From assembly GCA_031549495.1 (NCBI GenBank), contig JAVBPS010000041.1:9121-73120 (forward strand): a stretch of DNA of 64,000 nucleotides, in the 5' to 3' direction. Within the stretch, counting starts at the first letter, position 1, and every line of letters starts with the position of its first letter. This document shows, piece after piece, positions 1 to 64,000 of the stretch. This stretch comes from Rikenellaceae bacterium (lineage in GTDB: Bacteria > Bacteroidota > Bacteroidia > Bacteroidales > Rikenellaceae). The notes beneath the pieces were generated by a model. The model saw only the letters and a list, made by a program, of their open reading frames with translations, was not told the DNA's origin and made no database searches. The translations under genes were made by a program, and so were the position numbers.

Positions 1-1314
1 ACGGATCACCTTCCAGTCGTCGAACACCACGCTCTGGCGCGGCCAGAACGTGACGGGCGGGCGGTTGCCCTCGCCCATCGAGGGGTGCTCGCTGAATTCC
101 CAGTAGAGGTACTCGTGTTGTCCCTGTTCGCCCTTGCCCGTCAGCGTGGGGGCGAACGAGATGCCGTCCGTCTGCGCGGGGACCGGAGCCCCGGCCAGTT
201 CACATACGGTGGGCATCACGTCCCAGAACGCCGAAAGATGCTCCGAGCGCGAACCCGCGGGGATGGTGCCCGTCCAGCGGGCGATCATCGGGGTGTGCAC
301 GCCGCCTTCGATCAGGTCGCGCTTGTAGCCGTTGAACGGGCCGTTGGATTTGAAGAAGCGGTAGTCGTGGCCGCCCTCGTAGTGGGCGCCGTTGTCGCTG
401 GTGAAGATGATCAGCGTGCGCTCCGAGAGTCCCGCCCGCTCCACCCCGGCGGCGATCAGGCCCACGTAGCTGTCCAACGCCTGTATCATCGAGGCGAAGG
501 CCTGTTCCTCTTTGGGCCAGGTCTGCCAGAGGTAGGCCGTGGGCGGGGTCTGGTCGTGGAATTCCATCGGCGAATGGGGCAGGCAATAGGCCACGTAGAG
601 GAAGAACGGTTTATCCTTATGCCCGTCGATGAACCGGAGCGCCTTTTCGGTGACGATCTTATCCATGTTGATCGGGCGTTCTGCCATTTCCTGCTTATTT
701 AAATTATAGAGCTTGCCGTTCTCGTAGACGGGTTCGACGCCGTATTTCGAATACTGCGCGTAAGGGATATGGGTGCCGTCCCTGCGCCAGAGCGTGTCGA
801 CCATCACCCCGAAGCGGTTGCCGTAGTTGGAGGCCAGTTTGCCGAAATGGTAGTCGAAGCCGCGGCGGTAAGGGGTCTGGTCGGGAGACCGTTCCTCGCC
901 CAGGTGCCAGCGGCCGCACATGCCGGTCACATAATCCGTATTGACCTTGATCGCCTCGGGGACGGTCTGTACGCTGTTGTCGATCGGCATGGGGCCTACG
1001 TTCGGAATGCCCTTGTTGCCGCGCAGGATGGCGTGGCCCAGGTGCTGGCCGGTCATCAGGCTGCCGCGCGAGGCCGAGGAGACGGGGCCCCCGGCGTAAT
1101 GGTGCGTGAACATCATGCCCTCGCGCGCCAGGCGGTCGATGTTGGGGGTCTTGATCACTTTCTGCCCGAAGATGCCCAGGTCGCCGTAGCCCAGGTCGTC
1201 GGCCAGGATGTAGATGATGTTGGGTTTGGGCGCTTGTTGTTTCTGGGCGGCCATGCCGGTGGCGGGCAGGGCGGCGGCGCAGCAAAGGGTATTCAGCAGG
1301 GCGGTAGTTTTCAT
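1..1314 (-). CDS. Sulfatase (formylglycine-dependent, Ser-type signature); first 438 codons, C-terminus lies beyond the left edge
   Basis: Own translation of the minus strand from ATG 1314..1312: MKTTALLNTLCCAAALPATGMAAQKQQAPKPNIIYILADDLGYGDLGIFGQKVIKTPNIDRLAREGMMFTHHYAGGPVSSASRGSLMTGQH... The frame stays open to nt 1, so it is absent from the ORF track. It has a signal peptide, a DDLGYGD metal-site motif and the signature S-S-A-S-R-x-x-L-M-T-G (nt 1080..1066). Confidence 0.9.
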   Translation of the reverse strand, partial: MKTTALLNTLCCAAALPATGMAAQKQQAPKPNIIYILADDLGYGDLGIFGQKVIKTPNIDRLAREGMMFTHHYAGGPVSSASRGSLMTGQHLGHAILRGNKGIPNVGPMPIDNSVQTVPEAIKVNTDYVTGMCGRWHLGEERSPDQTPYRRGFDYHFGKLASNYGNRFGVMVDTLWRRDGTHIPYAQYSKYGVEPVYENGKLYNLNKQEMAERPINMDKIVTEKALRFIDGHKDKPFFLYVAYCLPHSPMEFHDQTPPTAYLWQTWPKEEQAFASMIQALDSYVGLIAAGVERAGLSERTLIIFTSDNGAHYEGGHDYRFFKSNGPFNGYKRDLIEGGVHTPMIARWTGTIPAGSRSEHLSAFWDVMPTVCELAGAPVPAQTDGISFAPTLTGKGEQGQHEYLYWEFSEHPSMGEGNRPPVTFWPRQSVVFDDWKVIR

Positions 1315-1366
1315 ACGTATTCGGGTTATTCGGATTCGACGGCCGGTATGCGGTCCGTATCGTTTC

Positions 1367-1478
1367 CAAAAGTAGGCAATATCCCGCAGACGCCCTTGCC
1401 CGTCGATCCCGTTTTTTTGTCCGAACAGGCCATTACGGCAAACGACCCGCCGCCCGGGCAGCGGGAAGACGTTGCCCG
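1367..1478 (-). promoter_or_regulatory. Sulfatase promoter/operator module: three CGGRCAA boxes, GCGGGATAT, and -7 box TACTTTTG
   Basis: Read on the minus strand: CGGGCAA (1478..1472), ATGGCCTGTTCGGACAA (1433..1417), CGGGCAA (1402..1396), GCGGGATAT (1387..1379), TACTTTTG (1374..1367, a perfect TAnnTTTG). The layout and spacing to the ATG are identical to the susC upstream module at 5931..6042. Confidence 0.6.
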
Positions 1479-1613
1479 TAAGCGCCTTTTTATTGCTTTG
1501 GCGGGCCGGACGGCAGGGTGTATACTGAAAACAGCAGGTTATCGTTATATTTGAAGAATATAGGATGCGCCCCGGCAATTTTCAAGCAAGCTTGAATTGC
1601 ACTCGGCTTTCAC

Positions 1614-1621
1614 TATATTTG
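1614..1621 (+). promoter_or_regulatory. Candidate Bacteroidota -7 promoter box (TATATTTG) for the HTCS gene; a second identical box lies at 1546..1553
   Basis: Perfect TAnnTTTG matches 18 nt and 86 nt upstream of the ATG at 1639. Motif match only. Confidence 0.4.
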
Positions 1622-1638
1622 TACGACTGCAACTTCCA

Positions 1639-4600
1639 ATGCGCATGAATTTTTTCCGATCCACACTGCTATACGCCGCGTGGTTGTGGTGCCTGCCCGC
1701 CGCGGCGGCGCAACTGCCCGGCACGGGGCCGGACTACAAGGTCCGGGTGATCTCCGTGAACGACGGCCTGCCGCAGCAGGCGGTCAACTCGGTCATGCAG
1801 GACCGCCACGGCTTCCTCTGGCTGGGTACCTACGACGGGCTTTGCCGCTACGACGGCTACGGCTTCCGCACCTGGCGCCATATCCCCAGCCAGGAAAATT
1901 CACTGGGCAACAACCGCATCCTGGCCACCTGCGAGGATTCGCGCGGCAATATCTGGATCGGCACCGAGGGCGCCGAGGCCCTGAACCTGTACGATTACGA
2001 CACGGATCGCTTCATCCATCCCCGCCAGGGGCCCTGGCGCGAGGTGCGCACGATCTGCGAGGACGCCGCGGGCAAACTCTGGATCGGTACCTCGACCGGG
2101 CTTTTCATCGCCGAAGGGTGTCCGAAAGACTCCATGGAGGCCCGTTTCGCGCCCCGTTACACGCGGATCGACACGCTGCGCGAGGGACCCATCCATAAGA
2201 TCGTGCGCGACGCGGAAGGGAATATGTGGGTGCTGGGCGGCGGCGGGATCGTCTGCGCCGACCCCTCGGAGCGTGTGATCGGCCATTACAACGGCGGCGT
2301 GGCGGCGGCGCGGACGATCTGCTGCGATTCGCGCTCGGCCATCCTGGCCGTCTGCCCGGGCGAGGTCTGGGTCCGCGAACGGGGGCAGTCCGGTTTCCGC
2401 CGGATGTTCGCCGGGGGCAGTTCGCTGCAAAGCATCGCCGAGCTTCCCGATTCAACCTACCTGATCGGCACCGAGAGCGAACGGGTGTTCGTGCTTGCCC
2501 GCACACCCGGCGGGGAATTCCGGGCGAGCTATCCGGATTTCAGCCGCAATCCCTTCTTCGACCGGAATATCGTCAAGACGATGCTCATGGACCGTGCCGG
2601 ATGCCTGTGGATCGGTTCGGGCCACAACGGGCTGGCGATGGTCGATATGAACCCGAAGCGTTTCAACCGCCTCGAACTCTCCTCCGCGGGCGGGCATTAT
2701 TTCGCCCGCTCGGTGCTGATGGACTCGCGCCACCGGCTCTGGATCGGGGTCAAGCTGGGGGGGCTCTACCGGACCGAAGGGGGCGTGTGCCGCAAACTGG
2801 CGGTGGACGAGCGGCAGAGTTTCAACGCCATCCTCGAGGACCGCGGCGGCAACGTCTGGGTCTGCACCAACCGCAACGTCTACATCGACCGGGGGGGCGC
2901 ATTGGTCAATCTGCGCGACGTGCCCGGCGTGCCGAAGGACGTCTACCGCCAGATCGTCAACGCCAACTGCATCGCCGAGGACCCGCGCGGCGACATCTGG
3001 ATCGGCGGGCCGGGCAAAATGCTGCGCCTGCGCGGGATCTTCACCCGCGACTTCTCCTACCGTTATTATACGGACGACTTCACGGCGGACCTCTACTGCA
3101 TCCGGACCGACCCGGCTTCGGGACGCATGTGGTGCGGATCGCGCTCGCGGGGGCTGTGGATCGTCAGTTTCGACGCCGCCACGGAGGTGGCCTCCGTCGC
3201 GCACATCGGCTACGGCCGCGGCTCCCTGAAGAGCGACCACATCTGGTGCCTGGAACCGGACAGCGGCGGGGCGATGTGGGTGGGCACCGACTCGGGCCTG
3301 AACAAGGTCGTGATCGGGCAAAAAGACACCACCATCGTCAACCTGGACGCCTCGCCCAAGCTGGAACACAGCAAGATCATGGCCATCACGCGCGACGCGG
3401 CCGGCGACCTGTGGCTCAACACCGGCCAGGGGCTGGTCCACTACTCGCCCGGCGGGAACCGCTACCGCGAATACTTCTATTCGGACGGCCTGTACAGCAA
3501 CACCATGACCGAGGCGGCCTTCCTCGACCCCCACGGGATCATCTACGCGGGCACCATCGACGGGCTGAACTGGTTCGACCCGCGCCAGATCGCCGACGAC
3601 CCTTACACCATCCCCCCGCAGATCGTCAGCCTGAAGACCGGCAACCGCGAGATCACCGCCTCCACGCCGGGGCAGAAGATCCTTCAGGGCAATATCATGG
3701 ACGCCCGCCGCATCGTGATCCACCACCACGACGACAACTTCACGCTCGGTTTCCTGAGCCCCTACTACCGGAACCAGGAGCTCACGCGTTACGCCTACCG
3801 CATGGAGGGGATCGATCGCCAGTGGATCGAGACGGACGCGGGCCAGCGCGAGGCGACCTACAACCGCCTGCCCGCGGGGCACTACACCTTCCGGGTGCGC
3901 TCGGCCAACCCGGACGGCATCTGGAGCACGGAGGAACGCACGCTGGAGGTGGTCGTCAAGCCCGCGCCGTGGAACACCTGGTGGGCCTACACGCTTTATG
4001 TGCTGGCGGTGCTGGCCATCGTCTTCACCCTCCTGCGCTACTACTACCTGCAATACAAATTCAAGCGCGACGCCCAGATGGAACACGTGCAGCGCGAGCA
4101 CGAGCGCATCCTGAACGACGTGAAACTGAAATTCCACACCAATATCTCCCACGAGATCCGCACCTCGCTCACCCTCATCTCCGCTCCCGTGGACGAGATG
4201 ATCGCCACCGGCAGGCAGACGGGCGACGACGGGGCGCGGCTGGGGATCATTAAGCGCAACGTGGACCACCTGAGCGACCTGGTGCACCAACTGCTCGACA
4301 TGCGCCGCATCGACAAGGAGGCCCTGCCGCTACAGTTGCAATGGATCGACCCGGCAGGCATCGTGGCCGACGTTTACTCGCGTTACCGCAGCGCGGCGGC
4401 CCAGAAACGGATCAATTTCACCTTCACATGCGAGGGGGCCGCCCGGGGATGGTTCGACGCGGACAAGATCATCAAGATCACCAGCAACCTGCTCTCGAAC
4501 GCCCTGAAATTCACTCCCGAGGGCGGTTACGTGTCGCTGACCGTCGACCGCATGGGCGACTGGCTGGAGATCTCGGTCGAGGACTCGGGGGCGGGCATCC

Positions 4601-5607
4601 CGCGTCCGGAGCTGGACCGCATCTTCGACCGTTATTTCCAGGGGGCCAGCCGCAGCAACACGGGAGTGGGGATCGGCCTTTCGCTGGTCCACCGGCTGGT
4701 GGAGCTGCACCGGGGACGCATCTCGGTGAGCAGCGACGAGGGCCGCGGCTCGACCTTCAGCGTCTCGCTCCCCTGCTCGGAAGAGGCCTATGAAGGGTGC
4801 GAAATGGTGCGCCGTGAGCCGGAAACGGAGGGCCGTGCGCCCGAAGAGGCCGTCACCCTGCCGCAAAGCAAACCCGTGGTGATGGTCGTCGAGGACAATC
4901 CCGACATGCTCGAATACCTCACCCTGGGGTTGCAGGAGCATTACACGCTCATCACCGACAGCGAGGTGGGGCCGGCCCTGGACAAGGCGCTCAAGTACAT
5001 CCCCGACCTGGTGCTGCTGGACGTGATGCTGCCCGGGGGCAGCGGGCTGGAGCTGTGCGAGGCGATCAAGGGCAACCTGATGACCGAGCACATTCCCGTG
5101 GTGATCCTCTCGGCCAAAGGCGACGAGCAGGACATCGCCCTGGGGTACGGCAAGGGCGCGGAGGATTACCTGACCAAGCCCTTCTCGAAAGAGTTGCTGC
5201 TGATGAAGATCGCCAACATCATCAAATACCGCCGCCGCCCGGACGGGGAAATCCGCGCTGCGGCCGGGGAGGAGCAACCCGCGGACACACGCAGCGAGTT
5301 CCTGCAGCGCATCGAGGGGATCATTGCGCAGCACTACCATCGTTCGGAGTTCTGCATCAACGATATTTGTTCCGAACTGGGCACCAGCCGCACCCAGCTC
5401 TTCCGCAAACTGCGCGCGATCACCGACAAGACCGTCTCCGACCTGCTGCGCGATCGCCGCATGGAGCGGGCCCGGGAACTGCTGCGGGACGGACGGTACA
5501 ACGTTTCGGAGGTGATGTACCTGGTGGGCATCAACAGCCCCTCCTACTTCTCCCGCACCTTCCGCGAGTACTACGGCATCTCCCCCTCCGAACATAAACG
5601 CTCGTAA
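1639..5607 (+). CDS. Hybrid two-component system sensor histidine kinase/response regulator with AraC-type HTH (HTCS)
   Basis: ORF 1597..5607; the first ATG with a signal/TM-like start (MRMNFFRSTLLYAAWLWCLPAAAAQ) is at 1639. Periplasmic propeller-type repeats (WLGTYDGLCRYDG, IWIGTEGA, LWIGTSTGL...), a TM segment, H-box FHTNISHEIRTSL, an ATPase G-boxes region (GVGIGLSLV), a receiver (VMVVEDNPDM...DLVLLDVMLPG) and a C-terminal AraC HTH (SPSYFSRTFREYYGISPSE). Confidence 0.95.
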   Translation: MRMNFFRSTLLYAAWLWCLPAAAAQLPGTGPDYKVRVISVNDGLPQQAVNSVMQDRHGFLWLGTYDGLCRYDGYGFRTWRHIPSQENSLGNNRILATCEDSRGNIWIGTEGAEALNLYDYDTDRFIHPRQGPWREVRTICEDAAGKLWIGTSTGLFIAEGCPKDSMEARFAPRYTRIDTLREGPIHKIVRDAEGNMWVLGGGGIVCADPSERVIGHYNGGVAAARTICCDSRSAILAVCPGEVWVRERGQSGFRRMFAGGSSLQSIAELPDSTYLIGTESERVFVLARTPGGEFRASYPDFSRNPFFDRNIVKTMLMDRAGCLWIGSGHNGLAMVDMNPKRFNRLELSSAGGHYFARSVLMDSRHRLWIGVKLGGLYRTEGGVCRKLAVDERQSFNAILEDRGGNVWVCTNRNVYIDRGGALVNLRDVPGVPKDVYRQIVNANCIAEDPRGDIWIGGPGKMLRLRGIFTRDFSYRYYTDDFTADLYCIRTDPASGRMWCGSRSRGLWIVSFDAATEVASVAHIGYGRGSLKSDHIWCLEPDSGGAMWVGTDSGLNKVVIGQKDTTIVNLDASPKLEHSKIMAITRDAAGDLWLNTGQGLVHYSPGGNRYREYFYSDGLYSNTMTEAAFLDPHGIIYAGTIDGLNWFDPRQIADDPYTIPPQIVSLKTGNREITASTPGQKILQGNIMDARRIVIHHHDDNFTLGFLSPYYRNQELTRYAYRMEGIDRQWIETDAGQREATYNRLPAGHYTFRVRSANPDGIWSTEERTLEVVVKPAPWNTWWAYTLYVLAVLAIVFTLLRYYYLQYKFKRDAQMEHVQREHERILNDVKLKFHTNISHEIRTSLTLISAPVDEMIATGRQTGDDGARLGIIKRNVDHLSDLVHQLLDMRRIDKEALPLQLQWIDPAGIVADVYSRYRSAAAQKRINFTFTCEGAARGWFDADKIIKITSNLLSNALKFTPEGGYVSLTVDRMGDWLEISVEDSGAGIPRPELDRIFDRYFQGASRSNTGVGIGLSLVHRLVELHRGRISVSSDEGRGSTFSVSLPCSEEAYEGCEMVRREPETEGRAPEEAVTLPQSKPVVMVVEDNPDMLEYLTLGLQEHYTLITDSEVGPALDKALKYIPDLVLLDVMLPGGSGLELCEAIKGNLMTEHIPVVILSAKGDEQDIALGYGKGAEDYLTKPFSKELLLMKIANIIKYRRRPDGEIRAAAGEEQPADTRSEFLQRIEGIIAQHYHRSEFCINDICSELGTSRTQLFRKLRAITDKTVSDLLRDRRMERARELLRDGRYNVSEVMYLVGINSPSYFSRTFREYYGISPSEHKRS

Positions 5608-5625
5608 GGTGGTCTGTGCTGCGAA

Positions 5626-5748
5626 GGCTGCGCATATAGCGCGCCGCTTTTCATCGATCCTTTCGGTTTTGATGCTCGACGTACATAAAGTACGCCTGCG
5701 CTCAAACCTCGAAACGATCGATGAAAATCGACGCACTCTATGCACAGC
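5626..5748. repeat. Long imperfect palindrome (34-nt arms, 28/34 complementary, 56-nt spacer) just after the HTCS stop
   Basis: Left arm 5626..5659 is the reverse complement of GATCGATGAAAAGCGGCGCGCTATATGCGCAGCC. Right arm 5716..5748 is GATCGATGAAAATCGACGCACTCTATGCACAGC. The inner 12 bp (TTTTCATCGATC/GATCGATGAAAA) are perfect. Confidence 0.7.
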
Positions 5749-5831
5749 GAAAGTTCGGACGGTGGTTTTGCTAATACTTGGGGTGCGCTTCCTTCGGTGA
5801 TCTGGCTCTTTAGACTACCTTTTTATTGCTT

Positions 5832-5915
5832 GTCATTCAGAGCGAAGCGAAGAATCTTGGTCGGAATGGTTCTGTACACAGCCTGACCAGGATTCTTCGC
5901 TTCGCTCTGAATGAC
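5832..5915. repeat. Palindromic intergenic repeat, family copy 1 (31-bp stem with 1 mismatch, 22-nt loop)
   Basis: GTCATTCAGAGCGAAGCGAAGAATCTTGGTC (5832..5862) pairs with GACCAGGATTCTTCGCTTCGCTCTGAATGAC (5885..5915). It shares the core GTCATTC..GAAG(C/T)GAAGAATCT and the loop GGAA..GTTCT.TACACAGCCT with the copy at 20533..20617. Confidence 0.85.
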
Positions 5916-5930
5916 AAATATTCCCCGGGC

Positions 5931-6042
5931 CGGGCAACACCGATCAAATCCCTGTGAAATAACGCTCCGGGGCCGATGGCCCGTTCGGGCAACTTTTCGG
6001 CCTTATCGGGCAATGCCGCCCGGCGGGATATGCTTATACTTG
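5931..6042 (+). promoter_or_regulatory. susC promoter/operator module: three CGGGCAA boxes, GCGGGATAT, and -7-like box TATACTTG
   Basis: CGGGCAA (5931..5937), ATGGCCCGTTCGGGCAA (5976..5992), CGGGCAA (6007..6013), GCGGGATAT (6023..6031), TATACTTG (6035..6042, one mismatch to TAnnTTTG). The box ends 52 nt before ATG 6095, exactly as in the sulfatase module. Confidence 0.6.
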
Positions 6043-6094
6043 CAATGGCCGCGAACCTCGGCCAGCTACTGACAAAGAACCAAAACTATCTGAT

Positions 6095-9000
6095 ATGAAG
6101 AATCTTTCCCTTTTTCTAACGCTTCTGTGTGTGCTCCTTCTGAGCAGCGGCGCGCATGCGCAGCAGATTCGCGGCAGCGTGAAATCGGCCGCCTCGGGCG
6201 AACCCCTGGCCGGCGCCATCGTCATGGCCGAGGGTACCAGGGCCGGAGCGACCACCAATTCGAAAGGCGAATTCACCCTGACGGTGGCCTCGCTGCCGGT
6301 GCGGCTCGAAGTCTCCTTCGTGGGCATGGAATCCAGAACGGTGAACGTCACCTCGGCCGAACGGCCTGTACAGGTGCTGCTCGACGAGACGGCCGAGGCG
6401 CTGGACGAACTGGTGGTCATCGGCTACGCCGTGGTGCGCAAAAGCGACCTGACGGGCTCCGTGGGCCAGATGAAAGCCTCCCAGATCAACGACTCGCGCA
6501 TGATCTCCATCGAACAGGCGATGGCCGGCCACCTGGCCGGGGTGAACATCGTCAACACCAGCGGCGAGCCCGGCGCGGGGATCAGCATCAACATCCGCGG
6601 CGTGGGCTCGATCAACTCCGACACCGAGCCCCTCTACGTGATCGACGGGATGCCCTATATCAAGGACGCGGGCACCGAGGTGGGCAACATCTCCGGTCTG
6701 AACTCGGCAACCATCAACCCCATGTCGTCGCTCAACCCGCAGGACATCCAGTCCATCGAGGTGCTCAAGGACGCTTCCGCGACCGCGATCTACGGCTCGC
6801 GCGGGGCGAACGGCGTGGTGCTCGTGACCACCAAGTCGGGCTCGGCGGGCAAACCGCGCGTGAGCATCTCAGCCTTCGTGGGCGTGAGTGAGGTCTCCAA
6901 GAAGATCGACATGCTCGACGCGAACACCTTCATCGACTACATGGCCTACGACCGCAAGACGGAGCAGTACATCACCAAAGGCGACTCGCTGCGCAACCTG
7001 GCCCCGCACTACAACTGGCAGGACTACCTGTTCAAGCGCGCCGTCAAGCAGGAGTACAGCGTCGGGGTGAACGGCGGCAACAACCAGGGCACCGCCTATT
7101 CGATCAGCGTCAACTACGTGGATCAGAACGGCCTGGTCAAGAATTCGGATTACACGCGCTACGGCGCCCGCGCCCGCGTCGACCAGAAGATCGGCAGCAA
7201 AGCGCGCGCGGGGGTGAACCTGAACTACGCCGAGTTCACCCAGGTCGGGGTCTCGTCAGGCGGCTCGAAGGACACCGGCTCGGACGTCTTCCAGCAGGCG
7301 CTCTCGTACCGTCCGGTGAACGTGCGTTTCAACGCCTCGGACCTCGACGAAAGCGGCGAACTGAGCGGGGACTACAACTCCCAGACCAACCCCTTCGACT
7401 ACCTGAGCAACGCGCTCAACAAGACCAACAACACCCGCACCACGGCCATCGCCTACGTGCAGTATGAATTCCTCAAGGGGCTGTTGTTCAAATCGTCGTT
7501 CAACTACAACACCACCATGACCAACAAGCTCGGCTTCTACCCGCCGAGCATCGCCGCGGGCGCAGCCAACGGCGGGCGCGGGATCAACGCCTACGCGCGC
7601 CGCTACAACTGGGCGTGGGAGAACATCGCCACCTACAAGACCACCTTCTGCAAGAAGCATAACTTCGACGCGCTGGCCGGTTACACGATGGAGCAGCAGT
7701 ACGCCCGCGACTACTCCCAGGAGTCGCAGAACTACCCCGAGGCCTACAACAAACTCACGGGCGTGAACACCGGCCTGGGCCTGACGGTCCTCGCCCCGGT
7801 GGTCTCCGAGTGGTCGAGCGCCATGGTCTCCTACTTCGCCCGCGTGAATTACAACTACGCCAGCCGTTATTACTTCACGGCGAGCATCCGCGCAGACGGA
7901 TCGAGCAAGTTCCCGAAGGGGGAGAAATTCGGTTACTTCCCCTCGGCCGCCGTGGCATGGAAGGCCTCCGAAGAGCCCTTCATGAAAAACAGCAAGGTAT
8001 TCAGCGACTTCAAACTGCGCGCCAGCTGGGGCCTGACGGGCAACCAGAGCATCCCGGCGTACAGCAGCCTCTCGCGCTACCAGTCGGTCTACTACTCGAC
8101 CAACACCACCGGCGGGCTGAGCCCCACGCCCCGGCAGTGGGCGGGCCTGGCCGTCAGCTCGATCGCCAACCCCGACCTGACTTGGGAGACCACCAAGCAG
8201 TTCGACGCCGGGATCGACATCTCGTTCCTGCGCCACCGCCTCTCGGCCACAGTAGACTACTACTATAAGAAGACCTACGACATGCTCCTCAACAAGCCGC
8301 TGCTCTATTCGACCGGTTACAGCCGCATGATGTACAACTCGGGCAGCCTGCGCAACTGCGGTTGGGAGGTGACGGTACAGAGCCAGAACATCACACGCAA
8401 GAAATTCTCCTGGACCACCAACCTGAACATCACCTTCAACCGCAACAAGGTACTCGACCTGGGCGAGAACGCCTACCTGCCGTTCAACGCCAGCAACACC
8501 TACGACGAGGCGTTCGTGCTCGTCCCGGGGCAGGCGGTGGGCACGATGTACGGCCTGGTCTACGACGGGGTCTACAAGTTCAGCGATTACAAGAACTTCT
8601 ACATCGACAACGATCCTTCGAAATACATGCGTCCCAAAGACGAATGGACGGCCATCTACAACGACCTGGTGGCCCACCCCACCAAAGCGCAGTTGGTGGA
8701 CGGCGTTCCCCTCTACGCGGGCAGCACGCCCCTGCCGGGCAACGCCAAGTTCCGCGACCTGACGGGCGAAGGCGACATCAACGCCCTGGACCGCGCCTAC
8801 ATCGGCAGCAGCGCCCCGAAATTCTTCGGCGGTATCTCCAACCGGTTCACCCTGAAAGATTTCGACCTGAACGTCTTCTTCCAGTTCTCCTACGGCAACG
8901 ACCTGTTCGTCTCCAACTATCAGGCGCTGGACGGCTACGGCACGCGCAACGTGCTGCAATGGATCTACGACGAGTCGTGGAAACCCACCCCCGAGCGGCA

Positions 9001-9310
9001 GACCGACCGCTGGCCCAGCTACATGGTGGACAGCTACAAGACCGTCACCTCGAACATGTGGGTCGAGGACGGCTCGTACCTCAAACTGAAGGACGTCACG
9101 CTGGGCTACACGCTGCCGCGCAAACTGCTTTCGAAGATCAAGATGAACACCGTGCGCGTCTACCTGACCGGGCAGAACCTCTGGACGTGGACCAATTTCA
9201 GTTGGTACGACCCCGAAACGGGCGACGCCAGCTCGGTCACCGCGGGGCACTACCGATTCAAATACCCCAGCTCGCGTACCTTCATTTTCGGGGTGAACAT
9301 CGACTTTTAA
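6095..9310 (+). CDS. SusC/RagA-family TonB-dependent outer-membrane receptor
   Basis: 1071 aa. Signal peptide, CarboxypepD_reg-like N-terminus (IRGSVKSAASGEPLAGAIVMAEGT), plug motifs (DELVVIGYA, NIRGVGSINSDTEPLYVIDG, VLKDASATAIYGSRGANGVVLVTTK) and a beta-barrel C-terminus ending ...FIFGVNIDF. Confidence 0.96.
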   Translation: MKNLSLFLTLLCVLLLSSGAHAQQIRGSVKSAASGEPLAGAIVMAEGTRAGATTNSKGEFTLTVASLPVRLEVSFVGMESRTVNVTSAERPVQVLLDETAEALDELVVIGYAVVRKSDLTGSVGQMKASQINDSRMISIEQAMAGHLAGVNIVNTSGEPGAGISINIRGVGSINSDTEPLYVIDGMPYIKDAGTEVGNISGLNSATINPMSSLNPQDIQSIEVLKDASATAIYGSRGANGVVLVTTKSGSAGKPRVSISAFVGVSEVSKKIDMLDANTFIDYMAYDRKTEQYITKGDSLRNLAPHYNWQDYLFKRAVKQEYSVGVNGGNNQGTAYSISVNYVDQNGLVKNSDYTRYGARARVDQKIGSKARAGVNLNYAEFTQVGVSSGGSKDTGSDVFQQALSYRPVNVRFNASDLDESGELSGDYNSQTNPFDYLSNALNKTNNTRTTAIAYVQYEFLKGLLFKSSFNYNTTMTNKLGFYPPSIAAGAANGGRGINAYARRYNWAWENIATYKTTFCKKHNFDALAGYTMEQQYARDYSQESQNYPEAYNKLTGVNTGLGLTVLAPVVSEWSSAMVSYFARVNYNYASRYYFTASIRADGSSKFPKGEKFGYFPSAAVAWKASEEPFMKNSKVFSDFKLRASWGLTGNQSIPAYSSLSRYQSVYYSTNTTGGLSPTPRQWAGLAVSSIANPDLTWETTKQFDAGIDISFLRHRLSATVDYYYKKTYDMLLNKPLLYSTGYSRMMYNSGSLRNCGWEVTVQSQNITRKKFSWTTNLNITFNRNKVLDLGENAYLPFNASNTYDEAFVLVPGQAVGTMYGLVYDGVYKFSDYKNFYIDNDPSKYMRPKDEWTAIYNDLVAHPTKAQLVDGVPLYAGSTPLPGNAKFRDLTGEGDINALDRAYIGSSAPKFFGGISNRFTLKDFDLNVFFQFSYGNDLFVSNYQALDGYGTRNVLQWIYDESWKPTPERQTDRWPSYMVDSYKTVTSNMWVEDGSYLKLKDVTLGYTLPRKLLSKIKMNTVRVYLTGQNLWTWTNFSWYDPETGDASSVTAGHYRFKYPSSRTFIFGVNIDF

Positions 9311-9328
9311 CGCAAAAAACGCAAAGCC

Positions 9329-11047
9329 ATGAAAAATAAAATCATATCGCTCTGTCTGCTGCTGAGCCTCGGCCTGGCCTCGTGCGAAACCTCCTTCCTG
9401 GACGAGAAGATGACCACCTCGCTCGGGGGCGGGGAGGTCTACAACTCGGTGGCCAACTTCGAAATGGTGCTCATCGGGGTCTACGACTGCCTGGGTACCC
9501 GTTCGCTGCCCACCATTTCGGGCGTGACCAACTACATGTCCAACTACAACGGCGGCATCTTCATCCTCAACGAGCTGGCCACGGACGAGATGTGCGCCGT
9601 CACCGCCGGGGCCTCCAAGAACCTGGAGATCGAGGAGTTGGACAAAGGCATCCCCACCTCGTCGAACAGCATGGTCGAGGGGGTCTATGCCGGCGCCTTC
9701 ATGATGATCAACCGCGCCAACGACCTGATCGGCAACATCGCCGCGGCCGCGCCCAACCCCCAGCTGACCCAATTCGAAGGCGAAGCGCGTTTCCTGCGCG
9801 CCCTGGGCTACTACAACCTGGTGAGCCTCTACGGGGGCGTGCCCTGCACCGAAACGCCGGGGGCCGACCAGGAGGACAAAGTGATCCCGCGCGCCACGAC
9901 CGAACAGGTCTACGATTTGATCTTCAAGGACCTTGAAAGGGCCTATAACGTGCTGCCCGTATCCTACGCAGGGGTCTACGGCCGGGCGACGAAGACGGCC
10001 GCCGCCGCCCTGCTCGCCCGCGCCAACCTGACCGCCGCGACGATGAAGAAATACGCCTCCATCACCGCCGACCTCAAGCTGGAGGGCAACATCAACAGCT
10101 ACGACTGGGTCGACACCGGCGAATGCTTCACCCGGGCGCGCGACTACGCGGGCAAGGTGATCGAGGTGGGGTACAAGAACGTGACCGACACGCTGGTGCG
10201 CCTCGCGTTCGAGCAGAGTTTCTATCCCTACGAGAACACGCCCGACGTGATCTTCGACGTGCAGTTCGCCGCCAACCTCGCGCAGAGCGAAGGGGGCTGG
10301 GTGGGCTACATGTCGGGCCCCGGGTCGTGGTGCTGGGCGATCCTCTCGCAGAACATCGTCTGGAACTACCAGCCCGTGGGCGCCGCGCTGACCAACGACC
10401 AGCGTTTCCCCAACCCGGCGACCAAAGCCAACTGCGACATGCGCAAGCACAAGACCGTGACCAACTATAACTACACCGCCGGCGGCCAGCTCTGGCCCCC
10501 CACGGCAGCCAACAAGAACTACAACCTGGGTAAGTTCGCCATGGAGCAGAACATCTCCTACGCCAAGCAGAACACCCCGATCAACTACACCGTCCTGCGC
10601 CTGGCCGAGGCCTACCTGATCTGGGCCGAGGCCGACGCCGAGTTGAACGACGGTCCCACGGACAAAGCCTTCGAGATGCTCAACTACGTGCGCCGCCGCG
10701 CCGCCGACGCGAACATCCTGCCCGACATCGTGGAGACGAACCTGTGGAACGACGCCGTGGTCATCCCCATCACGGGGATCATCGCGCAGGACGACCTGGA
10801 GCAGTTCCGCCTGGCGGTGCTGCAGGAGCGCATGTTCGAACTTTGCGGCGAGTCGGTGCGCCGGACCGACCTGATCCGCTCGGGCTGGATCATGCCCATC
10901 CTGCAGAACGTGAACACGAAGTACTACACGGACGGCACGACCATGTATAAACCGCGCCAGATGAAGGCCAACAACATCTTCATGCCCATTCCCAGCCGCG
11001 AGATCGGGCTGAGCAACAACGTGGTCATCCAGAATAGCGGCTATTGA
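9329..11047 (+). CDS. SusD/RagB-family nutrient-binding outer-membrane lipoprotein
   Basis: 572 aa. Lipobox LGLASC, 18 nt after susC, with SusD-like helical motifs (RFLRALGYYNLVSLYGGVP, LRLAEAYLIWAEA). Confidence 0.93.
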   Translation: MKNKIISLCLLLSLGLASCETSFLDEKMTTSLGGGEVYNSVANFEMVLIGVYDCLGTRSLPTISGVTNYMSNYNGGIFILNELATDEMCAVTAGASKNLEIEELDKGIPTSSNSMVEGVYAGAFMMINRANDLIGNIAAAAPNPQLTQFEGEARFLRALGYYNLVSLYGGVPCTETPGADQEDKVIPRATTEQVYDLIFKDLERAYNVLPVSYAGVYGRATKTAAAALLARANLTAATMKKYASITADLKLEGNINSYDWVDTGECFTRARDYAGKVIEVGYKNVTDTLVRLAFEQSFYPYENTPDVIFDVQFAANLAQSEGGWVGYMSGPGSWCWAILSQNIVWNYQPVGAALTNDQRFPNPATKANCDMRKHKTVTNYNYTAGGQLWPPTAANKNYNLGKFAMEQNISYAKQNTPINYTVLRLAEAYLIWAEADAELNDGPTDKAFEMLNYVRRRAADANILPDIVETNLWNDAVVIPITGIIAQDDLEQFRLAVLQERMFELCGESVRRTDLIRSGWIMPILQNVNTKYYTDGTTMYKPRQMKANNIFMPIPSREIGLSNNVVIQNSGY

Positions 11048-11048
11048 T

Positions 11049-12404
11049 ATGATCCGCATACGCCATATTTTCCAGGGATTGCTGGCCGCCTGCCCGCTCG
11101 CCGCTTCGGAGGCGGGCGGCGGGGCGCCCAATATCATCGTCATCCTGACCGACGACCAGGGGGTGGGCGACCTCTCGTGCCAGTGGGCGCGGGATATGCA
11201 GACCCCGAACATCGACCGGCTGTTCACCGGCGGGATGCGCATGGACAACTTCTACGCCAATTCGACCGTCTCCTCGCCCAGCCGGGCGGGGCTGCTCACG
11301 GGGCGTTATCCCGAGATGGTCGGGGTGCAGGGGGTGATCCGCACCGTGCCCACGGCCAGTTGGGGCTACCTCTCGCCCGAGGCGGTGCTGCTGCCTTCCG
11401 TTTTGAAGCAGGCGGGCTACGCCACGGCCCATATCGGTAAATGGCACCTGGGTCTGGAAAGTCCCAACCTGCCCAACGAGCGGGGCTTCGATCGGTTCCA
11501 CGGCTTTCTGGGCGACATGATGGACGACTACTACACCCACGTGCGCCAGGATCACAACTACATGCGCCTGAACGACAAGCAGATCGACCCGAAAGGACAT
11601 GCCACCGAGCTTTTCACCTCGTGGGCGGTCGACTACATCCGCTCGCGGGCGGGCAACAAGCAACCCTTCTTCCTCTACCTGGCCTACAACGCCCCGCATG
11701 TCCCCCTGCAGCCGCCCACCCAGTGGGAAGAGCGGGTGAAGGCGCGCGAAAAGGGCATCGACCCCACGCGCGCCAAACTGGTCGCCCTGATCGAGCACCT
11801 GGACGATAACGTGGGTAAGGTGATCGCGGCGCTGGAGCGGACCGGACAGTTGGAAAATACCCTGATCGTCTACGCCTCGGACAACGGCGGGCAGGAGTCG
11901 GTGATGGCCGACAACGGTCCTTACCGCGGCGGGAAGGGCGATATGTACGACGGCGGCATCCGCGTGCCGTGCGCCTTCTACTGGAAGGGGACGATCGCCC
12001 CGGCACGCTGCGAGCGGCTCGTGATGATGTCCGATATCTTCCCCACGGTGTGCGAGGCCGCCTCGGCGACCTTCACGCACTGCATCGACGGGGTCTCGGT
12101 GCTGCCCACCCTGCTGGGCAAGGAACAGCAGACCGACGGGCGCTACGTCTACTGGATGCGGCGCGAACACGGCGATCTGGGGGGCAAGACGCAGAACGCC
12201 GTGATACACGACGGGATGAAACTGTTGCAGAACCGCCCCTTCGAGGCGATGCAGCTCTTCGACCTGAGTAACGACCCTTACGAGAAGAACCCCCTGCCGC
12301 TGAAAGGCGAGGCGTTCACCTCGCTCTATAAGAACATGATGGAACATTACCGGCTTACCGGGGCGGTGCCCTGGCAGAAGCCGCAGGAAAAGACCGAACG
12401 ATGA
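11049..12404 (+). CDS. Sulfatase (formylglycine-dependent, Ser-type)
   Basis: 451 aa. Signal peptide, NIIVILTDDQGVGD, and the signature S-S-P-S-R-A-G-L-L-T-G-R with the predicted FGly serine codon at 11271..11273. The start lies 1 nt after the susD stop. Confidence 0.93.
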   Translation: MIRIRHIFQGLLAACPLAASEAGGGAPNIIVILTDDQGVGDLSCQWARDMQTPNIDRLFTGGMRMDNFYANSTVSSPSRAGLLTGRYPEMVGVQGVIRTVPTASWGYLSPEAVLLPSVLKQAGYATAHIGKWHLGLESPNLPNERGFDRFHGFLGDMMDDYYTHVRQDHNYMRLNDKQIDPKGHATELFTSWAVDYIRSRAGNKQPFFLYLAYNAPHVPLQPPTQWEERVKAREKGIDPTRAKLVALIEHLDDNVGKVIAALERTGQLENTLIVYASDNGGQESVMADNGPYRGGKGDMYDGGIRVPCAFYWKGTIAPARCERLVMMSDIFPTVCEAASATFTHCIDGVSVLPTLLGKEQQTDGRYVYWMRREHGDLGGKTQNAVIHDGMKLLQNRPFEAMQLFDLSNDPYEKNPLPLKGEAFTSLYKNMMEHYRLTGAVPWQKPQEKTER

Positions 12405-14563
12405 AACTTTGCCTCAAACTGACCTTCACGGCGCTCGCGGCGCTGTGCCTCGCGGCCGCAGGTTGTGCGGACGGGGATACCATCGATTTGCGCCAACCCG
12501 CCGCCCAGGGTATTTATTTCTCCGCGGACGGCGCGATGCAGCCCGATTCGTGCGGGATGCTGAAAACCTACACGCTGCTGCTGCCCGGCTATGCGAAGGG
12601 CGTCTACCTCGCCCAGGACAGCTATTACGATTACTGGCAGGTGAACGGCAACCGCGTGCTGCCGTGGTATTTCACCCCCGCCACCCTCTGCCCGGTCTTC
12701 ACCGGGCCGGCCTACGGCGTGGACGGCAAGCAGAATCCGGCCTATGCCGTCGCCTCGGCTAAGGGACGCAAGCGGCAGGTCTCGCGCCACGGGGTGCTCA
12801 TGCACCTGGCGTTGGACGACGGGCGCTATATGGCGCTGCTGCCGATGGCGGGCCCCGAAGCGGTGTCGTGGCTCTATGTGACTGAGCAGGGCGCGGTCGA
12901 GGTGCAGCTTTGCACGCACGGCACCGAGGCGGTCCAGGGCCCCGTGGCCGCGCTGGCGTGGGCTGTCGGGCAGAACGCCAACGAAGCGTGCTGGAACCTT
13001 TTCAGCGCGCTGGAACGGGACGAGAGGCTGCCCCGCAGCTTCCGCCTGCGCTACCAAAAGGAGTATCCCGAGCCTTTCCGTTACCTGGGATGGTGCACCT
13101 GGGAAGAGTATAAAAAGAGCATCGACGCGCGGATCGTGCTCGACGACCTGGCCAAACTGCGCAAAGGGACGTTGCCCGTGCGCTACGCGATCGTCGACGA
13201 CGGGCACCTGTCCGCCGACCGCGACACGACCGGCGGCAAGGCCAACCGGCTGTCGAGCTTCCGCCCCAACGAGAAATTCCCGGACGGGTTCGCCCCCATC
13301 CTGGCCATGCGGGACACCGCCACGATGCGTTGGTTCGGCCTGTGGCACAACATGAACGGCTATTGGGGCGGTTTCAGCCCACGCAACGATTTCGGCGAGC
13401 GGGTGAACGCCGCCATGCGCACCATCGAAAAAACGGGCATGTACGTGCCGAAGAACGACCCCGGGTCGATCGCCACGGTCTACGGCGCTTTCCTGGGCCG
13501 GGCGGCCGACGACGGCTTCGACTTCCTGAAGGTCGACTGGCAGGCGGCCAACCTCTACCAGTTGAACCATTCGGAGAACGCCGCCGCGCAGGCCTTCGCC
13601 ACCTCGCGCGTGGTGGACGATATCGCCCACGAGCGTTTTTCCGACGGGATGATCAACTGCATGGCGATGAACAACGTGGTACTGCTCAACACCCGGTACA
13701 CGAACGTCACGCGCGTGAGCATCGACTATAAATTGGGCAACCCGTTCATGGCCAAGGAGCACCTGCTGCAATCCTACGCCAACGCCCTGCACATGGGGCA
13801 GACCGTCTGGGGCGACCACGACATGTTCCACTCCTCGGATCCGGTCTGCGGCCGGGTGATGGCGCTCTCCAAGGCGCTCTCGGGCGGGCCGGTCTACCTT
13901 TCCGACGCGCCGGAGCGGATCGACGCCGGGATGGTGCGGCCGCTGTGCTACGCCGACGGGGAGCTGATCCGGCCCCTGGCGCCCGCGGCGGCGCTTACCC
14001 GCTCGCTCTTCTCCTCGCCCATCAACGACACGGTGGCCTACTGCGTCTGCGCCCCCCTGGCGAACGGGGCGGCGGCGGTGGCGGCCTACAACCTGTGCGC
14101 CGAGACGTTGGCGGTACAAGGAAGCGTCTCGGCCGGGGACTACCGGGCCGCGGGGACTTACCTGCAACCCTACCGGGGCGAGTGGGAGGTGCCCGCGCAG
14201 GGGCTTTACCTGTATGACTATTTCGCGGGGATGGGCGCCGTGCTGGATGGGGATTATTCGTTCAGCATCGACCGCTTCGGCGACCGCTATTTTTTGATGC
14301 TGCCCGTGGAGCAGCAATGGGCCGTGGTCGGCCGCGCGGACAAATACCTCGCGCCCGCCACCGTGAGCGATGTAAAATACTACGAATCCAGCCTCTCGTT
14401 CACCCTGGCCGAAGCGGGCCCGGTGCGCCTGTGGTCCGCCTGGGGCGAACTTTCGGCCCCCGGGATCACCTTCACCGACCTGGGCGACGGGCTCTGGGAG
14501 GGCCGCATGCCCGAAGGGGAACGGAATCTCAGGGTCACCGTGAACCGGAAGGATAAAGAATAA
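12401..14563 (+). CDS. Clan GH-D glycosidase-like lipoprotein, raffinose synthase/Sip1-type (GH36-related)
   Basis: 720 aa. Lipobox LAAAGC. Motifs YLGWCTWEEY, YAIVDDGH, FLKVDWQ and WGDHDMFHS resemble the GWCTW / KVD / DWDMF signatures of the raffinose-synthase/Sip1 family. The ATG overlaps the sulfatase stop (ATGA). Confidence 0.7.
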   Translation: MKLCLKLTFTALAALCLAAAGCADGDTIDLRQPAAQGIYFSADGAMQPDSCGMLKTYTLLLPGYAKGVYLAQDSYYDYWQVNGNRVLPWYFTPATLCPVFTGPAYGVDGKQNPAYAVASAKGRKRQVSRHGVLMHLALDDGRYMALLPMAGPEAVSWLYVTEQGAVEVQLCTHGTEAVQGPVAALAWAVGQNANEACWNLFSALERDERLPRSFRLRYQKEYPEPFRYLGWCTWEEYKKSIDARIVLDDLAKLRKGTLPVRYAIVDDGHLSADRDTTGGKANRLSSFRPNEKFPDGFAPILAMRDTATMRWFGLWHNMNGYWGGFSPRNDFGERVNAAMRTIEKTGMYVPKNDPGSIATVYGAFLGRAADDGFDFLKVDWQAANLYQLNHSENAAAQAFATSRVVDDIAHERFSDGMINCMAMNNVVLLNTRYTNVTRVSIDYKLGNPFMAKEHLLQSYANALHMGQTVWGDHDMFHSSDPVCGRVMALSKALSGGPVYLSDAPERIDAGMVRPLCYADGELIRPLAPAAALTRSLFSSPINDTVAYCVCAPLANGAAAVAAYNLCAETLAVQGSVSAGDYRAAGTYLQPYRGEWEVPAQGLYLYDYFAGMGAVLDGDYSFSIDRFGDRYFLMLPVEQQWAVVGRADKYLAPATVSDVKYYESSLSFTLAEAGPVRLWSAWGELSAPGITFTDLGDGLWEGRMPEGERNLRVTVNRKDKE

Positions 14564-14604
14564 ACACGCTTGTAAAAACGTTATTTTAACTGAAATACGC
14601 AACC

Positions 14605-15684
14605 ATGAAAACCATATTCCATATCGCCCTGGCCGCCTGCCTGTGTACGATCTCGTGCAGCGGCTACGCCGGAGACAAAGGCACCGCACCCGCCGCGACG
14701 ACCCCGCGCGGAGGGATGCTCTATTTTGCCTCCTACGGTTACGAGAACATTCCGGAAGTGATCCAGAATCCCTATATCCTCGGCGGGTTCTACACCATGC
14801 ACTGGTCGGAGATCGAGACGAAAAAAGGCGTTTTCGACTGGAAAGCGTTCGACCGTGAACTCAAACCGTGGTTCGACGCGGGCAAAAAAGTAGTCCTGCG
14901 GATCATGTGGTCGAGCAGCGGCTACTGGAAGAACCCGGCCGCCGCCACCCCCACCCCCGCCTGGGTCTGGAAAGAAGGGGCGAAATACGCCTACCACCCC
15001 GAGAGCAAAACGGAAATCCCGCTAATCTGGGACCCCATTTTCAAAGAGTACGCGATGAAGTTCATCGCCGAGATGGCCCGCCATTTCGACGGTAATCCCA
15101 ACGTGCTTTTCTTCGACGTCACGCCCGGCGCGGAGACCAACCCTTACCGCTTCGGCACGATCAACCTGCGCGACCCCGGGTTCAAAGACACCTTCGCCGC
15201 GGTCAAGGCGAGCGACGGACGCACCTATTCGAACGAGGTGTGGGTGGAAACGGTCACGGACTGGATCCGCAGCACGGCGGCGATCATCACCAAGACCCCC
15301 TGCCTGGTGACCCTGAACGTGGGCAGCCTGGACGGGACGAACAATTTCCCCGTTTTCGGACAATGCGCCGTGGACAACGGCATGTACGTGGGCCAGAACG
15401 GGCTGAACGAGAAGAGCTACAACGACAACGACCAGGCCCGCACGCTGCTCTTCCGCGAGTGGGCGAAAAAGACCAAGCTCTGCTTCGAGATGGTCCACGC
15501 CGCCGAGACCTCCAACACCGGCACGCTGATGGGGGTGATGCAGGCCGCCGAGCGCATCGGGTGCGACTACCTGAACGTCTACGCGATCGACGTAGTCAAA
15601 AGCACCCCGGCGATCCCGGCCACCTACCAGCCCCGCTGGGAAGAGGCGATGAAATACGGATACGATTACTTTAACGGGAAATGA
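14605..15684 (+). CDS. Uncharacterised secreted lipoprotein, putative TIM-barrel glycoside hydrolase (paralog A)
   Basis: 359 aa. Lipobox TISC. GFYTMHWSEIETKKGVFDW...KKVVLRIMW...LFFDVTPGAETNPYRFG...CFEMVHAAE resembles a clan GH-A / GH42-like (beta/alpha)8 fold. No family assignment is possible by eye. Confidence 0.55.
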   Translation: MKTIFHIALAACLCTISCSGYAGDKGTAPAATTPRGGMLYFASYGYENIPEVIQNPYILGGFYTMHWSEIETKKGVFDWKAFDRELKPWFDAGKKVVLRIMWSSSGYWKNPAAATPTPAWVWKEGAKYAYHPESKTEIPLIWDPIFKEYAMKFIAEMARHFDGNPNVLFFDVTPGAETNPYRFGTINLRDPGFKDTFAAVKASDGRTYSNEVWVETVTDWIRSTAAIITKTPCLVTLNVGSLDGTNNFPVFGQCAVDNGMYVGQNGLNEKSYNDNDQARTLLFREWAKKTKLCFEMVHAAETSNTGTLMGVMQAAERIGCDYLNVYAIDVVKSTPAIPATYQPRWEEAMKYGYDYFNGK

Positions 15685-16781
15685 GAACGCGACTCTCCAT
15701 ACTCGCCGCCACGTTGCTGCTGGCCCTTTCGTGCGACGCCGCGGATAAGGGCAAGCCCGTCACGCCCGCGCCGCAGCCGCAAGGTCGCCTCGGCGGGCTG
15801 CTCTACTTCGCCAGCTACGGCAACACGGAGCGGGACGTCGTGCTGAAAAACCCCTATATCGCCGGGGCGGTGCTCACCTTCTACTGGAGCGAGGTGGAGC
15901 CGCAGCAAGGCGTTTACGACTGGAGCCGCATCGACGGCTTCGTGGAAAAATGGGGAAAAGCCGGTAAAAAAGTCGCCCTGCGCCCGATCTGGTGTTCCAC
16001 GGGCCTGTGGCCCGACCCGCGCGCCAAACGGCCCACGCCCGCGTGGCTGTGGCAAAAAGGGGCGAAATACCTCCACGAGCCCAACAGCGACACCGAGATC
16101 CCGCTCTTCTGGGATCCCGTCTACCAGGAGCATGCGCTCAAACTGATGACGGCGCTCAACGCCCGCTACGGCAACGATGAGCGAATTCTTTTCTTCTGCA
16201 TCACCCCCGGCTACGAGACCATTCCGTACCATTACGGCAAGACCGAAGAGGCGAATCCGGGATTCCTGGCCACCTACCTGGCCGCGCATGACAGCGCAGG
16301 GCGCACTTATTCCGCGGAGTTGTGGCGGCAGACGGGGCTCGCGTGGATCGACGCCTGCACCGGGATCTTCACGGCCAAACCGACGTGCGTGTCGCTCAAC
16401 ACCGGGGGCCTGCCGGGCGACGCGGACAATTTCGACGTTTTCGGGCAGCGCGCCTTCGAAAAGGGCGTCTACCTGGGGCAAAACGGCATCAAGGGAAGCA
16501 GCTACACGAATCCCAACGGGGGCCGCTATAAATCTTTCATGAAATGGGAGGCCGCCGGGGGCGTCGTCTTCCAGGAGATGGCCCTCGCGGCGGGCAACGT
16601 CGACCGCGGCGTGGGGACGCTGATGGAGGTGATGCAGGCGGCCCTGCGCATCAAAACGGCCTGGCTGAACGTCTATGCCGTGGATGTGGAAAAAGGGACG
16701 AAAGGCTCCGCGAAATACGATCCCGCATCGGAAGAGGCGCTCAAATTCGGCGCCGCGAACATTTATAAGATCGTGCCATGA
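15681..16781 (+). CDS. Uncharacterised secreted lipoprotein, putative TIM-barrel glycoside hydrolase (paralog B of 14605..15684)
   Basis: 366 aa. Lipobox ALSC. Collinear with paralog A (LYFASYG, NPYI.G, F.WSE.E...GV.DW, KKV.LR, TPAW.W..GAKY, TEIPL.WDP, FF..TPG.ET.PY..G). The ATG overlaps the upstream stop (ATGA). Confidence 0.55.
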   Translation: MRTRLSILAATLLLALSCDAADKGKPVTPAPQPQGRLGGLLYFASYGNTERDVVLKNPYIAGAVLTFYWSEVEPQQGVYDWSRIDGFVEKWGKAGKKVALRPIWCSTGLWPDPRAKRPTPAWLWQKGAKYLHEPNSDTEIPLFWDPVYQEHALKLMTALNARYGNDERILFFCITPGYETIPYHYGKTEEANPGFLATYLAAHDSAGRTYSAELWRQTGLAWIDACTGIFTAKPTCVSLNTGGLPGDADNFDVFGQRAFEKGVYLGQNGIKGSSYTNPNGGRYKSFMKWEAAGGVVFQEMALAAGNVDRGVGTLMEVMQAALRIKTAWLNVYAVDVEKGTKGSAKYDPASEEALKFGAANIYKIVP

Positions 16782-17677
16782 GAAAGAACCTGCTCGCAAC
16801 AATACTCTCCCTGTTCGTCGTCGCTTTTGCCGCGGCGCAGGGAAATATCCCCGGCCTGGGGAAGAAAATAGCGGACGTCGCCTACGCCGACGTGTCGCCT
16901 GTGCAGAAGCTCGATATTTACCTTCCTTCGGGGGGTAAAGCGCCCTACCCCGTGGTCATCTGGGTGCACGGCGGGGGGTGGCAGTCGGGCGATAAGGCGC
17001 AGTGCCGTCCGGCTCAGGCAGGGTTGCCGCGCGGTTACGCGGTGGTGTCGGTGGGGTATCGCCTGAGCGGCGAGGCCACCTTCCCGGCCAATATCCACGA
17101 TGTGAAGGCCGCCATCCGCTGGGTGCGCGGCAACGGCGCGCAATACGGGCTCGACCCCGACCGCCTCGCCCTGTTCGGCAGTTCGGCGGGCGGCCACCTG
17201 GTCGCGCTGGCCGCAACCTCGGCGGGCGACGCGCGCCTGGAAGGCCCCGAGGCGGGGGATCCCGAAATATCCTGCGCGGTACGCGCCGTGGTCGACTGGT
17301 TCGGTCCCACGAACCTGGACAAAATGGATGACTATTACCGGCAGCGCGGCATCAATTCCATGCGCCATTCGAAACCCGATTCGCCCGCCTCGCGCATGCT
17401 GGGGGCCCCCGTGCTCGACGCGCCCGAACGGGCGAAAGCCGCCGATCCGGCGAACTACATCTCGGCCTCGACGCCTCCTTTTTTGATCATGCACGGCAAG
17501 GCGGACGGGACGGTGCCTTACGAAATGTCGGTCTACCTGGCCGAAAAACTCAACGCCCAACGCGAAGGGCTGGCCGTGCTGCGCCTGCTGGAGGGGCTGA
17601 AACACGGCGGACCGGAGTTCTTCGCGCCCGAAGTCATCGGGGAGGTTTACGACTTCCTGGACAAGTATATGAAATAA
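16778..17677 (+). CDS. Alpha/beta-hydrolase esterase (HGGG / GxSxG, hormone-sensitive-lipase-like fold)
   Basis: 299 aa. Signal peptide, VVIWVHGGGWQSGDK oxyanion motif and LFGSSAGGHL nucleophile elbow. The ATG overlaps the upstream stop. Confidence 0.85.
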   Translation: MRKNLLATILSLFVVAFAAAQGNIPGLGKKIADVAYADVSPVQKLDIYLPSGGKAPYPVVIWVHGGGWQSGDKAQCRPAQAGLPRGYAVVSVGYRLSGEATFPANIHDVKAAIRWVRGNGAQYGLDPDRLALFGSSAGGHLVALAATSAGDARLEGPEAGDPEISCAVRAVVDWFGPTNLDKMDDYYRQRGINSMRHSKPDSPASRMLGAPVLDAPERAKAADPANYISASTPPFLIMHGKADGTVPYEMSVYLAEKLNAQREGLAVLRLLEGLKHGGPEFFAPEVIGEVYDFLDKYMK

Positions 17678-17697
17678 AACCTAAAACGAACATAACT

Positions 17698-19590
17698 ATG
17701 AAAAACCACGGTTTACTCATCGGATTTATGGCCGCACTGCTGGCCCTGGCCTCGCTCGCCATGGGTTGCAAGGACGACGACGGCGCGGCGGTGGACCTCA
17801 CGGTCGCGGTGGACGCGCCGGGGACGGTCGCCGTCCTGGAAACGGGCGGGTATGTGGACGTAGAGGTCGAATCCAACGCCCTTTGGTACGTCTACCTGCC
17901 CGACGAGAGCAAGAGCTGGCTCTCGGCCTCGCCCGACCGCGGCGAAGGGAAGGTCTCCGTCCGGCTCACGGCGGCGGAGTGCACCGACGCGCCCCGGCAG
18001 GCGGCTGTGAAATTCGTCATGCAGGACGGCACGTACAGCCAGGTGCTCATCACCCAGGAGGAGATCAAGATCCTCAAAACGATCAGCGCGATCCGCGCCC
18101 TGAAAGCCAATATCCCCGCCGGCAGCACGACCTACACGATCACCGACAGTTGGAAGGTCTCCGGCTACGTGATGTCGGACAACACGACCGCCCACCTGGA
18201 GGGCAACCAACTGGCCGTCCAGGACGGTACGGCAATCTCCTGCGGACTGATGGTCAACCTGACGGGGGCCACTTCGCACACCTTCGCCCGGGGCGATAAG
18301 GTCGACATGGTGGTCAAGGGTGGAACGCTCACCCTGGAGAACGGGCAGCTCTCGATCGCCGTGCCCGTTACGTCCGTCACCAAAATCGACGCTGCGGCTG
18401 CGGCCCCCGCGGCTGTCGCCGTCGTGCCTTCGGCGCTGGCCGACTACGAATCGATGTACGTGGCCGTGGCCAACAGCCAGGTGAAGAACTCATCACTCTC
18501 GCTTGCGAAACTCAACGACGGCACCAACCCCGTGATCGGCATGGAAGCCGAGGGGAGTGAACTGGACTTCGCGATGTTCGTGCGCGCCGGGGCCACCTTC
18601 AGCGGCAACGCCGTCCCGCAGGGCAACGGCACCCTGAAAGGCCTCGCGACGATAGGCGCCACGGGCCAGGTGCGCCCCACGGCCGCCTCGGACCTCGCGA
18701 CAATGACCGGGACGCGTTACGTGGCCCCGATGTCGTTCGTCCCGCTGACCCTCACGGGCAGCTATTTCACCGGACAGGCCGCCGCGGGCACCGTCACGCT
18801 CAGCTACGACAAGGCGGACGTGGGCGGCAGTTACAGCTACGCGATCGAACTCACGGGCGACGCCGCCGCGGGCCTGAACGTTACGCAAAGCCCGAAGACC
18901 GGACAATTCACCGCCGCCTCGGGTACGATCACCTTCAACATCACCGGCACGCCGACCACGGCCGGGCTGATCCATGTTTCGGTCTCCGGGACCGGCCTGA
19001 CCAACCCGCTCACCGCTACGATCGACGTGATCGTGCCGGAACCCGAGAAGCCTTACGTGGTCGCTTCGTGGGTCTTCAGCGCCGCACCCGGCCTGAACCT
19101 GCCGGTGGTCTCGTCGAGCAAGGATACCGATATGGCGACCGACGCCACGCTCTACACCGAAGGGCGTTCGCAGAACGACACCTACAAATCGTTCGGGGCG
19201 GCGCAAGGCATATTCACCTCCGACGGCTGGGCGCAAAACGCCGCCTGGGTGATGAAACTGCCCCTGAAGAGCCCCATCGCCGCGGGAGGCAGGATCGAAG
19301 TGAAGTACGTCATCTTCGCCCCCAGCGGGCAGGGCGGTTCGCCCAAGAACTGGCAGGCGGAATTCTCCACCGACAACACCAACTGGACGGCCATCGGCGA
19401 CCTCGGCGTGTCGATCGTCAACAGCCCGACCAACGAGATCACCCGTGAATATACGCTGCTCACGAAGATCGAGAAAGGGATCATTTACGTGCGCCTGCGG
19501 GTGGAAGGGAGCACGGCGGCCAACGGCGGCACGACGATCAACGCGGCCCAGACCGTAAGTTTAGGTAAACCGACCATTACGATCCGATAA
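17698..19590 (+). CDS. BACON-domain surface lipoprotein with additional Ig-like and putative glycan-binding domains
   Basis: 630 aa. Lipobox LAMGC. BACON-like segment VEVESNALWYVYLPDESKSWLSASPDRGEGKVSVRLTAAECTDAPRQAAVKFVM, followed by OB/Ig-like repeats. Confidence 0.7.
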   Translation: MKNHGLLIGFMAALLALASLAMGCKDDDGAAVDLTVAVDAPGTVAVLETGGYVDVEVESNALWYVYLPDESKSWLSASPDRGEGKVSVRLTAAECTDAPRQAAVKFVMQDGTYSQVLITQEEIKILKTISAIRALKANIPAGSTTYTITDSWKVSGYVMSDNTTAHLEGNQLAVQDGTAISCGLMVNLTGATSHTFARGDKVDMVVKGGTLTLENGQLSIAVPVTSVTKIDAAAAAPAAVAVVPSALADYESMYVAVANSQVKNSSLSLAKLNDGTNPVIGMEAEGSELDFAMFVRAGATFSGNAVPQGNGTLKGLATIGATGQVRPTAASDLATMTGTRYVAPMSFVPLTLTGSYFTGQAAAGTVTLSYDKADVGGSYSYAIELTGDAAAGLNVTQSPKTGQFTAASGTITFNITGTPTTAGLIHVSVSGTGLTNPLTATIDVIVPEPEKPYVVASWVFSAAPGLNLPVVSSSKDTDMATDATLYTEGRSQNDTYKSFGAAQGIFTSDGWAQNAAWVMKLPLKSPIAAGGRIEVKYVIFAPSGQGGSPKNWQAEFSTDNTNWTAIGDLGVSIVNSPTNEITREYTLLTKIEKGIIYVRLRVEGSTAANGGTTINAAQTVSLGKPTITIR

Positions 19591-20504
19591 TGCGCACGGC
19601 AGGTATAATCTTATTGGCAGCGATGCTCTGGACGGCGGTTCCCTCCGCCGCCCAGACCCCGCTGTGGCAGGGGAAGGGGCGTATCGCCATCTCCTCGGAC
19701 GGCAACGAGCACGACCACGACGACTGGGCCGCCACACCCCTCTCGCTCGCCCTGCTCGCCGCGGAAGGGTTGCAGGACCACCTGGTCCTCTACACCTACA
19801 GCGACCACGTCTGGGGCAGCAACCGCAAGCACCCCTCGATGCACGGGATGAGCGCTTATGAACACATGAAGGAGAGCGCGCTGGGTGGCCGGAAATGGTT
19901 CGGGTTCGATAATTCGTGTTTCATCTGCGCGGTGGACGATCCCGAGCGCGCCTACAACGCCATGCGGGACGCGATCAACGCCTCTACGGAGTCCGATCCG
20001 CTGATCATCATCGCCGCCGGCCCGATGCAGGTCGTGGGCGAGGGGATCAGCCGGGCCGAACGCTGCAAACTGCGTTACGTGACCCTACTCTCGCATTCCC
20101 ACTGGAACAACACCCACAGCGACACCCCCGACAAGGCCGACTGGGACGACCACACCGGCTGGACCTGGGCCAAGATCCGCGAAGGGTTCGAAGCCCCCGA
20201 AAAGGGCGGCCTGCACTGCGTGAAGATCCTCGACCAGAACAGCGGGGCGGATTACGCCGGTTTCAACACGGCCAAAGAGCGTTTCGATTGGGTCCGCGAC
20301 TCTCCCGCGCGCAACAATCCGCTCTACAAGCCCGGCAGTTGGGACTGGCTCTACGGGCGGCTGTCGACCTGTCTGAAGGCGCAGGGGAAGAATTTCGACC
20401 CCTCGGACGCCGGGATGGTGGTCTACCTGCTCACGGGGGTCGAGAAGACCGACCCCGATATGGCTCGGGCGATCATGGAAAACCCGAAACCGGGAATGAA
20501 ATAA
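19590..20504 (+). CDS. Secreted hypothetical protein, possibly nucleoside-hydrolase-like fold
   Basis: 304 aa. Signal peptide (AVPSAAQ). N-terminal ISSDGNEHDHDDWAATPLSLALLAA loosely resembles the DxDxxxDD motif of IUNH/DUF1593-type folds. The start overlaps the upstream stop by 1 nt (TAATG). Confidence 0.35.
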   Translation: MRTAGIILLAAMLWTAVPSAAQTPLWQGKGRIAISSDGNEHDHDDWAATPLSLALLAAEGLQDHLVLYTYSDHVWGSNRKHPSMHGMSAYEHMKESALGGRKWFGFDNSCFICAVDDPERAYNAMRDAINASTESDPLIIIAAGPMQVVGEGISRAERCKLRYVTLLSHSHWNNTHSDTPDKADWDDHTGWTWAKIREGFEAPEKGGLHCVKILDQNSGADYAGFNTAKERFDWVRDSPARNNPLYKPGSWDWLYGRLSTCLKAQGKNFDPSDAGMVVYLLTGVEKTDPDMARAIMENPKPGMK

Positions 20505-20532
20505 AATCGTTTTTCCGTATTTTTATACGTTT

Positions 20533-20617
20533 GTCATTCGGCAGCGAAGTGAAGAATCTTGGTCGGAACAGTTCTATACACAGCCTGACCAAGATTCTTC
20601 ACTTCGTTCAGAATGAC
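20533..20617. repeat. Palindromic intergenic repeat, family copy 2
   Basis: GTCATTCGGCAGCGAAGTGAAGAATCTTGGTC (20533..20564) pairs with GACCAAGATTCTTCACTTCGTTCAGAATGAC (20587..20617). The inner 20 bp are perfect. It lies 29 nt after the stop at 20504. Confidence 0.85.
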
Positions 20618-20645
20618 AATACAATGATTAATAAATCCGAATAAA

Positions 20646-22073
20646 ATGAATATTCAAATTCGAAACGCCGCATTCGCGCTTTTAGCCGTGGCCGTGCTCT
20701 GCGGCTGCGCCAAACCGCCCCGCATCGTGCAGGCGGTCCACTCTTCCCCGGCCGGGCAATGGGTCGAGGCCCTGCCTGAAAACCGGCAGGGCGTGAAGGG
20801 CGAAACCGCCGCGGTGGTGATCGACACCGCCCGCACGCTCCAGCGCATCGAAGGCTTCGGGGCCTGCTTCAGCGAGTTGGGCTGGACGGCCCTCTCGGCG
20901 CTCGGCGAGGAGCAGCGCGAGGCGGTCATGCATGAACTTTTCGCCCCCGACGGAGGTTGCCGCTTCACCGTCTGCCGCATGCCCATCGGGGCCAACGATT
21001 TCGCGCGCGACTGGTACTCCTACTGCGAGCGGCCGGGCGATCTGGCGATGGAAAGTTTTTCGATCGACCGCGACCGGCAGGTGCTGATCCCGTTCATCAG
21101 GGCCGCACAGGCGCAGAACCCCGCGATCGCCATCTGGGCCTCGCCCTGGTGCCCGCCCGCGTGGATGAAGAGCACCGGCCACTACGCCTGCCGCCCCCAT
21201 CCCGTGAAGAACGGCCTGAAAGGCGACCCGAAGACCAACACCGAGGGGAGCGACCTGTTCATCATGCGACCCGAATACCTGGAAGCCTACGCGCTCTACT
21301 TCGGCAAATTCATCGACGCCTACCGCCAGGAGGGGATCGACATCTTCGCCGTAGCGCCGCAGAACGAATTCAACTCGTGCCAGGTCTTCCCGAGCTGCAC
21401 CTGGACAGCCGGGAGCCTCGCGCGGTTCATCGGCGGCTACCTCGGTGAAGCGATGGCCTCGCGCGGGGTGGAGGTCATCTTCGGGACGATGGAGCGCGCG
21501 AACGTCGCGTTGGCCGACACCGTACTCTCGGATCCCGCAGCCGCGCCTTACATCACATGGGCCGGATTCCAATGGCGCGGCAAGGGCGCCATAGCGGAGG
21601 TGCACGAAAAATATCCGCACCTGCGCCTCATGCAGACCGAAAGCGAATGCGGCGACGGGGGCAACACGTGGGAGTTCTGCATGCACACTTGGGATCTGGT
21701 GAAGCACTACCTGCGCAGCGGCGCCTCGGTCTACGAATACTGGAACGTCGCGCTGGCCGCGGACGCCAACAGCCGGTGGGGATGGCGGCAGAATTCGCTC
21801 GTCACCGTGGATACGCTCGCGGGCACGTTGCGCTATAACCCGGAATTTTACCTGATGAAACATCTCGGCCGCTTCATCGCCCCGGGCGCCATGCTGCTCG
21901 ACACCCCGGCGGAGCAGGATATGCTGGCCTTTCGGAATCCCGACGGCAGCATAGCCGTCGTGAGCGCGAATCAGGAGGCTGAGGCTGCGGAATTCAGTTT
22001 TTCGGCCTTGGGGCGCACCTGGACGGTGACGCTACCGGGGGGCAGCATCCATACCGTGCTTGTCGGACGGTAG
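20646..22073 (+). CDS. Glycoside hydrolase family 30 (glucosylceramidase-like)
   Basis: 475 aa. Lipobox LCGC. Motifs IEGFGACFSELGW, ASPWCPPAWMKS, AVAPQNEFNS (acid/base region) and LMQTESECGD (nucleophile region). Confidence 0.88.
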   Translation: MNIQIRNAAFALLAVAVLCGCAKPPRIVQAVHSSPAGQWVEALPENRQGVKGETAAVVIDTARTLQRIEGFGACFSELGWTALSALGEEQREAVMHELFAPDGGCRFTVCRMPIGANDFARDWYSYCERPGDLAMESFSIDRDRQVLIPFIRAAQAQNPAIAIWASPWCPPAWMKSTGHYACRPHPVKNGLKGDPKTNTEGSDLFIMRPEYLEAYALYFGKFIDAYRQEGIDIFAVAPQNEFNSCQVFPSCTWTAGSLARFIGGYLGEAMASRGVEVIFGTMERANVALADTVLSDPAAAPYITWAGFQWRGKGAIAEVHEKYPHLRLMQTESECGDGGNTWEFCMHTWDLVKHYLRSGASVYEYWNVALAADANSRWGWRQNSLVTVDTLAGTLRYNPEFYLMKHLGRFIAPGAMLLDTPAEQDMLAFRNPDGSIAVVSANQEAEAAEFSFSALGRTWTVTLPGGSIHTVLVGR

Positions 22074-22111
22074 AGCCGGGGGCGGCGCGAACGAAGTGTC
22101 GGACTAAACCA

Positions 22112-22132
22112 CCATGCACTTTCAGTGCATGG
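22112..22132 (+). terminator. Hairpin after the GH30 gene (9-bp stem CCATGCACT/AGTGCATGG, loop TTC)
   Basis: A perfect stem 39 nt after the stop, followed by GTTTAATAG. The weak T-tract makes the intrinsic-terminator call tentative. Confidence 0.45.
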
Positions 22133-22164
22133 GTTTAATAGAAAAGAATGAAATTCTTCCTTTT

Positions 22165-22231
22165 GTCATTCTGAACGCAGTGAAGAATCTCAGACAGCCG
22201 TTTTGAGATTCTTCACTGCGTTCAGAATGGC
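22165..22231. repeat. Palindromic intergenic repeat, family copy 3 (28-bp stem with 1 mismatch, 11-nt loop)
   Basis: GTCATTCTGAACGCAGTGAAGAATCTCA (22165..22192) pairs with TGAGATTCTTCACTGCGTTCAGAATGGC (22204..22231). It has the same GTCATTC...GTGAAGAATCT core as copies 1 and 2. Confidence 0.85.
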
Positions 22232-22402
22232 AAAAAAGGTTTATACAAACTAAAGTAGCCGCAATAAATTGCGGGGTTTTAACCCGGTTCTGAAACAATA
22301 AACCACCTTTAAAGGGTATAGATAACGACCGGAAGCCCTGTCCACTCGCCCTGAGGAGACTAAAACCGCAGTACAGGAGTCCGGACGTGCAACGGGCGGG
22401 GT

Positions 22403-23371
22403 TTATTTTCCCCGAAAGATAACGCTGTAAGCTCCGGTCGGAGTGATGTAGTCGGTGCTGAAAACCCGCTGGCTATCCACGGTGCGGCTTTTGCCGTAGA
22501 CGATGCTGCGGCCGGCATGGCCTACGTCGTCCACTTCGACCTGCCGCCAGGCGCAAGGAACCTTGAGCGTTTTAGCGACCTGTCTGCCGGATTTAAAAAA
22601 TGCCCTTCCCCGGTCGAAGCGCGTCGCTCCCTCGGCCAGCGCCCCGGCGTCGGTGGGCACGCTGCTGCCCGAGGTGGCCAGGTCGGCGTTGCCCAAATGC
22701 ACCACCAGCGGCGCGGCCAGGAAACCTTTTATATGCTCTTCGGTGGCGAAAGGCGATCCCTTGACCGAGTAGGGCCAGCCGTAGGCGTTGCCGTCCTTGT
22801 CTTTGATCCCGTCGGCCAGGGGGAACGTCCAGCTTCCCGGGTTCGAGGCCACGGCCAGACGGATGCGCGCCGCGGGCATCGCCAGCACCATGCGGTGGGT
22901 GAACTGCCCCCCGGCCGAGTGGCCCCACAGGTCATACTGCGCCGCGGCGCTGCCTGTTTTTGCCCGGAAGTCGTCGAAGATGGCCTCGATCGTGTTGTAG
23001 GTCCATTTTTCGGGCGGGTTGAGCCGGGTGAAGGTCGCGTCGGTGAAAACCCCGCCGAACTGGTAGTCGTTCTCGAGGTACCCGTTCTTGTGGGTGAACT
23101 CGGGCGCGATCACCACGAATCCGTCCTCCTCGGCGAAATAGCGCCATGTGCCGATCACGCTCGCCGCGTCGCGGTCGGCGCCGTGCATGGCCATCAGTAC
23201 GCGCATCTGCGCGATGTCGCCCTTCGAGGGGATGTAATAACGCACTACGATCGGCTTGTCGGCCAGCGGCGCGTAGAGGGTGTATTCGAATTCCCCTTCG
23301 CCGCGCTGCCACTGGGCGTGCAGGGGCGCTGTGAGCGCCAGCAGGAAAAACAGGAAAAACAGTCGTTTCAT
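22403..23371 (-). CDS. Secreted alpha/beta-hydrolase esterase (PHB-depolymerase/CE1-like), paralog 1
   Basis: 322 aa. Signal peptide (APLHAQ), VLMAMHGADRDA...GFVVIAPEF and nucleophile elbow LWGHSAGGQF. Collinear with 25331..26281 at roughly 40% identity by eye. Confidence 0.75.
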   Translation of the reverse strand: MKRLFFLFFLLALTAPLHAQWQRGEGEFEYTLYAPLADKPIVVRYYIPSKGDIAQMRVLMAMHGADRDAASVIGTWRYFAEEDGFVVIAPEFTHKNGYLENDYQFGGVFTDATFTRLNPPEKWTYNTIEAIFDDFRAKTGSAAAQYDLWGHSAGGQFTHRMVLAMPAARIRLAVASNPGSWTFPLADGIKDKDGNAYGWPYSVKGSPFATEEHIKGFLAAPLVVHLGNADLATSGSSVPTDAGALAEGATRFDRGRAFFKSGRQVAKTLKVPCAWRQVEVDDVGHAGRSIVYGKSRTVDSQRVFSTDYITPTGAYSVIFRGK

Positions 23372-23391
23372 GGCGGTTTCGGTTTATTTCA

Positions 23392-23530
23392 ACGTGAGCT
23401 TTGGATTGGCAAGACTCACGTTATTTTGTGCTGATAACCCCACCCAAACCCTCCCCTCTCAAGGGGAGGGCTTTGCAAACGGCCTTACGGCCGTTTGCGG
23501 AAGAGGTAACTCTGCTTCTTAAGCAGAGTT
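23392..23530. repeat. Cluster of four consecutive hairpins between the ECF sigma stop and the esterase-1 start
   Basis: ACGTGAG/CTCACGT (23392..23421), CCCTCCCC-tctcaa-GGGGAGGG (23449..23470), GCAAACGGCC-ttac-GGCCGTTTGC (23475..23498), AACTCTGCTT-ctt-AAGCAGAGTT (23508..23530). All stems are perfect. Confidence 0.8.
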
Positions 23531-23534
23531 CACG

Positions 23535-24101
23535 TCATTTTATGTCGTCCCACAGCCGGCGGTAACGTTCCAGTTGCAGGCGCAGTCTCTTGTGGGCGGT
23601 TTTCTTCAAGGCGCGCACCGTCTCGCGGGCAATACCGATGGTCCCGGCGATCTGGCCGGTGGCTTTGCCCGAGAGGCTGAGCAGCATCACCTCGCGCGTG
23701 CGGGGCGGCAGGGCGTCGATCTTGCTGCGCAGCATGCGGTAGATTTCCGCTTCGACCATCCGGTCCGAGTCTTCCGTGCCGTCGACGATGGCCTGGGACG
23801 CGACTGCGTCCGCCACCGCCGGGGCATGGCGCTCCACCATCCGGCGGCGTTCCATTTCGTTGAGCATCGCGTTGCGCGTGACGGTGTAGAGGAATGAGCG
23901 GATCTTGCGCAGTTCGTCGAACTCCTCGCGGCGCAACCAGTATTTGACCAGACTCTCCTGGGCCACGTCTTCAGCCACCCCGCCGTCGGGGATGTAGGTG
24001 CGCGCGAAGTTGCGCAAAGGGACGTAAAAGCTCTCGAACAGGAGTCGGAAAGCCTCCATATCCCCCCGGATGATGCGCGGTATGTCAAAATGCCGCTCCA
24101 T
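23535..24101 (-). CDS. ECF-type RNA polymerase sigma-70 factor
   Basis: 188 aa. Region 2 (FARTYIPDGGVAEDVAQESLVKYW) and region 4 HTH (REVMLLSLSGKATGQIAGTIGIARETVRALKKTAHKRL). The start lies 3 nt after the upstream hydrolase stop. Confidence 0.93.
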   Translation of the reverse strand: MERHFDIPRIIRGDMEAFRLLFESFYVPLRNFARTYIPDGGVAEDVAQESLVKYWLRREEFDELRKIRSFLYTVTRNAMLNEMERRRMVERHAPAVADAVASQAIVDGTEDSDRMVEAEIYRMLRSKIDALPPRTREVMLLSLSGKATGQIAGTIGIARETVRALKKTAHKRLRLQLERYRRLWDDIK

Positions 24102-24104
24102 GGG

Positions 24105-25175
24105 TTAGTTGAATCGGTATCCCGCCTCGCGCATCTCGGCTTCGGAGGCGAAAGGCTTCGCAGGGCGCAGGTAGCGCTCCAGGAATTTGTAGGCCAGAAA
24201 ACGTGCATCGGTCGCCTCGCGCGAGTCGATGCGGTCGAACAGGTGCGCTCCCGGCATCGGGCCGTAGACCTTGTACTCGAAATCCTTTTTATAGTGGGTC
24301 AGCGAATCGATCATCCGCTGCACTTCCTTGACGCTCACGTCGTCATCGTTCTCGGCGGTGGTGATCATCAGCGGGATGCGCAGGTCACGGGCATAGGTGA
24401 CGGGCGAACGGCGGGCGTACTCCCCGGGGGCCTCGGCGGGCAGCTTGCCGACGTGGTACGAGGCCGAGAATTCAGGCGCGTAGTCGTCCGACTGGTAGCT
24501 CAGGCGAAACGCGACGTCCGAAACGGGCACCCCGGCGTAGGCGCAGGCGTACAGGTCGGGATAGCGCAGGGCGTTCATCAGGCTGATCATCCCGCCGTGA
24601 CTCCATCCCAGCAGGCCTACGCGCGCCGGGTCGACGATCGAGTAATTCTCGACCATGTAGCGGGCGGCCGTCAGCACATCCTCGTTCTCCAGGCCGCCGT
24701 AGTCGATGGCGCGGTAGAACCCCCGGCCGTAGCCGGTGCTGCCGCGGTAGTCGGGCGCGACGACGATGTAGCCCTGGGCCATCAGCTCGCGGATCACGTG
24801 CGCGTAAACGGTGGTCAGCGTGCCGTGGATGCCGCCGTGCGAGAAAACCACCAGCGGGTATTTGCCGTCCCGGGAGGTCTCGCGCGGGAAGAAAATGTAG
24901 GACTGGAAGATCAGGTCGTTATCGAGCAGGGCGTCCTTGAACGCGTTGCCGGTCTTCTTTTGCACGGCGCGCGGCGGACCGGCCAGGCGCACCTTGTCGA
25001 CGAGGGCGACGTCGCCCACCTTTTCGAACCAGAGCAGATCCTCGAGTTTCTTGTCGAGCACGTCGAACGTGTGCTTGCGGTTTTCGATCGTCGAGGCGAT
25101 CCGCTCGATGGGTTCCTCGTCGTTGGAATAGTGGAGTGCGGGCAATACCACCAGAAGAAGTAAAAGAGGGTTCAT
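24105..25175 (-). CDS. Secreted S9-type (prolyl oligopeptidase/dipeptidyl peptidase catalytic-domain-like) alpha/beta serine hydrolase
   Basis: 356 aa. N-terminal hydrophobic signal, nucleophile elbow LLGWSHGGMISL, acidic ENDDDV and GAHLF (candidate Asp/His). It lacks the beta-propeller domain of full-length S9 peptidases. Confidence 0.8.
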   Translation of the reverse strand: MNPLLLLLVVLPALHYSNDEEPIERIASTIENRKHTFDVLDKKLEDLLWFEKVGDVALVDKVRLAGPPRAVQKKTGNAFKDALLDNDLIFQSYIFFPRETSRDGKYPLVVFSHGGIHGTLTTVYAHVIRELMAQGYIVVAPDYRGSTGYGRGFYRAIDYGGLENEDVLTAARYMVENYSIVDPARVGLLGWSHGGMISLMNALRYPDLYACAYAGVPVSDVAFRLSYQSDDYAPEFSASYHVGKLPAEAPGEYARRSPVTYARDLRIPLMITTAENDDDVSVKEVQRMIDSLTHYKKDFEYKVYGPMPGAHLFDRIDSREATDARFLAYKFLERYLRPAKPFASEAEMREAGYRFN

Positions 25176-25200
25176 GGTAGTCGGGATTTGGGTGTAAATT

Positions 25201-25208
25201 CAAAATTA
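25201..25208 (-). promoter_or_regulatory. Candidate -7 promoter box (TAATTTTG on the minus strand) for the S9-hydrolase/sigma operon
   Basis: A perfect TAnnTTTG ending 25 nt upstream of ATG 25175. Motif match only. Confidence 0.4.
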
Positions 25209-25330
25209 AATATTAAAAACCAGAATTTCCTCCTGAAAAAAGAAAAATTTCACCCGACGTAAAATTTTCCTGAAACCGCTAACCCATTTGCGCCGCTCAA
25301 CTGTTTTCTATAAAGAAGAGTTGCATCGAC

Positions 25331-26281
25331 ATGAATAATCCGGCATCCCGTATCCTGTTTTTCTTCCTTTTGCTGCTCGCCGCCTGCTCGGGCAAGAAGG
25401 AGGATCCCGCCCCGGCGCCCGAGGCTGAGCTGCACCGCGGCACGGACGTGGTCACCTACTCGTCCTACGCTCCGCTGGCCTCCAAGCCGGTGAAGTTGTG
25501 GTACTACATTCCCGACGAAGGCGATTTGCGCACGATGCCGATCCTTTTCGCGATGCATGGCTCGGACCGCGACGCCCAGAACCAGATCGCCACCTGGAAA
25601 ACGATCGCAGGCGAGCGGCAGGTGATGGTCTTCGCGCCGGAGTTCACCCGGGAGCTCTACCCGGCCGAGAGGGCCTACCAGTACGGCGGGGTCTCGCTGC
25701 AGGAGAACATCTACTCCCCCTTGCCGGCCGAAGAGTGGACCGTGCGCATGATCGAGAGCCTGTTCGACTACGTCCGCCGGCAAACCGGCAGCACGCAAAC
25801 CACCTACGACATCTGGGGCCATTCGGCCGGGGCGCAGTTCACCCACCGGCTGATGTTCTTCCTGCCCGCGGCGCGGGTGCGCATGGCCGTCTCGTCCAAC
25901 GCGGGGGTCTACCTGATCCCCACGGTCACGGGCTACGGCACGGACAACACCTACGGCTGGCCCTATTCACTCCGCTCGACTCCCTATACGCAGGATGACC
26001 TGAACGCATTCTTCGCCCGCAAGCTGATCGTGCACATCGGGACCGGGGACATCGTGGCGGACCAGTATTTCCCCTCCTCCGCCGCCGCGATGGCCCAGGG
26101 AGAGACGCGCTACGCCCGGGGAAAGTATTTCTATGAATTCGCCCGGCAGGCCGCCCTGGACGCCGGGGTGCCGTTCAACTGGGAAAAAGTCGAGGTGGCG
26201 GGCGTGCCCCACTCCTCGCGCCGGATGGTGCAGACCTCCGCGACCGGGGCCGCCGACCTGTTATATCCTAATTCGCTATAA
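25331..26281 (+). CDS. Secreted alpha/beta-hydrolase esterase (PHB-depolymerase/CE1-like) lipoprotein, paralog 2
   Basis: 316 aa. Lipobox LLAACS, ILFAMHGSDRDA...VMVFAPEF and IWGHSAGAQF. Its stop lies 2 nt before the anti-sigma ATG. Confidence 0.75.
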   Translation: MNNPASRILFFFLLLLAACSGKKEDPAPAPEAELHRGTDVVTYSSYAPLASKPVKLWYYIPDEGDLRTMPILFAMHGSDRDAQNQIATWKTIAGERQVMVFAPEFTRELYPAERAYQYGGVSLQENIYSPLPAEEWTVRMIESLFDYVRRQTGSTQTTYDIWGHSAGAQFTHRLMFFLPAARVRMAVSSNAGVYLIPTVTGYGTDNTYGWPYSLRSTPYTQDDLNAFFARKLIVHIGTGDIVADQYFPSSAAAMAQGETRYARGKYFYEFARQAALDAGVPFNWEKVEVAGVPHSSRRMVQTSATGAADLLYPNSL

Positions 26282-26283
26282 TT

Positions 26284-27444
26284 ATGGACGAGAAACGCCT
26301 CGACGAACTGCTCGGGGAGATAAAGCAACACGGGCTGGACGACCTCTCGGCCGCCGGGCGGCACAGCGCCAACCTCTTCGACGAACTCACGCGCGAAGAG
26401 GAGTTGCCCCGGCGCGTGGCCTCGCATTACGCCGCCGACGCCCGTGACGCGGCAAACGCCTGGGCCCACACCCGCCGGCGCCTCGACGCCGCGCGGCGCG
26501 CCGAAGCCCGCAGGCTCTTCCCGCGGGGCTACCTGATGCGTTACGCGCTGGGCGGGGCCGCCGCCGCACTGGCCTTCGTGGTCCTGGTCACGGCGCTTGT
26601 CTATCGCCCCGAAGCCGCGGCCCCGCACGCCGACGCGACGCGGGCCGGGGCCCCCGATTACAGCCGCATGACCCTGGTGGACGACGCCGGGCGGGTGATC
26701 GAACTGGGCCGGGCGGGCACGGTCGTCATCGACGGGCAAGGCACCGTGGCCGAATGGAAGGACGGGCTGCTCACCTTCCGCGCCGACGCTCCGCAGGCCG
26801 AGAGCTACCGGGTGACGGTGCCCTGCGGGCAGACCATGCGCGTGGCGCTGGCCGACGGCAGCACCGTACGGCTCAACGCCCTGAGCACGTTGCGTTTCCC
26901 GACCGCCTTCGGCGAACAGCGGCGGGTGGAGATCGCCGGCCAGGCCTTTTTCGAGGTGGCCGCCGACGAGCGCCATCCCTTCTTTGTCGAGGCCGGCGGT
27001 ACGGAGGTCCGGGTGACGGGCACGCGCTTCGACGTGATGGCCTATCCCGATGAACGGGCCGTGAACGTCACCCTGGTCGAAGGCCGCGTCGAGGTCAGTA
27101 CCGGGATGTGGCAGGGCGTCCGGCTCGCCCCTTCGGAGCAGGCGAGCTACTCCCCGGCCGACGGCCAGTTGACCTTGCGCAAGGTCAATACACAGGTCTA
27201 CACCGGCTGGACCGAGGGGCTGCTGGTCTTCGAAGACCGCCCGCTCGAGGAGATCATGGCCGCGCTGGCGCGTTACTACGACATCGAACCGGTCTTTGCC
27301 GACCAGGCCGCCCGCAAGGTGCCTTTCGGCTTCAAGCTGCCCCGCACGCCACGCATCGACCCCATCATCGACCTTTTCGGACACATCGCCCAGGTGGAGA
27401 TCACCCGCCGGGGCCGCCAGATAATGATCCGATCCAAACCGTAG
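26284..27444 (+). CDS. FecR-family anti-sigma factor (FecR + DUF4974-type C-terminus)
   Basis: 386 aa. Cytoplasmic N-terminus, TM (YALGGAAAALAFVVLVTALVY), FecR core (GQAFFEVAADERHPFFVEAGGTEVRVTGTRFDV) and C-terminal WTEGLLVFEDRPLEEIMAALARYYDI. Confidence 0.92.
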   Translation: MDEKRLDELLGEIKQHGLDDLSAAGRHSANLFDELTREEELPRRVASHYAADARDAANAWAHTRRRLDAARRAEARRLFPRGYLMRYALGGAAAALAFVVLVTALVYRPEAAAPHADATRAGAPDYSRMTLVDDAGRVIELGRAGTVVIDGQGTVAEWKDGLLTFRADAPQAESYRVTVPCGQTMRVALADGSTVRLNALSTLRFPTAFGEQRRVEIAGQAFFEVAADERHPFFVEAGGTEVRVTGTRFDVMAYPDERAVNVTLVEGRVEVSTGMWQGVRLAPSEQASYSPADGQLTLRKVNTQVYTGWTEGLLVFEDRPLEEIMAALARYYDIEPVFADQAARKVPFGFKLPRTPRIDPIIDLFGHIAQVEITRRGRQIMIRSKP

Positions 27445-27476
27445 TGTGCGTCGCACACCGTAAAAAACCCGAGCCG

Positions 27477-30400
27477 ATGAATGAACATGACCCGAACCTG
27501 AGAAAACGAAAGGCTTTCCGGCTGCCGCGCGCGGCGGTCTGCCTGCTGGGGGCGCTGCTGCTCGGCGCGTCCCTCCATGCCCAACCCACGGTCACGCTGT
27601 CGATGCAGTCCACCGACCTGAAGAGCGTCATCTGGGAGATCGAACGACAGAGCGGCATCCGCTTTATCTACAACGCCCAAGACATCGGGCAGGTAAAGAT
27701 CCCTGCGGTCAGCATGGCCGGAAAAACCGTTCCCCAGGCCCTCGACGAGGTGATGCGGGGCACGGGATTCGGTTACGACCTGCGTGACGGGATCTATGTG
27801 ATCCGCCGGGGTGAACCGACTCCGCCGCCCGCCTCCCCGACCCACCTGACCGTGTCGGGGATCGTCACCGGCGCAGGGTCGGTGCTGCCCGGGGCCACGG
27901 TCACCGTACGCGGCACCACCACCGGGACCGTCACCGACCGCGACGGCCGGTACACCCTCTCCGTCCCCCGCAGCGACACCACCACGCTGGTGGTGAACTA
28001 CATCGGGATGAAGACCGCCAGCGTGCTGGTGCTGAATCGCACCACGCTCGACGTGGTGCTCGACGAAGAGGCCGAGCAGATCGAAACGATCGTCGCCACG
28101 GGATACCGCAGCATCGCGGCCGACTCCTACACCGGGTCGGCCAAAGTGATCTCGTCGGCGCTGATCGGCACGCGCGCCATCGGCTCGGTCGAGGAGGCCC
28201 TGCGCGGCCTCTCGCCCGGCACGCTCGTCGCCGCGTCGGGCCAGCCCGGCGAACAGAACGAAGTGCGCCTGCGGGGGGTAGGCTCGATGAACGCCGACAA
28301 CCAGCCCCTCTATGTGGTCGACGGGGTGGTGTGGGATCAGATCAACATGTCGGGTAACTCGAACACCCCGACCAACCCCCTGAACGCGCTCAACCCCTCG
28401 GACATCGCCAACATCACGGAGCTCAAGGACGCCGCCTCGGCCGCCCTGTACGGCTCGCGCGGGGCCAACGGGGTGATCGTGATCACCACCAAGAGCGGTC
28501 TGGAGAACGAAAAGACCAGCTTCACGCTCGGCCTGCAAACCGGTTTCTCGATGCTCAACACCTATCCCGAGCTGGTCGACGGACGGCAGTTCGCCGAGTT
28601 GTGGACCGAAGGCGAGATGCACGACCTGATCCGGCGGGAGCTGGCCGACAGTGAAGGCAAAACGAGCCGTACGGACCTGGTCAAAGAGCTCCAGTCGCTC
28701 TACGCCGACAAGGACGGCTATACCTACGGACGGCAGAATTACAACTACAACCAGTGGATGAAGGTGGCGCAAGGTAATTTCAACGCCCTGTACGCCATGC
28801 CCGCCGGCGACGGCACCTACCGCCGCTACGACTTTTTCGCCGCCGACGCCGACAAACTCCCCTCGACCGACTGGTTCGAGGAGATCTCGCGCCTGGCGCC
28901 CTTCATAAAGGCCAACCTCTCGATGCAGGGCGGCAGCCGCACGATGCGGTATTACGCCTCGATGGAGTATTTCGACCAGCAGGGGACGATCATCGGCAGC
29001 CAGCTCAAACGTTATTCGGCGCGCATAAAACTCTCCTCCGAATCGGACAAACAGTTGGTCAACTGGGGTACGAACATGTATATTTCGAGTACTCTGCAGT
29101 CGGGGCCCCTGGCCGGCGGGCAGAACTACAACTCGCCCCAGTACGCCGCCGTGATGCTCCCCTCGGTGATCGCGCCCAAACTCGAAGACGGATCATATAA
29201 CTTCTTCTTTCCCAACAACATCCTCAACACGAACCACAATCCCGTGGCGAGCGCCAACGAAAACATCAACGAAAAACCCCTGACGAGCATCACCGCCCAG
29301 GGATGGCTGCAATTCAACCTGCTGCCGTGGCTCAAGTTCCGCTCGACCAACACGATCTATTACACCCTGGTGCGGCGCCACGCCTATTACAGCCGTGAAT
29401 TCGGCACCGGCATCTCGACAAGCGGGCAGCTCTACGAGCGCGATTCGCACAACCGCAAGATCACCTCGACCAACCTCTTTACGGTCAGTAAGACCTGGCG
29501 CGGGCGCCACCGCCTGAACCTGATCGCGGGGGGCGAGATCGAGAACCAGCGCAACACCTACAACGAGATCCAGGTGAGCAACTTCGCCACCGACCGCAAA
29601 CCTTCGGCCTCGATGGGTTCGCAGATGAGCAACTGGAACGGCGGCGGCTACGGCTACTCGCTCGCATCGCTGCTCTCGTCGGCCGATTACTCGTACCGCT
29701 ACCGCTACTTCATCTCGGGGTCGTACCGCATGGACGCCTCCTCGCGCTTCGGCCCCGGTTACCGCACCGGCCACTTCTGGTCGGTGTCCGGGGCGTACAA
29801 GATCGCCAGCGAACCGTGGTTCAAACCCCTTCTGAAGACGATCAACTACCTGCGCTTCAGGGGCAGCTACGGCGTGAACGGCACCCTGCCCAGCCAGTAC
29901 TACTACTGGCGCAACGCGTTCGAGGGGAGCGCCTACATGTCCGTCCCGGGAGCGTCGCAACGCTACCGCCCGCGCCCCGAACTGACCTGGGAGGGCAATC
30001 GCATCTGGAACGTGGGGATGGACGCGCGCTTTCTGGACGACCGCATCAGCCTGACGGTCGAATACTACGACCGCAAATCGAAAGACCTGTTGCAGGACGT
30101 GCGCGTGTCGATGACCTCGGGCTACCAGACCATGCTGATGAACACTTCGGCCGGCATCAACAACCACGGCCTGGAGGCCGAGCTGACCGGCGTGCCCCTG
30201 CGCACGCCCAAGCAGCGGCTGGAGCTGAGCGTCAATCTGGCCACGCTCAAATCGACCTACTACGGCCTGCAGACCCAGGAGTTGGATAATTACAGCCGCC
30301 AGTTGATGGCCAACGGCGAGAGCGTCTACTCGTGGTACCTGCGCCAATGGGCGGGCGTCGACCCCTCGACCGGGTCGGTGCTCTATCCCTACTACGACGA

Positions 30401-30950
30401 GCAGGGCAACCGGCAAACCACCACCAGCACGGCCAACATCCCCTTCGGGATCGTCGGGCAGGGATTGCCGAAAGTCTCCGGGGGCGTGTCGCTCAACTAC
30501 ACCTACGGCTCGTGGTCTCTGAGCGCGCTCTGCTCGTTCGCCTGGGGCCACCAGATCTACGACCGTCTGGGCGGGTCGGTGATCTCCACCGACGGCGGGA
30601 CGCAGTTCTCGGCCTCGGTCGACCAGCTCGACCGCTGGACGCCGGACAATCCCTACGCCTCCTCGCCGCTGAGGGTGAACAACAGCGCGACCGCCTCGCG
30701 CTACACCCGTTTCCTAAAGAACGGCGCCTACCTGAAGGTGCGCAACATCAAGCTGCAGTACGAGGTGCCGCAGAGCGTGCTCAAGGCCGTGAAGATCGCC
30801 TCGGCGGCGGTGTTCGTGCAGACCGAGAATCCGTTCATCTTCTCGCACATTCCGGGCTACGACCCCGAAATGTCAATGTCCGGCTACCGGTATACGGACC
30901 GTTATCCCACTCCCACCATCTTCACGGCGGGCCTTACCCTTAACTTCTGA
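27477..30950 (+). CDS. SusC/RagA-family TonB-dependent receptor with an N-terminal STN signalling domain (trans-envelope signalling type)
   Basis: ORF 27108..30950, but its first 123 codons overlap fecR in another frame. The ATG at 27477 gives MNEHDPNLRKRKAFRLPRAAVCLLGALLLGASLHAQ. STN-like TVTLSMQSTDLKSVIWEIERQSGIRFIYNAQDI...ALDEVMRGTGFGYDL, then CarboxypepD_reg, plug and barrel (C-terminus ...FTAGLTLNF). Confidence 0.93.
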   Translation: MNEHDPNLRKRKAFRLPRAAVCLLGALLLGASLHAQPTVTLSMQSTDLKSVIWEIERQSGIRFIYNAQDIGQVKIPAVSMAGKTVPQALDEVMRGTGFGYDLRDGIYVIRRGEPTPPPASPTHLTVSGIVTGAGSVLPGATVTVRGTTTGTVTDRDGRYTLSVPRSDTTTLVVNYIGMKTASVLVLNRTTLDVVLDEEAEQIETIVATGYRSIAADSYTGSAKVISSALIGTRAIGSVEEALRGLSPGTLVAASGQPGEQNEVRLRGVGSMNADNQPLYVVDGVVWDQINMSGNSNTPTNPLNALNPSDIANITELKDAASAALYGSRGANGVIVITTKSGLENEKTSFTLGLQTGFSMLNTYPELVDGRQFAELWTEGEMHDLIRRELADSEGKTSRTDLVKELQSLYADKDGYTYGRQNYNYNQWMKVAQGNFNALYAMPAGDGTYRRYDFFAADADKLPSTDWFEEISRLAPFIKANLSMQGGSRTMRYYASMEYFDQQGTIIGSQLKRYSARIKLSSESDKQLVNWGTNMYISSTLQSGPLAGGQNYNSPQYAAVMLPSVIAPKLEDGSYNFFFPNNILNTNHNPVASANENINEKPLTSITAQGWLQFNLLPWLKFRSTNTIYYTLVRRHAYYSREFGTGISTSGQLYERDSHNRKITSTNLFTVSKTWRGRHRLNLIAGGEIENQRNTYNEIQVSNFATDRKPSASMGSQMSNWNGGGYGYSLASLLSSADYSYRYRYFISGSYRMDASSRFGPGYRTGHFWSVSGAYKIASEPWFKPLLKTINYLRFRGSYGVNGTLPSQYYYWRNAFEGSAYMSVPGASQRYRPRPELTWEGNRIWNVGMDARFLDDRISLTVEYYDRKSKDLLQDVRVSMTSGYQTMLMNTSAGINNHGLEAELTGVPLRTPKQRLELSVNLATLKSTYYGLQTQELDNYSRQLMANGESVYSWYLRQWAGVDPSTGSVLYPYYDEQGNRQTTTSTANIPFGIVGQGLPKVSGGVSLNYTYGSWSLSALCSFAWGHQIYDRLGGSVISTDGGTQFSASVDQLDRWTPDNPYASSPLRVNNSATASRYTRFLKNGAYLKVRNIKLQYEVPQSVLKAVKIASAAVFVQTENPFIFSHIPGYDPEMSMSGYRYTDRYPTPTIFTAGLTLNF

Positions 30951-30955
30951 CGGCC

Positions 30956-32512
30956 ATGAAAAAGATTTCGATACTGCTCGCGGCACTGACCCTGACCCTC
31001 GGCCTGGGGGGATGCGCAGAGCTGCTCGACAAGGAGCCCTACGAAATGTACGAAGAGGATTTCGTGCTCACCACCCCCGAGGGCATGGACCTGTTGCTCA
31101 CAGGAGCCTACGACCTGGTCGCGGGCCAATCCTATTACGGCGCGCTGCTCTACCTCTACGAGGCGGCCAAGGGGCCCGACTTCTTCGTGCGCAACGTGGC
31201 CGGCGGCTTCTCGTTCTACACCGAGAACCGCTACAGCGAGTCCTCGACCACCAACGGCAACGCCCGCAACGCATGGGTGAACATCTACCTGGTGATCCGC
31301 AACACGACCCTGCTGATCGAAAACATCGACACGGTGAAGGGCGACGTCGAAGAGCTGCGCCGCATCAAGGGCGAAGCCTATGTGCTGCGCGGACTGGCCT
31401 ATTTCGACCTGATGCGCCTGTTCGCCTACCCGCCGGCGTTCTCCGTGCCGGGCGGATCGCGCTACGATGAGAAATTCCAATGGGGCGTGCCGATCATCCG
31501 CACCGTCGAGATGGGTTCCAACATCTACGACTACCGGGTGCGGCGCGAAACGGCCGAGACCACCTATAATTATATCATCGACCAGTTCGAGCGCGCGGTG
31601 CGCCTGCTCGAAGGGCGCACCATCGCCCAGGGCCACGCCAACGCCGCCGCAGCCGAAGCGCTGCTGCTGCGCGCTTACCTCTACCTCGAAAAGTGGGACA
31701 AGGTGATCGAGCTGGGCGAGGAGTGGCTCTCCAAATACGAGTCGCGCTACGCGATGATCCCCTGGGAGAGCTACCCGACCACCTACCACAAGCCGTTCAA
31801 CACCGAGAGCGTGTGGGAGCTCGGCTACATGACGGCCGACAACCTGGGGTCGAACTCGATCAACTACTGGGTGCGCCGGCCGACGTGGAACGAGCCCGGA
31901 TCGGAGCGCGACGGGACCGTCTCGCAGAACATGGGCTACTCGAAGCTGGGCCTCACCTGGGGCGGGACGAACTGCGGTTATAACTTCCTGATCAACTACG
32001 CCAACGACATCCGCCAGTACCTGATCTGCCAGATGGGCATCGAGAGCCATCCCGAATACCTCTCGGTGCGTAAATACGTGGGCGATCCCTACCACTTCGT
32101 GCACAACGTGCCGGTGGTGCGGCTGCCGGAGATCTACCTCAGCCTGGCCGAAGCCTACGCCAATCAAGGCGAGATGGGTACCGCGACCGACTACACCAGC
32201 AAAATATCGCAGCCGCGCCGCAAGTCGGCCGCGAGCATCACTTCGACCGGTAACGTGCTCAACGAGCGTCGGCGCGAATTCATCCTCGAAGGGCATACCT
32301 ACTGGGATTACTTCCGCACGGCGCGCAACCTGACCGGCCGGCAGATCATCGAGAGCATCGACGACAGCTCGATCTCCTTCGGAACCACCACGGGCGCGAG
32401 TTACCGCGCCGTCTACCCGATCCCCCTGGCCGAGATGAACGCCAACCCGGCCATCCGCGACCAGAAGAACCCCGGCTATGCCGACTGGGTCTACGCCATC
32501 GAAGAAGACTAA
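30956..32512 (+). CDS. SusD/RagB-family lipoprotein
   Basis: 518 aa. Lipobox LGLGGC, VLRGLAYFDLMRLFAYPP, RLPEIYLSLAEAYANQG. It lies 5 nt after susC. Confidence 0.92.
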   Translation: MKKISILLAALTLTLGLGGCAELLDKEPYEMYEEDFVLTTPEGMDLLLTGAYDLVAGQSYYGALLYLYEAAKGPDFFVRNVAGGFSFYTENRYSESSTTNGNARNAWVNIYLVIRNTTLLIENIDTVKGDVEELRRIKGEAYVLRGLAYFDLMRLFAYPPAFSVPGGSRYDEKFQWGVPIIRTVEMGSNIYDYRVRRETAETTYNYIIDQFERAVRLLEGRTIAQGHANAAAAEALLLRAYLYLEKWDKVIELGEEWLSKYESRYAMIPWESYPTTYHKPFNTESVWELGYMTADNLGSNSINYWVRRPTWNEPGSERDGTVSQNMGYSKLGLTWGGTNCGYNFLINYANDIRQYLICQMGIESHPEYLSVRKYVGDPYHFVHNVPVVRLPEIYLSLAEAYANQGEMGTATDYTSKISQPRRKSAASITSTGNVLNERRREFILEGHTYWDYFRTARNLTGRQIIESIDDSSISFGTTTGASYRAVYPIPLAEMNANPAIRDQKNPGYADWVYAIEED

Positions 32513-32530
32513 CAAGCAAAAACCACAGGA

Positions 32531-34348
32531 ATGAAAAAGAGAATATTGTGGGCCGCCACACTGCTGCTGGCCGCCGCCCTGACCGATTGCAAGGACGACG
32601 AGGGTGACTTCAACGATACGTTCGCCATCTCGTCCGACGCCGTCCAGTTCGACGGCAACACCCTCGCCTTCGGCCCCGACCGCCTGACGGTGGTGATCGA
32701 GGGGGCCACCGAGACCGCCACCGGCAAGTGGAACGCCATCTGTCCCACCGAGGACGTATGGTGCTCCTTCTCGCGCCGCGGGGGCGAGCTGGCGGTCACC
32801 GTCAGCCTGAACGACACCAATGAGCCGCGCTCGACATGGATCGAGTTTTCGCTCGGGGACAACACCCGCCGCATCGCCGTCAACCAGGAGTACCTGCGCA
32901 CCCTCTCCTTCCCCGGCGGGAACACGGCGACCGAGGGAGCCAACGCCCACGCGGTGTCGATCCCCCTGCAAACGAACGTCGCCGCGGCCAACCTCTCGGC
33001 GAGCGTCACCGATCCGGCCTCGTGCGACTGGATCACCAACCTGGCGGTCAGCGCGACGGCCGTCACGTTCAACCTGCTGCGCAACCCGTCGGCCAGTTCG
33101 ACCCGTCCCGCCACGATCACCGTCCAGGGCGAAGGCAAAACGGCCTCCGTGCGGGTCACCCAGAACGCCCTGAGCGGCTACCCCTACCAGATCGACCTCT
33201 CCGGGGCGGATTTCGCCGATTGCTACATCTACGAGATATGGGATCAGACGCACGACATGAAGATCGGCGAACTCTGCCTGGAATACCTGCATAAAAAGCC
33301 CGACGGGGCCGATAACCCGATCGTGCGCAAACAGGCCACGGTGGCCTATCCGATGAAATCGGGCAAGGTCGACCTGACGAACGGCCTGGTGGTCGACGAC
33401 GGCCATTTCGTGCGGTGGGCCGCCAACGTCACTTCGACCACCCCTCCGGCCGATATGCTCGGCTACGAAGAGGGCGAAACCGTGGCTGCGAAGCCCACGG
33501 TGATCTACCTCGACGAGGGCGCTGCGCGCATGACCACCGTCGACATCGAGGCCCTGCCCGGCGACCGCGTGATGGCCGTCCTGCGGCCCTACAAGCTGCG
33601 CGACCAGCGCTCCGGCACGGCCAATAACCAGGGCCAGCTCACCGAGGATTACTCGTACAAGGTGGTCAAGATCGGCACCCAGTACTGGATGGCCGAGAAC
33701 CTGCGCAGCTCGCGCTACGCCGACACGGGCGCCCCGATCCCGACCGACATCGGCACGGAATGGGCCAACGCCATGTCGCCCGGATGCGCCATCGCCACCC
33801 GGGTCGCAAGTACGCAGGCCAACTGGATCGACGCCAACGACCCCCTGGAGGCTGCCGTAACCGCACGCAATACGCACGGGTTGGTCTATAATTTCCATGC
33901 GCTCACACGGACCACCGCCGCGAAAGACGTGGAGATGCCCGAGGCCAGTATCGTGGACCGGCTCGCACCTGCGGGCTGGAGTGTCCCGGAGCGGGCGCAG
34001 TTCACCCAGATGTGTAACTACGTCTTCCAGGCCACCTCGTTGCCGGGAGCCGCCGATGAGCTTTGCTCCACCACCTACGCGACGGGTGAATGGGCCAATG
34101 CGAGCGGATTCGGCGCGACCGGCAACAACTCGCGGTCGAACTCGGGAACCGCTACGGGTTATAATCCCCATACGGGCTATATGGCGATAGACGCCTACAC
34201 GTTCCGTCCGCCTCCCGGGCAGTTGGGCATTGAGAACCAGCATGTCAGCACGATCTTCCGGATCCAGACCGACACCGACAACAAACCGGTCTGGGTCGCC
34301 AACCAGTCCTGCCAGCGCGCGTTCTACGTCCGCTGCCTGCGCGACTGA
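32531..34348 (+). CDS. Surface lipoprotein with BACON-like repeats and a C-terminal FISUMP (Fibrobacter succinogenes major paralogous) domain
   Basis: 605 aa. Lipobox ALTDC. BACON-like segments (WCSFSRRGGELAVTVSLNDTNEPRSTWIEFSLGD; CDWITNLAVSATAVTFNLLRNPSASSTRPATITVQG). FISUMP-like YKVVKIGTQYWMAENLRSSRYADTG...GLVYNFHA...GWSVPERAQF. Confidence 0.7.
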   Translation: MKKRILWAATLLLAAALTDCKDDEGDFNDTFAISSDAVQFDGNTLAFGPDRLTVVIEGATETATGKWNAICPTEDVWCSFSRRGGELAVTVSLNDTNEPRSTWIEFSLGDNTRRIAVNQEYLRTLSFPGGNTATEGANAHAVSIPLQTNVAAANLSASVTDPASCDWITNLAVSATAVTFNLLRNPSASSTRPATITVQGEGKTASVRVTQNALSGYPYQIDLSGADFADCYIYEIWDQTHDMKIGELCLEYLHKKPDGADNPIVRKQATVAYPMKSGKVDLTNGLVVDDGHFVRWAANVTSTTPPADMLGYEEGETVAAKPTVIYLDEGAARMTTVDIEALPGDRVMAVLRPYKLRDQRSGTANNQGQLTEDYSYKVVKIGTQYWMAENLRSSRYADTGAPIPTDIGTEWANAMSPGCAIATRVASTQANWIDANDPLEAAVTARNTHGLVYNFHALTRTTAAKDVEMPEASIVDRLAPAGWSVPERAQFTQMCNYVFQATSLPGAADELCSTTYATGEWANASGFGATGNNSRSNSGTATGYNPHTGYMAIDAYTFRPPPGQLGIENQHVSTIFRIQTDTDNKPVWVANQSCQRAFYVRCLRD

Positions 34349-34370
34349 CGATCGGCTTCTGCGATGAACC

Positions 34371-34397
34371 AGGCCGGGCGGCGATCCCGCCCGGCCT
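34371..34397 (+). terminator. Strong GC hairpin (11-bp stem AGGCCGGGCGG/CCGCCCGGCCT, loop CGATC) ending the susC-2 operon
   Basis: A perfect stem 23 nt after the stop at 34348, followed by TCCTTTG. Confidence 0.6.
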
Positions 34398-34480
34398 TCC
34401 TTTGACCGCAGGGGAAGGGGTGTTCGCGACCAAAAGCCCGCTCCGACAGCGATGCTTAAGCAAAACCCACGTTACCTTAT

Positions 34481-34954
34481 TAATGCGAATTAAAGGTTGG
34501 AAATAAACGTTCTTTTTGGCCGACGAGCACAGGGCCGGTATCGCCTGCGGGCGACCGTACTTTTTTGCTTGACCAAAAAAGTAGGCAAAAAAGTCAAGGC
34601 GCCGCGCTCCCGGCTTACCCGCTTACGGGTTTTCGGGGAAGTCGTGCGGAAATTCCGCTACGCACAGGCCACATCGCACGCCTCCGCGTTCCGCTCCGGC
34701 CTCCCGCTACAGTTTCCGCCCTTTGTCCCCCGAAAACCCTGGCGGGGCCCAAGCCTCCCGCTTATGGCGCCGGGCCAACGCGCTTTGGCCGCCGCGCAGC
34801 CCACCGCGCCCCCGCCTGCGGCTACCAACGGTCTTCTCGCGTCATGTCGAGCGTTAGTCGAGACATCTCAAACAGAACGGCCGAGCCCGTAGGGGCACCC
34901 CTCGCGGGTGCCCAAAGGAAACCAACGTTTATTTCCAACCCTTAATTCGCATTA
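34481..34954. mobile_element. 474-bp element bounded by 31-bp terminal inverted repeats and flanked by TTAT direct repeats: MITE-like insertion or invertible (phase-variable) segment
   Basis: TAATGCGAATTAAAGGTTGGAAATAAACGTT (34481..34511) versus the reverse complement of 34924..34954 (30/31 identical). TTAT sits at 34477..34480 and 34955..34958. The interior is GC-rich and highly self-complementary, with no credible ORF. Confidence 0.65.
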
Positions 34955-34961
34955 TTATCCT

Positions 34962-35789
34962 ATGAAACGGACATTGCTTGTCGTCATGGCGTTCGCATTC
35001 GCGCTCGCCGCATGCGCCGCCCCGCGCCCGCAGAAAGGGCACCTGGTCATTATCGGCGGCGGGACGATCACCGGGGAGATCCTCGGCAGGATGACCCGTT
35101 ACGCGGGCGGGCCGCGGCAGGCCCGCATCCTGATCGTCCCCTACGCCATGCGCGAGGCGGATTATCTGGAGCGCAACATCAAGGTCTTTCGCGACTACGG
35201 TTGCACGAGCGTGGATTACATCAACGTCGAGCCCGCCGAGGTCGACCGCCCGGAAAACCTCGCCAAACTCGACGGGGTGAACGTCGTCTTTTTCAGCGGC
35301 GGCCAGCAGCGCGAGCTGGCGGATGCCCTGCGCGGCACGCGGTTCCTGGAGCGCATACACGAACTCCACGCCGCGGGAGCCACGATCACCGGGACGAGCG
35401 CCGGGGCGGCCGTGATGAGTAAAGCGATGATCGCCGGCGGCCACCGCCAGGTTCCCCCGGGCAAGGATCCCGCCACATGGGGCGTGATCGCCCGCCAGGA
35501 CGTGAACCTCGTGGAAGGCTTCGGATTCATGCCCGAGGTCATCATCCACCAGCATTTCGTGGTCCGCAAACGGCTCACTTCGCTCTTTTCGGCCCTGCTG
35601 GACCGCCCGGACCTGTCCGGCGTGGGGATCGACGAATCGACCGCGATCGACGTTTCGCCCGACGGGACGTTCGAGGTGGTGGGCGACGGCACGGCGATGG
35701 TGATCCGGCCCCGCCACGGCCCTCTGCACCCGCCCCGGTTCGAGGTGGTGATCCTCTGGAAAAACGACACCTGTAAATACCGGCGATGA
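34962..35789 (+). CDS. Cyanophycinase-like peptidase (MEROPS S51), secreted lipoprotein
   Basis: ORF 34908..35789; the ATG at 34962 gives MKRTLLVVMAFAFALAACAAP (lipobox). GHLVIIGGG...ARILIVPYA...VNVVFFSGGQQ...ITGTSAGAAVMS (nucleophile Ser)...VIIHQHF are typical of cyanophycinase/S51. Confidence 0.85.
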   Translation: MKRTLLVVMAFAFALAACAAPRPQKGHLVIIGGGTITGEILGRMTRYAGGPRQARILIVPYAMREADYLERNIKVFRDYGCTSVDYINVEPAEVDRPENLAKLDGVNVVFFSGGQQRELADALRGTRFLERIHELHAAGATITGTSAGAAVMSKAMIAGGHRQVPPGKDPATWGVIARQDVNLVEGFGFMPEVIIHQHFVVRKRLTSLFSALLDRPDLSGVGIDESTAIDVSPDGTFEVVGDGTAMVIRPRHGPLHPPRFEVVILWKNDTCKYRR

Positions 35790-35914
35790 CGTACGCCGCC
35801 GGAAGATCCGGTGTTGTTTGCCGGGTGTCGGCAAAAATGACGAAACGTTCAAATCGTTCGACTGCGACCAGAAGGTTTCAGGCCTGAGCCCCGATGGTGT
35901 CACGAAGAAAATCC

Positions 35915-35942
35915 GAGGGTTATGACACCAGCCATAACCCTC
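35915..35942 (+). terminator. Intrinsic terminator candidate (10-bp stem GAGGGTTATG/CATAACCCTC followed by a T-rich tract)
   Basis: A perfect stem with an 8-nt loop, followed by TCGCTTTTTCATTTTCC, 126 nt after the cyanophycinase stop. Confidence 0.6.
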
Positions 35943-36007
35943 TCGCTTTTTCATTTTCCTGCAATTCGGACACGAATAGGGAGATCTCAAGATAAACAGC
36001 GAAACGG

Positions 36008-36027
36008 ACAGAAGAATATTCTTCTGT
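36008..36027. promoter_or_regulatory. Perfect 20-bp palindrome ACAGAAGAATATTCTTCTGT (candidate operator)
   Basis: Perfect dyad 123 nt upstream of ATG 36150. The outer GATAAACAG (35991..35999) / CTGTTTATC (36024..36032) give an alternative pairing. Confidence 0.45.
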
Positions 36028-36064
36028 TTATCACCGATTTCAATGTTTTTTAATGTCCCGCCCA

Positions 36065-36101
36065 TGGAATATCTGGTAATTAATGGTAATTTCGTGGAAA
36101 T
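36065..36101 (+). promoter_or_regulatory. Four helically phased TGG(A/T)AAT repeats upstream of the oxidoreductase gene
   Basis: TGGAAT 36065, TGGTAAT 36074, TGGTAAT 36084, TGGAAAT 36095 (spacing 9, 10 and 11 bp). They overlap the near -7 box TAATTTCG (36087..36094). Confidence 0.4.
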
Positions 36102-36149
36102 TTAAAGACCCGGGACACGGACTTTACGCTTAACCTGACAAGATATAAT

Positions 36150-37415
36150 ATGCGAGAAAAAATGAACCGGAGGAAATTCCTGGCGGCCGCGGCCCTGGGG
36201 ACGGCCTCCCTGACCATCATCCCCCGCTCGGTGCTGGGCCGGGGCTTCATTCCCCCGAGCGACCAGTTGACCAAAGGGATCATCGGCACCGGCTCCATGG
36301 GCCGCGGCCATGTGAATTACGGCGGAACGCGGCTGGTGGCGGTATGCGACGTGGATCGCAAACACCTGGAACTGGGCAAAGCCCTGGCCGGGGAGCGGAT
36401 CGCCGCGTACCACGATTTCAGGGAGCTGATCGCGGACCCGAACGTCGACATCGTGCACATCGCCACCCCGCCCCATTGGCACGGGATCATGTCGGTCGAG
36501 GCGGCCAAAGCCGGGAAGGACATCTGGTGCGAAAAGCCGATGACCCGCACCATCGGCGAAGGCAAACGGGTCATGGAGGCGGTCAAACAGTACGGCCGGA
36601 TGTTCCGCCTGAACACCTGGTTCCGCTTCACGGACAACTTTTACGGCTTGGGCACCCCGGTCCGACCGCTCAAAAAACTGGTCGACAGCGGGATGCTGGG
36701 ATGGCCGCTGAAAGTGACCGTCAGCAAACACACCGGATTCGACTGGAAATTCTACTGGGTGGGCAAAGACTACCTGCCCCCGCAGCCCGTTCCCCAGGAG
36801 CTCGACTACGAGATGTGGCTGGGCCCGGCCCCCTACAAACCTTATAACTCCCATCGCGTGCACACCACGTTCCGCGGCTATTGGGATTACGACGGGGGCG
36901 GCCTGGGGGATATGGGGCAGCATTACCTCGACCCGGTCCAGTACCTGCTCGGCAAGGACGGCACCAGCCCGGTGAAGGTGGAGGTGGACGCGCCGCAGCA
37001 ACATCCCGAGGCGATCGGCACCTGGCGCTCGATCACCTATACTTACGACGACGGGTGCCAGATCGTGCTATGGGGCGGCGATTACGGGGAGAGCGACACA
37101 CCTTACATCGCGGGGCCCAACGGCAACGTGTACAACAATTTCATCTGCGACATCCCCGGCTGGCAGGATAAATTGGCGCAGTACCCCGAGCCCGCCCTCC
37201 AGCAGACGGATTTTATCGACAGCGTGCGTACCCGCAAAATATTCGCCCTCAATGAGCAGAACGGTTTCCGTTCGGCGACCCTGGTCAACATGGGCCTGGT
37301 CGCGCTGCGGCTGAACCGCACGCTCCATTTCGATCCCGACAAGCTCGAATTCATCAACGACGAAGCCGCCAACCGCCTGATCGACCAACCCATGCGGTCG
37401 CCGTGGCATATCTAA
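36150..37415 (+). CDS. Gfo/Idh/MocA-family NAD(P)-dependent oxidoreductase with a twin-arginine (TAT) signal; candidate glycoside 3-dehydrogenase/GH109-like
   Basis: 421 aa. MREKMNRRKFLAAAALGTASLTIIP (RRKFL TAT motif; an alternative ATG is at 36162). Rossmann GIIGTGSMGRGH, with LVAVCDVD...HIATPPHWHG typical of the family. Confidence 0.85.
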   Translation: MREKMNRRKFLAAAALGTASLTIIPRSVLGRGFIPPSDQLTKGIIGTGSMGRGHVNYGGTRLVAVCDVDRKHLELGKALAGERIAAYHDFRELIADPNVDIVHIATPPHWHGIMSVEAAKAGKDIWCEKPMTRTIGEGKRVMEAVKQYGRMFRLNTWFRFTDNFYGLGTPVRPLKKLVDSGMLGWPLKVTVSKHTGFDWKFYWVGKDYLPPQPVPQELDYEMWLGPAPYKPYNSHRVHTTFRGYWDYDGGGLGDMGQHYLDPVQYLLGKDGTSPVKVEVDAPQQHPEAIGTWRSITYTYDDGCQIVLWGGDYGESDTPYIAGPNGNVYNNFICDIPGWQDKLAQYPEPALQQTDFIDSVRTRKIFALNEQNGFRSATLVNMGLVALRLNRTLHFDPDKLEFINDEAANRLIDQPMRSPWHI

Positions 37416-37435
37416 CCCTCTGACCGATAAAAAAA

Positions 37436-40400
37436 ATGAAAAAGCTATATATACTGCTGGCCCTGCTGTCGATATCGTTCGGCCCGCTTCATGCCCAGTA
37501 TTCGGGAAACAGGACCCCGAAGACCATCGTGGCGGATGTCCTGGCGCAAATGCCCGCCCGCGACGCACAGCAATTCGAAACGCTGACCGGCGACCTGGCT
37601 TCGGCCGGGGAGGAAGGAGTCCTGCTGATGATCCAGATGATGGTCCCGCCGGGGGAAGGCAGCAACGCCGCCGTGGAATACGCGTTGAGCGGATTGTCCC
37701 GGTACGTGACCGCCGAGGGCCAGCAGGCCGCCCGCCTGGCGGTATCGAGCGCGTATGTGAAAGCGTTGGGCATGGTTCAGCAAAGGGAGACGAAAGCCTT
37801 CATCATCCGCCAGTTGGAAACGGCCGGCGGCGCGGAAGCGGTGCCGGGCCTCTCTGCTTACCTAAGCGACGAACAGTTGAGTGGCCCTGCGTCGCGCGCG
37901 CTGGCTTCCATCGGCAAACGCTCGCCGGAAGCGGCGGAAGCCCTTCTGGCCGCACTGGGCCGGGCCACGAGCGATAAATCGAAGGAAGACATTGTAACGG
38001 CCATTGCGGAAATCGGGCTGTCGCAGGCCGAGCCCGAGCTGACGCGGATGCTGCACGATGCCCGGGGCCAGGCGCTTGAAGGCGTCCTGCTGTACGCCTT
38101 GGGGCAATGCGGCAGCAAGGCCTCGCTGGGCGAATTGGCTGCGGCCGCACGCCGATCCGGCTACACGATGGAAAAAACGGGCGCCACAGCGTCATACATC
38201 GCCTTGATCCGCAGGGTCATGGAGCAGGGGGAGGTAAAAGAAGCGCAGAAAGCGGCGCAAGCGCTCGCAAAAGCCGCCGGACGTGCGCACCTGGAGCATC
38301 TGCGTGAAGCCGCCCTCGGACTGCAAATGGCCGCCGAACCGGCCGACGCGCTGGAAATGGTGCAAAAAGCGCTGAAGGACGGCAGCCGGGAGTACCGTTG
38401 CGCGGCCCTGAATTTCGCATCGGACTACGCCGGTGAACCGTTCTACGCGGGGCTGATCCAAACGTTCGGAAAAGCTCCGGCCGATACCCGGATCGACATC
38501 ATGAACTGGCTGGCGCAGCAGTGCACGGACAAACAGAAACAGGCGGCGATAAGCAGCTTCGGGATCGCTCCCTTCACCGCAGATCTGGCAAGCGCCGATT
38601 TCGCGCTTAAAAGCGCGGCGGCGGCGTTGATCGCCCGCATCGGGGGGACGGACGCCGCCGGGGCGCTGGCGGGGCTGCTGGCAAGCGGCGACCCGCAGAC
38701 GGTTTCACTGGCCGGGAGCTTGCTGAGCACCGTGCCGGGCGACATATCCGCTCCGGTGGCCGCGATCATCCCGTCGGCCGGAGATGCGGGCAAGACGGCG
38801 GCATTGAGGCTGCTCTCCAACCGGAAGGCCTCAGCCTATTTCCAGACGGTCATGGGCCAGATCGACGGCGGCTCGCCCGAGGTGAAGCAGGCGGCATATT
38901 CAGCGCTGAAGAACGTCGTCACCGCCGACAACCTGCCGGTGCTCTACGACCTGCTCGAAAACGCTGCTCCGCAGGACGTCGCGGCGCTGCAACAGGCGAT
39001 AGGCGCGGCCGTAAAAGGGATCGCCCCGGACAAACGGCTCGCCACGCTGACCGGGCAAATGGACGCGACCCCGAAAGAGAAGCAATACCTCTACTACCCT
39101 ATTCTGACCGCCACCGGCATCCCCGGCTCGCTTGAAATCGTAACGGATCGCTTTGCGAAAGAGTCCGGAACGGCCAAAGACGCGGCGTTCCAAGCCTTGC
39201 TGGATTGGCAGGGGCACCAGACCGCCGGGTTGCTGCTCAATATCTGCAAGGATCCTTCCGCTTCGCGTTATTTCGACCGGGCGCTCGCCAGGTATATAAC
39301 GCTCGCGTCCGATCCGGCGCTCACGGGCGAAAACCGCAGGCTGCTGCTGGCCAACGCGCTGGAAATCGCCAAAACCGACGGACAGAAGAACCTGATCCTG
39401 AAAAATCTCGGCGGCACGGATTCCTACCCCGCGCTGCTGCTCTCAGGCGGATACCTCGACCAACCGGCGCTCCGGCAGGCGGCCGCGGGGGCGGTCATGA
39501 ACATCGCCCTGAATAACAAGGAATTCACCGGGCCGCAAGTAAGGGCATTGCTGGAAAAAGTGATCGAGGTGCTCGACAACCCCGACGCCGGTTACCAGAA
39601 GGAAGCCATCCGCAAGCATCTGAACGAAATGCCGGAAGGCGAAGGATTCGTATCCATATTCAACGGGAAGGACCTTGCGGGATGGCAGGGGCTGGTGGAA
39701 AATCCGGTCAAGCGTTCAAAGATGACGAAAGCGGAGCTTGCCCGCAGGCAGGCCGAAGCCGACAAACAGGCTGCAGAACACTGGACGGCCGCGGCAGGCG
39801 TCCTCGTCTTCGACGGAAAAAAAGGAGGCGACAACCTCTGCACCGTCCATCCGTACGGCGATTTCGAGATGCTCGTAGACTGGCAGCTCGACCCGGCCGG
39901 GCCCGAGCCCGACGCGGGGATTTACCTGCGTGCATCGCCCCAGGTGCAGATATGGGACACGGCGCGCACCAATGTGGGCGCACAGGTCGGCTCCGGGGGG
40001 TTGTACAACAACCAGCAGCACCCCAGCGTGCCGCTGGCGCTGGCCGACAACCCGCTGGGCGAGTGGAACGCGTTTTACATCAAAATGACGGGCGACCGCG
40101 TCACGGTGAAGCTCAACGGGATCCTGGTCGTGGACAACGTGATCCTGGAGAACTACTGGGACCGCTCGAAGCCCATCTTCCCCCGGGAGCAGATCGAGCT
40201 CCAGGCGCACGGCAGCAAGGTTTACTACCGCAACATCTATATCAAAGAGCTGGCAAGCCCCGAGCCCTTCGAATTATCGGAACAGGAAAAGAAGGAGGGG
40301 TTCCGTATTCTTTTCGACGGGACCAACATGCACGACTGGACGGGAAACACGGTCGATTACCTCATCGACCAGGGTACGATCTCGCTCGACCCGAAGGGAC

Positions 40401-40879
40401 GCCACGGCGGCAACCTCTACACGAAGGATGAATTCTCCGATTTCATCTACCGCTTCGAGTTCCTGCTGACCCCGGCGGCCAACAACGGCGTGGGGATCCG
40501 CACCCCGATGGGTGTGGACGCGGCTTATCACGGCATGGAGATCCAGATCCTCGACCACGACCATCCCGTGTACAAAAACATCACGCCGTTGCAGGTGCAC
40601 GGCTCGGTCTACGGGATCATCGGCGCCGAAAGGGGCCATCTGCGGCCCGTAGGCGAATGGAACGAAGAGGAGATCATCGCCGACGGCGACCACATCAAGG
40701 TGACGCTGAACGGGGTGGTGATCCTGGACGGCAATATCCGCGAGGCTACTGTAAACGGCACTGCCGACGGGCAGGAGCACCCCGGACTGTTCAACAAAAC
40801 AGGACGTATCGGCTTTCTGGGCCACGGTTCCGCCGTCAAATTCCGCAACATCCGCATTAAAGAGATCGATAAAAAGTAG
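37436..40879 (+). CDS. Secreted 1147-aa protein: N-terminal HEAT/ARM-like repeat region (about 730 aa) fused to two DUF1080 (3-keto-disaccharide-hydrolase family) domains
   Basis: Signal peptide (GPLHAQ) and an alanine/leucine-rich helical repeat region. DUF1080 copy 1 is at about nt 39644..40252 (GFVSIFNGKDLAGWQG...YGDFEMLVDWQL...IELQAHGSKVYYRNIYIKEL). Copy 2 is at about nt 40298..40870 (GFRILFDGTNMHDWTG...FSDFIYRFEFLLTPAANNGVGIRTP...MEIQILD...GRIGFLGHGSAVKFRNIRIKEI). Confidence 0.8.
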   Translation: MKKLYILLALLSISFGPLHAQYSGNRTPKTIVADVLAQMPARDAQQFETLTGDLASAGEEGVLLMIQMMVPPGEGSNAAVEYALSGLSRYVTAEGQQAARLAVSSAYVKALGMVQQRETKAFIIRQLETAGGAEAVPGLSAYLSDEQLSGPASRALASIGKRSPEAAEALLAALGRATSDKSKEDIVTAIAEIGLSQAEPELTRMLHDARGQALEGVLLYALGQCGSKASLGELAAAARRSGYTMEKTGATASYIALIRRVMEQGEVKEAQKAAQALAKAAGRAHLEHLREAALGLQMAAEPADALEMVQKALKDGSREYRCAALNFASDYAGEPFYAGLIQTFGKAPADTRIDIMNWLAQQCTDKQKQAAISSFGIAPFTADLASADFALKSAAAALIARIGGTDAAGALAGLLASGDPQTVSLAGSLLSTVPGDISAPVAAIIPSAGDAGKTAALRLLSNRKASAYFQTVMGQIDGGSPEVKQAAYSALKNVVTADNLPVLYDLLENAAPQDVAALQQAIGAAVKGIAPDKRLATLTGQMDATPKEKQYLYYPILTATGIPGSLEIVTDRFAKESGTAKDAAFQALLDWQGHQTAGLLLNICKDPSASRYFDRALARYITLASDPALTGENRRLLLANALEIAKTDGQKNLILKNLGGTDSYPALLLSGGYLDQPALRQAAAGAVMNIALNNKEFTGPQVRALLEKVIEVLDNPDAGYQKEAIRKHLNEMPEGEGFVSIFNGKDLAGWQGLVENPVKRSKMTKAELARRQAEADKQAAEHWTAAAGVLVFDGKKGGDNLCTVHPYGDFEMLVDWQLDPAGPEPDAGIYLRASPQVQIWDTARTNVGAQVGSGGLYNNQQHPSVPLALADNPLGEWNAFYIKMTGDRVTVKLNGILVVDNVILENYWDRSKPIFPREQIELQAHGSKVYYRNIYIKELASPEPFELSEQEKKEGFRILFDGTNMHDWTGNTVDYLIDQGTISLDPKGRHGGNLYTKDEFSDFIYRFEFLLTPAANNGVGIRTPMGVDAAYHGMEIQILDHDHPVYKNITPLQVHGSVYGIIGAERGHLRPVGEWNEEEIIADGDHIKVTLNGVVILDGNIREATVNGTADGQEHPGLFNKTGRIGFLGHGSAVKFRNIRIKEIDKK

Positions 40880-40927
40880 GGTGGCTTATCCGGATGCGGC
40901 GGGATTCCTGCACTAATGGAAAACAGA

Positions 40928-40957
40928 GCGGCTTACTATTCAGTAAGCCGCTTTTTT
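40928..40957 (+). terminator. Canonical rho-independent terminator (10-bp stem GCGGCTTACT/AGTAAGCCGC, loop ATTC, T6)
   Basis: A perfect stem followed by TTTTTT, 49 nt after the stop at 40879. Confidence 0.85.
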
Positions 40958-41179
40958 GGGGGGGTTGCGATGGATTTTGCGTGGTTTTCCCGACCGCCCT
41001 TCCGATCGGGCCGGATGGTTTATTCGGTCCCCTTGCCAGAACATCCCGCAGGGGGCATTTTTCGTATTATTATCGTTCCGGGAGAATTTTTCCTCGTTTT
41101 ATCTGAACTGCCGGAGATTGAGTTAACGTACATTTGACCGCAGAACGCAGTCGGGGGATTAATATTTCACGTGATTTTG

Positions 41180-41187
41180 TATATTTG
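41180..41187 (+). promoter_or_regulatory. Candidate -7 promoter box TATATTTG for the DUF6377-type regulator gene
   Basis: A perfect TAnnTTTG 66 nt upstream of ATG 41254, in an AT-rich tract. Confidence 0.4.
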
Positions 41188-41253
41188 TATTGTTTTTGAC
41201 TTCGCCGCGCAGAAAAAACAGGGTGCGCGCAGGAATGTCGCATACGTTTTACG

Positions 41254-42876
41254 ATGGGTTTGAGACAAATTTTCATATTCGTACTGTTGGTCTCGTGCCG
41301 CCCGTGCCTTTTCGCACAGGGCGGCGGGGTCGACTCCCTGCTCAAGGTGCTCGACCAGCAGATCGCCGGGCGCGAATCGTACCTCGACCAGAAACTCAAA
41401 CGCATCGACGCCCTGCGCAATAAACTGAATGCCGTCCCCGCCGGCGACCTCCGCCTGCAATTCAGCTACGTGAGCGAGATGACGGCCGAATACCGCGACG
41501 TGATCTACGACTCGGCGTTCGTCTACGTACATAAGATGAGCCGGCTGGCCCACACCCTCGGCGATGCGGAGATGATCGCCGACGCCCGCCTCGAAGCCTC
41601 TTCGCTCTTCCTGGGAGGCGGGGTCTTCACCCTGGCCGTGGACACCCTGCGCACCATGCGGCCCCCGGAGCTCGACACCTCGCTCAAAAAGCGCTACTAC
41701 ACCCTCTCCGCCCGCCTCTGGTACGACCTGGCCGGGTATATCGGCGACCAGTTTTACGCCCCGCTGCATGTGGCGCTCGGCAACCGTTACCAGGACAGCC
41801 TGATCATGCTCGAGACGCCCGGATCGGACGCCTACCGGATGGCCGTGGGCAAGAAACTCACCTACGAGCACCGCTACCGCGAGGCGATCGACACCCTGCT
41901 GCCCCTGCTCGACCATTGGGACACTTCGAACCGCCGTTTCCCCATCCTGGGCTCGACCCTTTCGTTCTGCTACCGTTCGCTGGACGAGGAGATGCAGGCC
42001 AAACAGATGCTGATCATGGCCGTCATATCGGACATCATCAACGTGAAGATGGAGTCGACCACCGCCATGCAGCTGGCCGAGATGTTTTACAGCGAGCGAA
42101 ACCTCGAACGGGCCCACCAATGCATCCAGTTGGCCCAGAAGAGCGCCGACTATTTCAACGCCCGCCACCGCAAGGTGCGCATCTCGAAGACCCTGCCGCT
42201 GATCGAGACCGAGCGGATGCTGCTCGAGCAGGAGAAGCGCCACCGCGTGCGCCTCTTCGCCACGGTCGTGGCCGTGTTCGCCGCCCTGGTGGTGCTCTTC
42301 CTGGCCATCATCTACAAGCAGTTGCAACGGATCAAGCGCTCGGAGCAGATCATCCGCCGCACGAACCGTTCGCTGGAGGAGACCAACCTCAAACTGCGCG
42401 AATCGAACACCATCAAGGACGAATATATCGTCGACTTCCTCGACGCCCAGGCCTCGTTCATCGACCGCACGGACGCCCACCTGAAGGTGATCCGCAAGAA
42501 AATGCGCGAAAAGAGCTACGACACGCTCATGCGCCTGCTGGACAGCGAATTGGTCGAGGAGGAGCGCCAGCAACTGTTCAAACGCTTCGATACCGTATTC
42601 CTGGGCCTGTTCCCGTCGTTCATCGAAGATTTCAACGCCCTGCTGGAACCCGACGGGCGGATCGTTCCGCGCAAGAACGAATTGCTCAACACGGAGTTGC
42701 GCATCTACGCCCTCAGGCGCCTGGGCATCAACGAACCCACGGCCGTGGCCAAATTCCTGAACTGCTCGCTCAACACAATATATGCGTACAAAACGCGTAT
42801 TAACAACAAGGCCCTCTCGCAGGACAAGCGCGAATTCGACCGGGCTATTATGAGTATAGGCATCAGGATCCAATAG
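41254..42876 (+). CDS. DUF6377-type putative transcriptional regulator (TPR-like sensor region, one TM helix, coiled coil, C-terminal HTH)
   Basis: 540 aa. N-terminal signal-like segment, helical repeats, TM (LFATVVAVFAALVVLFLAIIY), coiled coil (QRIKRSEQIIRRTNRSLEETNLKLRES) and C-terminal HTH-like ELRIYALRRLGINEPTAVAKFLNCSLNTIYAYKTRI. Confidence 0.7.
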   Translation: MGLRQIFIFVLLVSCRPCLFAQGGGVDSLLKVLDQQIAGRESYLDQKLKRIDALRNKLNAVPAGDLRLQFSYVSEMTAEYRDVIYDSAFVYVHKMSRLAHTLGDAEMIADARLEASSLFLGGGVFTLAVDTLRTMRPPELDTSLKKRYYTLSARLWYDLAGYIGDQFYAPLHVALGNRYQDSLIMLETPGSDAYRMAVGKKLTYEHRYREAIDTLLPLLDHWDTSNRRFPILGSTLSFCYRSLDEEMQAKQMLIMAVISDIINVKMESTTAMQLAEMFYSERNLERAHQCIQLAQKSADYFNARHRKVRISKTLPLIETERMLLEQEKRHRVRLFATVVAVFAALVVLFLAIIYKQLQRIKRSEQIIRRTNRSLEETNLKLRESNTIKDEYIVDFLDAQASFIDRTDAHLKVIRKKMREKSYDTLMRLLDSELVEEERQQLFKRFDTVFLGLFPSFIEDFNALLEPDGRIVPRKNELLNTELRIYALRRLGINEPTAVAKFLNCSLNTIYAYKTRINNKALSQDKREFDRAIMSIGIRIQ

Positions 42877-43210
42877 GACGCGCCGACCCTCGCCCCCCTT
42901 CCCTCTTAATGTACAAACGCCCGTAAGGGACAATATCGCGACAATATTTTGTGTCGCGAGAGACCCCTGTTTGGCGCTTATTATCAATGCATTAACTTTA
43001 ATTCGAGACTATATGTTTTTTGTATGCCGTCAGACGGGTCGAAAAATAAGCCAATTTTGTAATGCTCCCCGAAGAGGGGCGCCCGAACCTAAAAAAACTA
43101 ACCTTAATACCGATCCGACGACCTATGGCAAAACTCAACGCTGCGGCCTGCGCGCCGAGGGGGAGACGCGGTTTCCCTGATTGTAGAACCTTAAAACCCA
43201 AACACATATC

Positions 43211-46200
43211 ATGACAGACACTTCTCACAAACGGGGTCTGCTGCCGGGATTCTTCCCGATGGCGGGCAAGCTGTTGCTGCTCGTGCTCCTGACCGCGGCG
43301 TCGCTGCCGCTTCAGGCACAGACCGGAATGGTCCGCGGAACGGTCAGGGGACCGCGCGGCGAGGTGATCTCCGGGGTCACCGTTGTCATCAAAGGCACTA
43401 CCACAGGCACCACCACCGGCAGCGATGGCAAATACGCCGTCCAGGCCAACAAAGGCGCCACCCTCGTATTCTCGCACCTTACCTATGAAACGCTCGAACG
43501 CACCGTCACGGGTCCCACGCTCGACGTCTCGCTGATGGACGGCGCCACGCAAATGGAAGAGCTGGTGGTGATCGGCTACGGCACCCAGCGCAAAAGGGAC
43601 GTGACGGGGGCCATCACCTCCATCTCCGCTTCGGAGATCGAGCGCAAGATGCCCTCGACCGTTTTCGACGCCCTGCAGGGCCAGGCGGCCGGGGTGCAGA
43701 TCATCCAGGGCTCGGGCCAGCCCGGCGAACCGGCCTCGATCCAGATCCGCGGCGCCTCGACCTTCTCAAGCGAGGGGGTCGCACCTTTGTATATCGTGGA
43801 CGGCGCGCCGATGGACAACATCGAGGGGATCAACCCGAACGACATCGCCTCGCTGGAGGTGCTCAAGGACGCCGCCTCGACGGCCATCTACGGCTCGCGT
43901 TCGGCCAACGGCGTGATCATCATCACCACCAAGAGCGGCCAGAAAGGCAAGCCCGCCGTGGAGGTGAAATACCACCACGCCTGGAGCCAGCTCACGCACA
44001 AGGTGGCCCAGGCCAACCGCGGGGAGCGGCTTTACTACGACAACCTGCGCCGCGACTACTTCCTGGCGAATCCCGTGGGCGGCAACGCCAACGAGAGCAT
44101 CCAGATGATCCAGGACACGCTCAACGTCTTCTTCAACGTGGACAACGACTACCAGAAGCTGGCCTTCCAGACCGGTAAGACCGACCAAGTGGACGTGAGC
44201 GTGAGCGGCGCCGAGAACAAGATCAAGTACCTGGCCGCGACCAGCTACTACAACGAGACGGGGATCATCCCCAACACCGGCTTCAAGCGCTTCACCGCGC
44301 GGGTCAACGCCGGGTATACCCCCTCCAAGTTCCTGAGCATGGGCACCAACTTCTCGCTCGGCTATTCGCGCCGCAGCGGGATCGACGAGGCGGCGTTCCT
44401 CAACTCGATGCTCACGCGCCGTCCCTACTTCTCGCTCTGGTTCCCCGACGGCACGATGGTCGGGATATTCAACGGGCAGCGAAGCCCGCTGGCGCAAACC
44501 ACCTACACCACCGAGTTCACCGACTACTACCGCGCCAACTTCTTCCAGTTCTTCGAGCTGAACCTGGCCAAGGGGCTGAAATTCCGCACCAACCTCAACG
44601 CAGGCTACAACCAGAGCAAGCGCGTGCAGGCCATCCCCAGCATCATCACCGACGAATGGCAGAACTCCAACAGCGCCCAGGCCCAGAACTACCTGAACTG
44701 GAACTGGATGAGCGAGAACTTCCTCACCTACTCCAAAAAATTCTGCAACGTCCATAACTTTTCGGCCATGGCCGGTATGAGCGTGCAGCAATGGCAACTC
44801 GACACCGAGCGTTACCGCGGCATCAACTCCTCGACCGATTACCTGTGGACGATGAACGCCTACGCGGCCAACCTCGATCTGACCAACACCGGCACCTGGG
44901 TGAGCCGCCACTCCATGGCGTCGTTCTTCGCCCGGCTGACCTACGACTATAAGGGGCGCTACCTGCTGGCGGCCAACTTCCGCCGCGACGGTTCCTCGCG
45001 CTTCGCCGACGACAGCAAATGGGGTAACTTTCCCTCCGTGTCCGTGGGCTGGCGCTTCTCGGACGAGAGCTTTATGAAATGGGCCAAGCCTGCGCTCAAC
45101 GACGGTAAGATCCGCCTGAGCTACGGGGTGACGGGTAACGAGTCGATCGGCAACTACGACTACGTCTACTCCTACACCCCCTCGACCATCTACGACGGCG
45201 TGGGCGGCGTGGCCCCCACCCGCATCGGGCTGGACAACCTGCGCTGGGAGCAGACCGAGCAGTACAACGCGGGTCTCGACCTGAACATGTTCAACGGCCG
45301 CATGGTCCTCACGGCGGACTACTATTATAAGTACACCACGGGCCTGCTGGCCTACTACCAGCTGCCCAAGGAGTCGGGTTTCAAAGAGATGCGCACCAAC
45401 GTGGGTGAGGTCGAGAACCAGGGGGTCGAAATCACCCTCTCGGGCGACCTGGTCCGCACGCAGAATTGGCGCTGGAACGCCGCGTTCAACATCTCGCTGA
45501 ACAAGAACAAGATCGCCCGCCTTTCGGAAGGCACGCCCTACATGTCGGGCAACCTGTGGTGGATGGAAGAGGGCGGTAGCCTGGGCGACCTGTACGGTTA
45601 CCGCTCGCTGGGCGTGTTCCAGTACGACCAGTCGAACGCCTTCACGGACGACTGGCGCCAGCTGACCCCCGTATTCGCCGGCGGTGTCTTCCAGAACGCC
45701 TACCTGCTCGACGGACAGGCCTACACGGGCAACGTGAAGCAGAAGAAACTGCCCAACGGCAAAGCCTTCCGCGGCGGCGACTACAACTGGGCGGACATGA
45801 CCGGCGAGGGCGTGATCGACGACAACGACCGCACGGTCATCGGCAACGCCCTGCCCAAAGCATACGGCGGCCTGAGCACCCAGGTCTCGTACAAGAACAT
45901 CGCCCTGTATGTGGCGTTCTACTACTCGTTCGGCTCGGAAGTTTACAACGACGTGGCCCACAACCGCAACGCCTTCCAGTATACCGGCACCACCCCCGCC
46001 CCGGAGGTGATCTACGACATCTGGACAAAACAGGGCGACCAGACCACCTATCCGCGCCCCTACAACGACGAGTTCAACAACGCGCGTTACGCCAACTCGT
46101 TCTACGTCGAGGACGGATCGTTCATCCGCCTGCAGAACGTGCGCCTGACCTACACGCTGCCCGAGAAGTTCACCAACAAATTCAAGGTCAAGCAGCTGGG

Positions 46201-46354
46201 TGTGTACGCCTACGTCAACAACGCCCTCACCTGGACCAACTACACGGGTTACGACCCCGAATTCTCGACATCCGACCCCATCCAGGTGGGCAAGGACACC
46301 AACCGCTACCCCAAGAAACGCGAGTTCGGACTGGGGTTGAACGTTAACTTCTAA
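43211..46354 (+). CDS. SusC/RagA-family TonB-dependent receptor (no STN domain)
   Basis: 1047 aa (alternative start MAGKLLLL at 43259). CarboxypepD_reg (VRGTVRGPRGEVISGVTVVIKGTTTGTTTGSDGKY), plug (EELVVIGYGTQRKRDVTGA, IQIRGASTF...PLYIVDG) and C-terminus ...FGLGLNVNF. Confidence 0.95.
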   Translation: MTDTSHKRGLLPGFFPMAGKLLLLVLLTAASLPLQAQTGMVRGTVRGPRGEVISGVTVVIKGTTTGTTTGSDGKYAVQANKGATLVFSHLTYETLERTVTGPTLDVSLMDGATQMEELVVIGYGTQRKRDVTGAITSISASEIERKMPSTVFDALQGQAAGVQIIQGSGQPGEPASIQIRGASTFSSEGVAPLYIVDGAPMDNIEGINPNDIASLEVLKDAASTAIYGSRSANGVIIITTKSGQKGKPAVEVKYHHAWSQLTHKVAQANRGERLYYDNLRRDYFLANPVGGNANESIQMIQDTLNVFFNVDNDYQKLAFQTGKTDQVDVSVSGAENKIKYLAATSYYNETGIIPNTGFKRFTARVNAGYTPSKFLSMGTNFSLGYSRRSGIDEAAFLNSMLTRRPYFSLWFPDGTMVGIFNGQRSPLAQTTYTTEFTDYYRANFFQFFELNLAKGLKFRTNLNAGYNQSKRVQAIPSIITDEWQNSNSAQAQNYLNWNWMSENFLTYSKKFCNVHNFSAMAGMSVQQWQLDTERYRGINSSTDYLWTMNAYAANLDLTNTGTWVSRHSMASFFARLTYDYKGRYLLAANFRRDGSSRFADDSKWGNFPSVSVGWRFSDESFMKWAKPALNDGKIRLSYGVTGNESIGNYDYVYSYTPSTIYDGVGGVAPTRIGLDNLRWEQTEQYNAGLDLNMFNGRMVLTADYYYKYTTGLLAYYQLPKESGFKEMRTNVGEVENQGVEITLSGDLVRTQNWRWNAAFNISLNKNKIARLSEGTPYMSGNLWWMEEGGSLGDLYGYRSLGVFQYDQSNAFTDDWRQLTPVFAGGVFQNAYLLDGQAYTGNVKQKKLPNGKAFRGGDYNWADMTGEGVIDDNDRTVIGNALPKAYGGLSTQVSYKNIALYVAFYYSFGSEVYNDVAHNRNAFQYTGTTPAPEVIYDIWTKQGDQTTYPRPYNDEFNNARYANSFYVEDGSFIRLQNVRLTYTLPEKFTNKFKVKQLGVYAYVNNALTWTNYTGYDPEFSTSDPIQVGKDTNRYPKKREFGLGLNVNF

Positions 46355-46362
46355 CGGTGAAT

Positions 46363-47820
46363 ATGAATATGAAAATCAAGAATATATTATTGGCACTCCT
46401 GGGTACGGCGATGCTGACCGGCTGCGGCGATTTCCTCGACGAACAGCCCGTGAGCGAGATCCCGGGGGAGAACATGTGGCTCAACGCCCGCGACGCGAAG
46501 GCCGGTGTGAATGAGATCTACGGGATGCTGCGTACCACCATGCGCCAGAACTACTGGTACTGGGGCGAATTCCGCTCCGACAACTTCGCTCCCGGCGCGC
46601 CCACCTCGGTGGAGCAGGAGCGCGTGATCCGCAACCAGATGACCACCGAGCTGGCCTGCACCCAGTGGACCTCGCTCTACCAGATGATCAACCAGGCCAA
46701 CCTGGCGATCAAGTACCTGCCCGGCATCGACATGCCTTCGGTGGCCGACCGCAGCGACCTGCTGGGCCAGGCCTACGCCATGCGCGCCCTGGGCTACCTC
46801 TACGCCGTCAGGGTATGGGGCGACGTGCCCCTTTTCACCGAGCCTACCGAGAAGTACGAGAGCGGCGCGATCTACAAGGAGCGCTCGCCCGAGTCGACCG
46901 TGATGGCCCTGGTGATCGCCGACCTGAAAAAGGCCGAGAACCTGATCAACCGCACCGGCAACCTGGAACGCAAGCGCATCTCGATCTTCGGGGTGTGGGC
47001 CATCATGGCCGACGCCTACATGTGGCTGCACGAGTACGCCCTGGCGGACCAGGCGATCACCAACCTGCGCACCACCAACACCACCTTCATGAACTTCGAG
47101 TCGAACATCTCCACCGTCAAAAAGATGTTCCAGGACGAGCTCAACAACCGCGCCTCGGACAACACCCCCTCGACCGACGACTACACCACCAAGGAGCTGA
47201 TCCTGGTCGTCCATTTCAACATGGATGAGGTGGGGGCCAGCGGCTACAGCTACATGTACCAATGGTTCTCGGGCTCGGGCAACCGCGCCGCCGTCCTCTC
47301 GCCGCAGTACCTCGACATCATGAACCAGCCCGACCAGGCCGGCGACCTGCGCAAGGACCTCTACATGTTCTCCTACCAGGACGGCATGGAGCTGCGCAAG
47401 TTCATCGGCGAGACGAAGAGTTCCACGCTCAACCGCACCTGCGAGGTGGCCTACCCCATCTATCGCTACACCGACATGCTGCTCATGCAGGCCGAGTGCC
47501 TCACGCAGCTGGGTAAATGGGAGGAAGCGCTGCAACTGGTCAAGATGGTGCGCGACCGCGCCGGGGTGAACACGAAGACCTCGGCCGACTTTTTGACCAA
47601 AGAGGACGTGCTCGAATACATCTGGCGCGAACGCCAGATCGAACTGGTGGGCGAAGGCCGCCGCTGGTTCGACCTGCGCCGCACGGGGCAATGGAAGACG
47701 GTCATGGAGCCCGTGAGCGGCCTGAAGGACGACGGCAACGAGCTCTTCCCGATCTACTACATGCACATCCGCGAAAATCAAAAACTGGTACAGAACCCCT
47801 ATTACGGGACAACCGAATAA
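46363..47820 (+). CDS. SusD/RagB-family lipoprotein
   Basis: The track ORF starts at GTG 46357; the first ATG is at 46363 (MNMKIKNILLALLGTAMLTGC lipobox). RALGYLYAVRVWGDVP, DMLLMQAECLTQLGKWEEA. Confidence 0.92.
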   Translation: MNMKIKNILLALLGTAMLTGCGDFLDEQPVSEIPGENMWLNARDAKAGVNEIYGMLRTTMRQNYWYWGEFRSDNFAPGAPTSVEQERVIRNQMTTELACTQWTSLYQMINQANLAIKYLPGIDMPSVADRSDLLGQAYAMRALGYLYAVRVWGDVPLFTEPTEKYESGAIYKERSPESTVMALVIADLKKAENLINRTGNLERKRISIFGVWAIMADAYMWLHEYALADQAITNLRTTNTTFMNFESNISTVKKMFQDELNNRASDNTPSTDDYTTKELILVVHFNMDEVGASGYSYMYQWFSGSGNRAAVLSPQYLDIMNQPDQAGDLRKDLYMFSYQDGMELRKFIGETKSSTLNRTCEVAYPIYRYTDMLLMQAECLTQLGKWEEALQLVKMVRDRAGVNTKTSADFLTKEDVLEYIWRERQIELVGEGRRWFDLRRTGQWKTVMEPVSGLKDDGNELFPIYYMHIRENQKLVQNPYYGTTE

Positions 47821-47830
47821 ATCCAAGTCC

Positions 47831-48442
47831 ATGAAAATAAATATTTTTAAAAGGCTTTTGCCCCTCGTCTTCGGGGTTATTGCGCTCAGCAGTTGCGACC
47901 TGGCGCTGCAAAAGGACTACGACTACGAGCCTTCGACGCTCGACCCGCACGTCGACATGACGGCCTGGGAATTCATCGGTACCCGCACCGACCTCTTCTC
48001 GGCTTACATCGACGCCCTGGAATACACCGGCCTGAAAAGCTATTACACGCAGACCGATAAGAAATACACTTTCCTGGCCCTGACGAACACGGCCATGCAA
48101 TCCTACATGTCCAACAAGTTCCCGGGCAAAAGTTCGATCCGCGACTGCGACCTGGAGACGGTCAGGAAGATGATCCTCTACCACATCGTCGACGGCGAGT
48201 ACAGTTCCTACAACCAACTGGAGGTGACCGCCTCGTTCGTGCTGACCGAGTTGCGCGGCGAAGAGGGGCTGATGACGATGCTCGTGCGCAAGAACCCCTG
48301 GCAGGCCGACGCCGGCAAGATCGTCGTCAACGACACCAACACCAACGCGAAATCGCCCATGCGCTCGGCCGTGAGCAGCAACATCATGCCCACCAACGGG
48401 GTGCTGCACGTCTTCGACGCCTATTGCTATTACCAAAAATAA
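47831..48442 (+). CDS. Fasciclin (FAS1) domain lipoprotein
   Basis: 203 aa. Lipobox ALSSC. FAS1-like motifs YTFLALTNTAM, ILYHIVDGEY, TNGVLHVFD. Confidence 0.8.
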   Translation: MKINIFKRLLPLVFGVIALSSCDLALQKDYDYEPSTLDPHVDMTAWEFIGTRTDLFSAYIDALEYTGLKSYYTQTDKKYTFLALTNTAMQSYMSNKFPGKSSIRDCDLETVRKMILYHIVDGEYSSYNQLEVTASFVLTELRGEEGLMTMLVRKNPWQADAGKIVVNDTNTNAKSPMRSAVSSNIMPTNGVLHVFDAYCYYQK

Positions 48443-48451
48443 CCGCGAGCC

Positions 48452-49996
48452 ATGAAAAAATACCTGATATCCGCATTTTTGCTTCTGCTCCCGGCCGTGT
48501 GCCTGCTCAGTTCGTGCAAGGACGAGCAAACGGGAGGCGATCCCGCCTCGCTGGCGACCCCCACGGTGCGCTACGCCTACGACGATAAAGTGACCGCCGA
48601 CCTGAACAAGGCCGACAACCTGCCCATCGTGGGCGTGGTCAACTCCGAGGCCGGCCTGAAAAGCGTGGTGATGAAGATCGAGACCTCCGCAGGGACGATC
48701 GACTACAAGACCGTCACCTCGTTCTTCAACCCCAACGCCTACAGCCTCGCCGAAAGGCTCACCTACCAGGATGACTACAAGGCCTTCCTGGTGACGGCCA
48801 CCGACCGTTTCGACCGCGAAACGTCGGGCCGCCTGGCCTTCGACATCATCGAACTCAAAGAGCCGCCCCGGGTGGTGTTCAACCCCACGTCGGTGAGCTA
48901 TGACGAGACCGTCGGCGGGCAGATGCCCGAGACCGGCTTCGTGGCCACCTCCCGCGCCGAGCTCCGCACGATCGACCTGTACGTCATCCGCGGCTCGGCC
49001 CAGGAGCGTTACACCGACCAGATCGTGCTGCCGGCCGGTACGCAGAGCTACAACTTCGCCGAGGTGGTACCCTACCAGGACGGCGACCGCGGCTTCAAGG
49101 TGGTGGTCGAGGATTCCTACGGCCAGGTGAGCATCGAGACCATGCCGGTCAGCTACAAGGCCGTGCCGCCTCCCGTGATCACGCTCAACGCCACGAGCGT
49201 GACCGCCGCCAAGGACGAGACCAAAGCGGTCGGCTTCAGCGTGACCTCCGAATCGGGCATCTCCGCGATCAAGATCTTCCGCATGGAGGGCGCCAATCCC
49301 ATTGAGGCGGTGTCGCTCACCAAGGCGGGCGAAAAATCGCTCACCGTGTCGGAGAACGTGACCTTCACCAACGCCACGACCGGCCTGCGGATCGAGGCCA
49401 CCGACCGCGTGGGCAAAACCACCAGGGCGACCATGACGGCCATCGTCAACATGCGTTTCATCAGCAACATGCCCGTGGTCAGCCACCTCTATCCCAACGG
49501 CATAGCCGCCTATCCCGACACCTACCCGCTGATCTCGGTCAAAGACCTGAAGACCTACTCGGTGGACTACGCCCTGGCCAACGCCACCCAGTCGGCCAAC
49601 GTGGACATCAAGTTCTACTGCTTCTCGTCGGCCGAGGCGCGCCTCTACACGATCTACGGCGCCAGCGCCACGGCGACCAAGAACAGCGAGTTCGCAAGCT
49701 CCACGGCGGGCGTGAACCTCGCCAGCGCACCGGTGCAGAACAACACGATGCTCATCCGCGACAACGCGTTCGACTTCGACAACGCCACCGCGGTGACCAT
49801 CGCCGCCAAGGCGGCCGCGTCGATCAACGCCGCGCAGATCAACACCATCGCCTCGGGCGACGTGATCTTCTTTAAGACCGCTTCGACCTCGTCGGCAGGC
49901 GGCAACGTGATCGGCGTGCTCAAGTTCAACCGGATCGTACAGGTCACCTCGGGCCGCCTCTACGCCGAGGTTTCCATCAAGGTACCCATCGAGTAA
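48452..49996 (+). CDS. Hypothetical surface lipoprotein with Ig-like repeats
   Basis: 514 aa. Lipobox LLSSC. Repeated beta-rich segments, no recognisable catalytic motif. Confidence 0.6.
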   Translation: MKKYLISAFLLLLPAVCLLSSCKDEQTGGDPASLATPTVRYAYDDKVTADLNKADNLPIVGVVNSEAGLKSVVMKIETSAGTIDYKTVTSFFNPNAYSLAERLTYQDDYKAFLVTATDRFDRETSGRLAFDIIELKEPPRVVFNPTSVSYDETVGGQMPETGFVATSRAELRTIDLYVIRGSAQERYTDQIVLPAGTQSYNFAEVVPYQDGDRGFKVVVEDSYGQVSIETMPVSYKAVPPPVITLNATSVTAAKDETKAVGFSVTSESGISAIKIFRMEGANPIEAVSLTKAGEKSLTVSENVTFTNATTGLRIEATDRVGKTTRATMTAIVNMRFISNMPVVSHLYPNGIAAYPDTYPLISVKDLKTYSVDYALANATQSANVDIKFYCFSSAEARLYTIYGASATATKNSEFASSTAGVNLASAPVQNNTMLIRDNAFDFDNATAVTIAAKAAASINAAQINTIASGDVIFFKTASTSSAGGNVIGVLKFNRIVQVTSGRLYAEVSIKVPIE

Positions 49997-50005
49997 TGTT
50001 TTTCG

Positions 50006-50043
50006 CGGGGGCCCGGCCCACGTGGCCGCGGCCCCCGGTTTTT
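50006..50043 (+). terminator. Strong GC hairpin + T-tract terminator splitting the locus (CGGGGGCC..CGGCC/GGCCG..GGCCCCCG, then GTTTTT)
   Basis: Nested perfect stems at 50006..50037 followed by TTTTT, 10 nt after the stop at 49996 and 24 nt before ATG 50067. Confidence 0.75.
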
Positions 50044-50066
50044 AATATTGGATCACGCTAAGAAGG

Positions 50067-51839
50067 ATGAAAAAACGCCTCACCCTACTGCCCCTGCTCG
50101 TCCTGTTCTGTTTGCCCTGCGCGGCGCAGAAAAAGGTTTACGCCGACTACCACGGGGTGCGCTACACCCGCGCCCACGACGGTATGCTGGGCCGGTGGGG
50201 GCTTTATACCGGAACGGGGAACTCTTCCACCGGCGTGGGCTCGATCTGCTACAACGCCGACCTGGTGTTGCCCGACGGGACCCGCCAGATCGCCGCCGTC
50301 GACTATCCGATGGCCGGCATGCAATCGAACCTGGACCCCGATTTCATCGAGTACCAGATCCTCACGGCCAAGGCCGCGGGCATCGACGGCTTCTGGATCG
50401 AATGGGGCTTCATGCCCCATGAGAACCACACCCTGTTGGAGGCCATGTTGCAGGCCGGGAAGCGATACGGTTTCGAGATCGGGGTCAACTGGTGCGACCA
50501 ATGGCTCTATTACGACTGGATCGAGCTGATCCATCCCCATATCGACAGCCGGGCCCGCAAGACCGAATATTTCACCCAATGCTACCAATGGCTCGTGGAC
50601 AATGTGCTCTACGGCGTGCCTACCGCCCCGGTGGTGGCCGGACGCCCGGTGTTCTACCTGTTCGGCCCGGGCGCCACGGTGCAGGAATACACCCAGGCCG
50701 GGGCCGGGGTGCGTTTCCCCGCGGGACAACCCCGCCCCGCCGTGCTCAGGCGCTGGGCGGACTGGGGTAAGATCGACGATCGGGGAGGCTATGAACCGGT
50801 GCGTTACAGCGCGGACGTGAGCCAGTGGTCCGCGGCGGGGACGATCCCCACGGCATGGCTTCCGGCCCGTGTGCGCGAAAGGGACGCCGACCACAGCCTG
50901 TGGGACAACTACGGCACGGCGGAAGACGCCGTGGAGTTCATGGCGCCTTTCCGCGATTCGGTCTGGATGTCGCCCGATCCGGCCTACACCGTCAAGTCGG
51001 GCTTCGTGATGCCGGGCATGGACAACCGCGGTTGCGCGGGATGGGGCCGCGGCCATTTCTACCTGATCCCGCGCGAGGAGGGCGAGACCTACCGCCGGAT
51101 GTGGGAGTTCAACCTCGCCTCGAAGGACTCGCTCGACATGGTCTTCATCGCCTCGTGGAGCGACTACACCGAGGGGCACGAGATCGAGCCCACCGTCTGC
51201 CGCGGGTACCGCGAATTGAAGACCACGCTGGAATACGCCTCGCAGTTCAAGGGGACCGAGGCCGATTACAGCGGCATGGAATTGCCCCTGAGGCTTTTCC
51301 GTGCGCGCAAAGACCTTAATTTCCTGTGGAACTGCTCCATATCGCTCTCCAAGGCCTCCCTGTCCGCCCCCGACGGCATAGCCATGCAGATCAGCCGGGG
51401 TGAATACGCGGCGGCTATGGCGGCGCTCGATGTGCTCGACAAAGAGCTGGCAGGATACTGGAAACAGGTAAAAACGGAAAAAGTGACCCTCCCGGGCGGC
51501 AAACTCGACGTCGCGCAGGGCCCGCCGGTCAAGGTGTCCATCCCCCCCTCGCTGATCCGCAAGCTCACCGCGGGCCACTACCGCGGCTACCTGACGTTCA
51601 GCTACCTGGACGAGGGCACGGGCGAGCTGTGGGTGACCTCGTACACCGACCGCACGCCCGCCAAGGAGTTCGGCACCATCTGCCGCCTCTATCTGTGCAA
51701 CACGGGCGAGTGGAAACAGGCCCGCGTGGAACTTTTTCCGGAAAACGTGGCCCTCGCCGAAGGCCGTTCGCTGCTGCAATTCGGCAGCAAGGCCCGGGTG
51801 AAGGATATTTCTCTCGAATATGAAATTTTCAGGAAATAA
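50067..51839 (+). CDS. Putative glycoside hydrolase, GH99-like/GH71-like TIM barrel
   Basis: 590 aa. Signal peptide (LPCAAQ). YPMAGMQSNLDPDFIEYQILTAKAAGIDGFWIEW and FIASWSDYTEGHEIEP resemble the GH99 patterns (...AGIDGF..SW and SFNEWHEGTQIEP). Confidence 0.45.
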   Translation: MKKRLTLLPLLVLFCLPCAAQKKVYADYHGVRYTRAHDGMLGRWGLYTGTGNSSTGVGSICYNADLVLPDGTRQIAAVDYPMAGMQSNLDPDFIEYQILTAKAAGIDGFWIEWGFMPHENHTLLEAMLQAGKRYGFEIGVNWCDQWLYYDWIELIHPHIDSRARKTEYFTQCYQWLVDNVLYGVPTAPVVAGRPVFYLFGPGATVQEYTQAGAGVRFPAGQPRPAVLRRWADWGKIDDRGGYEPVRYSADVSQWSAAGTIPTAWLPARVRERDADHSLWDNYGTAEDAVEFMAPFRDSVWMSPDPAYTVKSGFVMPGMDNRGCAGWGRGHFYLIPREEGETYRRMWEFNLASKDSLDMVFIASWSDYTEGHEIEPTVCRGYRELKTTLEYASQFKGTEADYSGMELPLRLFRARKDLNFLWNCSISLSKASLSAPDGIAMQISRGEYAAAMAALDVLDKELAGYWKQVKTEKVTLPGGKLDVAQGPPVKVSIPPSLIRKLTAGHYRGYLTFSYLDEGTGELWVTSYTDRTPAKEFGTICRLYLCNTGEWKQARVELFPENVALAEGRSLLQFGSKARVKDISLEYEIFRK

Positions 51840-54201
51840 TTTTCGGACGGCCCTGTATGCCGCCGTGCTGTGCCTGTGGCTTTGCGGTTGCTCGGCCCCG
51901 GACTATCTCCGCAACGGCAATGCCGTGACGTTCAGCGCCTGCGGCGAGGATTTCACGGTGGAGGTCATGGCCGACGATGCGGTGATGGTGCTTTGCAGGC
52001 CTTCGGGTACGGAAATCGTGACGCGCCGTTTGCTGGTCGCGGATACCCTGCCGCGCACGGGGCTTTGCCGGGTCCGCTCCTCGCACGAAGAGCTGGTCGT
52101 CTCGACCCGTAAAATCGAGGTCGTCTTTAATAAGACAGGAAACTGTTTTTCCTTCCTCGACCGCGCCACGGGTCGTAAGTTGCTCTCCGAGCCCGCGCAG
52201 GGCGCACGTACGTTCACGCCCCAGCGCGTAGGCTCGGAAGATTGCCTGGGGGTGGTGCAGCGTTTCGAGGCCGTGCCCGGCGAGGGACTCTACGGCCTGG
52301 GGCAATACCAGCAGGGTGCGATGGATTACAGCCGCGACACCGTACGCATGGTGCAGGCCAACATGGATATCGCGAGCCCGCTGCTCGTCTCCACGGGAGG
52401 CTGGGGCCTGTTGTGGGATAACTATTCGGCCACCACGTTCATCGGCGGTGAGGAGCAAATGAGCTTCGACTCCGAGGTCGCCGACGCGTCGGCCTACTAT
52501 TTCCTCTCCGGGGGCGATATGGACGGCACGGTGGCCGCCTACCGCCGCCTGACGGGCCGCGTGCCGATGCTGCCGCTTTCGGCGTTCGGTTTCTGGCAGT
52601 CGAAGGAGCGTTATAAATCGTTCGACGAGCTGACCGCCGTGGCCGCGGAGTACCGCCGCCGGGGGGTGCCGCTCGACAACATGGTGCAGGATTGGGAATA
52701 CTGGGGTCCGAAAGAGCGGTGGAACGCCCTGTGCTTCGACACGACGAATTTCCCCGACGCGGCCGCGCATATCGCCCGCCTGCACGACAGCCTGAACGTG
52801 CGCTACACGATCTCGGTGTGGCCCGGCTTCGGCCCCGAAACGGAGGTCTATGCCGCCCTGGACTCGATCGGGGCGCTTTTCGACGAATCCACGTGGGCCG
52901 GATACAAAATTTTCGACGTCTTCAATCCCGCGGCGCGCGACGTTTTCTGGCGCTACCTGCGCGAAGGACTCTACGACAAAGGGGTGGACGGCTGGTGGCT
53001 CGACGCGACCGAGCCCTCGCTGGGCGAAGGCTTCGCCCAGGCCACCCAGGAGCGCAAACTCAAGCGCGTGGGGCAAACCGCCTGGGGTGATATCTCGCGC
53101 TACCTGAACGTCTACTCGCTGGTCATGTGCCGCGACTTTTATGACCGGCTGCGGGCCGCAGACAGCGTGCGGCGCACGGTGATCCTCACCCGTTCGGCCT
53201 TCGCGGGGCAGCAGGCCTGCGGGACGATCCTCTGGTCGGGCGACGTGTCCGCCTCGTGGCAGGTGATGCGCAACCAGATCGCGGCCGGGGTCAACCTGAG
53301 TATGGCGGGGCACCCGTGGTGGTGTTCCGACATCGGCGGCTTTTCCATCAAGGAACGCGGCGGGCAGTTTCCCGGCGGGCTCGAAGATGAAGAATATAAG
53401 GAGCTTTATACCCGCTGGTTCCAGATGGTGGCGTTCAACCCGATCTTCCGCGCCCACGGCACCGATGTGCCGCGGGAAATATGGCGCTTCGGCGAGCCGG
53501 GGACCCCTTATTATGACGCGCAGGTCGAGGCGATACGTTTGCGTTACCGCCTGATTCCGTGGTTCTATTCGCTCGCGTGGGGCGTTCACTCGCGCGACGA
53601 GGCGATGATGCGGGGGCTGGCGATGGATTTCCCGCACGATACCGTTGCCCGGGGCGTGGCCACGCAATATATGATGGGGCGGCAGATGATGGTCTGCCCC
53701 GTGACCGTCCCGCGCCACGCTTCGCACGAGCCGGGGATCACCCCCTCGGACAGCATCGCGGTCTGGCTGCCCGGCGGTGCGGTCTGGTATGATTTCCACA
53801 CCGGGGAGCCCCTGGAAGGAGGCCGGTATGCGGTCCGTCCCGCGCCGATCGACCGGATTCCGCTTTTCGTGCGCGGCGGGTCGATCATCCCGATGGGTGC
53901 GGTCAGGCAATATGTTTCGCAGTCCGGTCCCGATGAGTTGGAAATCCGCATCTATGGCGGGGCCGACGCCCGGTTCGAACTCTATGAGGACGCCGGCGAC
54001 GGCTATGGCTACCAACGGGGCGAGTATGCGCTCACGCCCATCCGCTGGGACGATCGCGCACGGCGCCTCACGATCGGGCCCGCGGGCGGGAAAATGGGTG
54101 TGCCGCAGCGCACCGTAAATTTGGTATATTGTACCCCCCGCGGGGAACTGCACGAAAAAACGGCCGTCTGGGCGGGAGAAAAAATAACCGTAGATCTCTG
54201 A
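51820..54201 (+). CDS. Glycoside hydrolase family 31 (alpha-glucosidase/alpha-xylosidase type) lipoprotein
   Basis: 793 aa. Lipobox LWLCGC. VDGWWLDATEPS (nucleophile region), ILWSGDVSASW, GHPWWCSDIGGF, NPIFRAHG. It overlaps the upstream gene by 20 nt. Confidence 0.9.
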   Translation: MKFSGNNFRTALYAAVLCLWLCGCSAPDYLRNGNAVTFSACGEDFTVEVMADDAVMVLCRPSGTEIVTRRLLVADTLPRTGLCRVRSSHEELVVSTRKIEVVFNKTGNCFSFLDRATGRKLLSEPAQGARTFTPQRVGSEDCLGVVQRFEAVPGEGLYGLGQYQQGAMDYSRDTVRMVQANMDIASPLLVSTGGWGLLWDNYSATTFIGGEEQMSFDSEVADASAYYFLSGGDMDGTVAAYRRLTGRVPMLPLSAFGFWQSKERYKSFDELTAVAAEYRRRGVPLDNMVQDWEYWGPKERWNALCFDTTNFPDAAAHIARLHDSLNVRYTISVWPGFGPETEVYAALDSIGALFDESTWAGYKIFDVFNPAARDVFWRYLREGLYDKGVDGWWLDATEPSLGEGFAQATQERKLKRVGQTAWGDISRYLNVYSLVMCRDFYDRLRAADSVRRTVILTRSAFAGQQACGTILWSGDVSASWQVMRNQIAAGVNLSMAGHPWWCSDIGGFSIKERGGQFPGGLEDEEYKELYTRWFQMVAFNPIFRAHGTDVPREIWRFGEPGTPYYDAQVEAIRLRYRLIPWFYSLAWGVHSRDEAMMRGLAMDFPHDTVARGVATQYMMGRQMMVCPVTVPRHASHEPGITPSDSIAVWLPGGAVWYDFHTGEPLEGGRYAVRPAPIDRIPLFVRGGSIIPMGAVRQYVSQSGPDELEIRIYGGADARFELYEDAGDGYGYQRGEYALTPIRWDDRARRLTIGPAGGKMGVPQRTVNLVYCTPRGELHEKTAVWAGEKITVDL

Positions 54202-54202
54202 T

Positions 54203-56872
54203 ATGAAAAAGTTGATCCTTTTCGCCGCGGCCGCGATGGTCGCGACCGGAGCCTGGGCCTCCGGAAGGCTTTCCTATACGATTAACGACGCCTGGCGTTT
54301 TACGAAAGGGTCGCCTTTCGAGGCGTTCAAACCCGCGTTCGACGACTCTTCATGGGATGTGGTTTCGATCCCCCACACGTGGAACGCCGCCGACGCCGAC
54401 GATCCGACGCCGGGCTACTACCGCGGACCGGCATGGTACCGCCGCACGGTCACCATAGACAAGGCCCTGGAAGGGCGGCGGGCCGTCCTCTATTTCGAGG
54501 GCGCCGACCAGCAGGCCGAGGTGTGGGTCAACGGGGAGTTCATCGGCAAGCACACGGGTGGCTACACGCGCTTCAGTTTCGATGTGACCGACGCGCTGCG
54601 GTTCGGCGAGGGGAACCTCGTGGCCGTGATGCTGACCAACGCCTATGATCCGCATATTCCGCCCCTGTCCGCCGATTTCACCTTTTTCGGGGGGATCTAC
54701 CGCGATGTGAGTCTGCTGTTTACCGCTCCGGTGCACGTCGCCACCGATTATTACGCCTCGTCGGGCGTGTTCGCCACCACCCCCGAGGTCACACGGTCGA
54801 AAGCTGTGGCGCGGGTGCGCACGCTCGTTTCGAACGATAGTAAAACGGCCGCCGCCGTTACGGTGCGGCAGGTGGTCTGCGACGCCTCGGGCAAGGAGGT
54901 GGCCACCGCGTCGCAAAACGTTTCGCTCGCCCCCGCGGAGCGCAAGGATGTGGTGCAGGAGGGCATAACCATTGCCAATCCCCGCCTGTGGGACACGGAC
55001 GATCCTTACCTCTATGCCCTGCACACTTACGTCTATGACGCGCAGGGTAACCTGCTCGACGAGGTGTATAACCCGCTCGGCTTTCGTACCTTCAGCTTCG
55101 ACCCGGACAAAGGCTTCACGCTCAACGGCCGCCGGCTGAAACTGCGCGGCACCAACCGCCATCAGGATTACCTCGGCCTGGGCAATGCCCTGCGGGACGA
55201 GATGCACGTGCGCGACGTAAGGTTACTCAAAGATATGGGTGGCAACTTTCTGCGCATCTCGCACTACCCCCAGGACCCGGTGATCAACCGCATGTGCGAC
55301 CGCCTGGGCATCGTGACCTCGGTCGAGATCCCGGTGGTGAACGCCGTGACCCCCGGGCCCGAGTTCCTGGGCAACTGTACTGAAATGCTGCGCGAGATGA
55401 TCTGGCAGAATTTCAACCACCCCTCGGTGATGATCTGGGCCTACATGAACGAGCCCCTGCTGCGCAACCCCTACAAAGGCGACGCCGAGCGCTGCCCGCC
55501 CTACTTTAAAGCCATGAACCGGGTCGCCTCGACGCTCGACAGCCTCGCGCGGGCGCTCGACCCCACGCGCTACACGATGATCGCTTTCCACAACGACGAG
55601 CCCGCCTACCGCGAGTCGGGCCTCACCGCGATCCCGATGATCCAGGGCTGGAACCTCTACCAGGGTTGGTATGAGCCCGACCTAAACGACTTTAACAAAA
55701 AACTCGATTTCCTGCATGGGAAATATCCGGATCAGGCACTGATCGTGACCGAATACGGCGCCGACAACGACCCGCGCCTCCACTCCTTCGCCCCCGAGCG
55801 TTTCGACATGACGCAGGAGTACGCCCTGGAATACCACCGCCACTACTACCGCCAGATGACCGCGCGCGATTTCGTGGCCGGGTACAACGCCTGGAATATC
55901 AACGACTTCTATTCCGAGTCGCGGGCGAGCGTGAATCCCCACGTCAACAACAAAGGGCTCACCTCGCTCGATCGCGAGCACAAGGACAGCTACCTGTTCT
56001 ACCAGGCCGTGCTGAAAACTGACCCGGTGCTGTGGATCGGCAACCGCGAGTGGAAAACGCGCGGCGGGGCGGTGAACGCTCCGGGCGGGAAATGCGTGCA
56101 GCAGGTGCCCGTGTTCTCGAACCTGGGACGCGTGGAGCTGATCGTCAACGGTTCTTCGGCGGGCAGTAAAGATATTAAAGAGGGCGTGGCGTTCTTCGAC
56201 GTGCCCTTCGTGGAGGGCATGAACCGCATCGAGGCGGTCGCCCGGACAGGCGGACGGACGCTGCGCGATGTGGTGACGGTCGATTTCCATGCGACGCCCG
56301 ACCAACTCGGCGCCGGACGTTTCACCGAATTGAACGTCATGTTAGGCTCGGCGCGTTATTTCGAAGACCGGGCGGCGCAGCTGGTGTGGATCCCCGAGCA
56401 ACCCTATCGTAAAGGCGGTTGGGGCTATGTGGGCGGCGAGGCTTTCCGGCGCGGCACCGGCAACGGTTCGCTGCCGGGCTCCGACGCCGATATCTACGGC
56501 ACCGACCAGAATGCCCTCTTCCAGACCCAGCGGCGCGGGATCGGCCAATTCCGGGCCGACGTGCCCGACGGCCGCTACTCGGTCTACTGCTACTGGGCCG
56601 AGTTGGACTCGGATAAAAAGACCGAGGCGCTCGTCTACAACCTCGGCGCCGACGCCGTGGGCGGGAAAAGCGAAAAACGGGTGTTCGACCTGGCCATAAA
56701 CGGGCTGACGGTGCTGACGAACTTCGACCTGGCGGCCCGATACGGATGCTGCCAGGCGGTGATCAAGAAATTCGAGGTCACGGTACGCGGCGGGGAGGGG
56801 CTGGTGATGGAATTCACCCCGCGTTCGGGACAGGCGATCCTGAATGCCGTGAGGATCGTGCGGGATTATTAA
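54203..56872 (+). CDS. Glycoside hydrolase family 2 (beta-galactosidase/beta-glucuronidase type) with a C-terminal malectin-like carbohydrate-binding domain
   Basis: 889 aa. SWDVVSIPHTWN, GTNRHQDY, NHPSVMIWAYMNEP (acid/base), IVTEYGAD (nucleophile). The C-terminus DIYGTDQNALFQTQRRG...VPDGRYSVYCYWAE...KRVFDLAINGLTVLTNFDL...ILNAVRIV matches the malectin pattern. Confidence 0.9.
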   Translation: MKKLILFAAAAMVATGAWASGRLSYTINDAWRFTKGSPFEAFKPAFDDSSWDVVSIPHTWNAADADDPTPGYYRGPAWYRRTVTIDKALEGRRAVLYFEGADQQAEVWVNGEFIGKHTGGYTRFSFDVTDALRFGEGNLVAVMLTNAYDPHIPPLSADFTFFGGIYRDVSLLFTAPVHVATDYYASSGVFATTPEVTRSKAVARVRTLVSNDSKTAAAVTVRQVVCDASGKEVATASQNVSLAPAERKDVVQEGITIANPRLWDTDDPYLYALHTYVYDAQGNLLDEVYNPLGFRTFSFDPDKGFTLNGRRLKLRGTNRHQDYLGLGNALRDEMHVRDVRLLKDMGGNFLRISHYPQDPVINRMCDRLGIVTSVEIPVVNAVTPGPEFLGNCTEMLREMIWQNFNHPSVMIWAYMNEPLLRNPYKGDAERCPPYFKAMNRVASTLDSLARALDPTRYTMIAFHNDEPAYRESGLTAIPMIQGWNLYQGWYEPDLNDFNKKLDFLHGKYPDQALIVTEYGADNDPRLHSFAPERFDMTQEYALEYHRHYYRQMTARDFVAGYNAWNINDFYSESRASVNPHVNNKGLTSLDREHKDSYLFYQAVLKTDPVLWIGNREWKTRGGAVNAPGGKCVQQVPVFSNLGRVELIVNGSSAGSKDIKEGVAFFDVPFVEGMNRIEAVARTGGRTLRDVVTVDFHATPDQLGAGRFTELNVMLGSARYFEDRAAQLVWIPEQPYRKGGWGYVGGEAFRRGTGNGSLPGSDADIYGTDQNALFQTQRRGIGQFRADVPDGRYSVYCYWAELDSDKKTEALVYNLGADAVGGKSEKRVFDLAINGLTVLTNFDLAARYGCCQAVIKKFEVTVRGGEGLVMEFTPRSGQAILNAVRIVRDY

Positions 56873-58416
56873 TGAACGTGATGAAATCGCCTTCATATTT
56901 CTTATCGGGAATGGCTGTATGGCTGGTTCTCGCCTCATGCGGCAAGGAGGGTTTCACCCCGCCTGAATCCGGCGGCGGGGGCACGGACAAAGAGGAGTAC
57001 ACCTACATCACGGTGGAGTACAACAAGAAGAACAACGGCGTCTTCCTGGGCTGGGCCACGGCCGAGTCGAAGTCCACGCGGATCATGGACAACATGCACC
57101 GCCACACCCCCGCGACGGTGGCCGTCGACGCCTGGGGAGGCCGTACCGACAAGTCGCCCACGGAGATCACGGCGGGCAAGGCAGGATATTTCCGTACCGG
57201 AAAAGTAGGCGCGCGCCACTACTTCGTCGACCCCGACGGCCGCCCCTGCATCATCCGCGGCACGCAACATATCGCCCCCGCCGCGCTCGACGAGAACGCC
57301 TCGCAGGAGAAGATCGCCGCCTTCGCCTCGCGCTTCCCGGGCGTGGCGCAATGGGCGGCGGAGACCTCCTCGATGCTGGCGCTCAATGGGTTCAACTACG
57401 TAAACTACGGATACAAACGCATCGAGCGTTTCCCCGCGGAGGCCGACCAGCCCATGCGCAACCCGTCCGGCGGCCGCAAAATGGCCCAGGCGGAGAACCT
57501 CTACCTGCTGCGCACCTTCATGTGGGACGCCAATAAAGTGCTCGGCAAAGCGTTCGAGGATGGGACCGTCAACCGGTTCGCGTTGATCTTCGAGCCCAAA
57601 TTCATCCCTTACATCGACTCGCTGGCGCGCACCAAATGCCCCCTTTTCGCGGGCGACGCCCATTTCCTGGGTTATTATCTGGACAACGAGCTGCCTTTCA
57701 ACGCCTATAACAACAACAGCGCCATCGACGGCATCGAGCTCTCGCATTTCTTCAACCTGCCCGACCGCTACGCGGCCGCCCGCCAGTATGCCCGCGATTT
57801 CCTGGCCGAACGGGGCAAGACCACCGCCGCACAGATCTCCACGGCCGACCGCGACGTGTTCCGCGACTCGGTGGCCACGGTCTACTACCGCCTCACCTCG
57901 GCGGCCGTGCGGCGCCACGATCCCGACCACCTGATCCTCGGCACGCGGCTGCACGACTGGAGCAAATACAACGAGCGGACGGTGCGGGCCTGCGCCAAAT
58001 TCTGCGATGTGGTGACGCTCAACTACTACAACCGCTGGCAGCCCGAGACCGATTTTATGAACAACCTCAAATCGTGGTGCGGCAATAAACCGTTCATGGT
58101 CACGGAGTTCTACGTGAAGGGCGCCGACGCGTCCTGGCAGGGCCACGCGTACGAAAACGTGGAAGGCGGCGGTTGGATCGTGCGCACGCAGCGCGACCGC
58201 GGCTATTTCTACCAGAATTTCTGCCTCGGCCTGTTAGAGGCGCGCAACTGCGTGGGATGGCTCCATTTCCAATACGTCGACAATTACGGCAGCGCCGCCG
58301 TCAATTCGAACAAAGGCCTCGTCTCGGCCGGGTACGAACCCTATGAAAATTTCCTTACAGGGGTGAAACAACTCAATAATAATGTATATTCGCTGGCCGA
58401 TTATTTCGGTAACTGA
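56872..58416 (+). CDS. Uncharacterised lipoprotein, putative TIM-barrel glycoside hydrolase
   Basis: ORF 56746..58416; the ATG at 56872 gives MNVMKSPSYFLSGMAVWLVLASCGKE (lipobox) and overlaps the GH2 stop (TAATG). ...LILGTRLHDW...VVTLNYYNRW...KPFMVTEFYVKGAD...GWLHFQYVDN suggests a (beta/alpha)8 hydrolase. The family is not recognised. Confidence 0.5.
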   Translation: MNVMKSPSYFLSGMAVWLVLASCGKEGFTPPESGGGGTDKEEYTYITVEYNKKNNGVFLGWATAESKSTRIMDNMHRHTPATVAVDAWGGRTDKSPTEITAGKAGYFRTGKVGARHYFVDPDGRPCIIRGTQHIAPAALDENASQEKIAAFASRFPGVAQWAAETSSMLALNGFNYVNYGYKRIERFPAEADQPMRNPSGGRKMAQAENLYLLRTFMWDANKVLGKAFEDGTVNRFALIFEPKFIPYIDSLARTKCPLFAGDAHFLGYYLDNELPFNAYNNNSAIDGIELSHFFNLPDRYAAARQYARDFLAERGKTTAAQISTADRDVFRDSVATVYYRLTSAAVRRHDPDHLILGTRLHDWSKYNERTVRACAKFCDVVTLNYYNRWQPETDFMNNLKSWCGNKPFMVTEFYVKGADASWQGHAYENVEGGGWIVRTQRDRGYFYQNFCLGLLEARNCVGWLHFQYVDNYGSAAVNSNKGLVSAGYEPYENFLTGVKQLNNNVYSLADYFGN

Positions 58417-58423
58417 CGGAATT

Positions 58424-59266
58424 ATGAAACGGTATCTCTTCCTGTTGTTTCTCGCCGCCCTGATGCCGCCTGCGGGCCTGCATGCGAAAACCCCGCCTGC
58501 CTCCCAGGCCGCGGACGAATACGACGTCTTCCTGCTGATCGGCCAGTCGAATATGGCCGGCAGGGGATATATGCTGGCCGCCGACACGCTGGACGCGATG
58601 CCCGGCGTGTGGCTGCTCAGCGACCGGGGGGTGCCCGAGCCCGCGCGCAACCCCATGAACCGCTATTCGTCCGTACGCAAGACGATCGCCATGCAGCGCA
58701 TCTCGCCCGCGACGGCGTTCGGGACGAGGGTGGCCGAAAAAACGGGCCGCAAAGTGCTGATCGTGATGAATGCCCTCGGAGGCTCGGACATCCGCTCGTG
58801 GATGAAAGATGCGCCGCGGATCAAGGACAAAGGAAGCATCGGCTACGACTCACTGCAACTCTACGCCGAGGCGGTGCGGCGCACCCGGCAGGCGATGCGA
58901 TACGGCACGCTCAAGGGTATATTATGGCACCAGGGCGAGGCCAATGCAAGCCGGCCGCAGGATTATCCGGCATACCTGACCCGGCTGGTGGCCGACCTGC
59001 GCAAAGACCTTCGCGCACGCAAAGTGCCTTTCGTGGCGGGCGAGCTGGGCTATTGGCGGCCTTCGTCGGGCGGGTTCAACGAGATGATCCGCACGATCGG
59101 CGACTTCATCCCTTACAGCGCATGGGCCAGCGCCCGGGACGCGGGATACCTGATCGACGAGCACGACCCCCATTTCAGCCGCGAGGGGCAACTGCTGCTC
59201 GGCGGACGCTATGCCGACAAGGTATTAAAACTGACGTACGGCATCGAACCACCCGACGTGAAATGA
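58424..59266 (+). CDS. Sialate O-acetylesterase-like (SASA/DUF303) carbohydrate esterase
   Basis: ORF 58382..59266; the ATG at 58424 gives MKRYLFLLFLAALMPPAGLHA. FLLIGQSNMAGRG (SGNH-like Ser), ILWHQGEAN, DPHFSREG. Confidence 0.85.
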   Translation: MKRYLFLLFLAALMPPAGLHAKTPPASQAADEYDVFLLIGQSNMAGRGYMLAADTLDAMPGVWLLSDRGVPEPARNPMNRYSSVRKTIAMQRISPATAFGTRVAEKTGRKVLIVMNALGGSDIRSWMKDAPRIKDKGSIGYDSLQLYAEAVRRTRQAMRYGTLKGILWHQGEANASRPQDYPAYLTRLVADLRKDLRARKVPFVAGELGYWRPSSGGFNEMIRTIGDFIPYSAWASARDAGYLIDEHDPHFSREGQLLLGGRYADKVLKLTYGIEPPDVK

Positions 59267-59271
59267 TCCGC

Positions 59272-59297
59272 CCGGCCCCTGTTTGCGGGCCGGTTTT
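59272..59297 (+). terminator. Terminator candidate (CCGGCCC/GGGCCGG stem followed by TTTTCATTT)
   Basis: A 7-bp perfect GC stem with an 8-nt loop and a T-tract, 6 nt after the stop at 59266. Confidence 0.6.
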
Positions 59298-59446
59298 CAT
59301 TTCATGGATGAATTTCAGGTTCAGGATCCGTTAAGAGGCAGGCATTACTTCACTTACCCTGAGCCGAACGGCCTTATAGGGCCATACCCGGGGCGAAGCA
59401 ATAAGATTAGATTTCATTGGAAATACAGAAAATCGCAATTTTAGAT

Positions 59447-59454
59447 TATTTTTG
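59447..59454 (+). promoter_or_regulatory. Candidate -7 promoter box TATTTTTG for the second ECF sigma gene
   Basis: A perfect TAnnTTTG 68 nt upstream of ATG 59523. Confidence 0.4.
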
Positions 59455-59522
59455 CCATGTCGAATATGATGCCGGACAGATATCCCGTTATGAAGACAGG
59501 TTAGCCGCCGGACGATGAGAGC

Positions 59523-60098
59523 ATGCTTAAGAATTATTCCCAGAGAGAAATACTCGACGCGTTGGAGCGGAAGGACATGGATATGTACCGGCTGCTGTTC
59601 GACGAATATTGCCCCCGGATGGTGCTTTTCGCCGAGTATTTCCTGCTCGACCGCCAGGAGGCGGAAGATGTGGCGCAGGAGGTTTTCCTGGGACTCTGGA
59701 GCCGTACGGGCATGCCGCCGGTGACGGGCAATTTCCGTTCTTACCTTTTCACCCAGGTACGCAACCGCTGTCTGAACCGGATCAAGCACCTCGATATCGA
59801 AGATAAGCACCGCCAGTGGCTTACCGAAGCGCAGCAGTACGCGGAGATCCTCGATGTGGAGATCGACGAACAACTGATGAAACGCGTTTACAGCGCCATC
59901 GACGAACTCCCCCGGCAGGCACGCAACATATTCGTGATGTGCGTGGTGGAGGGAAAGAAATACCGCGAGGTGGCCGAGCAACTGGGCATATCCGTCAATA
60001 CGGTCAACACCCAGATGAAGCGCGCGTACAAATACCTGCGCAACAAACTCGGCGTCGAGTTGCTTATTTTTCTCTGTTTTGTCCTGAAAGACGTTTGA
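59523..60098 (+). CDS. ECF-type RNA polymerase sigma-70 factor
   Basis: 191 aa. Region 2 (FAEYFLLDRQEAEDVAQEVFLGLW) and region 4 (RNIFVMCVVEGKKYREVAEQLGISVNTVNTQMKRAYKYL). Confidence 0.93.
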   Translation: MLKNYSQREILDALERKDMDMYRLLFDEYCPRMVLFAEYFLLDRQEAEDVAQEVFLGLWSRTGMPPVTGNFRSYLFTQVRNRCLNRIKHLDIEDKHRQWLTEAQQYAEILDVEIDEQLMKRVYSAIDELPRQARNIFVMCVVEGKKYREVAEQLGISVNTVNTQMKRAYKYLRNKLGVELLIFLCFVLKDV

Positions 60099-60183
60099 TC
60101 TTTAACAAACCGTCATTTTTTTCGATTTCCATGTCACTTGCTTTTGCGTTTCGGTTGTCTTACTATAGATAACCCGAACGACC

Positions 60184-61287
60184 ATGCAAAAAATCGACTG
60201 GAGCCTGCTCAAAAAGTCGCTCACCTGTGAGCTCAGCGACCGGGATCGCGCCATCCTCGACGGATGGCTGGCCGAATCCCCCGAACATGCCCGTTATTAC
60301 GACCGCCTGCGCGATTTCCTGGACCGGGATGCGCCGCAGGAGGTGGATGTGCGGCGCAATATCGAACAGTTCATGCGCCGCACGGGCTATGCCCGCCGCC
60401 GATGGCGCATAACCGGTGTCGCGGCAGCCGCGGCAGCCCTCGTCGCCCTCGGCGTTTTCCTGCTGGCGGGCCCGCGCGAGGCCGGATGCACCATCGTGGC
60501 CGGCAACAGCAAAGCCATCCTGTACACCACGGCGGGCAAAGTCAGCCTCGGCGGCGGCCGGGGCAATATCCCCGGCGGCGACGATTTCCAGATCACCGAG
60601 CAGCAGCACCAGGTCAGTTACGCCGCCGGTAAAACGTCCGGGGCCAAAGCCGAGAAGCACACCCTCGAAACCCCGCACGGCGGCGAATACCGCATCGTCC
60701 TGAGCGACGGGACCACGGTCTGGATGAACTGCGAGTCCAGGCTCGATTTCCCGCCGGTCTTTGCGGGCGGCGAGCGGCGCGTGTCGCTTTCGGGCGAGGC
60801 GTTCTTCGACGTGGCCCCTTCCGGCGTTCCCTTCATTATCGAAGCCGGAGGCACGCAGATCCGCGTCCACGGCACCCGTTTCAACGTGCGCAACTACGCC
60901 GACGAACACCGGCAGGAGACGACCCTCGTCGAGGGCAGCGTGGAGGTCACGACCGCCGGGGCCTCGATCCAGCTGGCCCCCGGCGAACAGGCCGTCCTGG
61001 ACGACGCCGGTTCGCTGAGCAAACAGCAGGTCGACGCCGACAAACACGCCTCCTGGAAAGACGGCAACGTGGTTTTCGAAGACGAGCGGCTGGAAGACAT
61101 CATGCACAAACTCGGCCGGTGGTACAATTTCGACGTCCGCTACCGCACCGACGCCCTGCGCGATATCCGCTTCACGGGCAATATCGACCGCTACGGCGAC
61201 ATCCGCACCCTGCTGGAGAAGATCGCCAAGCTGAACGTCGTGCGCTTCGACATCGACGGCAACCAGATCACGGTCTCATCCAAGTAA
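60184..61287 (+). CDS. FecR-family anti-sigma factor
   Basis: 367 aa. TM (ITGVAAAAAALVALGVFLLAG), GEAFFDVAPSGVPFIIEAGGTQIRVHGTRFNV, WKDGNVVFEDERLEDIMHKLGRWYNF. Confidence 0.92.
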   Translation: MQKIDWSLLKKSLTCELSDRDRAILDGWLAESPEHARYYDRLRDFLDRDAPQEVDVRRNIEQFMRRTGYARRRWRITGVAAAAAALVALGVFLLAGPREAGCTIVAGNSKAILYTTAGKVSLGGGRGNIPGGDDFQITEQQHQVSYAAGKTSGAKAEKHTLETPHGGEYRIVLSDGTTVWMNCESRLDFPPVFAGGERRVSLSGEAFFDVAPSGVPFIIEAGGTQIRVHGTRFNVRNYADEHRQETTLVEGSVEVTTAGASIQLAPGEQAVLDDAGSLSKQQVDADKHASWKDGNVVFEDERLEDIMHKLGRWYNFDVRYRTDALRDIRFTGNIDRYGDIRTLLEKIAKLNVVRFDIDGNQITVSSK

Positions 61288-61324
61288 TTCCGAAACTCAC
61301 AACCCACAATCAAATACGATCCTT

Positions 61325-64000
61325 ATGAAGAAATCTACCAATCAACGGACTGGCAGCGGTTCACTGGCCCGGCATCTGCGGGGATGGTGCGCGTTGGCGG
61401 CACTCACCCTGGCGTTGCTGCCTGCGACACTGAAAGCGCAAACGCTGTCGCTCGACATGAAAAACGTCCCCCTGAAGGAGGTTTTCGCGAGTGTGGAGAA
61501 GAATAGCGGTTACCGCTTCCTGTACAAGACCGACGATATCACCGGCGTTACGGCAGGCCCTGTCTTTGTCACCAATTCCGGGATAGAAGCCGTAATGGAG
61601 CAGTGCCTGGCAGGCACGCAACTCACGTACGAGAAGGACGGCAACCTGATCATCGTGCGCAAGAAAGACACGCCGCCCGCCCAAAAAGTCTCCATCGGCG
61701 GCCGTGTGACCGACCAGAACGGGATGGGCGTGGCCGGCGCGACGATCGTCGTGGAGGGTACCAACACAGGGACCGTCACGGACGCTTCGGGCCGCTACAA
61801 ACTCGAAACCTTCGGCCGCCCGGGCACCGTACTGTCGTTTTTCCAATTGGGTAAAGAATCCCGGCAGGTAACGTACACCGGCCAGAGCGACATCAGCGTC
61901 GTGCTCCGGGAGGACGAGACGCTGCTGGAATCGATCGTGGTGACCGGTTACCAGGATATCAAGCACCGGCAATCGGCCAGCGCCGTCACGACCGTCCTGG
62001 CCAAAGACATCCGCATGGACGGCGTGTCGACCATCGACCAATGGCTCCAGGGCCACGTCGCGGGCTTGACCGTGACCATACCGTCGGGCGAACCGACCGT
62101 CACGCCGAAAATCCGTATCCGCGGTAACTCCACCATCAACGGCAACAAAGCCCCGGTGTGGGTGGTCGACGGGGTGATCCTCGAACAACTCGTCCCCTTC
62201 ACCGCCTCCGACCTGAACTCCGAGGACGCCGAATACCTGATCGGTAACGCCATCGCCGGCCTGAATCCGCAGGACATCGAGACGATCACGGTGCTCAAGG
62301 ACGCTTCGGCCACCGCCATCTACGGGATCAAGGCCGCCAACGGGGTGATCGTCATCTCGACCAAGAGCGGCTCGGCCGGTGCGCCGCGCATCTCCTACTA
62401 CGGCGATTTCGCGTTCAACGCCCGCCCGTCATACAACCAGTTCGACCGTATGAATTCGCAGCAGCGCATGGAGCTGTCGAAGGAGATCGCCGACGCCGGG
62501 TTCGTCATCCGCGCGGCCCCCGTCACGGCCGACTCCTACGAGGGGTTGTTGCAGATGCTCTACCGCAGGCAGATCACCCAGGAGCAGTTCTCTTCGCAGG
62601 TCATGGCGATGCAGACCCGCAACACGGACTGGATGGACCTGCTGTTCCGCAACACGTTCTCCTACGCGCAGAACCTGAACGTCTCGGGCGGCACGCAGAA
62701 CGTGAAATATTATTTCTCCGCCGGTTTCAACAACACCCCGGGCGCCGTCCGCGGTTCGGACAACAAGCGTTTCACCTCGCTGGCCAAGATCGACGTGAAG
62801 GTCAACAAATGGCTCGATTTTATGGTCAAGATGGACTACAACCTGGTGGACAACACCGGCTACCACAGCTCGGTCAAACCGTTCGATATGGCCTATAAAT
62901 ATTCGCGTACGCTGGCGGCCTACAACGAGGACGGCTCCTACCACGTTTACGACCGCGCCAACGCCGGCGTCTATTACAACCTGCTCAAGGAGTTGGACCA
63001 GACCGGCAAGTCGGCCCGCAACAACGATTACAGCGGCTTGCTGAGCCTGAACATCAAGATCGCCAAGGGACTCTCCTATAACGGGGTCTTCTCGCTGAGC
63101 AACGGCAACAGCTCCACGCGCGACTGGGCCACCGACCGCTCCTATTACATCTCGAACCTGCGCGGCTACGAGTACCAGGCTTACGCGGAAACGGATTCGA
63201 AATACATCACCTCGAAATTGCCCTACGGCGGTATCCTCAGGCAGGGCTACGTGGGCCAGCGGGGATACACGGTGCGCAACATGCTCAATTACGTCGAGAC
63301 CTTCTGCGATGTGCACGAGGTGAACGTCACGGCCGGCAGCGAGATCCGCTCCAACAAATACACGGGCGTCACCACCACCGGTTACGGCTGGAATCCCGAC
63401 TACGGCGACAAGTTCATGCCGGTGATGACCTCCAATTTCGTAAGCGGCTACGTCAACACGGGCGCCCTGCTTCCGGTGAACAACAATCCGCCCCCCACCA
63501 ACGTGGCGTCGTTCCTGGCTTCGGCGATCTACTCCTACGACAAGCGCTATGTGATCAACGGCAACGTCCGCTCGGACGCCGCCAATAAATTCGGGACCAA
63601 CCCCAAATACCGTTGGCTGCCCACCTGGTCCGTGGCCGGCAAGTGGATCGTCACGGGCGAGCAATTCATGCAGAAGGCCAGATGGGCGGACGAGATCGCC
63701 CTGCGCGCCTCCTACGGCCTGCAAGGCAACATCCACGAGGACTCGACCCCCAACCTGATCGTCAAGACGGGCCAGCGCGACCCCGTGAGCGGCCTGGACT
63801 ATTCGACCATCGTACGCCTCCCCAACCCCGACCTGCGTTGGGAAAAGACCAGATCGTGGGACGTGGCCATCGACTTCTCGCTATTGCGCAACCGGGTGAA
63901 GGGTAGCTTCGACATCTACAAGAAACACACCTCCGACCTGATCATGTCCAAGGACGTGCCCTCCTCCACCGGCCGCACCTACATCTATATGAACAGCGGC
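61325..64000 (+). CDS. SusC/RagA-family TonB-dependent receptor with an N-terminal STN domain; first 892 codons, runs off the right edge
   Basis: Own translation from ATG 61325: MKKSTNQRTGSGSLARHLRGWCALAALTLALLPATLKAQTLSLDMKNVPLKEVFASVEKNSGYRFLYKTDDI... (STN), GGRVTDQNGMGVAGATIVVEGTNTGTVTDASGRY (CarboxypepD_reg), IVVTGYQDIKHRQSASA, VLKDASATAIYGIKAANGVIVISTK. The frame stays open to nt 64000, so it is not in the ORF track. Confidence 0.9.
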   Translation, partial: MKKSTNQRTGSGSLARHLRGWCALAALTLALLPATLKAQTLSLDMKNVPLKEVFASVEKNSGYRFLYKTDDITGVTAGPVFVTNSGIEAVMEQCLAGTQLTYEKDGNLIIVRKKDTPPAQKVSIGGRVTDQNGMGVAGATIVVEGTNTGTVTDASGRYKLETFGRPGTVLSFFQLGKESRQVTYTGQSDISVVLREDETLLESIVVTGYQDIKHRQSASAVTTVLAKDIRMDGVSTIDQWLQGHVAGLTVTIPSGEPTVTPKIRIRGNSTINGNKAPVWVVDGVILEQLVPFTASDLNSEDAEYLIGNAIAGLNPQDIETITVLKDASATAIYGIKAANGVIVISTKSGSAGAPRISYYGDFAFNARPSYNQFDRMNSQQRMELSKEIADAGFVIRAAPVTADSYEGLLQMLYRRQITQEQFSSQVMAMQTRNTDWMDLLFRNTFSYAQNLNVSGGTQNVKYYFSAGFNNTPGAVRGSDNKRFTSLAKIDVKVNKWLDFMVKMDYNLVDNTGYHSSVKPFDMAYKYSRTLAAYNEDGSYHVYDRANAGVYYNLLKELDQTGKSARNNDYSGLLSLNIKIAKGLSYNGVFSLSNGNSSTRDWATDRSYYISNLRGYEYQAYAETDSKYITSKLPYGGILRQGYVGQRGYTVRNMLNYVETFCDVHEVNVTAGSEIRSNKYTGVTTTGYGWNPDYGDKFMPVMTSNFVSGYVNTGALLPVNNNPPPTNVASFLASAIYSYDKRYVINGNVRSDAANKFGTNPKYRWLPTWSVAGKWIVTGEQFMQKARWADEIALRASYGLQGNIHEDSTPNLIVKTGQRDPVSGLDYSTIVRLPNPDLRWEKTRSWDVAIDFSLLRNRVKGSFDIYKKHTSDLIMSKDVPSSTGRTYIYMNSG

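Follow-up and report, generated by a model that had tools for sequence, protein, structure and literature searches.

The HTCS gene and its two flanking promoters

An HTCS gene lies here between a sulfatase gene and an operon that starts with susC, and the same short boxes recur upstream of both targets. Are these boxes operators, which protein would bind them, and what would binding do to transcription? The genes concerned belong to a stretch of 64 kb, called the window below, and are the following.

1..1314, minus strand: target gene 1, a sulfatase that runs off the window (Pfam Sulfatase, E=3.8e-46)
1546..1621, plus strand: promoter region of the HTCS gene itself, with two perfect TAnnTTTG boxes (1546-1553 and 1614-1621)
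1639..5607, plus strand: HTCS gene (Pfam Reg_prop, Y_Y_Y, HisKA, HATPase_c, Response_reg, HTH_18)
6095..9310, plus strand: SusC gene
6095..22073, plus strand: target operon 2, genes on the same strand with short gaps

The HTCS combines a periplasmic Reg_prop/Y_Y_Y sensor with HisKA, HATPase and receiver domains and a C-terminal AraC-type double helix-turn-helix domain, which matches PDB entry 12aw ('hybrid two-component system protein', an HTCS response regulator) with E=1.6e-20. Operon 2 encodes, in order, SusC, SusD, a sulfatase, a GH36-like enzyme, an unknown protein, a GH42-like enzyme, an esterase, a DUF5689/BACON protein, a second unknown protein and GH30. It contains one gap of 141 nt, preceding the GH30 gene, and the interval 6095..22073 is presumably transcribed as a single operon. 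A matrix scan of this gap (20505-20645) found no extra operator ahead of GH30. The gap contains a palindromic repeat element and a TACGTTTG.

An earlier note on this DNA had described a series of boxes at matched offsets in the two upstream regions, and every one of them is found in the sequence as described, on the minus strand for the sulfatase and on the plus strand for susC. They are box 1 (CGGGCAA, 1472-1478 and 5931-5937), box 2 (ATGGCCYGTTCGGRCAA, 1417-1433 and 5976-5992, identical at 15/17 positions), box 3 (CGGGCAA again, 1396-1402 and 6007-6013), GCGGGATAT (1379-1387 and 6023-6031), and the -7 boxes TACTTTTG (1367-1374) and TATACTTG (6035-6042), both of which end 52 nt before the ATG (A at 1314 and 6095). 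An ungapped alignment of the 190 nt upstream of each gene, anchored at the ATG, has 85/190 identities, and identical runs of at least 6 nt account for 27 nt. In 20,000 dinucleotide-preserving shuffles this run match was never equalled (shuffle maximum 15), and the pair ranks first among 120 real pairs of upstream regions within the window, with a runner-up of 12. In addition, the exact tandem CGGRCAA-N14-CGGRCAA occurs at these two promoters only in the 64 kb. The two matching layouts flanking the HTCS gene are real and far beyond chance, as the earlier note had held for its six-copy match.

A probable tandem operator at a fixed distance from the -7 box

Comparison with orthologous promoters, described below, brings out a core layout of two 17-bp direct-repeat half-sites (ATGGnnnnTTyGrGCAA) with a period of exactly 21 bp, a 21-nt spacer and a -7 box TAnnTTTG. 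The half-site consensus across promoters is (A/T)tGGnnnnTTyGrGCAA and is bipartite; this 17-bp element, and not the 7-mer CGGGCAA, is the real unit. Together with a 4-nt linker that is usually A-rich, it gives the period of 21 bp, equal to two helical turns. Boxes 2 and 3, which had been noticed to lie 21 bp apart, are thus parts of a tandem operator. The weight matrix used to score the window was built from the orthologs alone, and it places the window's three tandems at ranks 1-3 of 127,926 positions, led by the susC promoter tandem, followed by the second tandem of the sulfatase promoter and by its promoter-side tandem. The features of the two promoters, with their scores in this matrix, are listed below.

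5921..5937, plus strand: susC box 1, core CGGGCAAC (5931-5937/8); score -2.9, weak as a full half-site
5976..5992, plus strand: susC distal half-site ATGGCCCGTTCGGGCAA (box 2); score 13.6, rank 2 of 127,968; aligns with orthologous promoters
5997..6013, plus strand: susC proximal half-site TCGGCCTTATCGGGCAA (includes box 3), 21 bp from the distal one; score 8.0, rank 26
6014..6034, plus strand: susC operator-to-(-7) spacer of 21 nt, containing GCGGGATAT; from the alignment
6035..6042, plus strand: -7 box of the susC operon, TATACTTG; one mismatch to TAnnTTTG
1472..1509, minus strand: second tandem of the sulfatase promoter, CCGGCCCGCCAAAGCAA (1493-1509), taaa, AAGGCGCTTACGGGCAA (1472-1488, includes box 1); tandem score 16.8, half-site scores 6.0 and 10.8
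1417..1433, minus strand: sulfatase distal half-site ATGGCCTGTTCGGACAA (box 2); score 10.4, rank 10
1396..1412, minus strand: sulfatase proximal half-site ACGGGATCGACGGGCAA (includes box 3); score 0.9, with a strong 3' core and a weak 5' part
1375..1395, minus strand: sulfatase spacer of 21 nt, containing GCGGGATAT; from the alignment
1367..1374, minus strand: sulfatase -7 box TACTTTTG; perfect TAnnTTTG

The -7 consensus TAnnTTTG of sigma-ABfr, the primary sigma factor of Bacteroidota, was taken from the literature (PMC7366714). Exact copies in the window are intergenic and face the downstream gene in 8/13 cases, and intergenic DNA makes up only 4.7 of the 64 kb, an enrichment which indicates that the consensus holds for this organism. 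A -33 TTTG, expected about 19-21 nt ahead of the -7 box, is absent from both the sulfatase and the susC promoter, in agreement with the earlier note. Its position is filled by the end of the proximal half-site and the start of the spacer (GGCAAt and GGCAAg), so that at susC the 3' end of the half-site abuts the place of the missing element. This absence fits a dependence on an activator. The HTCS gene's own promoter carries cTTG-N19-TATATTTG at its second box and, with cTTG 19 nt upstream, resembles a -33/-7 promoter independent of an activator. A sigma-70 promoter and terminator scan gave nothing useful, its model not being applicable to Bacteroidota promoters. No Rfam match was obtained over the whole window at gathering thresholds, and an RNA element is rejected, given that the boxes precede the -7 box.

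Conservation in orthologous loci

The layout was found at 16 promoters in 11 genomes (36-62% GC) whose HTCS orthologs are 39-51% identical. The succession of half-site, 4 nt, half-site, 21 nt and -7 box has zero length variation in 16/16 aligned promoters, which bears out both the exact period of the operator and the reading of the -7 boxes as promoter elements. With a matrix that omitted the locus being scanned, the promoter tandem was the top match in 8/9 loci, and with the full matrix it came first in the 3/3 loci added later. Self-similar 17-mers upstream of -7 boxes were also sought in 25 unrelated HTCS loci, and period 21 is the only one at which they are enriched. The closest relatives of the HTCS remain distant: a scan of genome contigs with the protein gave at best 46% identity (B. 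oleiciplenus), and a search of 5.8 billion protein sequences gave at best 51%.

The orthologous loci encode the same gene set, namely sulfatases, GH36-like and GH42-like enzymes and SusC/D. The genes behind the conserved operators vary (susC, sulfatase, GH36-like or GH2), and they are always adjacent to the HTCS gene or within its polysaccharide-utilisation locus (PUL). The HTCS gene is the only regulator gene conserved in these loci. Since the operator follows the HTCS through 11 genomes despite its shuffled targets, the HTCS is by far the best candidate for the binding protein, as had been suspected from its position between the two promoters. The recognition helices of both helix-turn-helix motifs are kept within the ortholog clade and differ in outgroups. 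The alignment of orthologous regions supports the -7 box and the tandem half-sites; conservation does not extend to box 1 and GCGGGATAT. The 52-nt distance from -7 box to ATG, presented earlier as part of the shared layout, likewise proved specific to the window.

Proposed mechanism and alternative explanations

Both regions are very probably operator-promoter units of a PUL under the control of the HTCS whose gene they flank. Which protein binds, that it activates and does not repress, and where transcription starts are predictions from sequence. In an HTCS dimer, each AraC-type domain would cover one half-site, its pair of helix-turn-helix motifs entering consecutive major grooves: one motif would contact GG (positions 3-4) and its partner, about 10 bp away, GrGCAA (positions 12-17). 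With one DNA-binding domain per half-site, the 21-bp period would bring two domains onto the same face of the DNA. The proximal domain would occupy about -51 to -35, just upstream of the place of the absent -33 TTTG. Glycan sensing and phosphorylation would free the DNA-binding domain from the receiver domain, and RNA polymerase would be recruited in a manner likened to that of AraC at the araI I1-I2 sites. The predicted start sites lie about 5-7 nt past the -7 box, near 6047-6049 for the susC operon, and would give leaders of about 46-48 nt. The poor family-matrix scores of the sulfatase proximal half-site and of susC box 1 count against this operator model.

The best surviving alternative, although distinctly unlikely, is that the operators are genuine and that the regulator represses or fine-tunes, the bound dimer occluding the -33 region and blocking RNA polymerase. 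BT4124 has sites of the same geometry, and a constitutively active fragment of it reduced the transcription of bt4114 and bt4108 (PMC13292587), so that the geometry by itself is no proof of activation. The receiver 'latch' motif also reads EHIP in the present HTCS instead of S/CHIP, and deviations of this motif have been tied to atypical, sometimes repressive, HTCSs of host-glycan PULs (PMC11253607). However, regulated promoters without a -33 TTTG, next to an HTCS promoter with a -33-like cTTG, form an activator-dependent pattern. The HTCS described here is moreover the sole one at its locus, whereas BT4124 is an additional HTCS next to BT4111, the main activator, and the detached BT4124 fragment cannot dimerise like the full-length protein, a caveat made by the authors themselves (PMC13292587).

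More unlikely again is the binding of another protein, such as a global carbohydrate regulator, to the repeats, with the HTCS acting elsewhere, or of a second factor to box 1 and GCGGGATAT only. It draws on the matched offsets of these two elements, which neither the family matrix nor the orthologs explain, and on related hexamers at the spacer position of GCGGGATAT in two orthologous loci (see below). The tandem half-sites nevertheless track the HTCS gene through rearranged loci, their 17-bp form with a 21-bp period is the usual one for AraC-type domains and for published HTCS sites, and the lack of another conserved regulator gene speaks against a different binder as well.

A promoter duplication in this genome, of which the layout would be a leftover instead of a product of box-by-box selection, is very unlikely. 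All distances from box 1 to the ATG match, including the 52 nt not conserved in orthologs, and sequence outside the boxes is a little more alike than expected by chance (about 33-37% identity, random level about 26%). The earlier description of the two regions as otherwise dissimilar is for this reason only roughly right, and there is still room for a faint residual common ancestry outside the boxes. On the other hand, only the boxes are still identical, the remainder having decayed to near-random, and 10 other genomes have independently kept the tandem half-sites and -7 box. Duplication could account for the origin of the layout, not for its retention.

Finally, chance clustering of a common GC-rich oligomer is refuted by the shuffles, by the real pairs of upstream regions and by the independent ortholog-derived matrix that singles out the window's sites, even though CGGGCAA is 2.5-fold over-represented (42 copies on both strands of the window, 32/42 of them on the plus strand, where most genes lie, against 16.8 expected from shuffles), its density of about 1 per 3 kb per strand is about three times the 1 per 10 kb assumed in the earlier note, and a metagenome scan for GGCCNGTTCGGRCAA-N14-CGGGCAA gave three matches. 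All three lie in coding-like DNA, lack a -7 box at the 21-nt distance downstream, and are read as chance matches.

Elements peculiar to the window

Box 1 and GCGGGATAT share their offsets in both window promoters, are not conserved in the orthologs (39-51% identity), and are unaccounted for by the tandem-operator model or the family matrix. As a shared site, box 1 holds up in the sulfatase promoter, where it is strong and pairs with 1493-1509, and is weak at susC. The box-1 8-mer is common to the two promoters at an identical offset; at susC, box 1 lies 55 bp upstream of box 2 and 14 nt past the end of a palindromic element. The second sulfatase tandem lies 76 bp upstream of the proximal one, and 37 bp separate it from the first -7 box of the HTCS gene. 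Distal half-sites were rejected as a conserved feature: the sulfatase promoter of the window, with two at -97 and -76, and locus L001, with one at -90, are the only cases that score at least 6.

GCGGGATAT is missing from most orthologous promoters and is lineage-specific. GCGGGA stands at the same spacer position in the GH2 promoter of locus L083, and GCGGCA in L087. A third in-phase half-site within the 21-nt spacer was considered for GCGGGATAT and rejected, as the GG and GrGCAA positions misfit. The second tandem or core 8-mer 55-76 bp upstream, together with GCGGGATAT (about -25), may mark a higher-order assembly of two HTCS dimers or a co-regulator.

Relation to known operators

HTCS operator sites are better defined than the earlier note supposed (PMC3878776, PMC11253607, PMC13292587). 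The 16 HTCS motifs predicted for B. thetaiotaomicron in 2013 (RegPrecise, Ravcheev) are all direct repeats, 21 bp apart on average (PMC3878776), tandem half-sites have been checked by EMSA (PMC11253607), and DNase I footprints of BT4124 published in 2026 show paired half-sites about 21-22 bp apart at bt4114 and bt4108, sometimes with two pairs per promoter, as in the sulfatase promoter (PMC13292587). Like the present sites, these Bacteroides operators are direct repeats of about 21 bp upstream of susC or other PUL operons, beside the HTCS gene (PMC3878776). In the published alignments for BT4114, BT4116 and BT4108, the motif is followed by 21 nt and then by TAnnTTTG. The fixed distance to the -7 box and the missing -33 are not discussed in the cited HTCS-operator literature. 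A text search of the published B. thetaiotaomicron regulon alignment file did not find ATGGnnnnTTyGrGCAA; GAGCAA appears in it once, within a SusR-regulon alignment. A further difference from the known Bacteroides operators is that the HTCS belongs to an uncharacterised ortholog group, tied to a PUL that encodes sulfatases together with GH36-like and GH42-like enzymes. The host lineage has 62% GC and no relative more than 51% identical in the databases searched.

A parallel in dimensions is araI (I1-I2) of E. coli araBAD, whose 17-bp direct-repeat half-sites are separated by 4 bp and have a 21-bp period. AraC acts there as a dimer and activator, with one double helix-turn-helix domain per half-site and the proximal half-site reaching the -35 region. 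The window operators have the same 17 + 4 + 17 bp, and their proximal site ends 21 nt before the -7 box. They differ in serving a sigma-ABfr (-7/-33) and not a sigma-70 promoter, and in their presumed regulator, a membrane-anchored protein that fuses sensor kinase to response regulator and is switched by phosphorylation, whereas AraC is controlled by arabinose binding and DNA-loop release. A distant O2-type site is not evident here; one promoter does have a second tandem 76 bp upstream.

In the MarA/SoxS/Rob marbox, too, one AraC-type domain spans about 17-20 bp, and its two recognition elements lie about 10 bp from each other, but these proteins are monomers on a single site, whereas two tandem sites are conserved here. 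MarA-DNA (1BL0) has served as structural analogue for the HTCS DNA-binding domain (PMC13292587). SusR operators are also direct repeats upstream of Bacteroides PUL operons (PMC3878776), yet their repeats are 67 or 77 bp apart and the DNA-binding domain of SusR is different, so that this model is not applicable here.

Implications

Most likely, the promoter pair represents real HTCS operators with a new motif in an already known architecture, and this finding leaves the current picture of PUL regulation unchanged. A joint reading goes further: a '21 + 21' rule (21-bp period, exactly 21 nt to the -7 box, no -33) would hold across the phylum, with the window-specific elements marking something more. 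In such a design the proximal HTCS DNA-binding domain would substitute for -33 recognition by sigma-ABfr. This reading is tentative and rather unlikely, and the rule is not stated explicitly in the cited HTCS literature; if true, HTCS operators and regulons would become predictable de novo in any Bacteroidota genome. The analysis yields a concrete operator motif, and a regulon of two promoters, for an HTCS ortholog group so far uncharacterised, which governs a sulfated-glycan PUL in uncultured relatives and in gut Bacteroides, among them B. oleiciplenus and B. salyersiae. The 17-4-17-21 geometry, kept over 36-62% GC, provides a clean natural dataset on how a membrane-anchored AraC-type regulator positions the RNA polymerase of Bacteroidota.

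Paired promoters around the HTCS gene

[quoted passage not shown] Domain annotation agrees with the earlier note on all three genes:

1..1314, minus strand: sulfatase
1639..5607, plus strand: HTCS with the full domain set

Downstream of the HTCS gene come SusC/SusD, then a sulfatase, glycoside hydrolases and an esterase. Five boxes had been described in both flanking promoters, each read in the direction of its own gene, and all were recovered at the coordinates reported (susC promoter / sulfatase promoter):

5931-5937 / 1472-1478: box 1
5976-5992 / 1417-1433: box 2
6007-6013 / 1396-1402: box 3
6023-6031 (+) / 1379-1387 (-): GCGGGATAT
6035-6042 (+) / 1367-1374 (-): -7 box

When the two upstream regions are aligned without gaps from the A of each ATG (1314 for the sulfatase, 6095 for susC), 85 of 190 positions are identical, and the boxes CGGGCAAC, ATGGCCyGTTCGGrCAA and CGGGCAA fall in the same columns of both. 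Runs of at least 6 identical nucleotides account for 27 nt, a value reached by 0 of 20,000 dinucleotide-preserving shuffles (maximum 15). Among 120 pairings of the window's real upstream regions this one also ranks first, the second-best having 12 nt, and the exact tandem CGGRCAA-N14-CGGRCAA occurs within the 64 kb at these two promoters only. Chance is excluded as the source of the shared layout. The background rate assumed for CGGGCAA had been too low, the real one being about 1 per 3 kb per strand: the window holds 42 copies (shuffle expectation 16.8, a 2.5-fold excess), 32 of them on the plus strand, which bears most genes. Excess and strand skew are probably an effect of codon usage, and the excess matters to any motif search of this genome with that 7-mer alone.

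Boxes 2 and 3 form the 3' cores of a pair of mutually similar 17-bp half-sites, ATGGCCCGTTCGGGCAA and TCGGCCTTATCGGGCAA in the susC promoter. They are separated by a 4-nt linker, giving a period of 21 bp, and a spacer of exactly 21 nt leads from the proximal half-site to the proposed -7 box. When the window was scanned for pairs 21 bp apart with a weight matrix derived from ortholog sites only, 5976 (+), 1509 (-) and 1433 (-) came first, second and third of 127,926 positions. The conserved half-site positions are G at 3 and TTyGrGCAA at 9-17; these two recognition patches about 10 bp apart match what is expected for the double helix-turn-helix of an AraC-type domain. The core of the original interpretation stands, judged from sequence: the element is a predicted HTCS operator coupled to a -7 promoter and kept by selection.

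Conservation in ortholog loci

The closest relative of the HTCS is 51% identical among 5.8 billion proteins and 46% identical (B. oleiciplenus) among one genome each of 185,579 species, so the source lineage is poorly sampled. Bacteroidota genomes with SusC/D PULs seldom have a GC content as high as the 62% of the window. Fifteen orthologous proteins (P0001-P0015) form a clade at 39-51% identity, after which the next relatives drop to 31%. Twelve clade loci from other genomes were read (L001, L002, L081-L087 and L091-L093; L081 and L082 encode the same protein, P0001). They share, in shuffled order, SusC/D, 2-4 sulfatases, a GH36-like Raffinose_syn protein and a GH42-like protein, with GH30 or GH2 in some.

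In 16 promoters from the window and 10 other genomes (GC 36-62%), the arrangement is a 17-bp half-site, 4 mostly A-rich nt, a second 17-bp half-site, 21 nt and TAnnTTTG, with zero length variation.

Tandem half-sites, linker and -7 box in three ortholog loci
L002 promoter: ATGGTTCATTCGAGCAA aaga AAGACACTTTAGAGCAA, 21 nt, TACATTTG
L091 promoter: ATGGATATTTTGAGCAA aaga ATGGTATGATAGAGCAA, 21 nt, TATTTTTG
L083 promoter: TTGGTGAGTTAAGGCAA aata ATGACACGGCAGGGCAA, 21 nt, TATTTTTG

The gene behind the element varies by genome (susC, sulfatase, GH36-like or GH2), and the element always adjoins the HTCS gene or sits inside the HTCS locus. L087 mirrors the window: its HTCS gene is flanked by a divergent sulfatase promoter and, on the opposite side, by an operon promoter. 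The promoter tandem was the top match in 8 of 9 loci with a matrix built without the scanned locus, and in all three later-fetched loci with the full matrix. The clade conserves both recognition helices (..SRTQLYRKLKA.. and ..SEVMY.VGI.S.SYF.KTF.EY.G), and the next-closest HTCSs have different ones. Matches to the DNA-binding domain include a solved structure of an HTCS response regulator and other proteins of the AraC family.

The linker is A-rich in nearly all aligned promoters (aaaa, agaa, aaga, ataa, aaag, aata, agat) and reads cttt in the susC promoter of the window. The linker may belong to the recognised sequence (GCAAa) or serve to bend the DNA.

Features confined to the window

Phylogenetic footprinting on the orthologous upstream regions, as the earlier note had proposed, found the tandem half-sites and the -7 box retained, but neither box 1 nor GCGGGATAT. 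The five-box set was thus right in its tandem half-sites and -7 box and overreached in the other two. In the sulfatase promoter, box 1 belongs to AAGGCGCTTACGGGCAA, a half-site that scores well with the family matrix (seventh in the window); this half-site and 1493-1509 make up a second tandem operator, which lies 76 bp upstream of the proximal one. In the susC promoter it is an 8-mer core only, with a matrix score of -2.9, and among orthologs an upstream single site is found in L001 only, at another distance. Both window promoters carry an exact GCGGGATAT, of which the whole window has only three copies; its partial likeness in orthologs extends to two promoters, GCGGGA in the GH2 promoter of L083 and GCGGCA in L087, at the same spacer position. 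Likewise, the equal distance of 52 nt from -7 box to ATG is real in both window promoters but specific to the window. Either a function particular to the lineage or an ancient promoter duplication may account for these additional shared features. A metagenome scan for the composite motif returned three matches only, all in coding-like DNA, which were taken as chance.

Promoter structure and mode of regulation

The consensus of the Bacteroidota primary sigma factor is TAnnTTTG at -7 with TTTG near -33 (PMC7366714). Intergenic DNA makes up 4.7 kb of the 64-kb window, and despite this 8 of the 13 exact TAnnTTTG matches are intergenic and point at a gene, which indicates that the consensus applies here. 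No TTTG was found at -33 of either regulated promoter; in both, the proximal half-site, with its terminal GGCAA, stops just upstream of that position. Upstream of the HTCS gene there are two perfect TAnnTTTG boxes (1546-1553 and 1614-1621, plus strand), the second with cTTG 19 nt upstream (cTTG-N19-TATATTTG), resembling a complete -33/-7 promoter. Such a contrast is the pattern expected if the PUL promoters are activator-dependent and the regulator gene is constitutive. A distance of 37 bp separates the first -7 box of the HTCS gene from the end of the upstream tandem operator (1472-1509), which has the opposite orientation, so HTCS autoregulation is possible.

Transcription would start about 5-7 nt past the -7 box, near 6047-6049 (+) and 1360-1362 (-), in which case the half-sites would span about -72 to -56 and -51 to -35. 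This is essentially the geometry of AraC at araI I1-I2. If the HTCS binds these sites, activation is its likely effect. Two caveats apply to this reading. First, the same geometry at bt4114 accompanied repression by a detached, constitutively active BT4124 fragment (PMC13292587). Second, the S/CHIP-DK "latch" motif between receiver and DNA-binding domain, deviations from which have been linked to HTCSs of host-glycan PULs that are atypical and may be repressive or independent of phosphorylation (PMC11253607), reads EHIP in the window HTCS (..MTEHIPVVILSAK..) and not S/CHIP; the orthologs have NHIP, CHIP or SHIP.

Neighbouring elements

Two palindromes occupy the stretch of 368 nt that separates the HTCS stop codon from the susC operator. 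The first, directly after the stop codon (5627-5748), is imperfect, with 39-nt arms that are 85% complementary and a 44-nt loop. The second (5830-5917) is about 88 bp long (33-nt arms, 22-nt loop) and has a copy, about 88% identical, before the GH30 gene (20533-20620); both copies are intergenic within the PUL, and their arm differences are compensatory (GCGAAGCG/CGCTTCGC versus GCGAAGTG/CACTTCGT). No Rfam match was found for this element; a MITE/REP-like repeat, a hairpin terminator and a structured RNA are all possible identities. Several orthologs (L083, L085 and L087) have no more than about 40 nt between the HTCS stop and the start of the operator. A second PUL of another regulatory type (ECF sigma/anti-sigma) lies next door at 23535-34348, and the HTCS matrix scan found no operator in it. 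It also encodes SusD and a BACON/Fib_succ protein, besides:

23535-24101, minus strand: ECF sigma factor
26284-27444: FecR-type anti-sigma factor
27477-30950: SusC with STN domain

Relation to known HTCS operators

HTCS operators had been considered poorly defined, a view that is out of date. Motifs were predicted for 16 of 36 B. thetaiotaomicron HTCSs, all of them direct repeats with a mean spacing of 21 bp, read as two monomers on one DNA face (Ravcheev et al. 2013, PMC3878776). The bt4114 and bt4662 promoters were tested by EMSA in 2024 (PMC11253607), and DNase I footprints of BT4124 on the bt4114 promoter, published in 2026, revealed two sites, each made of a pair of half-sites about 21-22 bp apart (PMC13292587). 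The alignments supplementing the 2013 study show 21 nt and then TAnnTTTG downstream of the motifs of BT4114, BT4116 and BT4108 alike. The operators of B. thetaiotaomicron and of the window are therefore alike in architecture but differ in motif sequence, and a text search of the published alignment file did not turn up the window motif. That makes the motif sequence new, in an ortholog group that is uncharacterised, whereas the architecture is the established HTCS design, and the novelty of the operator had been overstated. The fixed -7 distance combined with the missing -33 element is not discussed in the cited HTCS operator papers, in which "RNA polymerase" and "transcription start" either do not occur or bear on other matters, and it is the sole aspect with some room for novelty.

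This geometry was also sought de novo, by a crude test, in 25 unrelated HTCS loci of other Bacteroidota including Polaribacter (L003-L025, L067 and L073). Across 321 -7 boxes, pairs of self-similar 17-mers (at least 10/17 identical) located 17-26 nt upstream showed a 2- to 5-fold excess at the 21-bp period over periods of 19, 20, 22 or 23 bp. The best period-21 cases adjoin the HTCS gene, as in a Polaribacter example (TTGTTACATTTCAGAAA / TTGTTACATAACAAAAC, 21 nt, TAATTTTG). This suggests that the coupling of tandem half-sites to the -7 box holds phylum-wide.

Follow-up and report, generated by a model that had tools for sequence, protein, structure and literature searches.

The closest described analogues of the element analyzed here are MITE700, MITE239, and MITEPgRS (BrickBuilt) of Porphyromonas gingivalis. 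Like the element, they are small and noncoding, carry terminal inverted repeats, and are present in multiple copies in a member of the Bacteroidales. In MITE700, which measures about 720 bp, subtypes are defined by internal insertions and deletions (PMC2575886). The family of the element also varies by internal insertions; herein, the two are likened by description and not by sequence. The MITEs of P. gingivalis share their repeats with ISPg1 and ISPg3, whereas such a partner was not found for the element in our scans. In addition, the host of the element is an uncultured lineage with a high GC content (62%), unlike P. gingivalis.

Correia elements of Neisseria are a looser analogue, with a length of about 100–150 bp and a TA duplication. 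These MITEs with terminal repeats often lie just upstream of genes, can alter expression, and are reported to invert (PMC10969869). Promoters and an IHF site are documented for Correia elements, whereas no promoter motif was found in the element. The invertible promoters of Bacteroides fragilis resemble the element in another way, as they consist of a few hundred base pairs between inverted repeats of ~20–30 bp and are located in front of surface or uptake genes. Examples include the regions controlled by Mpi, Tsr19, and Tsr0667, which are repeat-sharing families flipped by one trans-acting recombinase (PMC4747536). They carry the motif TAnnTTTG and were shown to invert; the element, in contrast, contains no TAnnTTTG. 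To our knowledge, invertible promoters of B. fragilis are not flanked by target-site duplications.

The window, meaning the whole 64-kb stretch of DNA that was analyzed, belongs to a member of the Bacteroidota and has a GC content of 62%. It contains several SusC/SusD pairs, BACON-domain proteins, FecR anti-sigma factors, and glycoside hydrolases. The element lies in front of a gene for a cyanophycinase-like S51 peptidase, whose homologues are named cyanophycinase by their sources. The closest homologue besides the protein itself is 68% identical, and the lineage is rarely sampled. The spacer between the peptidase gene and the preceding BACON gene measures 613 nt and has two parts, a unique stretch of 128 nt, which contains a hairpin, and then the element. 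The coordinates of all features are compiled in Table 1. As a side observation, the locus at 26284–35789 comprises a FecR anti-sigma factor, a SusC protein with an STN domain, a SusD protein, the BACON/Fib_succ_major protein, and the terminal S51 lipoprotein. Together with the conserved pairing of its last two genes (see below), this gene content gives a hint of a locus devoted to the uptake of cyanophycin or a similar polyamide.

Table 1. Features of the element and its immediate surroundings (positions refer to the window)
Feature	Position	Strand	Remarks
BACON + Fib_succ_major protein gene, last of the SusC/SusD locus	32531..34348	+	domain search
GC-rich hairpin, 11-bp perfect stem, then TCCTTT; terminator-like	34371..34403	+	unique part of the spacer; fails the T-run rule of the scan
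Left putative 4-bp target-site duplication TTAT	34477..34480	.	direct read; same as 34955–34958
Left terminal inverted repeat, 31 bp, 29% GC	34481..34511	+	30/31 versus right arm
Noncoding interior, 412 bp, 65% GC	34512..34923	.	no codon periodicity; no Pfam/Rfam match; homologous to P0122–P0125
10-bp A/T-rich hairpin, loop CTTGAC	34558..34583	.	perfect stem; sole structure with compensatory changes among copies
Perfect 12-mer pair GGGTTTTCGGGG / CCCCGAAAACCC around a region of variable length	34627..34739	.	arms 34627–34638 / 34728–34739
Hairpin GGGCACCC-ctcgc-GGGTGCCC	34893..34913	.	read by eye; paired in the predicted fold
Right terminal inverted repeat, 31 bp	34924..34954	-	pairs with left arm; P0124 homology ends at 34953/34954
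Right putative 4-bp target-site duplication TTAT	34955..34958	.	direct read; absent after the P0124 repeat
Peptidase_S51 (cyanophycinase-like) gene, 275 aa, lipoprotein-type signal peptide	34962..35789	+	PF03575, E 1.5e-19

An earlier note on this DNA had described an element of 474 bp with an interior of 412 bp, 31-bp terminal inverted repeats that are identical at 30 of 31 positions, a direct TTAT on both sides, the inner arm ends AAACGTTC / AAACGTTG, and an insertion 7 nt 5′ of the start of the cyanophycinase gene. This description agrees in every part with the sequence: the right arm and the ATG of the peptidase gene at 34962 are separated by 7 nt. A 30-mer of the arms occurs only twice in the window, namely in the two arms, whereas none is expected by chance (100 shuffles). 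The repeat finder widened the arm pair to 39 nt at 90% (34478–34516 / 34919–34957), and no other long-range inverted repeat of such quality is present in the window. A local dyad, GGAAA-CC-AACGTT-TA-TTTCC, extends across the inner edge of the right arm and, by its sequence, looks like a recombinase site. The earlier note had also likened the inner arm ends to ARACGTWCGT, a putative consensus of the repeats of Mpi-controlled promoters in B. fragilis. After ...TNVYFQPLIRI at the end of the right arm, the window continues with TTATCCTATG, and the empty site after a precise excision would read ...CACGTTACCTTATCCTATGAAACGG....

Further copies of the element, whose search the earlier note had proposed, were found by translating the interior and searching protein collections with it, which detects spurious ORFs called over other copies. 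Four copies were obtained, each on a different NCBI contig and known here from their translations alone: P0122 (167 aa, contig of 6,310 nt, E 4.9e-27), P0123 (183 aa, 17,631 nt, E 6.3e-17), P0124 (213 aa, 8,976 nt, E 2.9e-21), and P0125 (83 aa, 8,800 nt, E 8.4e-6). According to a codon-aware alignment of these translations, the DNA identity of the copies is at most 90–94% over 216 to 411 aligned nucleotides. P0123 tiles the window at 34517–34935 by using all three frames, and changes of frame relative to the window also occur in P0124 and P0125. Hence, the similarity is one of DNA sequences and not of proteins. Conserved blocks are located at about 34585–34645, 34705–34745, and 34817–34920, and the other copies contain insertions of 39 to 99 nt around 34647–34659, 34752–34757, and 34802. 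These internal insertions, whose extra segments are partly common to P0122 and P0124, suggest that the family is divided into subfamilies. The "hypothetical proteins" of 83 to 213 aa that were called from these copies in public assemblies are annotation artifacts.

The outer end of the element can be read in P0124, which runs through the right arm (...TNAYFQPLIRI, compared with ...TNVYFQPLIRI in the window). Its homology stops at 34953/34954, where the right repeat has its outer end; the sequence beyond is unrelated, with differences forced at 34955, 34958, and 34961. Since TTAT does not follow the repeat in P0124, it belongs to the flank and not to the element, which fits a target-site duplication. 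The TTAT match can be read at one copy only, and a 4-bp match is expected by chance in about 1 of 100–250 cases in A/T-rich sequence. The outer termini of P0123 are unlike the repeats of the window.

No cyanophycinase homologue with an identity between 68% and 100% was found in 5.8 billion protein clusters; hence, P0122–P0125 are not orthologous loci. The four copies probably stem from the same assembly as the window. In contrast to the translated search, DNA scans with the terminal repeat gave no further copies: an exact 25-mer had no match in GTDB genomes or in viral contigs and an exact 22-mer none in JGI metagenomes. A conserved 20-mer of the interior had no match in viral contigs, and protein-pattern scans based on the alignment of the translated interior gave none in genomes and metagenomes. 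BLASTN of the whole element yielded nothing against plasmids and phages, and a second copy was not found in the rest of the window.

Near-perfect terminal repeats, a 4-bp direct repeat, a small noncoding size, and at least five copies together make up the signature of a MITE. The same applies to the unrelated flank at the right end of P0124, the insertion subfamilies, and the absence of the element at the syntenic site of a relative (see below). It is therefore likely, as judged from sequence comparison, that the element is a copy of a MITE-like dispersed repeat. The first of two readings offered in the earlier note, a non-autonomous transposable element, is thus the one that is borne out, by the four additional copies, the end of homology at the repeat, TTAT as a part of the flank, and the relative that lacks the spacer.

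A dispersed repeat could also have arisen without a transposase that binds the terminal repeats, for example, as an end left behind by a larger integrative element or by spreading through recombination, in which case TTAT would be a coincidence. An autonomous element with the same terminal repeats, or a cognate transposase, was not found in the window (ORFs of at least 200 aa) or in the scans of GTDB genomes, JGI metagenomes, and viral contigs. This absence would fit such an origin, as would the single readable pair of direct repeats and the deviating outer termini of P0123. The window also contains a second, unrelated family of repeats, which speaks for a genome rich in intergenic repeats and points in the same direction. 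The 31-bp repeats, the sharp end of the homology in P0124, TTAT, and the small noncoding size are, in contrast, the standard signature of a MITE, and an origin without such a transposase is regarded as improbable.

The second family consists of palindromic hairpins with the arm consensus GTCATTCNGARCGNAGNGAAGAATCT, which are located at three intergenic sites (5830–5917, 20545–20617, and 22161–22235). The palindromes are perfect or near-perfect and resemble REP-type elements or terminators; five arms were found, compared with an expectation of 0 by chance. One part of the interior of the element, GTCATGTCGAGCGTTAGTCGAGACATCT at 34842–34870, bears a loose likeness to one arm of this family; it differs by more than three mismatches, and the likeness may be a coincidence.

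The interior of the element has a GC content of 65–68%, compared with 36–52% in those intergenic regions of the window that contain no suspected gene. Its sole A/T-rich stretch (34558–34600) is located near the left end. Two ORFs, 34497..34892 and 34565..34945, are present over the interior, and the Pfam search gave no match for either. Between codon phases, the GC content differs by 0.07 in the interior, whereas the neighboring genes show a mean difference of 0.41 and a minimum of 0.23. Considered as a candidate, a real small protein is ruled out by the flat codon phases, the lack of a Pfam match, and the frame shifts among the copies. The judgment of the earlier note that the interior holds no plausible ORF is in line with these values.

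The same architecture may be read as an invertible promoter, which was the second reading of the earlier note. A recombinase encoded elsewhere would then flip the 412-bp interior and toggle the cyanophycinase-like gene. The length of the repeats (31–39 bp) and their spacing of ~400 bp lie within the described ranges of invertons (PMC11892184), and repeat-sharing families of invertons are known in B. fragilis (PMC4747536). The position directly 5′ of a gene in a surface/uptake locus of the Bacteroidota and the local dyad GGAAA-CC-AACGTT-TA-TTTCC at the inner edge of the right arm are consistent with this reading as well. Once flipped, the A/T-rich stretch 34558–34600 would sit ~100 nt upstream of the ATG.

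The promoter motif itself argues against inversion. The genome uses TAnnTTTG, the −7 motif of Bacteroidetes promoters: 13 matches are present in the window outside the element, several of them in intergenic regions, whereas no exact match is found on either strand of the element or within the unique stretch of the spacer. Matches within the element contain one mismatch, and none of them is accompanied by a −33 box (TTTG). Moreover, the interior is GC-rich and conserved among the copies from end to end, which goes beyond any promoter block. Two copies deviate from the ACGT core in their right arms: P0123 has a change from G to A at 34927, and P0124 has one from T to C at 34928. The flanking TTAT and the end of the P0124 homology at the outer edge of the right repeat, which is the sole end that can be read, also speak against an inverton. 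No recombinase or transposase domain is present in the ORFs of at least 200 aa in the 64-kb window, so that the statement of the earlier note that no recombinase is encoded here holds.

Evidence on the orientation of the segment comes from a single Logan contig, L001 (SRR23967709), which is the sole other public contig of the locus and is 100% identical to the window over 1,706 nt. Its position 1 corresponds to position 34927 of the window, which lies inside the right repeat and 28 nt from the outer end of the element. A contig break inside the repeat could be taken as a sign of inversion. The branch expected in a k-mer graph for a simple inversion is located at 34924, however, and not at 34927. 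The Logan assembler uses k = 31, and the break would fit such an assembler meeting a multi-copy repeat; a coverage gap may also explain it. Sequence in the opposite orientation was not found in any collection searched. An inverton is thus an unlikely explanation, and the element is probably not a phase-variation switch. The second reading of the earlier note is not upheld, given the missing TAnnTTTG, the GC-rich interior, the variation of the ACGT core, and the lack of an invertase in the window.

The interior is rich in local complementarity. The earlier note had pointed out the perfect hairpin at 34558–34583, the long-range 12-mer pair, and the hairpin at 34893–34913; the first two were confirmed, and the third is visible by eye and paired in the predicted fold. 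The arms of the first hairpin, TACTTTTTTG/CAAAAAAGTA, pair perfectly. At 34566/34575, the window has a T-A pair, which is replaced by C-G in both P0122 and P0123 and by G-C in P0125; at 34567/34574, the G-C pair of the window is replaced by C-G in P0122. An alternative pairing of this hairpin with 34586–34595 is not kept in the other copies. Both halves of the 12-mer pair are retained in most copies, with one pair broken in P0124 and no covariation. The hairpin at 34893–34913 is unchanged in P0123 and P0124 and is not accompanied by a T-run on either strand. A long palindrome or foldback element was considered separately and rejected, as the self-complement score is 18 compared with 15.9 ± 2.8 in shuffles.

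These structures raise the question of whether the element is a gene for a structured noncoding RNA or acts in cis as a regulatory leader of the peptidase gene, with the long-range complementarity reflecting the folding of an RNA. The interior folds better than shuffled sequences (z = −2.8 on the plus strand and −3.0 on the minus strand), its conserved blocks include both halves of the 12-mer pair, and one hairpin shows compensatory changes. The folding scores are, however, equal on both strands, and Rfam gives nothing in the element at E values up to 1 and nothing in the window at the gathering score. When the predicted fold is compared with the base changes forced by the translations of the copies, 37 pair-cells are broken and 4 are compensatory, all 4 within the single local hairpin at 34558–34583. 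Template switching is another possible source of compensatory changes in a short palindrome. In addition, insertions of 39–99 nt are tolerated in other copies, and the copies adjoin unrelated flanks, so that they lead no single gene family. An RNA gene or leader is therefore highly unlikely. The earlier note had named a structured RNA with covarying pairs as an outcome that would speak against its own readings; of this, the compensation is seen in one local hairpin, whereas the long-range fold is contradicted. A global RNA structure of the interior is, on the basis of these comparisons, not supported. The hairpin at 34558–34583 is maintained, be it by selection or by template switching inside the palindrome, and may serve the element as a module for binding or structure.

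The surroundings of the peptidase gene were compared with those of its homologues. In L002/L003, a syntenic relative with low GC content, the peptidase orthologue follows 13 nt after the orthologue of the BACON gene. The latter, in L002, is 45% identical across 449 residues and likewise ends in ...RCLRD. L002/L003 is the only syntenic relative found; with a peptidase identity of 68%, it lacks the whole 613-nt spacer and not just the element. A 61%-identical peptidase homologue (L004, L005) is preceded by an unrelated gene. Given the 13-nt gap in L002 and the unrelated upstream gene in L004 and L005, the long spacer is specific to the source lineage, and L002/L003 is too distant to provide a clean empty site. 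When the neighboring proteins were looked up as exact sequences to find other strains or empty sites, no match was obtained. Two side observations belong here. In the 68%-identical relative, the BACON protein is likewise paired with the S51 peptidase (L002 204–3132). The terminator-like hairpin at 34371–34403 lies just past the end of the BACON coding sequence and is missing from this relative; this hairpin together with the element suggests that the peptidase gene has become uncoupled from the operon.

As a MITE-like repeat, the element would be a 474-bp noncoding, non-autonomous DNA transposon with 31-bp A/T-rich terminal inverted repeats at its ends. A transposase provided by a cognate insertion sequence elsewhere in the genome would bind both terminal repeats, excise or copy the element, insert it at an A/T-rich site, and thereby duplicate 4 bp. 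The copy described here lies between the last gene of the SusC/SusD locus and the S51 peptidase gene, two genes that are 13 nt apart in L002/L003. The peptidase gene would thus be located 613 nt from the operon with which it was probably co-transcribed. Since the 613-nt spacer contains no recognizable Bacteroidetes promoter, the peptidase is probably expressed by read-through across the element, whose A/T-rich right repeat would form the immediate leader of the gene.

Both readings of the earlier note might also be combined in a mobile switch, in which the MITE repeats with their AACGTT-centered dyad double as sites for a trans-acting recombinase. There is no positive evidence for such a switch, and on these sequences it is very unlikely. 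If true, each insertion beside a gene would give rise to another invertible element, by which read-through or transcription is modulated. The compensating hairpin would then be its functional module, and transposition would spread phase-variable control to new loci in this lineage of the Bacteroidota. The element is most likely an ordinary kind of bacterial repeat, and a new biological question would arise only if inversion were shown.

For annotation, the MITE-like reading means that ORFs called over the element are spurious and that expression of the peptidase gene may be poor. Caution is called for as well, as screens for invertons that are based on inverted repeats will also catch MITEs beside gene starts. 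If the reading is true, the element represents an uncharacterized MITE family in a rarely sampled, high-GC lineage of the Bacteroidota, one insertion of which parts a cyanophycinase-like peptidase gene from the polysaccharide-utilization-type operon that was probably its former home.

Follow-up and report, generated by a model that had tools for sequence, protein, structure and literature searches.

Two adjacent genes in the window (the whole 64-kb stretch of DNA analyzed here) encoded an oxidoreductase with a predicted TAT export signal and a large protein composed of a HEAT solenoid and two DUF1080 domains; by analogy with characterized enzymes, the pair probably cuts sugar linkages by an "oxidise first, then eliminate" route. 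With moderate confidence, we regard the pair as a self-contained periplasmic module for non-hydrolytic, oxidation-assisted glycoside cleavage and, as part of the same reading and held just as firmly, as a fused, pared-down version of the pathway encoded by BT2156-BT2159 of B. thetaiotaomicron and AL1-AL4 of Alistipes, which likewise comprises a TAT-exported Gfo/Idh/MocA dehydrogenase and a periplasmic DUF1080 protein (Liu et al. 2021, PMC8121099; bioRxiv 10.1101/2024.03.25.586180). The pair differs from these systems in that the DUF1080 domain is duplicated, diverged and fused to a 700-aa HEAT solenoid, and from BT2156-BT2159 in being without the TIM-barrel beta-lyase (BT2156) and the cytoplasmic reductase (BT2159). 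The pairing, the AL3-like oxidoreductase and the AL2/BT2157-like DUF1080 domains make the original prediction of such a module reasonable, with two corrections, i.e., a lyase/hydratase function for DUF1080 and a domain architecture that is common.

Organization of the two-gene locus

The first gene (nt 36150–37415, + strand) encoded a 421-aa protein of the Gfo/Idh/MocA family, GFO_IDH_MocA_C2 subtype, and the second (nt 37436–40879, + strand) an 1147-aa protein with a HEAT solenoid and two DUF1080 domains; translation of the ORFs and the window sequence reproduced exactly the predicted coordinates and the 20-nt spacing. Terminator-like hairpins bracketed the pair, as had been proposed. The upstream one, nt 35915–35942 on both strands, had a 10-12 bp stem followed by a T-rich tail and closed the upstream PUL operon, in which a Peptidase_S51 gene was located at nt 34908–35789. 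The downstream one, similar to an intrinsic terminator (nt 40927–40952, + strand; 11-bp stem, 4-nt loop and TTTTT), started 48 nt past the stop codon of the HEAT-DUF1080 gene; the program listing gave it on the − strand only, and the + strand was read directly from the sequence.

A SusR-like regulator gene (DUF6377/SusR_C; PF19904, 238.6 bits, with SusR_C and TPR_SusR also named) was located at nt 41254–42876 on the + strand. Its product belonged to the same family as AL5 and BT2160, regulators of the known 3-keto-glycoside pathway, which similarly adjoin AL1-AL4 and BT2156-BT2159. More probably, however, it serves the SusC/SusD operon downstream of the regulator gene rather than the pair, and no homolog of it was found in the other loci containing the pair (tblastn, E ≤ 1e-8, ≥ 50% coverage). 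Searches of the 64-kb window by tblastn gave no match to a BT2156-like xylose-isomerase-fold lyase, in agreement with the earlier statement that such a partner is missing here, nor to a BT2159-like cytoplasmic Gfo/Idh/MocA reductase.

The oxidoreductase

The N-terminus of the oxidoreductase (MREKMNRRKFLAAAALGTASLTIIPRSVLG, nt 36150–36239, + strand) possessed an NRRKFL motif and was detected by TIGR01409 (17.1 bits; cut-off, 16.7); residues R7, R8 and F10 of the motif were invariant in 70 orthologs across four orders. Judging from these sequence features, export of the enzyme by TAT, as originally predicted, appears likely, and BT2158 shares the same N-terminal layout. An NAD(P)-binding Rossmann domain with the EKP motif followed (aa 43-154, nt 36276–36611, + strand; PF01408, 70.8 bits versus a Pfam cut-off of 24), and then a C-terminal substrate and dimerisation domain containing D254-x3-H258 (aa 167-421, nt 36648–37412, + strand; PF19051, GFO_IDH_MocA_C2, 468 bits, E 9.5e-141). 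The catalytic motifs E128-K129-P130, D254 and H258 were among the 156 of 421 residues invariant in the 70 orthologs. When aligned to 8tdf, the stretch LGDMGQH matched LGDMACH of AL3, with D254 and H258 corresponding to Asp248 and His252 of AL3. The AlphaFold model had a pLDDT of 79.4.

Kinship with the glycoside C3-dehydrogenases, suggested earlier, was borne out. BT2158 shared 27% identity with the oxidoreductase over aa 6-403, nearly the full length (E 9e-34), and 8tdf and 8tdh were both the best PDB sequence matches and the top Foldseek matches (TMq 0.72, the next ones ≤ 0.58), 8tdf being AL3, the glucoside-3-dehydrogenase of Alistipes. After AL3, the nearest solved structures, also of sugar C3-dehydrogenases, were DgpA, glucuronide-3-dehydrogenase, WlbA and levoglucosan dehydrogenase. 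The oxidoreductase is a distant, shorter paralog of BT2158 and AL3, from which it differs in being 70 aa shorter, in its PF19051 subtype and in its sugar-contact residues: in the alignment, Arg192 and Trp195 of AL3, both sugar-binding, were replaced by Trp and Tyr, respectively, and Gln161 of AL3 fell in a gapped, ambiguous stretch. With the Arg192 and Trp195 contacts changed, the enzyme may use a substrate other than that of AL3 and, conceivably, may even oxidise another position.

Two closer assignments were rejected. The BT2158-type equivalog model NF058561 scored 138 bits, covering only aa 6-299, against a cut-off of 750, compared with 870.7 bits for BT2158 itself as the control and 456 bits for a Pedobacter neighbor paralog; this score and the replacement of Arg192 and Trp195 rule out a BT2158 equivalog. 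Similarly, the GH109 enzymes that the original prediction had mentioned do not include this protein, as the GH109 C-terminal domain PF21252 was absent in the Pfam search. GH109 and GH4 resemble the oxidoreductase in having a periplasmic TAT-signal Gfo/Idh/MocA fold, bound NAD and an oxidation-elimination logic, but they need no partner, whereas the type of oxidoreductase found in the window almost always has one. The GFOR of Zymomonas is another Gfo/Idh/MocA enzyme exported by TAT, and its cofactor stays bound through a redox-neutral periplasmic ping-pong cycle; however, it works at C1 of free monosaccharides without any DUF1080 partner, and its structural similarity to the oxidoreductase (TM 0.52) was much weaker than that of AL3.

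The HEAT-DUF1080 protein

The large protein began with a Sec-type signal peptide, recognized from the sequence and from ortholog N-termini (aa 1-20, MKKLYILLALLSISFGPLHA, nt 37436–37495, + strand), in which no lipobox Cys was present. Cleavage would occur before Gln21, which was invariant in 73 orthologs and also in a 55-sequence alignment, where A20 was nearly invariant. The AlphaFold model (pLDDT 87.7) and the Pfam matches agreed with the predicted layout of HEAT repeats and two tandem DUF1080 domains, although "giant" was a generous label for 1147 aa. An alpha-solenoid of HEAT-like repeats occupied aa 28-731 (nt 37517–39628, + strand; HEAT_2, 46.7 bits versus a cut-off of 27.7), with about 44 helices by DSSP on the model and pLDDT mostly above 90. 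Its Foldseek matches were CAND1, SF3B1 and importin-beta; the alpha-solenoid architecture shared with these eukaryotic HEAT proteins is generic to the fold, at 10-14% identity and an rmsd of about 20-30 Å, and says nothing about function. We know of no role for a periplasmic 700-aa HEAT solenoid in oxidation-elimination chemistry; this part of the protein may act as a scaffold or docking platform.

PF06439 matched the protein in two stretches with 267.8 bits (cut-off 26.8). The first domain, D1, was a jelly roll at aa 737-939 (nt 39644–40252, + strand; AlphaFold beta-domain 750-938) with a helical insert at aa 757-782 and an invariant Gly-rich loop, VGAQVGSGGLYNN; the second, D2, was located at aa 955-1145 (nt 40298–40870, + strand; best Pfam stretch 955-1142, AlphaFold beta-domain 957-1143). 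The nucleotide ranges proposed earlier for the two domains agreed with these boundaries, while the size of about 250 aa given for the stand-alone form was an approximation, that form being 200-290 aa, with BT2157 at 290 aa when its signal peptide is included. Foldseek aligned the DUF1080 domains with probability 1.0 to AL2 (8v31) and BT2 (8tda, 3osd) and to a 3-keto-glycoside eliminase/hydratase (8rr2, 9fbe). For the model of the whole protein, the best match was BT3469 (PDB 4jqt, E 1.3e-17), a two-domain, DUF1080-containing protein of 431 aa, whose C-terminal half aligned with D2 and which is without the HEAT region.

BT2157 shared 25% identity with D2 (E 1e-11), and by sequence D2 is apparently the more BT2157-like of the two copies. 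Eight conserved channel residues of BT2157, the numbering of which was verified, were considered, i.e., E103, N134, E164, Q166, Y190, K245, Q273 and H275; they were mapped by sequence alignment at 25-27% identity rather than by superposed structures. In this alignment, D1 kept four of the eight (Q166, Y190, Q273 and H275), with D826, Q836, Q838, Y857, Q923 and H925 at the aligned positions and thus Asp in place of N134 and Gln in place of E164, and D2 kept five (N134, E164, Q166, Y190 and H275), with N1016, E1035, Q1037, Y1059, L1128 and H1130 and thus Leu in place of Q273. The loops bearing E103 and K245 of BT2157 were absent from both domains, so that the conservation of catalytic residues, which the original prediction had singled out for checking, was partial in each copy. 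All six aligned positions per domain, including the substituted ones, were invariant in 73 orthologs. Mean identity to orthologs was about 69% for D1 and about 68% for D2 versus 40% for the solenoid, the least conserved part of the protein, indicating that both domains are under strong constraint.

Conservation and neighbors of the pair

Related loci, found via the large protein, numbered 83 and spanned four Bacteroidota orders, Bacteroidales, Sphingobacteriales, Cytophagales and Chitinophagales. In 82 of them, the oxidoreductase gene immediately preceded the HEAT-DUF1080 gene in the same orientation, the one exception being a locus that is cut off, and no other conserved flanking genes were found around the pair across the loci examined. 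Since the pair is kept while the flanks vary, the two genes form a functional unit, as anticipated in the original prediction. The oxidoreductase partner was also retained in distant variants whose HEAT parts were 27-37% identical, among them one that has a single DUF1080 domain. In the reciprocal look-up, the HEAT-DUF1080 gene adjoined two of three oxidoreductase orthologs, and no such gene was beside the third (81% identity). Among orthologs, the oxidoreductase shared 64-84% identity versus 43-60% for the HEAT-DUF1080 protein.

Bona fide genes of the 3-keto-glycoside pathway adjoined the pair in some genomes, which supports the proposed link to that pathway. In Dysgonomonas sp. ZJ279, a BT2158/BT2157/BT2156-like cluster was directly upstream; in Pedobacter, a BT2158-like gene was directly downstream; and in another locus (L169) the pair was located amid TIM-barrel, DUF1080 and Gfo/Idh/MocA genes. 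Genes of the BT2156/BT2159 type were beside the pair only in some of the other genomes (loci L010 and L169), and xylose-isomerase-like TIM barrels were among the commonest immediate neighbors (7/125). In Parabacteroides loci, a separate GH109-like gene with PF21252 was next to the pair. In many cases the pair was part of, or adjoined, a SusC/SusD locus that also encoded sulfatases and glycoside hydrolases; it was also often outside any PUL, and the hosts came from very different niches.

Proposed pathway and alternative explanations

The oxidise-eliminate-hydrate-reduce route was worked out in 2021-2024 for one operon type (PMC8121099; bioRxiv 10.1101/2024.03.25.586180). For AL/BT1-3, an oxidation-elimination mechanism with a tightly bound cofactor and its re-oxidation by the 3-keto sugar has been established; BT2157 acts on 3-keto-trehalose, and AL2 and BT2 efficiently hydrate 2-hydroxy-3-keto-glucal. 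By analogy, the oxidoreductase would leave the cytoplasm folded via TAT, with its nicotinamide cofactor bound, and would turn a sugar hydroxyl, most probably the C3-OH, into a ketone. One DUF1080 domain would then expel the aglycone or departing glycan by 1,2-elimination, and the same or the other domain would hydrate the resulting 2-hydroxy-3-keto-glycal, after which the reduced oxidoreductase would return the hydride to the 3-keto sugar. Because the hydride is returned, the net reaction would be redox-neutral, a "hydrolysis" independent of soluble periplasmic NAD. The two diverged DUF1080 copies may stand in for the missing TIM-barrel lyase or may split the lyase and hydratase roles, and the solenoid could keep the parts, or the substrate, together. 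Thus, the original scheme of C3 oxidation followed by cleavage is reasonable in view of enzyme kinship, except for its description of DUF1080 as a hydrolase, published work having shown a 1,2-lyase/hydratase.

A more far-reaching and tentative version is that the oxidoreductase docks on the HEAT solenoid to give a stable periplasmic holoenzyme, in which three active sites, the dehydrogenase and the two diverged DUF1080 sites, pass reactive 3-keto and glycal intermediates among them. Such a two-polypeptide, anomer-independent, cofactor-recycling "non-Koshland glycosidase" would be standard in Bacteroidota; its substrate would be one that gut, oral, termite-gut and soil members share, perhaps a glycan that is widespread or self-derived as opposed to a single dietary polymer.

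In GH4 and GH109, the whole mechanism takes place in a single active site. If the oxidoreductase alone likewise ran oxidation, elimination, addition and reduction in one site, as these enzymes and NAD-dependent sulfoquinovosidases do, the large protein would be non-catalytic, with DUF1080 domains as lectin-like glycan binders and the HEAT part as a presenting or anchoring scaffold. The concanavalin/GH16-like jelly roll of DUF1080, the incomplete set of BT2157 residues in both D1 and D2, the far higher conservation of the oxidoreductase than of its partner and the GH109-like gene adjoining the pair in Parabacteroides would all fit such an arrangement. We nevertheless consider it unlikely: the invariant residues of D1 and D2 are those lining the catalytic channel of BT2157, including the O2-contacting His, no other part of the large protein is as well conserved as these two domains, and the oxidoreductase is without PF21252 and has as its nearest structures dehydrogenases that require separate lyases.

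It is likewise improbable that the pair serves only in salvage or detoxification of free 3-keto sugars, glycals or anhydro-sugars, with no glycoside cleavage, the DUF1080 domains being only hydratases/isomerases and the oxidoreductase working as a reductase. Two distinct, individually conserved DUF1080 domains exceed the need of one hydration step, and the frequent association with SusC/SusD loci that encode sulfatases and glycoside hydrolases argues against such a role, whereas the hydratase efficiency of AL2 and BT2, the occurrence of the pair outside PULs in very different niches and the change or loss of the BT2 residues that bind O4 and O6 would agree with it.

One report (PMC9007349) cites THTE_1561 as a characterized single-domain DUF1080 glycanase (xanthanase/lichenase). 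D1 and/or D2 as true GH16-like endo-glycanases of this kind, with hydrolysis first and oxidation of the oligosaccharides afterwards, would suit a long solenoid able to bind a polymer, but this is quite doubtful, as BT2-type DUF1080 is without the GH16 catalytic motif, D1 and D2 share their conserved channel residues with the lyase/hydratases, and such strict pairing with an enzyme resembling the C3-dehydrogenases favors oxidoreductase-dependent chemistry. A fortuitous adjacency of two genes with unrelated functions, with which the one oxidoreductase ortholog having no HEAT-DUF1080 neighbor would be compatible, is effectively refuted by the synteny, in that order, strand and short gap are kept in the 82 loci and in the distant variants while the flanking genes are not conserved.

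Significance and distribution

The oxidation-assisted cleavage module, if active, would be a second, far more compact and widely conserved form of the known route and would represent a hidden glycan-cleaving capacity missed by CAZy-based annotation. It would also offer a natural system for learning how two DUF1080 domains share lyase and hydratase work, and would for the first time assign a function to a HEAT solenoid of the bacterial periplasm. Were the pair inactive on glycosides, its strict conservation as a pair, together with an unusually well conserved oxidoreductase, would still indicate a conserved role in the periplasm that has gone unrecognised. The literature searched contained no biochemical or genetic data on any member of this family.

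The HEAT-DUF1080 architecture, described earlier as unusual, turned out to be common, with relatives encoded in at least 588 species genomes; one cluster at 90% identity contained 3284 sequences from public assemblies of common human gut Parabacteroides. In a vesicle proteome of Tannerella forsythia, DUF1080 and Gfo/Idh/MocA proteins of 1158 and 418 aa, respectively, were both tabled as "periplasmic" (PMC10682907); their sizes match those of the pair, of which they are candidate orthologs.

Organization of the gene pair

The oxidoreductase and large-protein genes of the window constitute an uncharacterised, very widespread family, which is not categorically new and is a new architecture of a recently described, here predicted, glycoside-cleaving system. 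The window, with a G+C content of about 62%, is a row of Bacteroidota polysaccharide-utilisation loci (PULs), in which two + strand genes, and no more, lie between two hairpins. The first hairpin (nt 35915-35942) closes the upstream operon encoding FecR, SusC, SusD, BACON/Fib_succ_major and Peptidase_S51 proteins; the second (nt 40927-40952, + strand) combines an 11-bp stem with a trailing TTTTT. The oxidoreductase gene (36150..37415, + strand) encodes 421 aa and is separated by 20 nt from the large-protein gene (37436..40879, + strand), encoding 1147 aa. A sigma-70 promoter scan was set aside, as it is not meaningful for Bacteroidota promoters.

The oxidoreductase begins with a twin-arginine motif, and Pfam searches placed in it a Rossmann domain (PF01408) and, at the C-terminus, GFO_IDH_MocA_C2 (PF19051, E 9.5e-141). 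The large protein carries a Sec-type signal peptide, and its Pfam matches were HEAT_2 and two stretches of PF06439 (DUF1080), here termed D1 and D2. An AlphaFold model of the large protein, with 55 homologs as input, had a mean pLDDT of 87.7 and contained about 44 helices between aa 28 and 731 and beta-jelly-roll domains at aa 750-938 and 957-1143. The original prediction had thus located and described the pair correctly, since ORFs, intergenic gap, hairpins and domains were all recovered.

Conservation and spread of the pair

The large-protein family was big and uniform: of the scored candidates, 255 clusters reached E <= 1e-10, with lengths of about 1140-1155 aa; one cluster comprised 3284 sequences from human-gut assemblies, and annotations were limited to "DUF1080 domain-containing", "HEAT repeat protein" and "family 16 glycoside hydrolase". 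When each species was represented by a single genome, relatives turned up in at least 588 species; the best 80 were full-length, shared 43-60% identity and came from Dysgonomonas, Parabacteroides (among them P. distasonis and P. goldsteinii), Tannerella, Proteiniphilum, Pedobacter, Pontibacter, Dyadobacter, Chitinophaga and others. With the window oxidoreductase as tblastn query, 82 of the 83 loci had a homologue directly upstream in the same orientation; in the remaining one the contig stops 296 nt upstream, with a partial oxidoreductase match still present. Identity of the oxidoreductase across the four Bacteroidota orders represented (64-84%) was far above the conservation of its partner, and 156 of its 421 residues were invariant in 70 orthologs. 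The oxidoreductase was strongly conserved across niches, whereas the genomic context was not: no third conserved gene emerged when the ORFs of all flanks were clustered or from Pfam counts for 125 immediate neighbours, which were scattered, and SusC-like and SusD-like genes flanked 19 and 17 loci, respectively. Two flank-ORF clusters (2 and 3) consisted of antisense shadow ORFs within the pair, "conserved" across loci solely through the sense genes.

With the HEAT part alone as query, exhaustive phmmer returned 1406 representatives at E <= 1e-10, the lengths of which fell into groups around the HEAT part with two DUF1080 domains, with one such domain, and alone or in truncated form. All four distant members looked up (937, 1139, 1079 and 1090 aa; HEAT part, 27-37% identity) had a PF19051 oxidoreductase gene directly ahead. 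Reciprocally, a HEAT-DUF1080 gene lay downstream of two of three oxidoreductase orthologs (Saccharicrinis and Paludibacter) and was absent from the third. Pairing in these loci and in distant variants, together with the reciprocal check and the variable flanks, indicates that the pair is an old, autonomous two-gene module moving between genomic contexts.

The unpaired ortholog, from a Cytophagaceae MAG (L172, nt 3200..4456; 81% identity), was the sole observed departure from the pairing; the gene after it encodes a tRNA methyltransferase, and upstream lies a TPR/SusR_C-like gene with a weak SusR_C match. Single-domain variants, HEAT plus D2-type and HEAT plus D1-type, each of about 920-950 aa, seem to exist (relatives P0131, P0135, P0153 and others), a complete gene being confirmed for the HEAT plus D2 form only (P0135, locus L164).

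The sole expression data found were from the vesicle proteome of Tannerella forsythia, in which a DUF1080 protein of 1158 aa and a Gfo/Idh/MocA protein of 418 aa, each tabulated as "periplasmic" (PMC10682907), are a candidate pair by their matching sizes.

Relationship of the oxidoreductase to known sugar dehydrogenases

Over aa 6-403, including the TAT signal and the following segment, the oxidoreductase aligned with BT2158, the dehydrogenase of the Bacteroides thetaiotaomicron 3-keto-glycoside cluster, at 27% identity (E 9e-34), and a PDB sequence search gave 8tdf and 8tdh as best matches. Its model (pLDDT 79.4) had the Alistipes glucoside-3-dehydrogenase AL3 as top structural match (TMq 0.72), followed, all at <= 0.58, by DgpA, glucuronide-3-dehydrogenase, WlbA and levoglucosan dehydrogenase, all of which are sugar C3-dehydrogenases. 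The catalytic Lys (EKP) and Asp-x3-His were present and invariant, whereas the sugar-contacting Arg192 and Trp195 of AL3 were replaced by Trp and Tyr in the window oxidoreductase. Assignment to the BT2158 equivalog was rejected (138 bits versus a cut-off of 750; BT2158 control, 871), as was membership of GH109, because PF21252 was absent.

DUF1080 domains of the large protein

Foldseek matched the DUF1080 domains, all at probability 1.0, to BT3469, several structural-genomics DUF1080 proteins, AL2 (8v31), BT2/BT2157 (8tda, 3osd) and the "3-keto-glycoside eliminase/hydratase" entries 8rr2 and 9fbe; in NCBIfam no model matched D1, D2 or even BT2157. BT2157 degrades 3-keto-trehalose, and growth on several disaccharides needs BT2157-BT2160 (Liu et al., PMC8121099). 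According to functional-metagenomic work on these AL and BT clusters (bioRxiv 10.1101/2024.03.25.586180), oxidation at C3 is the task of the TAT-exported Gfo/Idh/MocA enzyme, which retains its cofactor and can be re-oxidised by a 3-keto sugar; the TIM-barrel protein acts as a 3-keto-beta-glucoside 1,2-lyase; and the DUF1080 protein combines 3-keto-alpha-glucoside 1,2-lyase with 2-hydroxy-3-keto-glucal hydratase activity and is explicitly no hydrolase. The hydrolase acting on the oxidised product that had been proposed for DUF1080 should therefore be replaced by a 1,2-lyase/hydratase. Literature searches on the HEAT plus DUF1080 architecture, "eliminase/hydratase" and 3-keto-glucal found nothing specific.

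For comparison of active sites, the BT2156-BT2159 locus was recovered from a gut metagenome; its 290-aa BT2157 agreed with the published numbering for E103, N134, E164, Q166, Y190, K245, Q273 and H275. In an L-INS-i alignment of BT2157 with 55 D1 and 55 D2 sequences, a comparison of sequence only at 25-27% identity, retention of active-site residues by the two copies, which the original prediction had named as a check, was partial. Residues Q166, Y190 and H275 corresponded to Q838, Y857 and H925 in D1 and to Q1037, Y1059 and H1130 in D2; N134 and E164 were kept in D2 (N1016 and E1035) and replaced in D1 (D826 and Q836), Q273 was kept in D1 (Q923) and replaced in D2 (L1128), and the loops carrying E103 and K245 were absent from both. 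The aligned channel positions did not vary among 73 orthologs, which represent four orders. As Gln273 contacts glucose O4 and Lys245 contacts O6 in BT2 (bioRxiv 10.1101/2024.03.25.586180), their change or loss suggests that the sugar specificity of D1 and D2 may differ from that of BT2157.

D1 and D2 were the best conserved parts of the large protein (69% and 68% identity, respectively, versus 40% for the HEAT part) and shared merely 27% identity with each other, indicating that the duplication is old and that both copies have been maintained. Motif conservation within the family peaked at an invariant Gly-rich peptide of D1, VGAQVGSGGLYNN (nt 39974..40012; aa 847-859), the core of which, VGSGGLYNN, was used as search pattern. 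It overlaps the sole internal model segment with pLDDT below 50 (aa 845-854) and may be a mobile active-site lid.

Proposed pathway and genomic association

The pair would represent a pared-down, fused version of the AL/BT pathway: the oxidoreductase would produce a 3-keto-glycoside, D1 and D2 would carry out elimination and hydration, and the reduced oxidoreductase would hand the hydride back to the released keto-sugar. The two domains could either divide alpha and beta work, as the DUF1080 and TIM-barrel proteins do in B. thetaiotaomicron, or take separate lyase and hydratase roles. The oxidise-then-cleave scheme originally put forward is partly supported, by the strict pairing and the AL3- and BT2157-like parts, with cleavage now read as lyase/hydratase action.

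The proposed pathway is supported by neighbouring genes. In Dysgonomonas sp. ZJ279 (L010, nt 2052..5429), a complete BT2158/BT2157/BT2156-like cluster (69%, 71% and 64% identity, respectively) lies directly upstream of the pair; in seven Pedobacter loci the pair is directly followed by a BT2158-like gene (456 bits) and a further Gfo/Idh/MocA gene; and xylose-isomerase-like TIM barrels were among the commonest of the 125 immediate neighbours in Pfam. In a JGI metagenome (3300009105; L169, nt 1..15273), the distant 1090-aa variant shares its cluster with one TIM-barrel gene (AP_endonuc_2), two genes for stand-alone DUF1080 proteins, five additional Gfo/Idh/MocA genes, an MFS transporter gene and a gene for a 627-aa protein with faint multihaem-cytochrome matches, which hints at a possible electron outlet in this lineage. 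SusC/SusD, sulfatase, GH109-like, GH43, GH3 and GH97 neighbours point to glycan catabolism and to no single substrate. The classical and fused systems thus occur side by side in the Dysgonomonas sp. ZJ279 genome.

The HEAT solenoid could conceivably act as a scaffold, its structural matches (CAND1, importins and SF3B1) being generic. The strict pairing, missing TIM-barrel lyase, duplicated DUF1080 and periplasmic, putatively scaffolding HEAT part make the pair worth an experiment for a carbohydrate enzymologist, and suitable assays already exist.

Neighbouring loci in the window

The downstream PUL (41254..59266) is headed by a SusR-like gene (DUF6377/SusR_C; 41254..42876) of a regulator family common to AL5 and BT2160 of the 3-keto-glycoside clusters. 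As tblastn query it gave no match at E <= 1e-8 and >= 50% coverage in the other loci; it was rejected as a member of the module and treated as the probable regulator of this PUL. The genes following encode SusC (43211..46354), SusD (46357..47820), a product with no Pfam match (48452..49996), a weak GH99/GH71-like protein (50067..51839), GH31 (51820..54201), GH2 plus malectin (54203..56872), a second product with no Pfam match (56746..58416) and a SASA esterase (58382..59266).

Long antisense ORFs over SusC/SusD genes (- strand, 7256..11248 and 30902..34243; 1330 and 1113 aa, respectively) were rejected as shadow ORFs of a G+C-rich (62%) genome. A third locus (1597..25175) encodes a hybrid two-component regulator (1597..5607), SusC/SusD (6095..11047), a sulfatase (11049..12404), a GH36-like Raffinose_syn protein (12401..14563), a GH42-like protein (15681..16781), a BD-FAE esterase (16778..17677), a BACON/DUF5689 protein (17698..19590), GH30 (20646..22073) and, on the - strand, an S9-type esterase (24105..25175). 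The upstream PUL (26284..35789) encodes the anti-sigma factor FecR (26284..27444), SusC with an STN domain (ending at nt 30950), SusD (30956..32512), a BACON plus Fib_succ_major protein (32531..34348) and Peptidase_S51 (34908..35789), an unusual member of a PUL.
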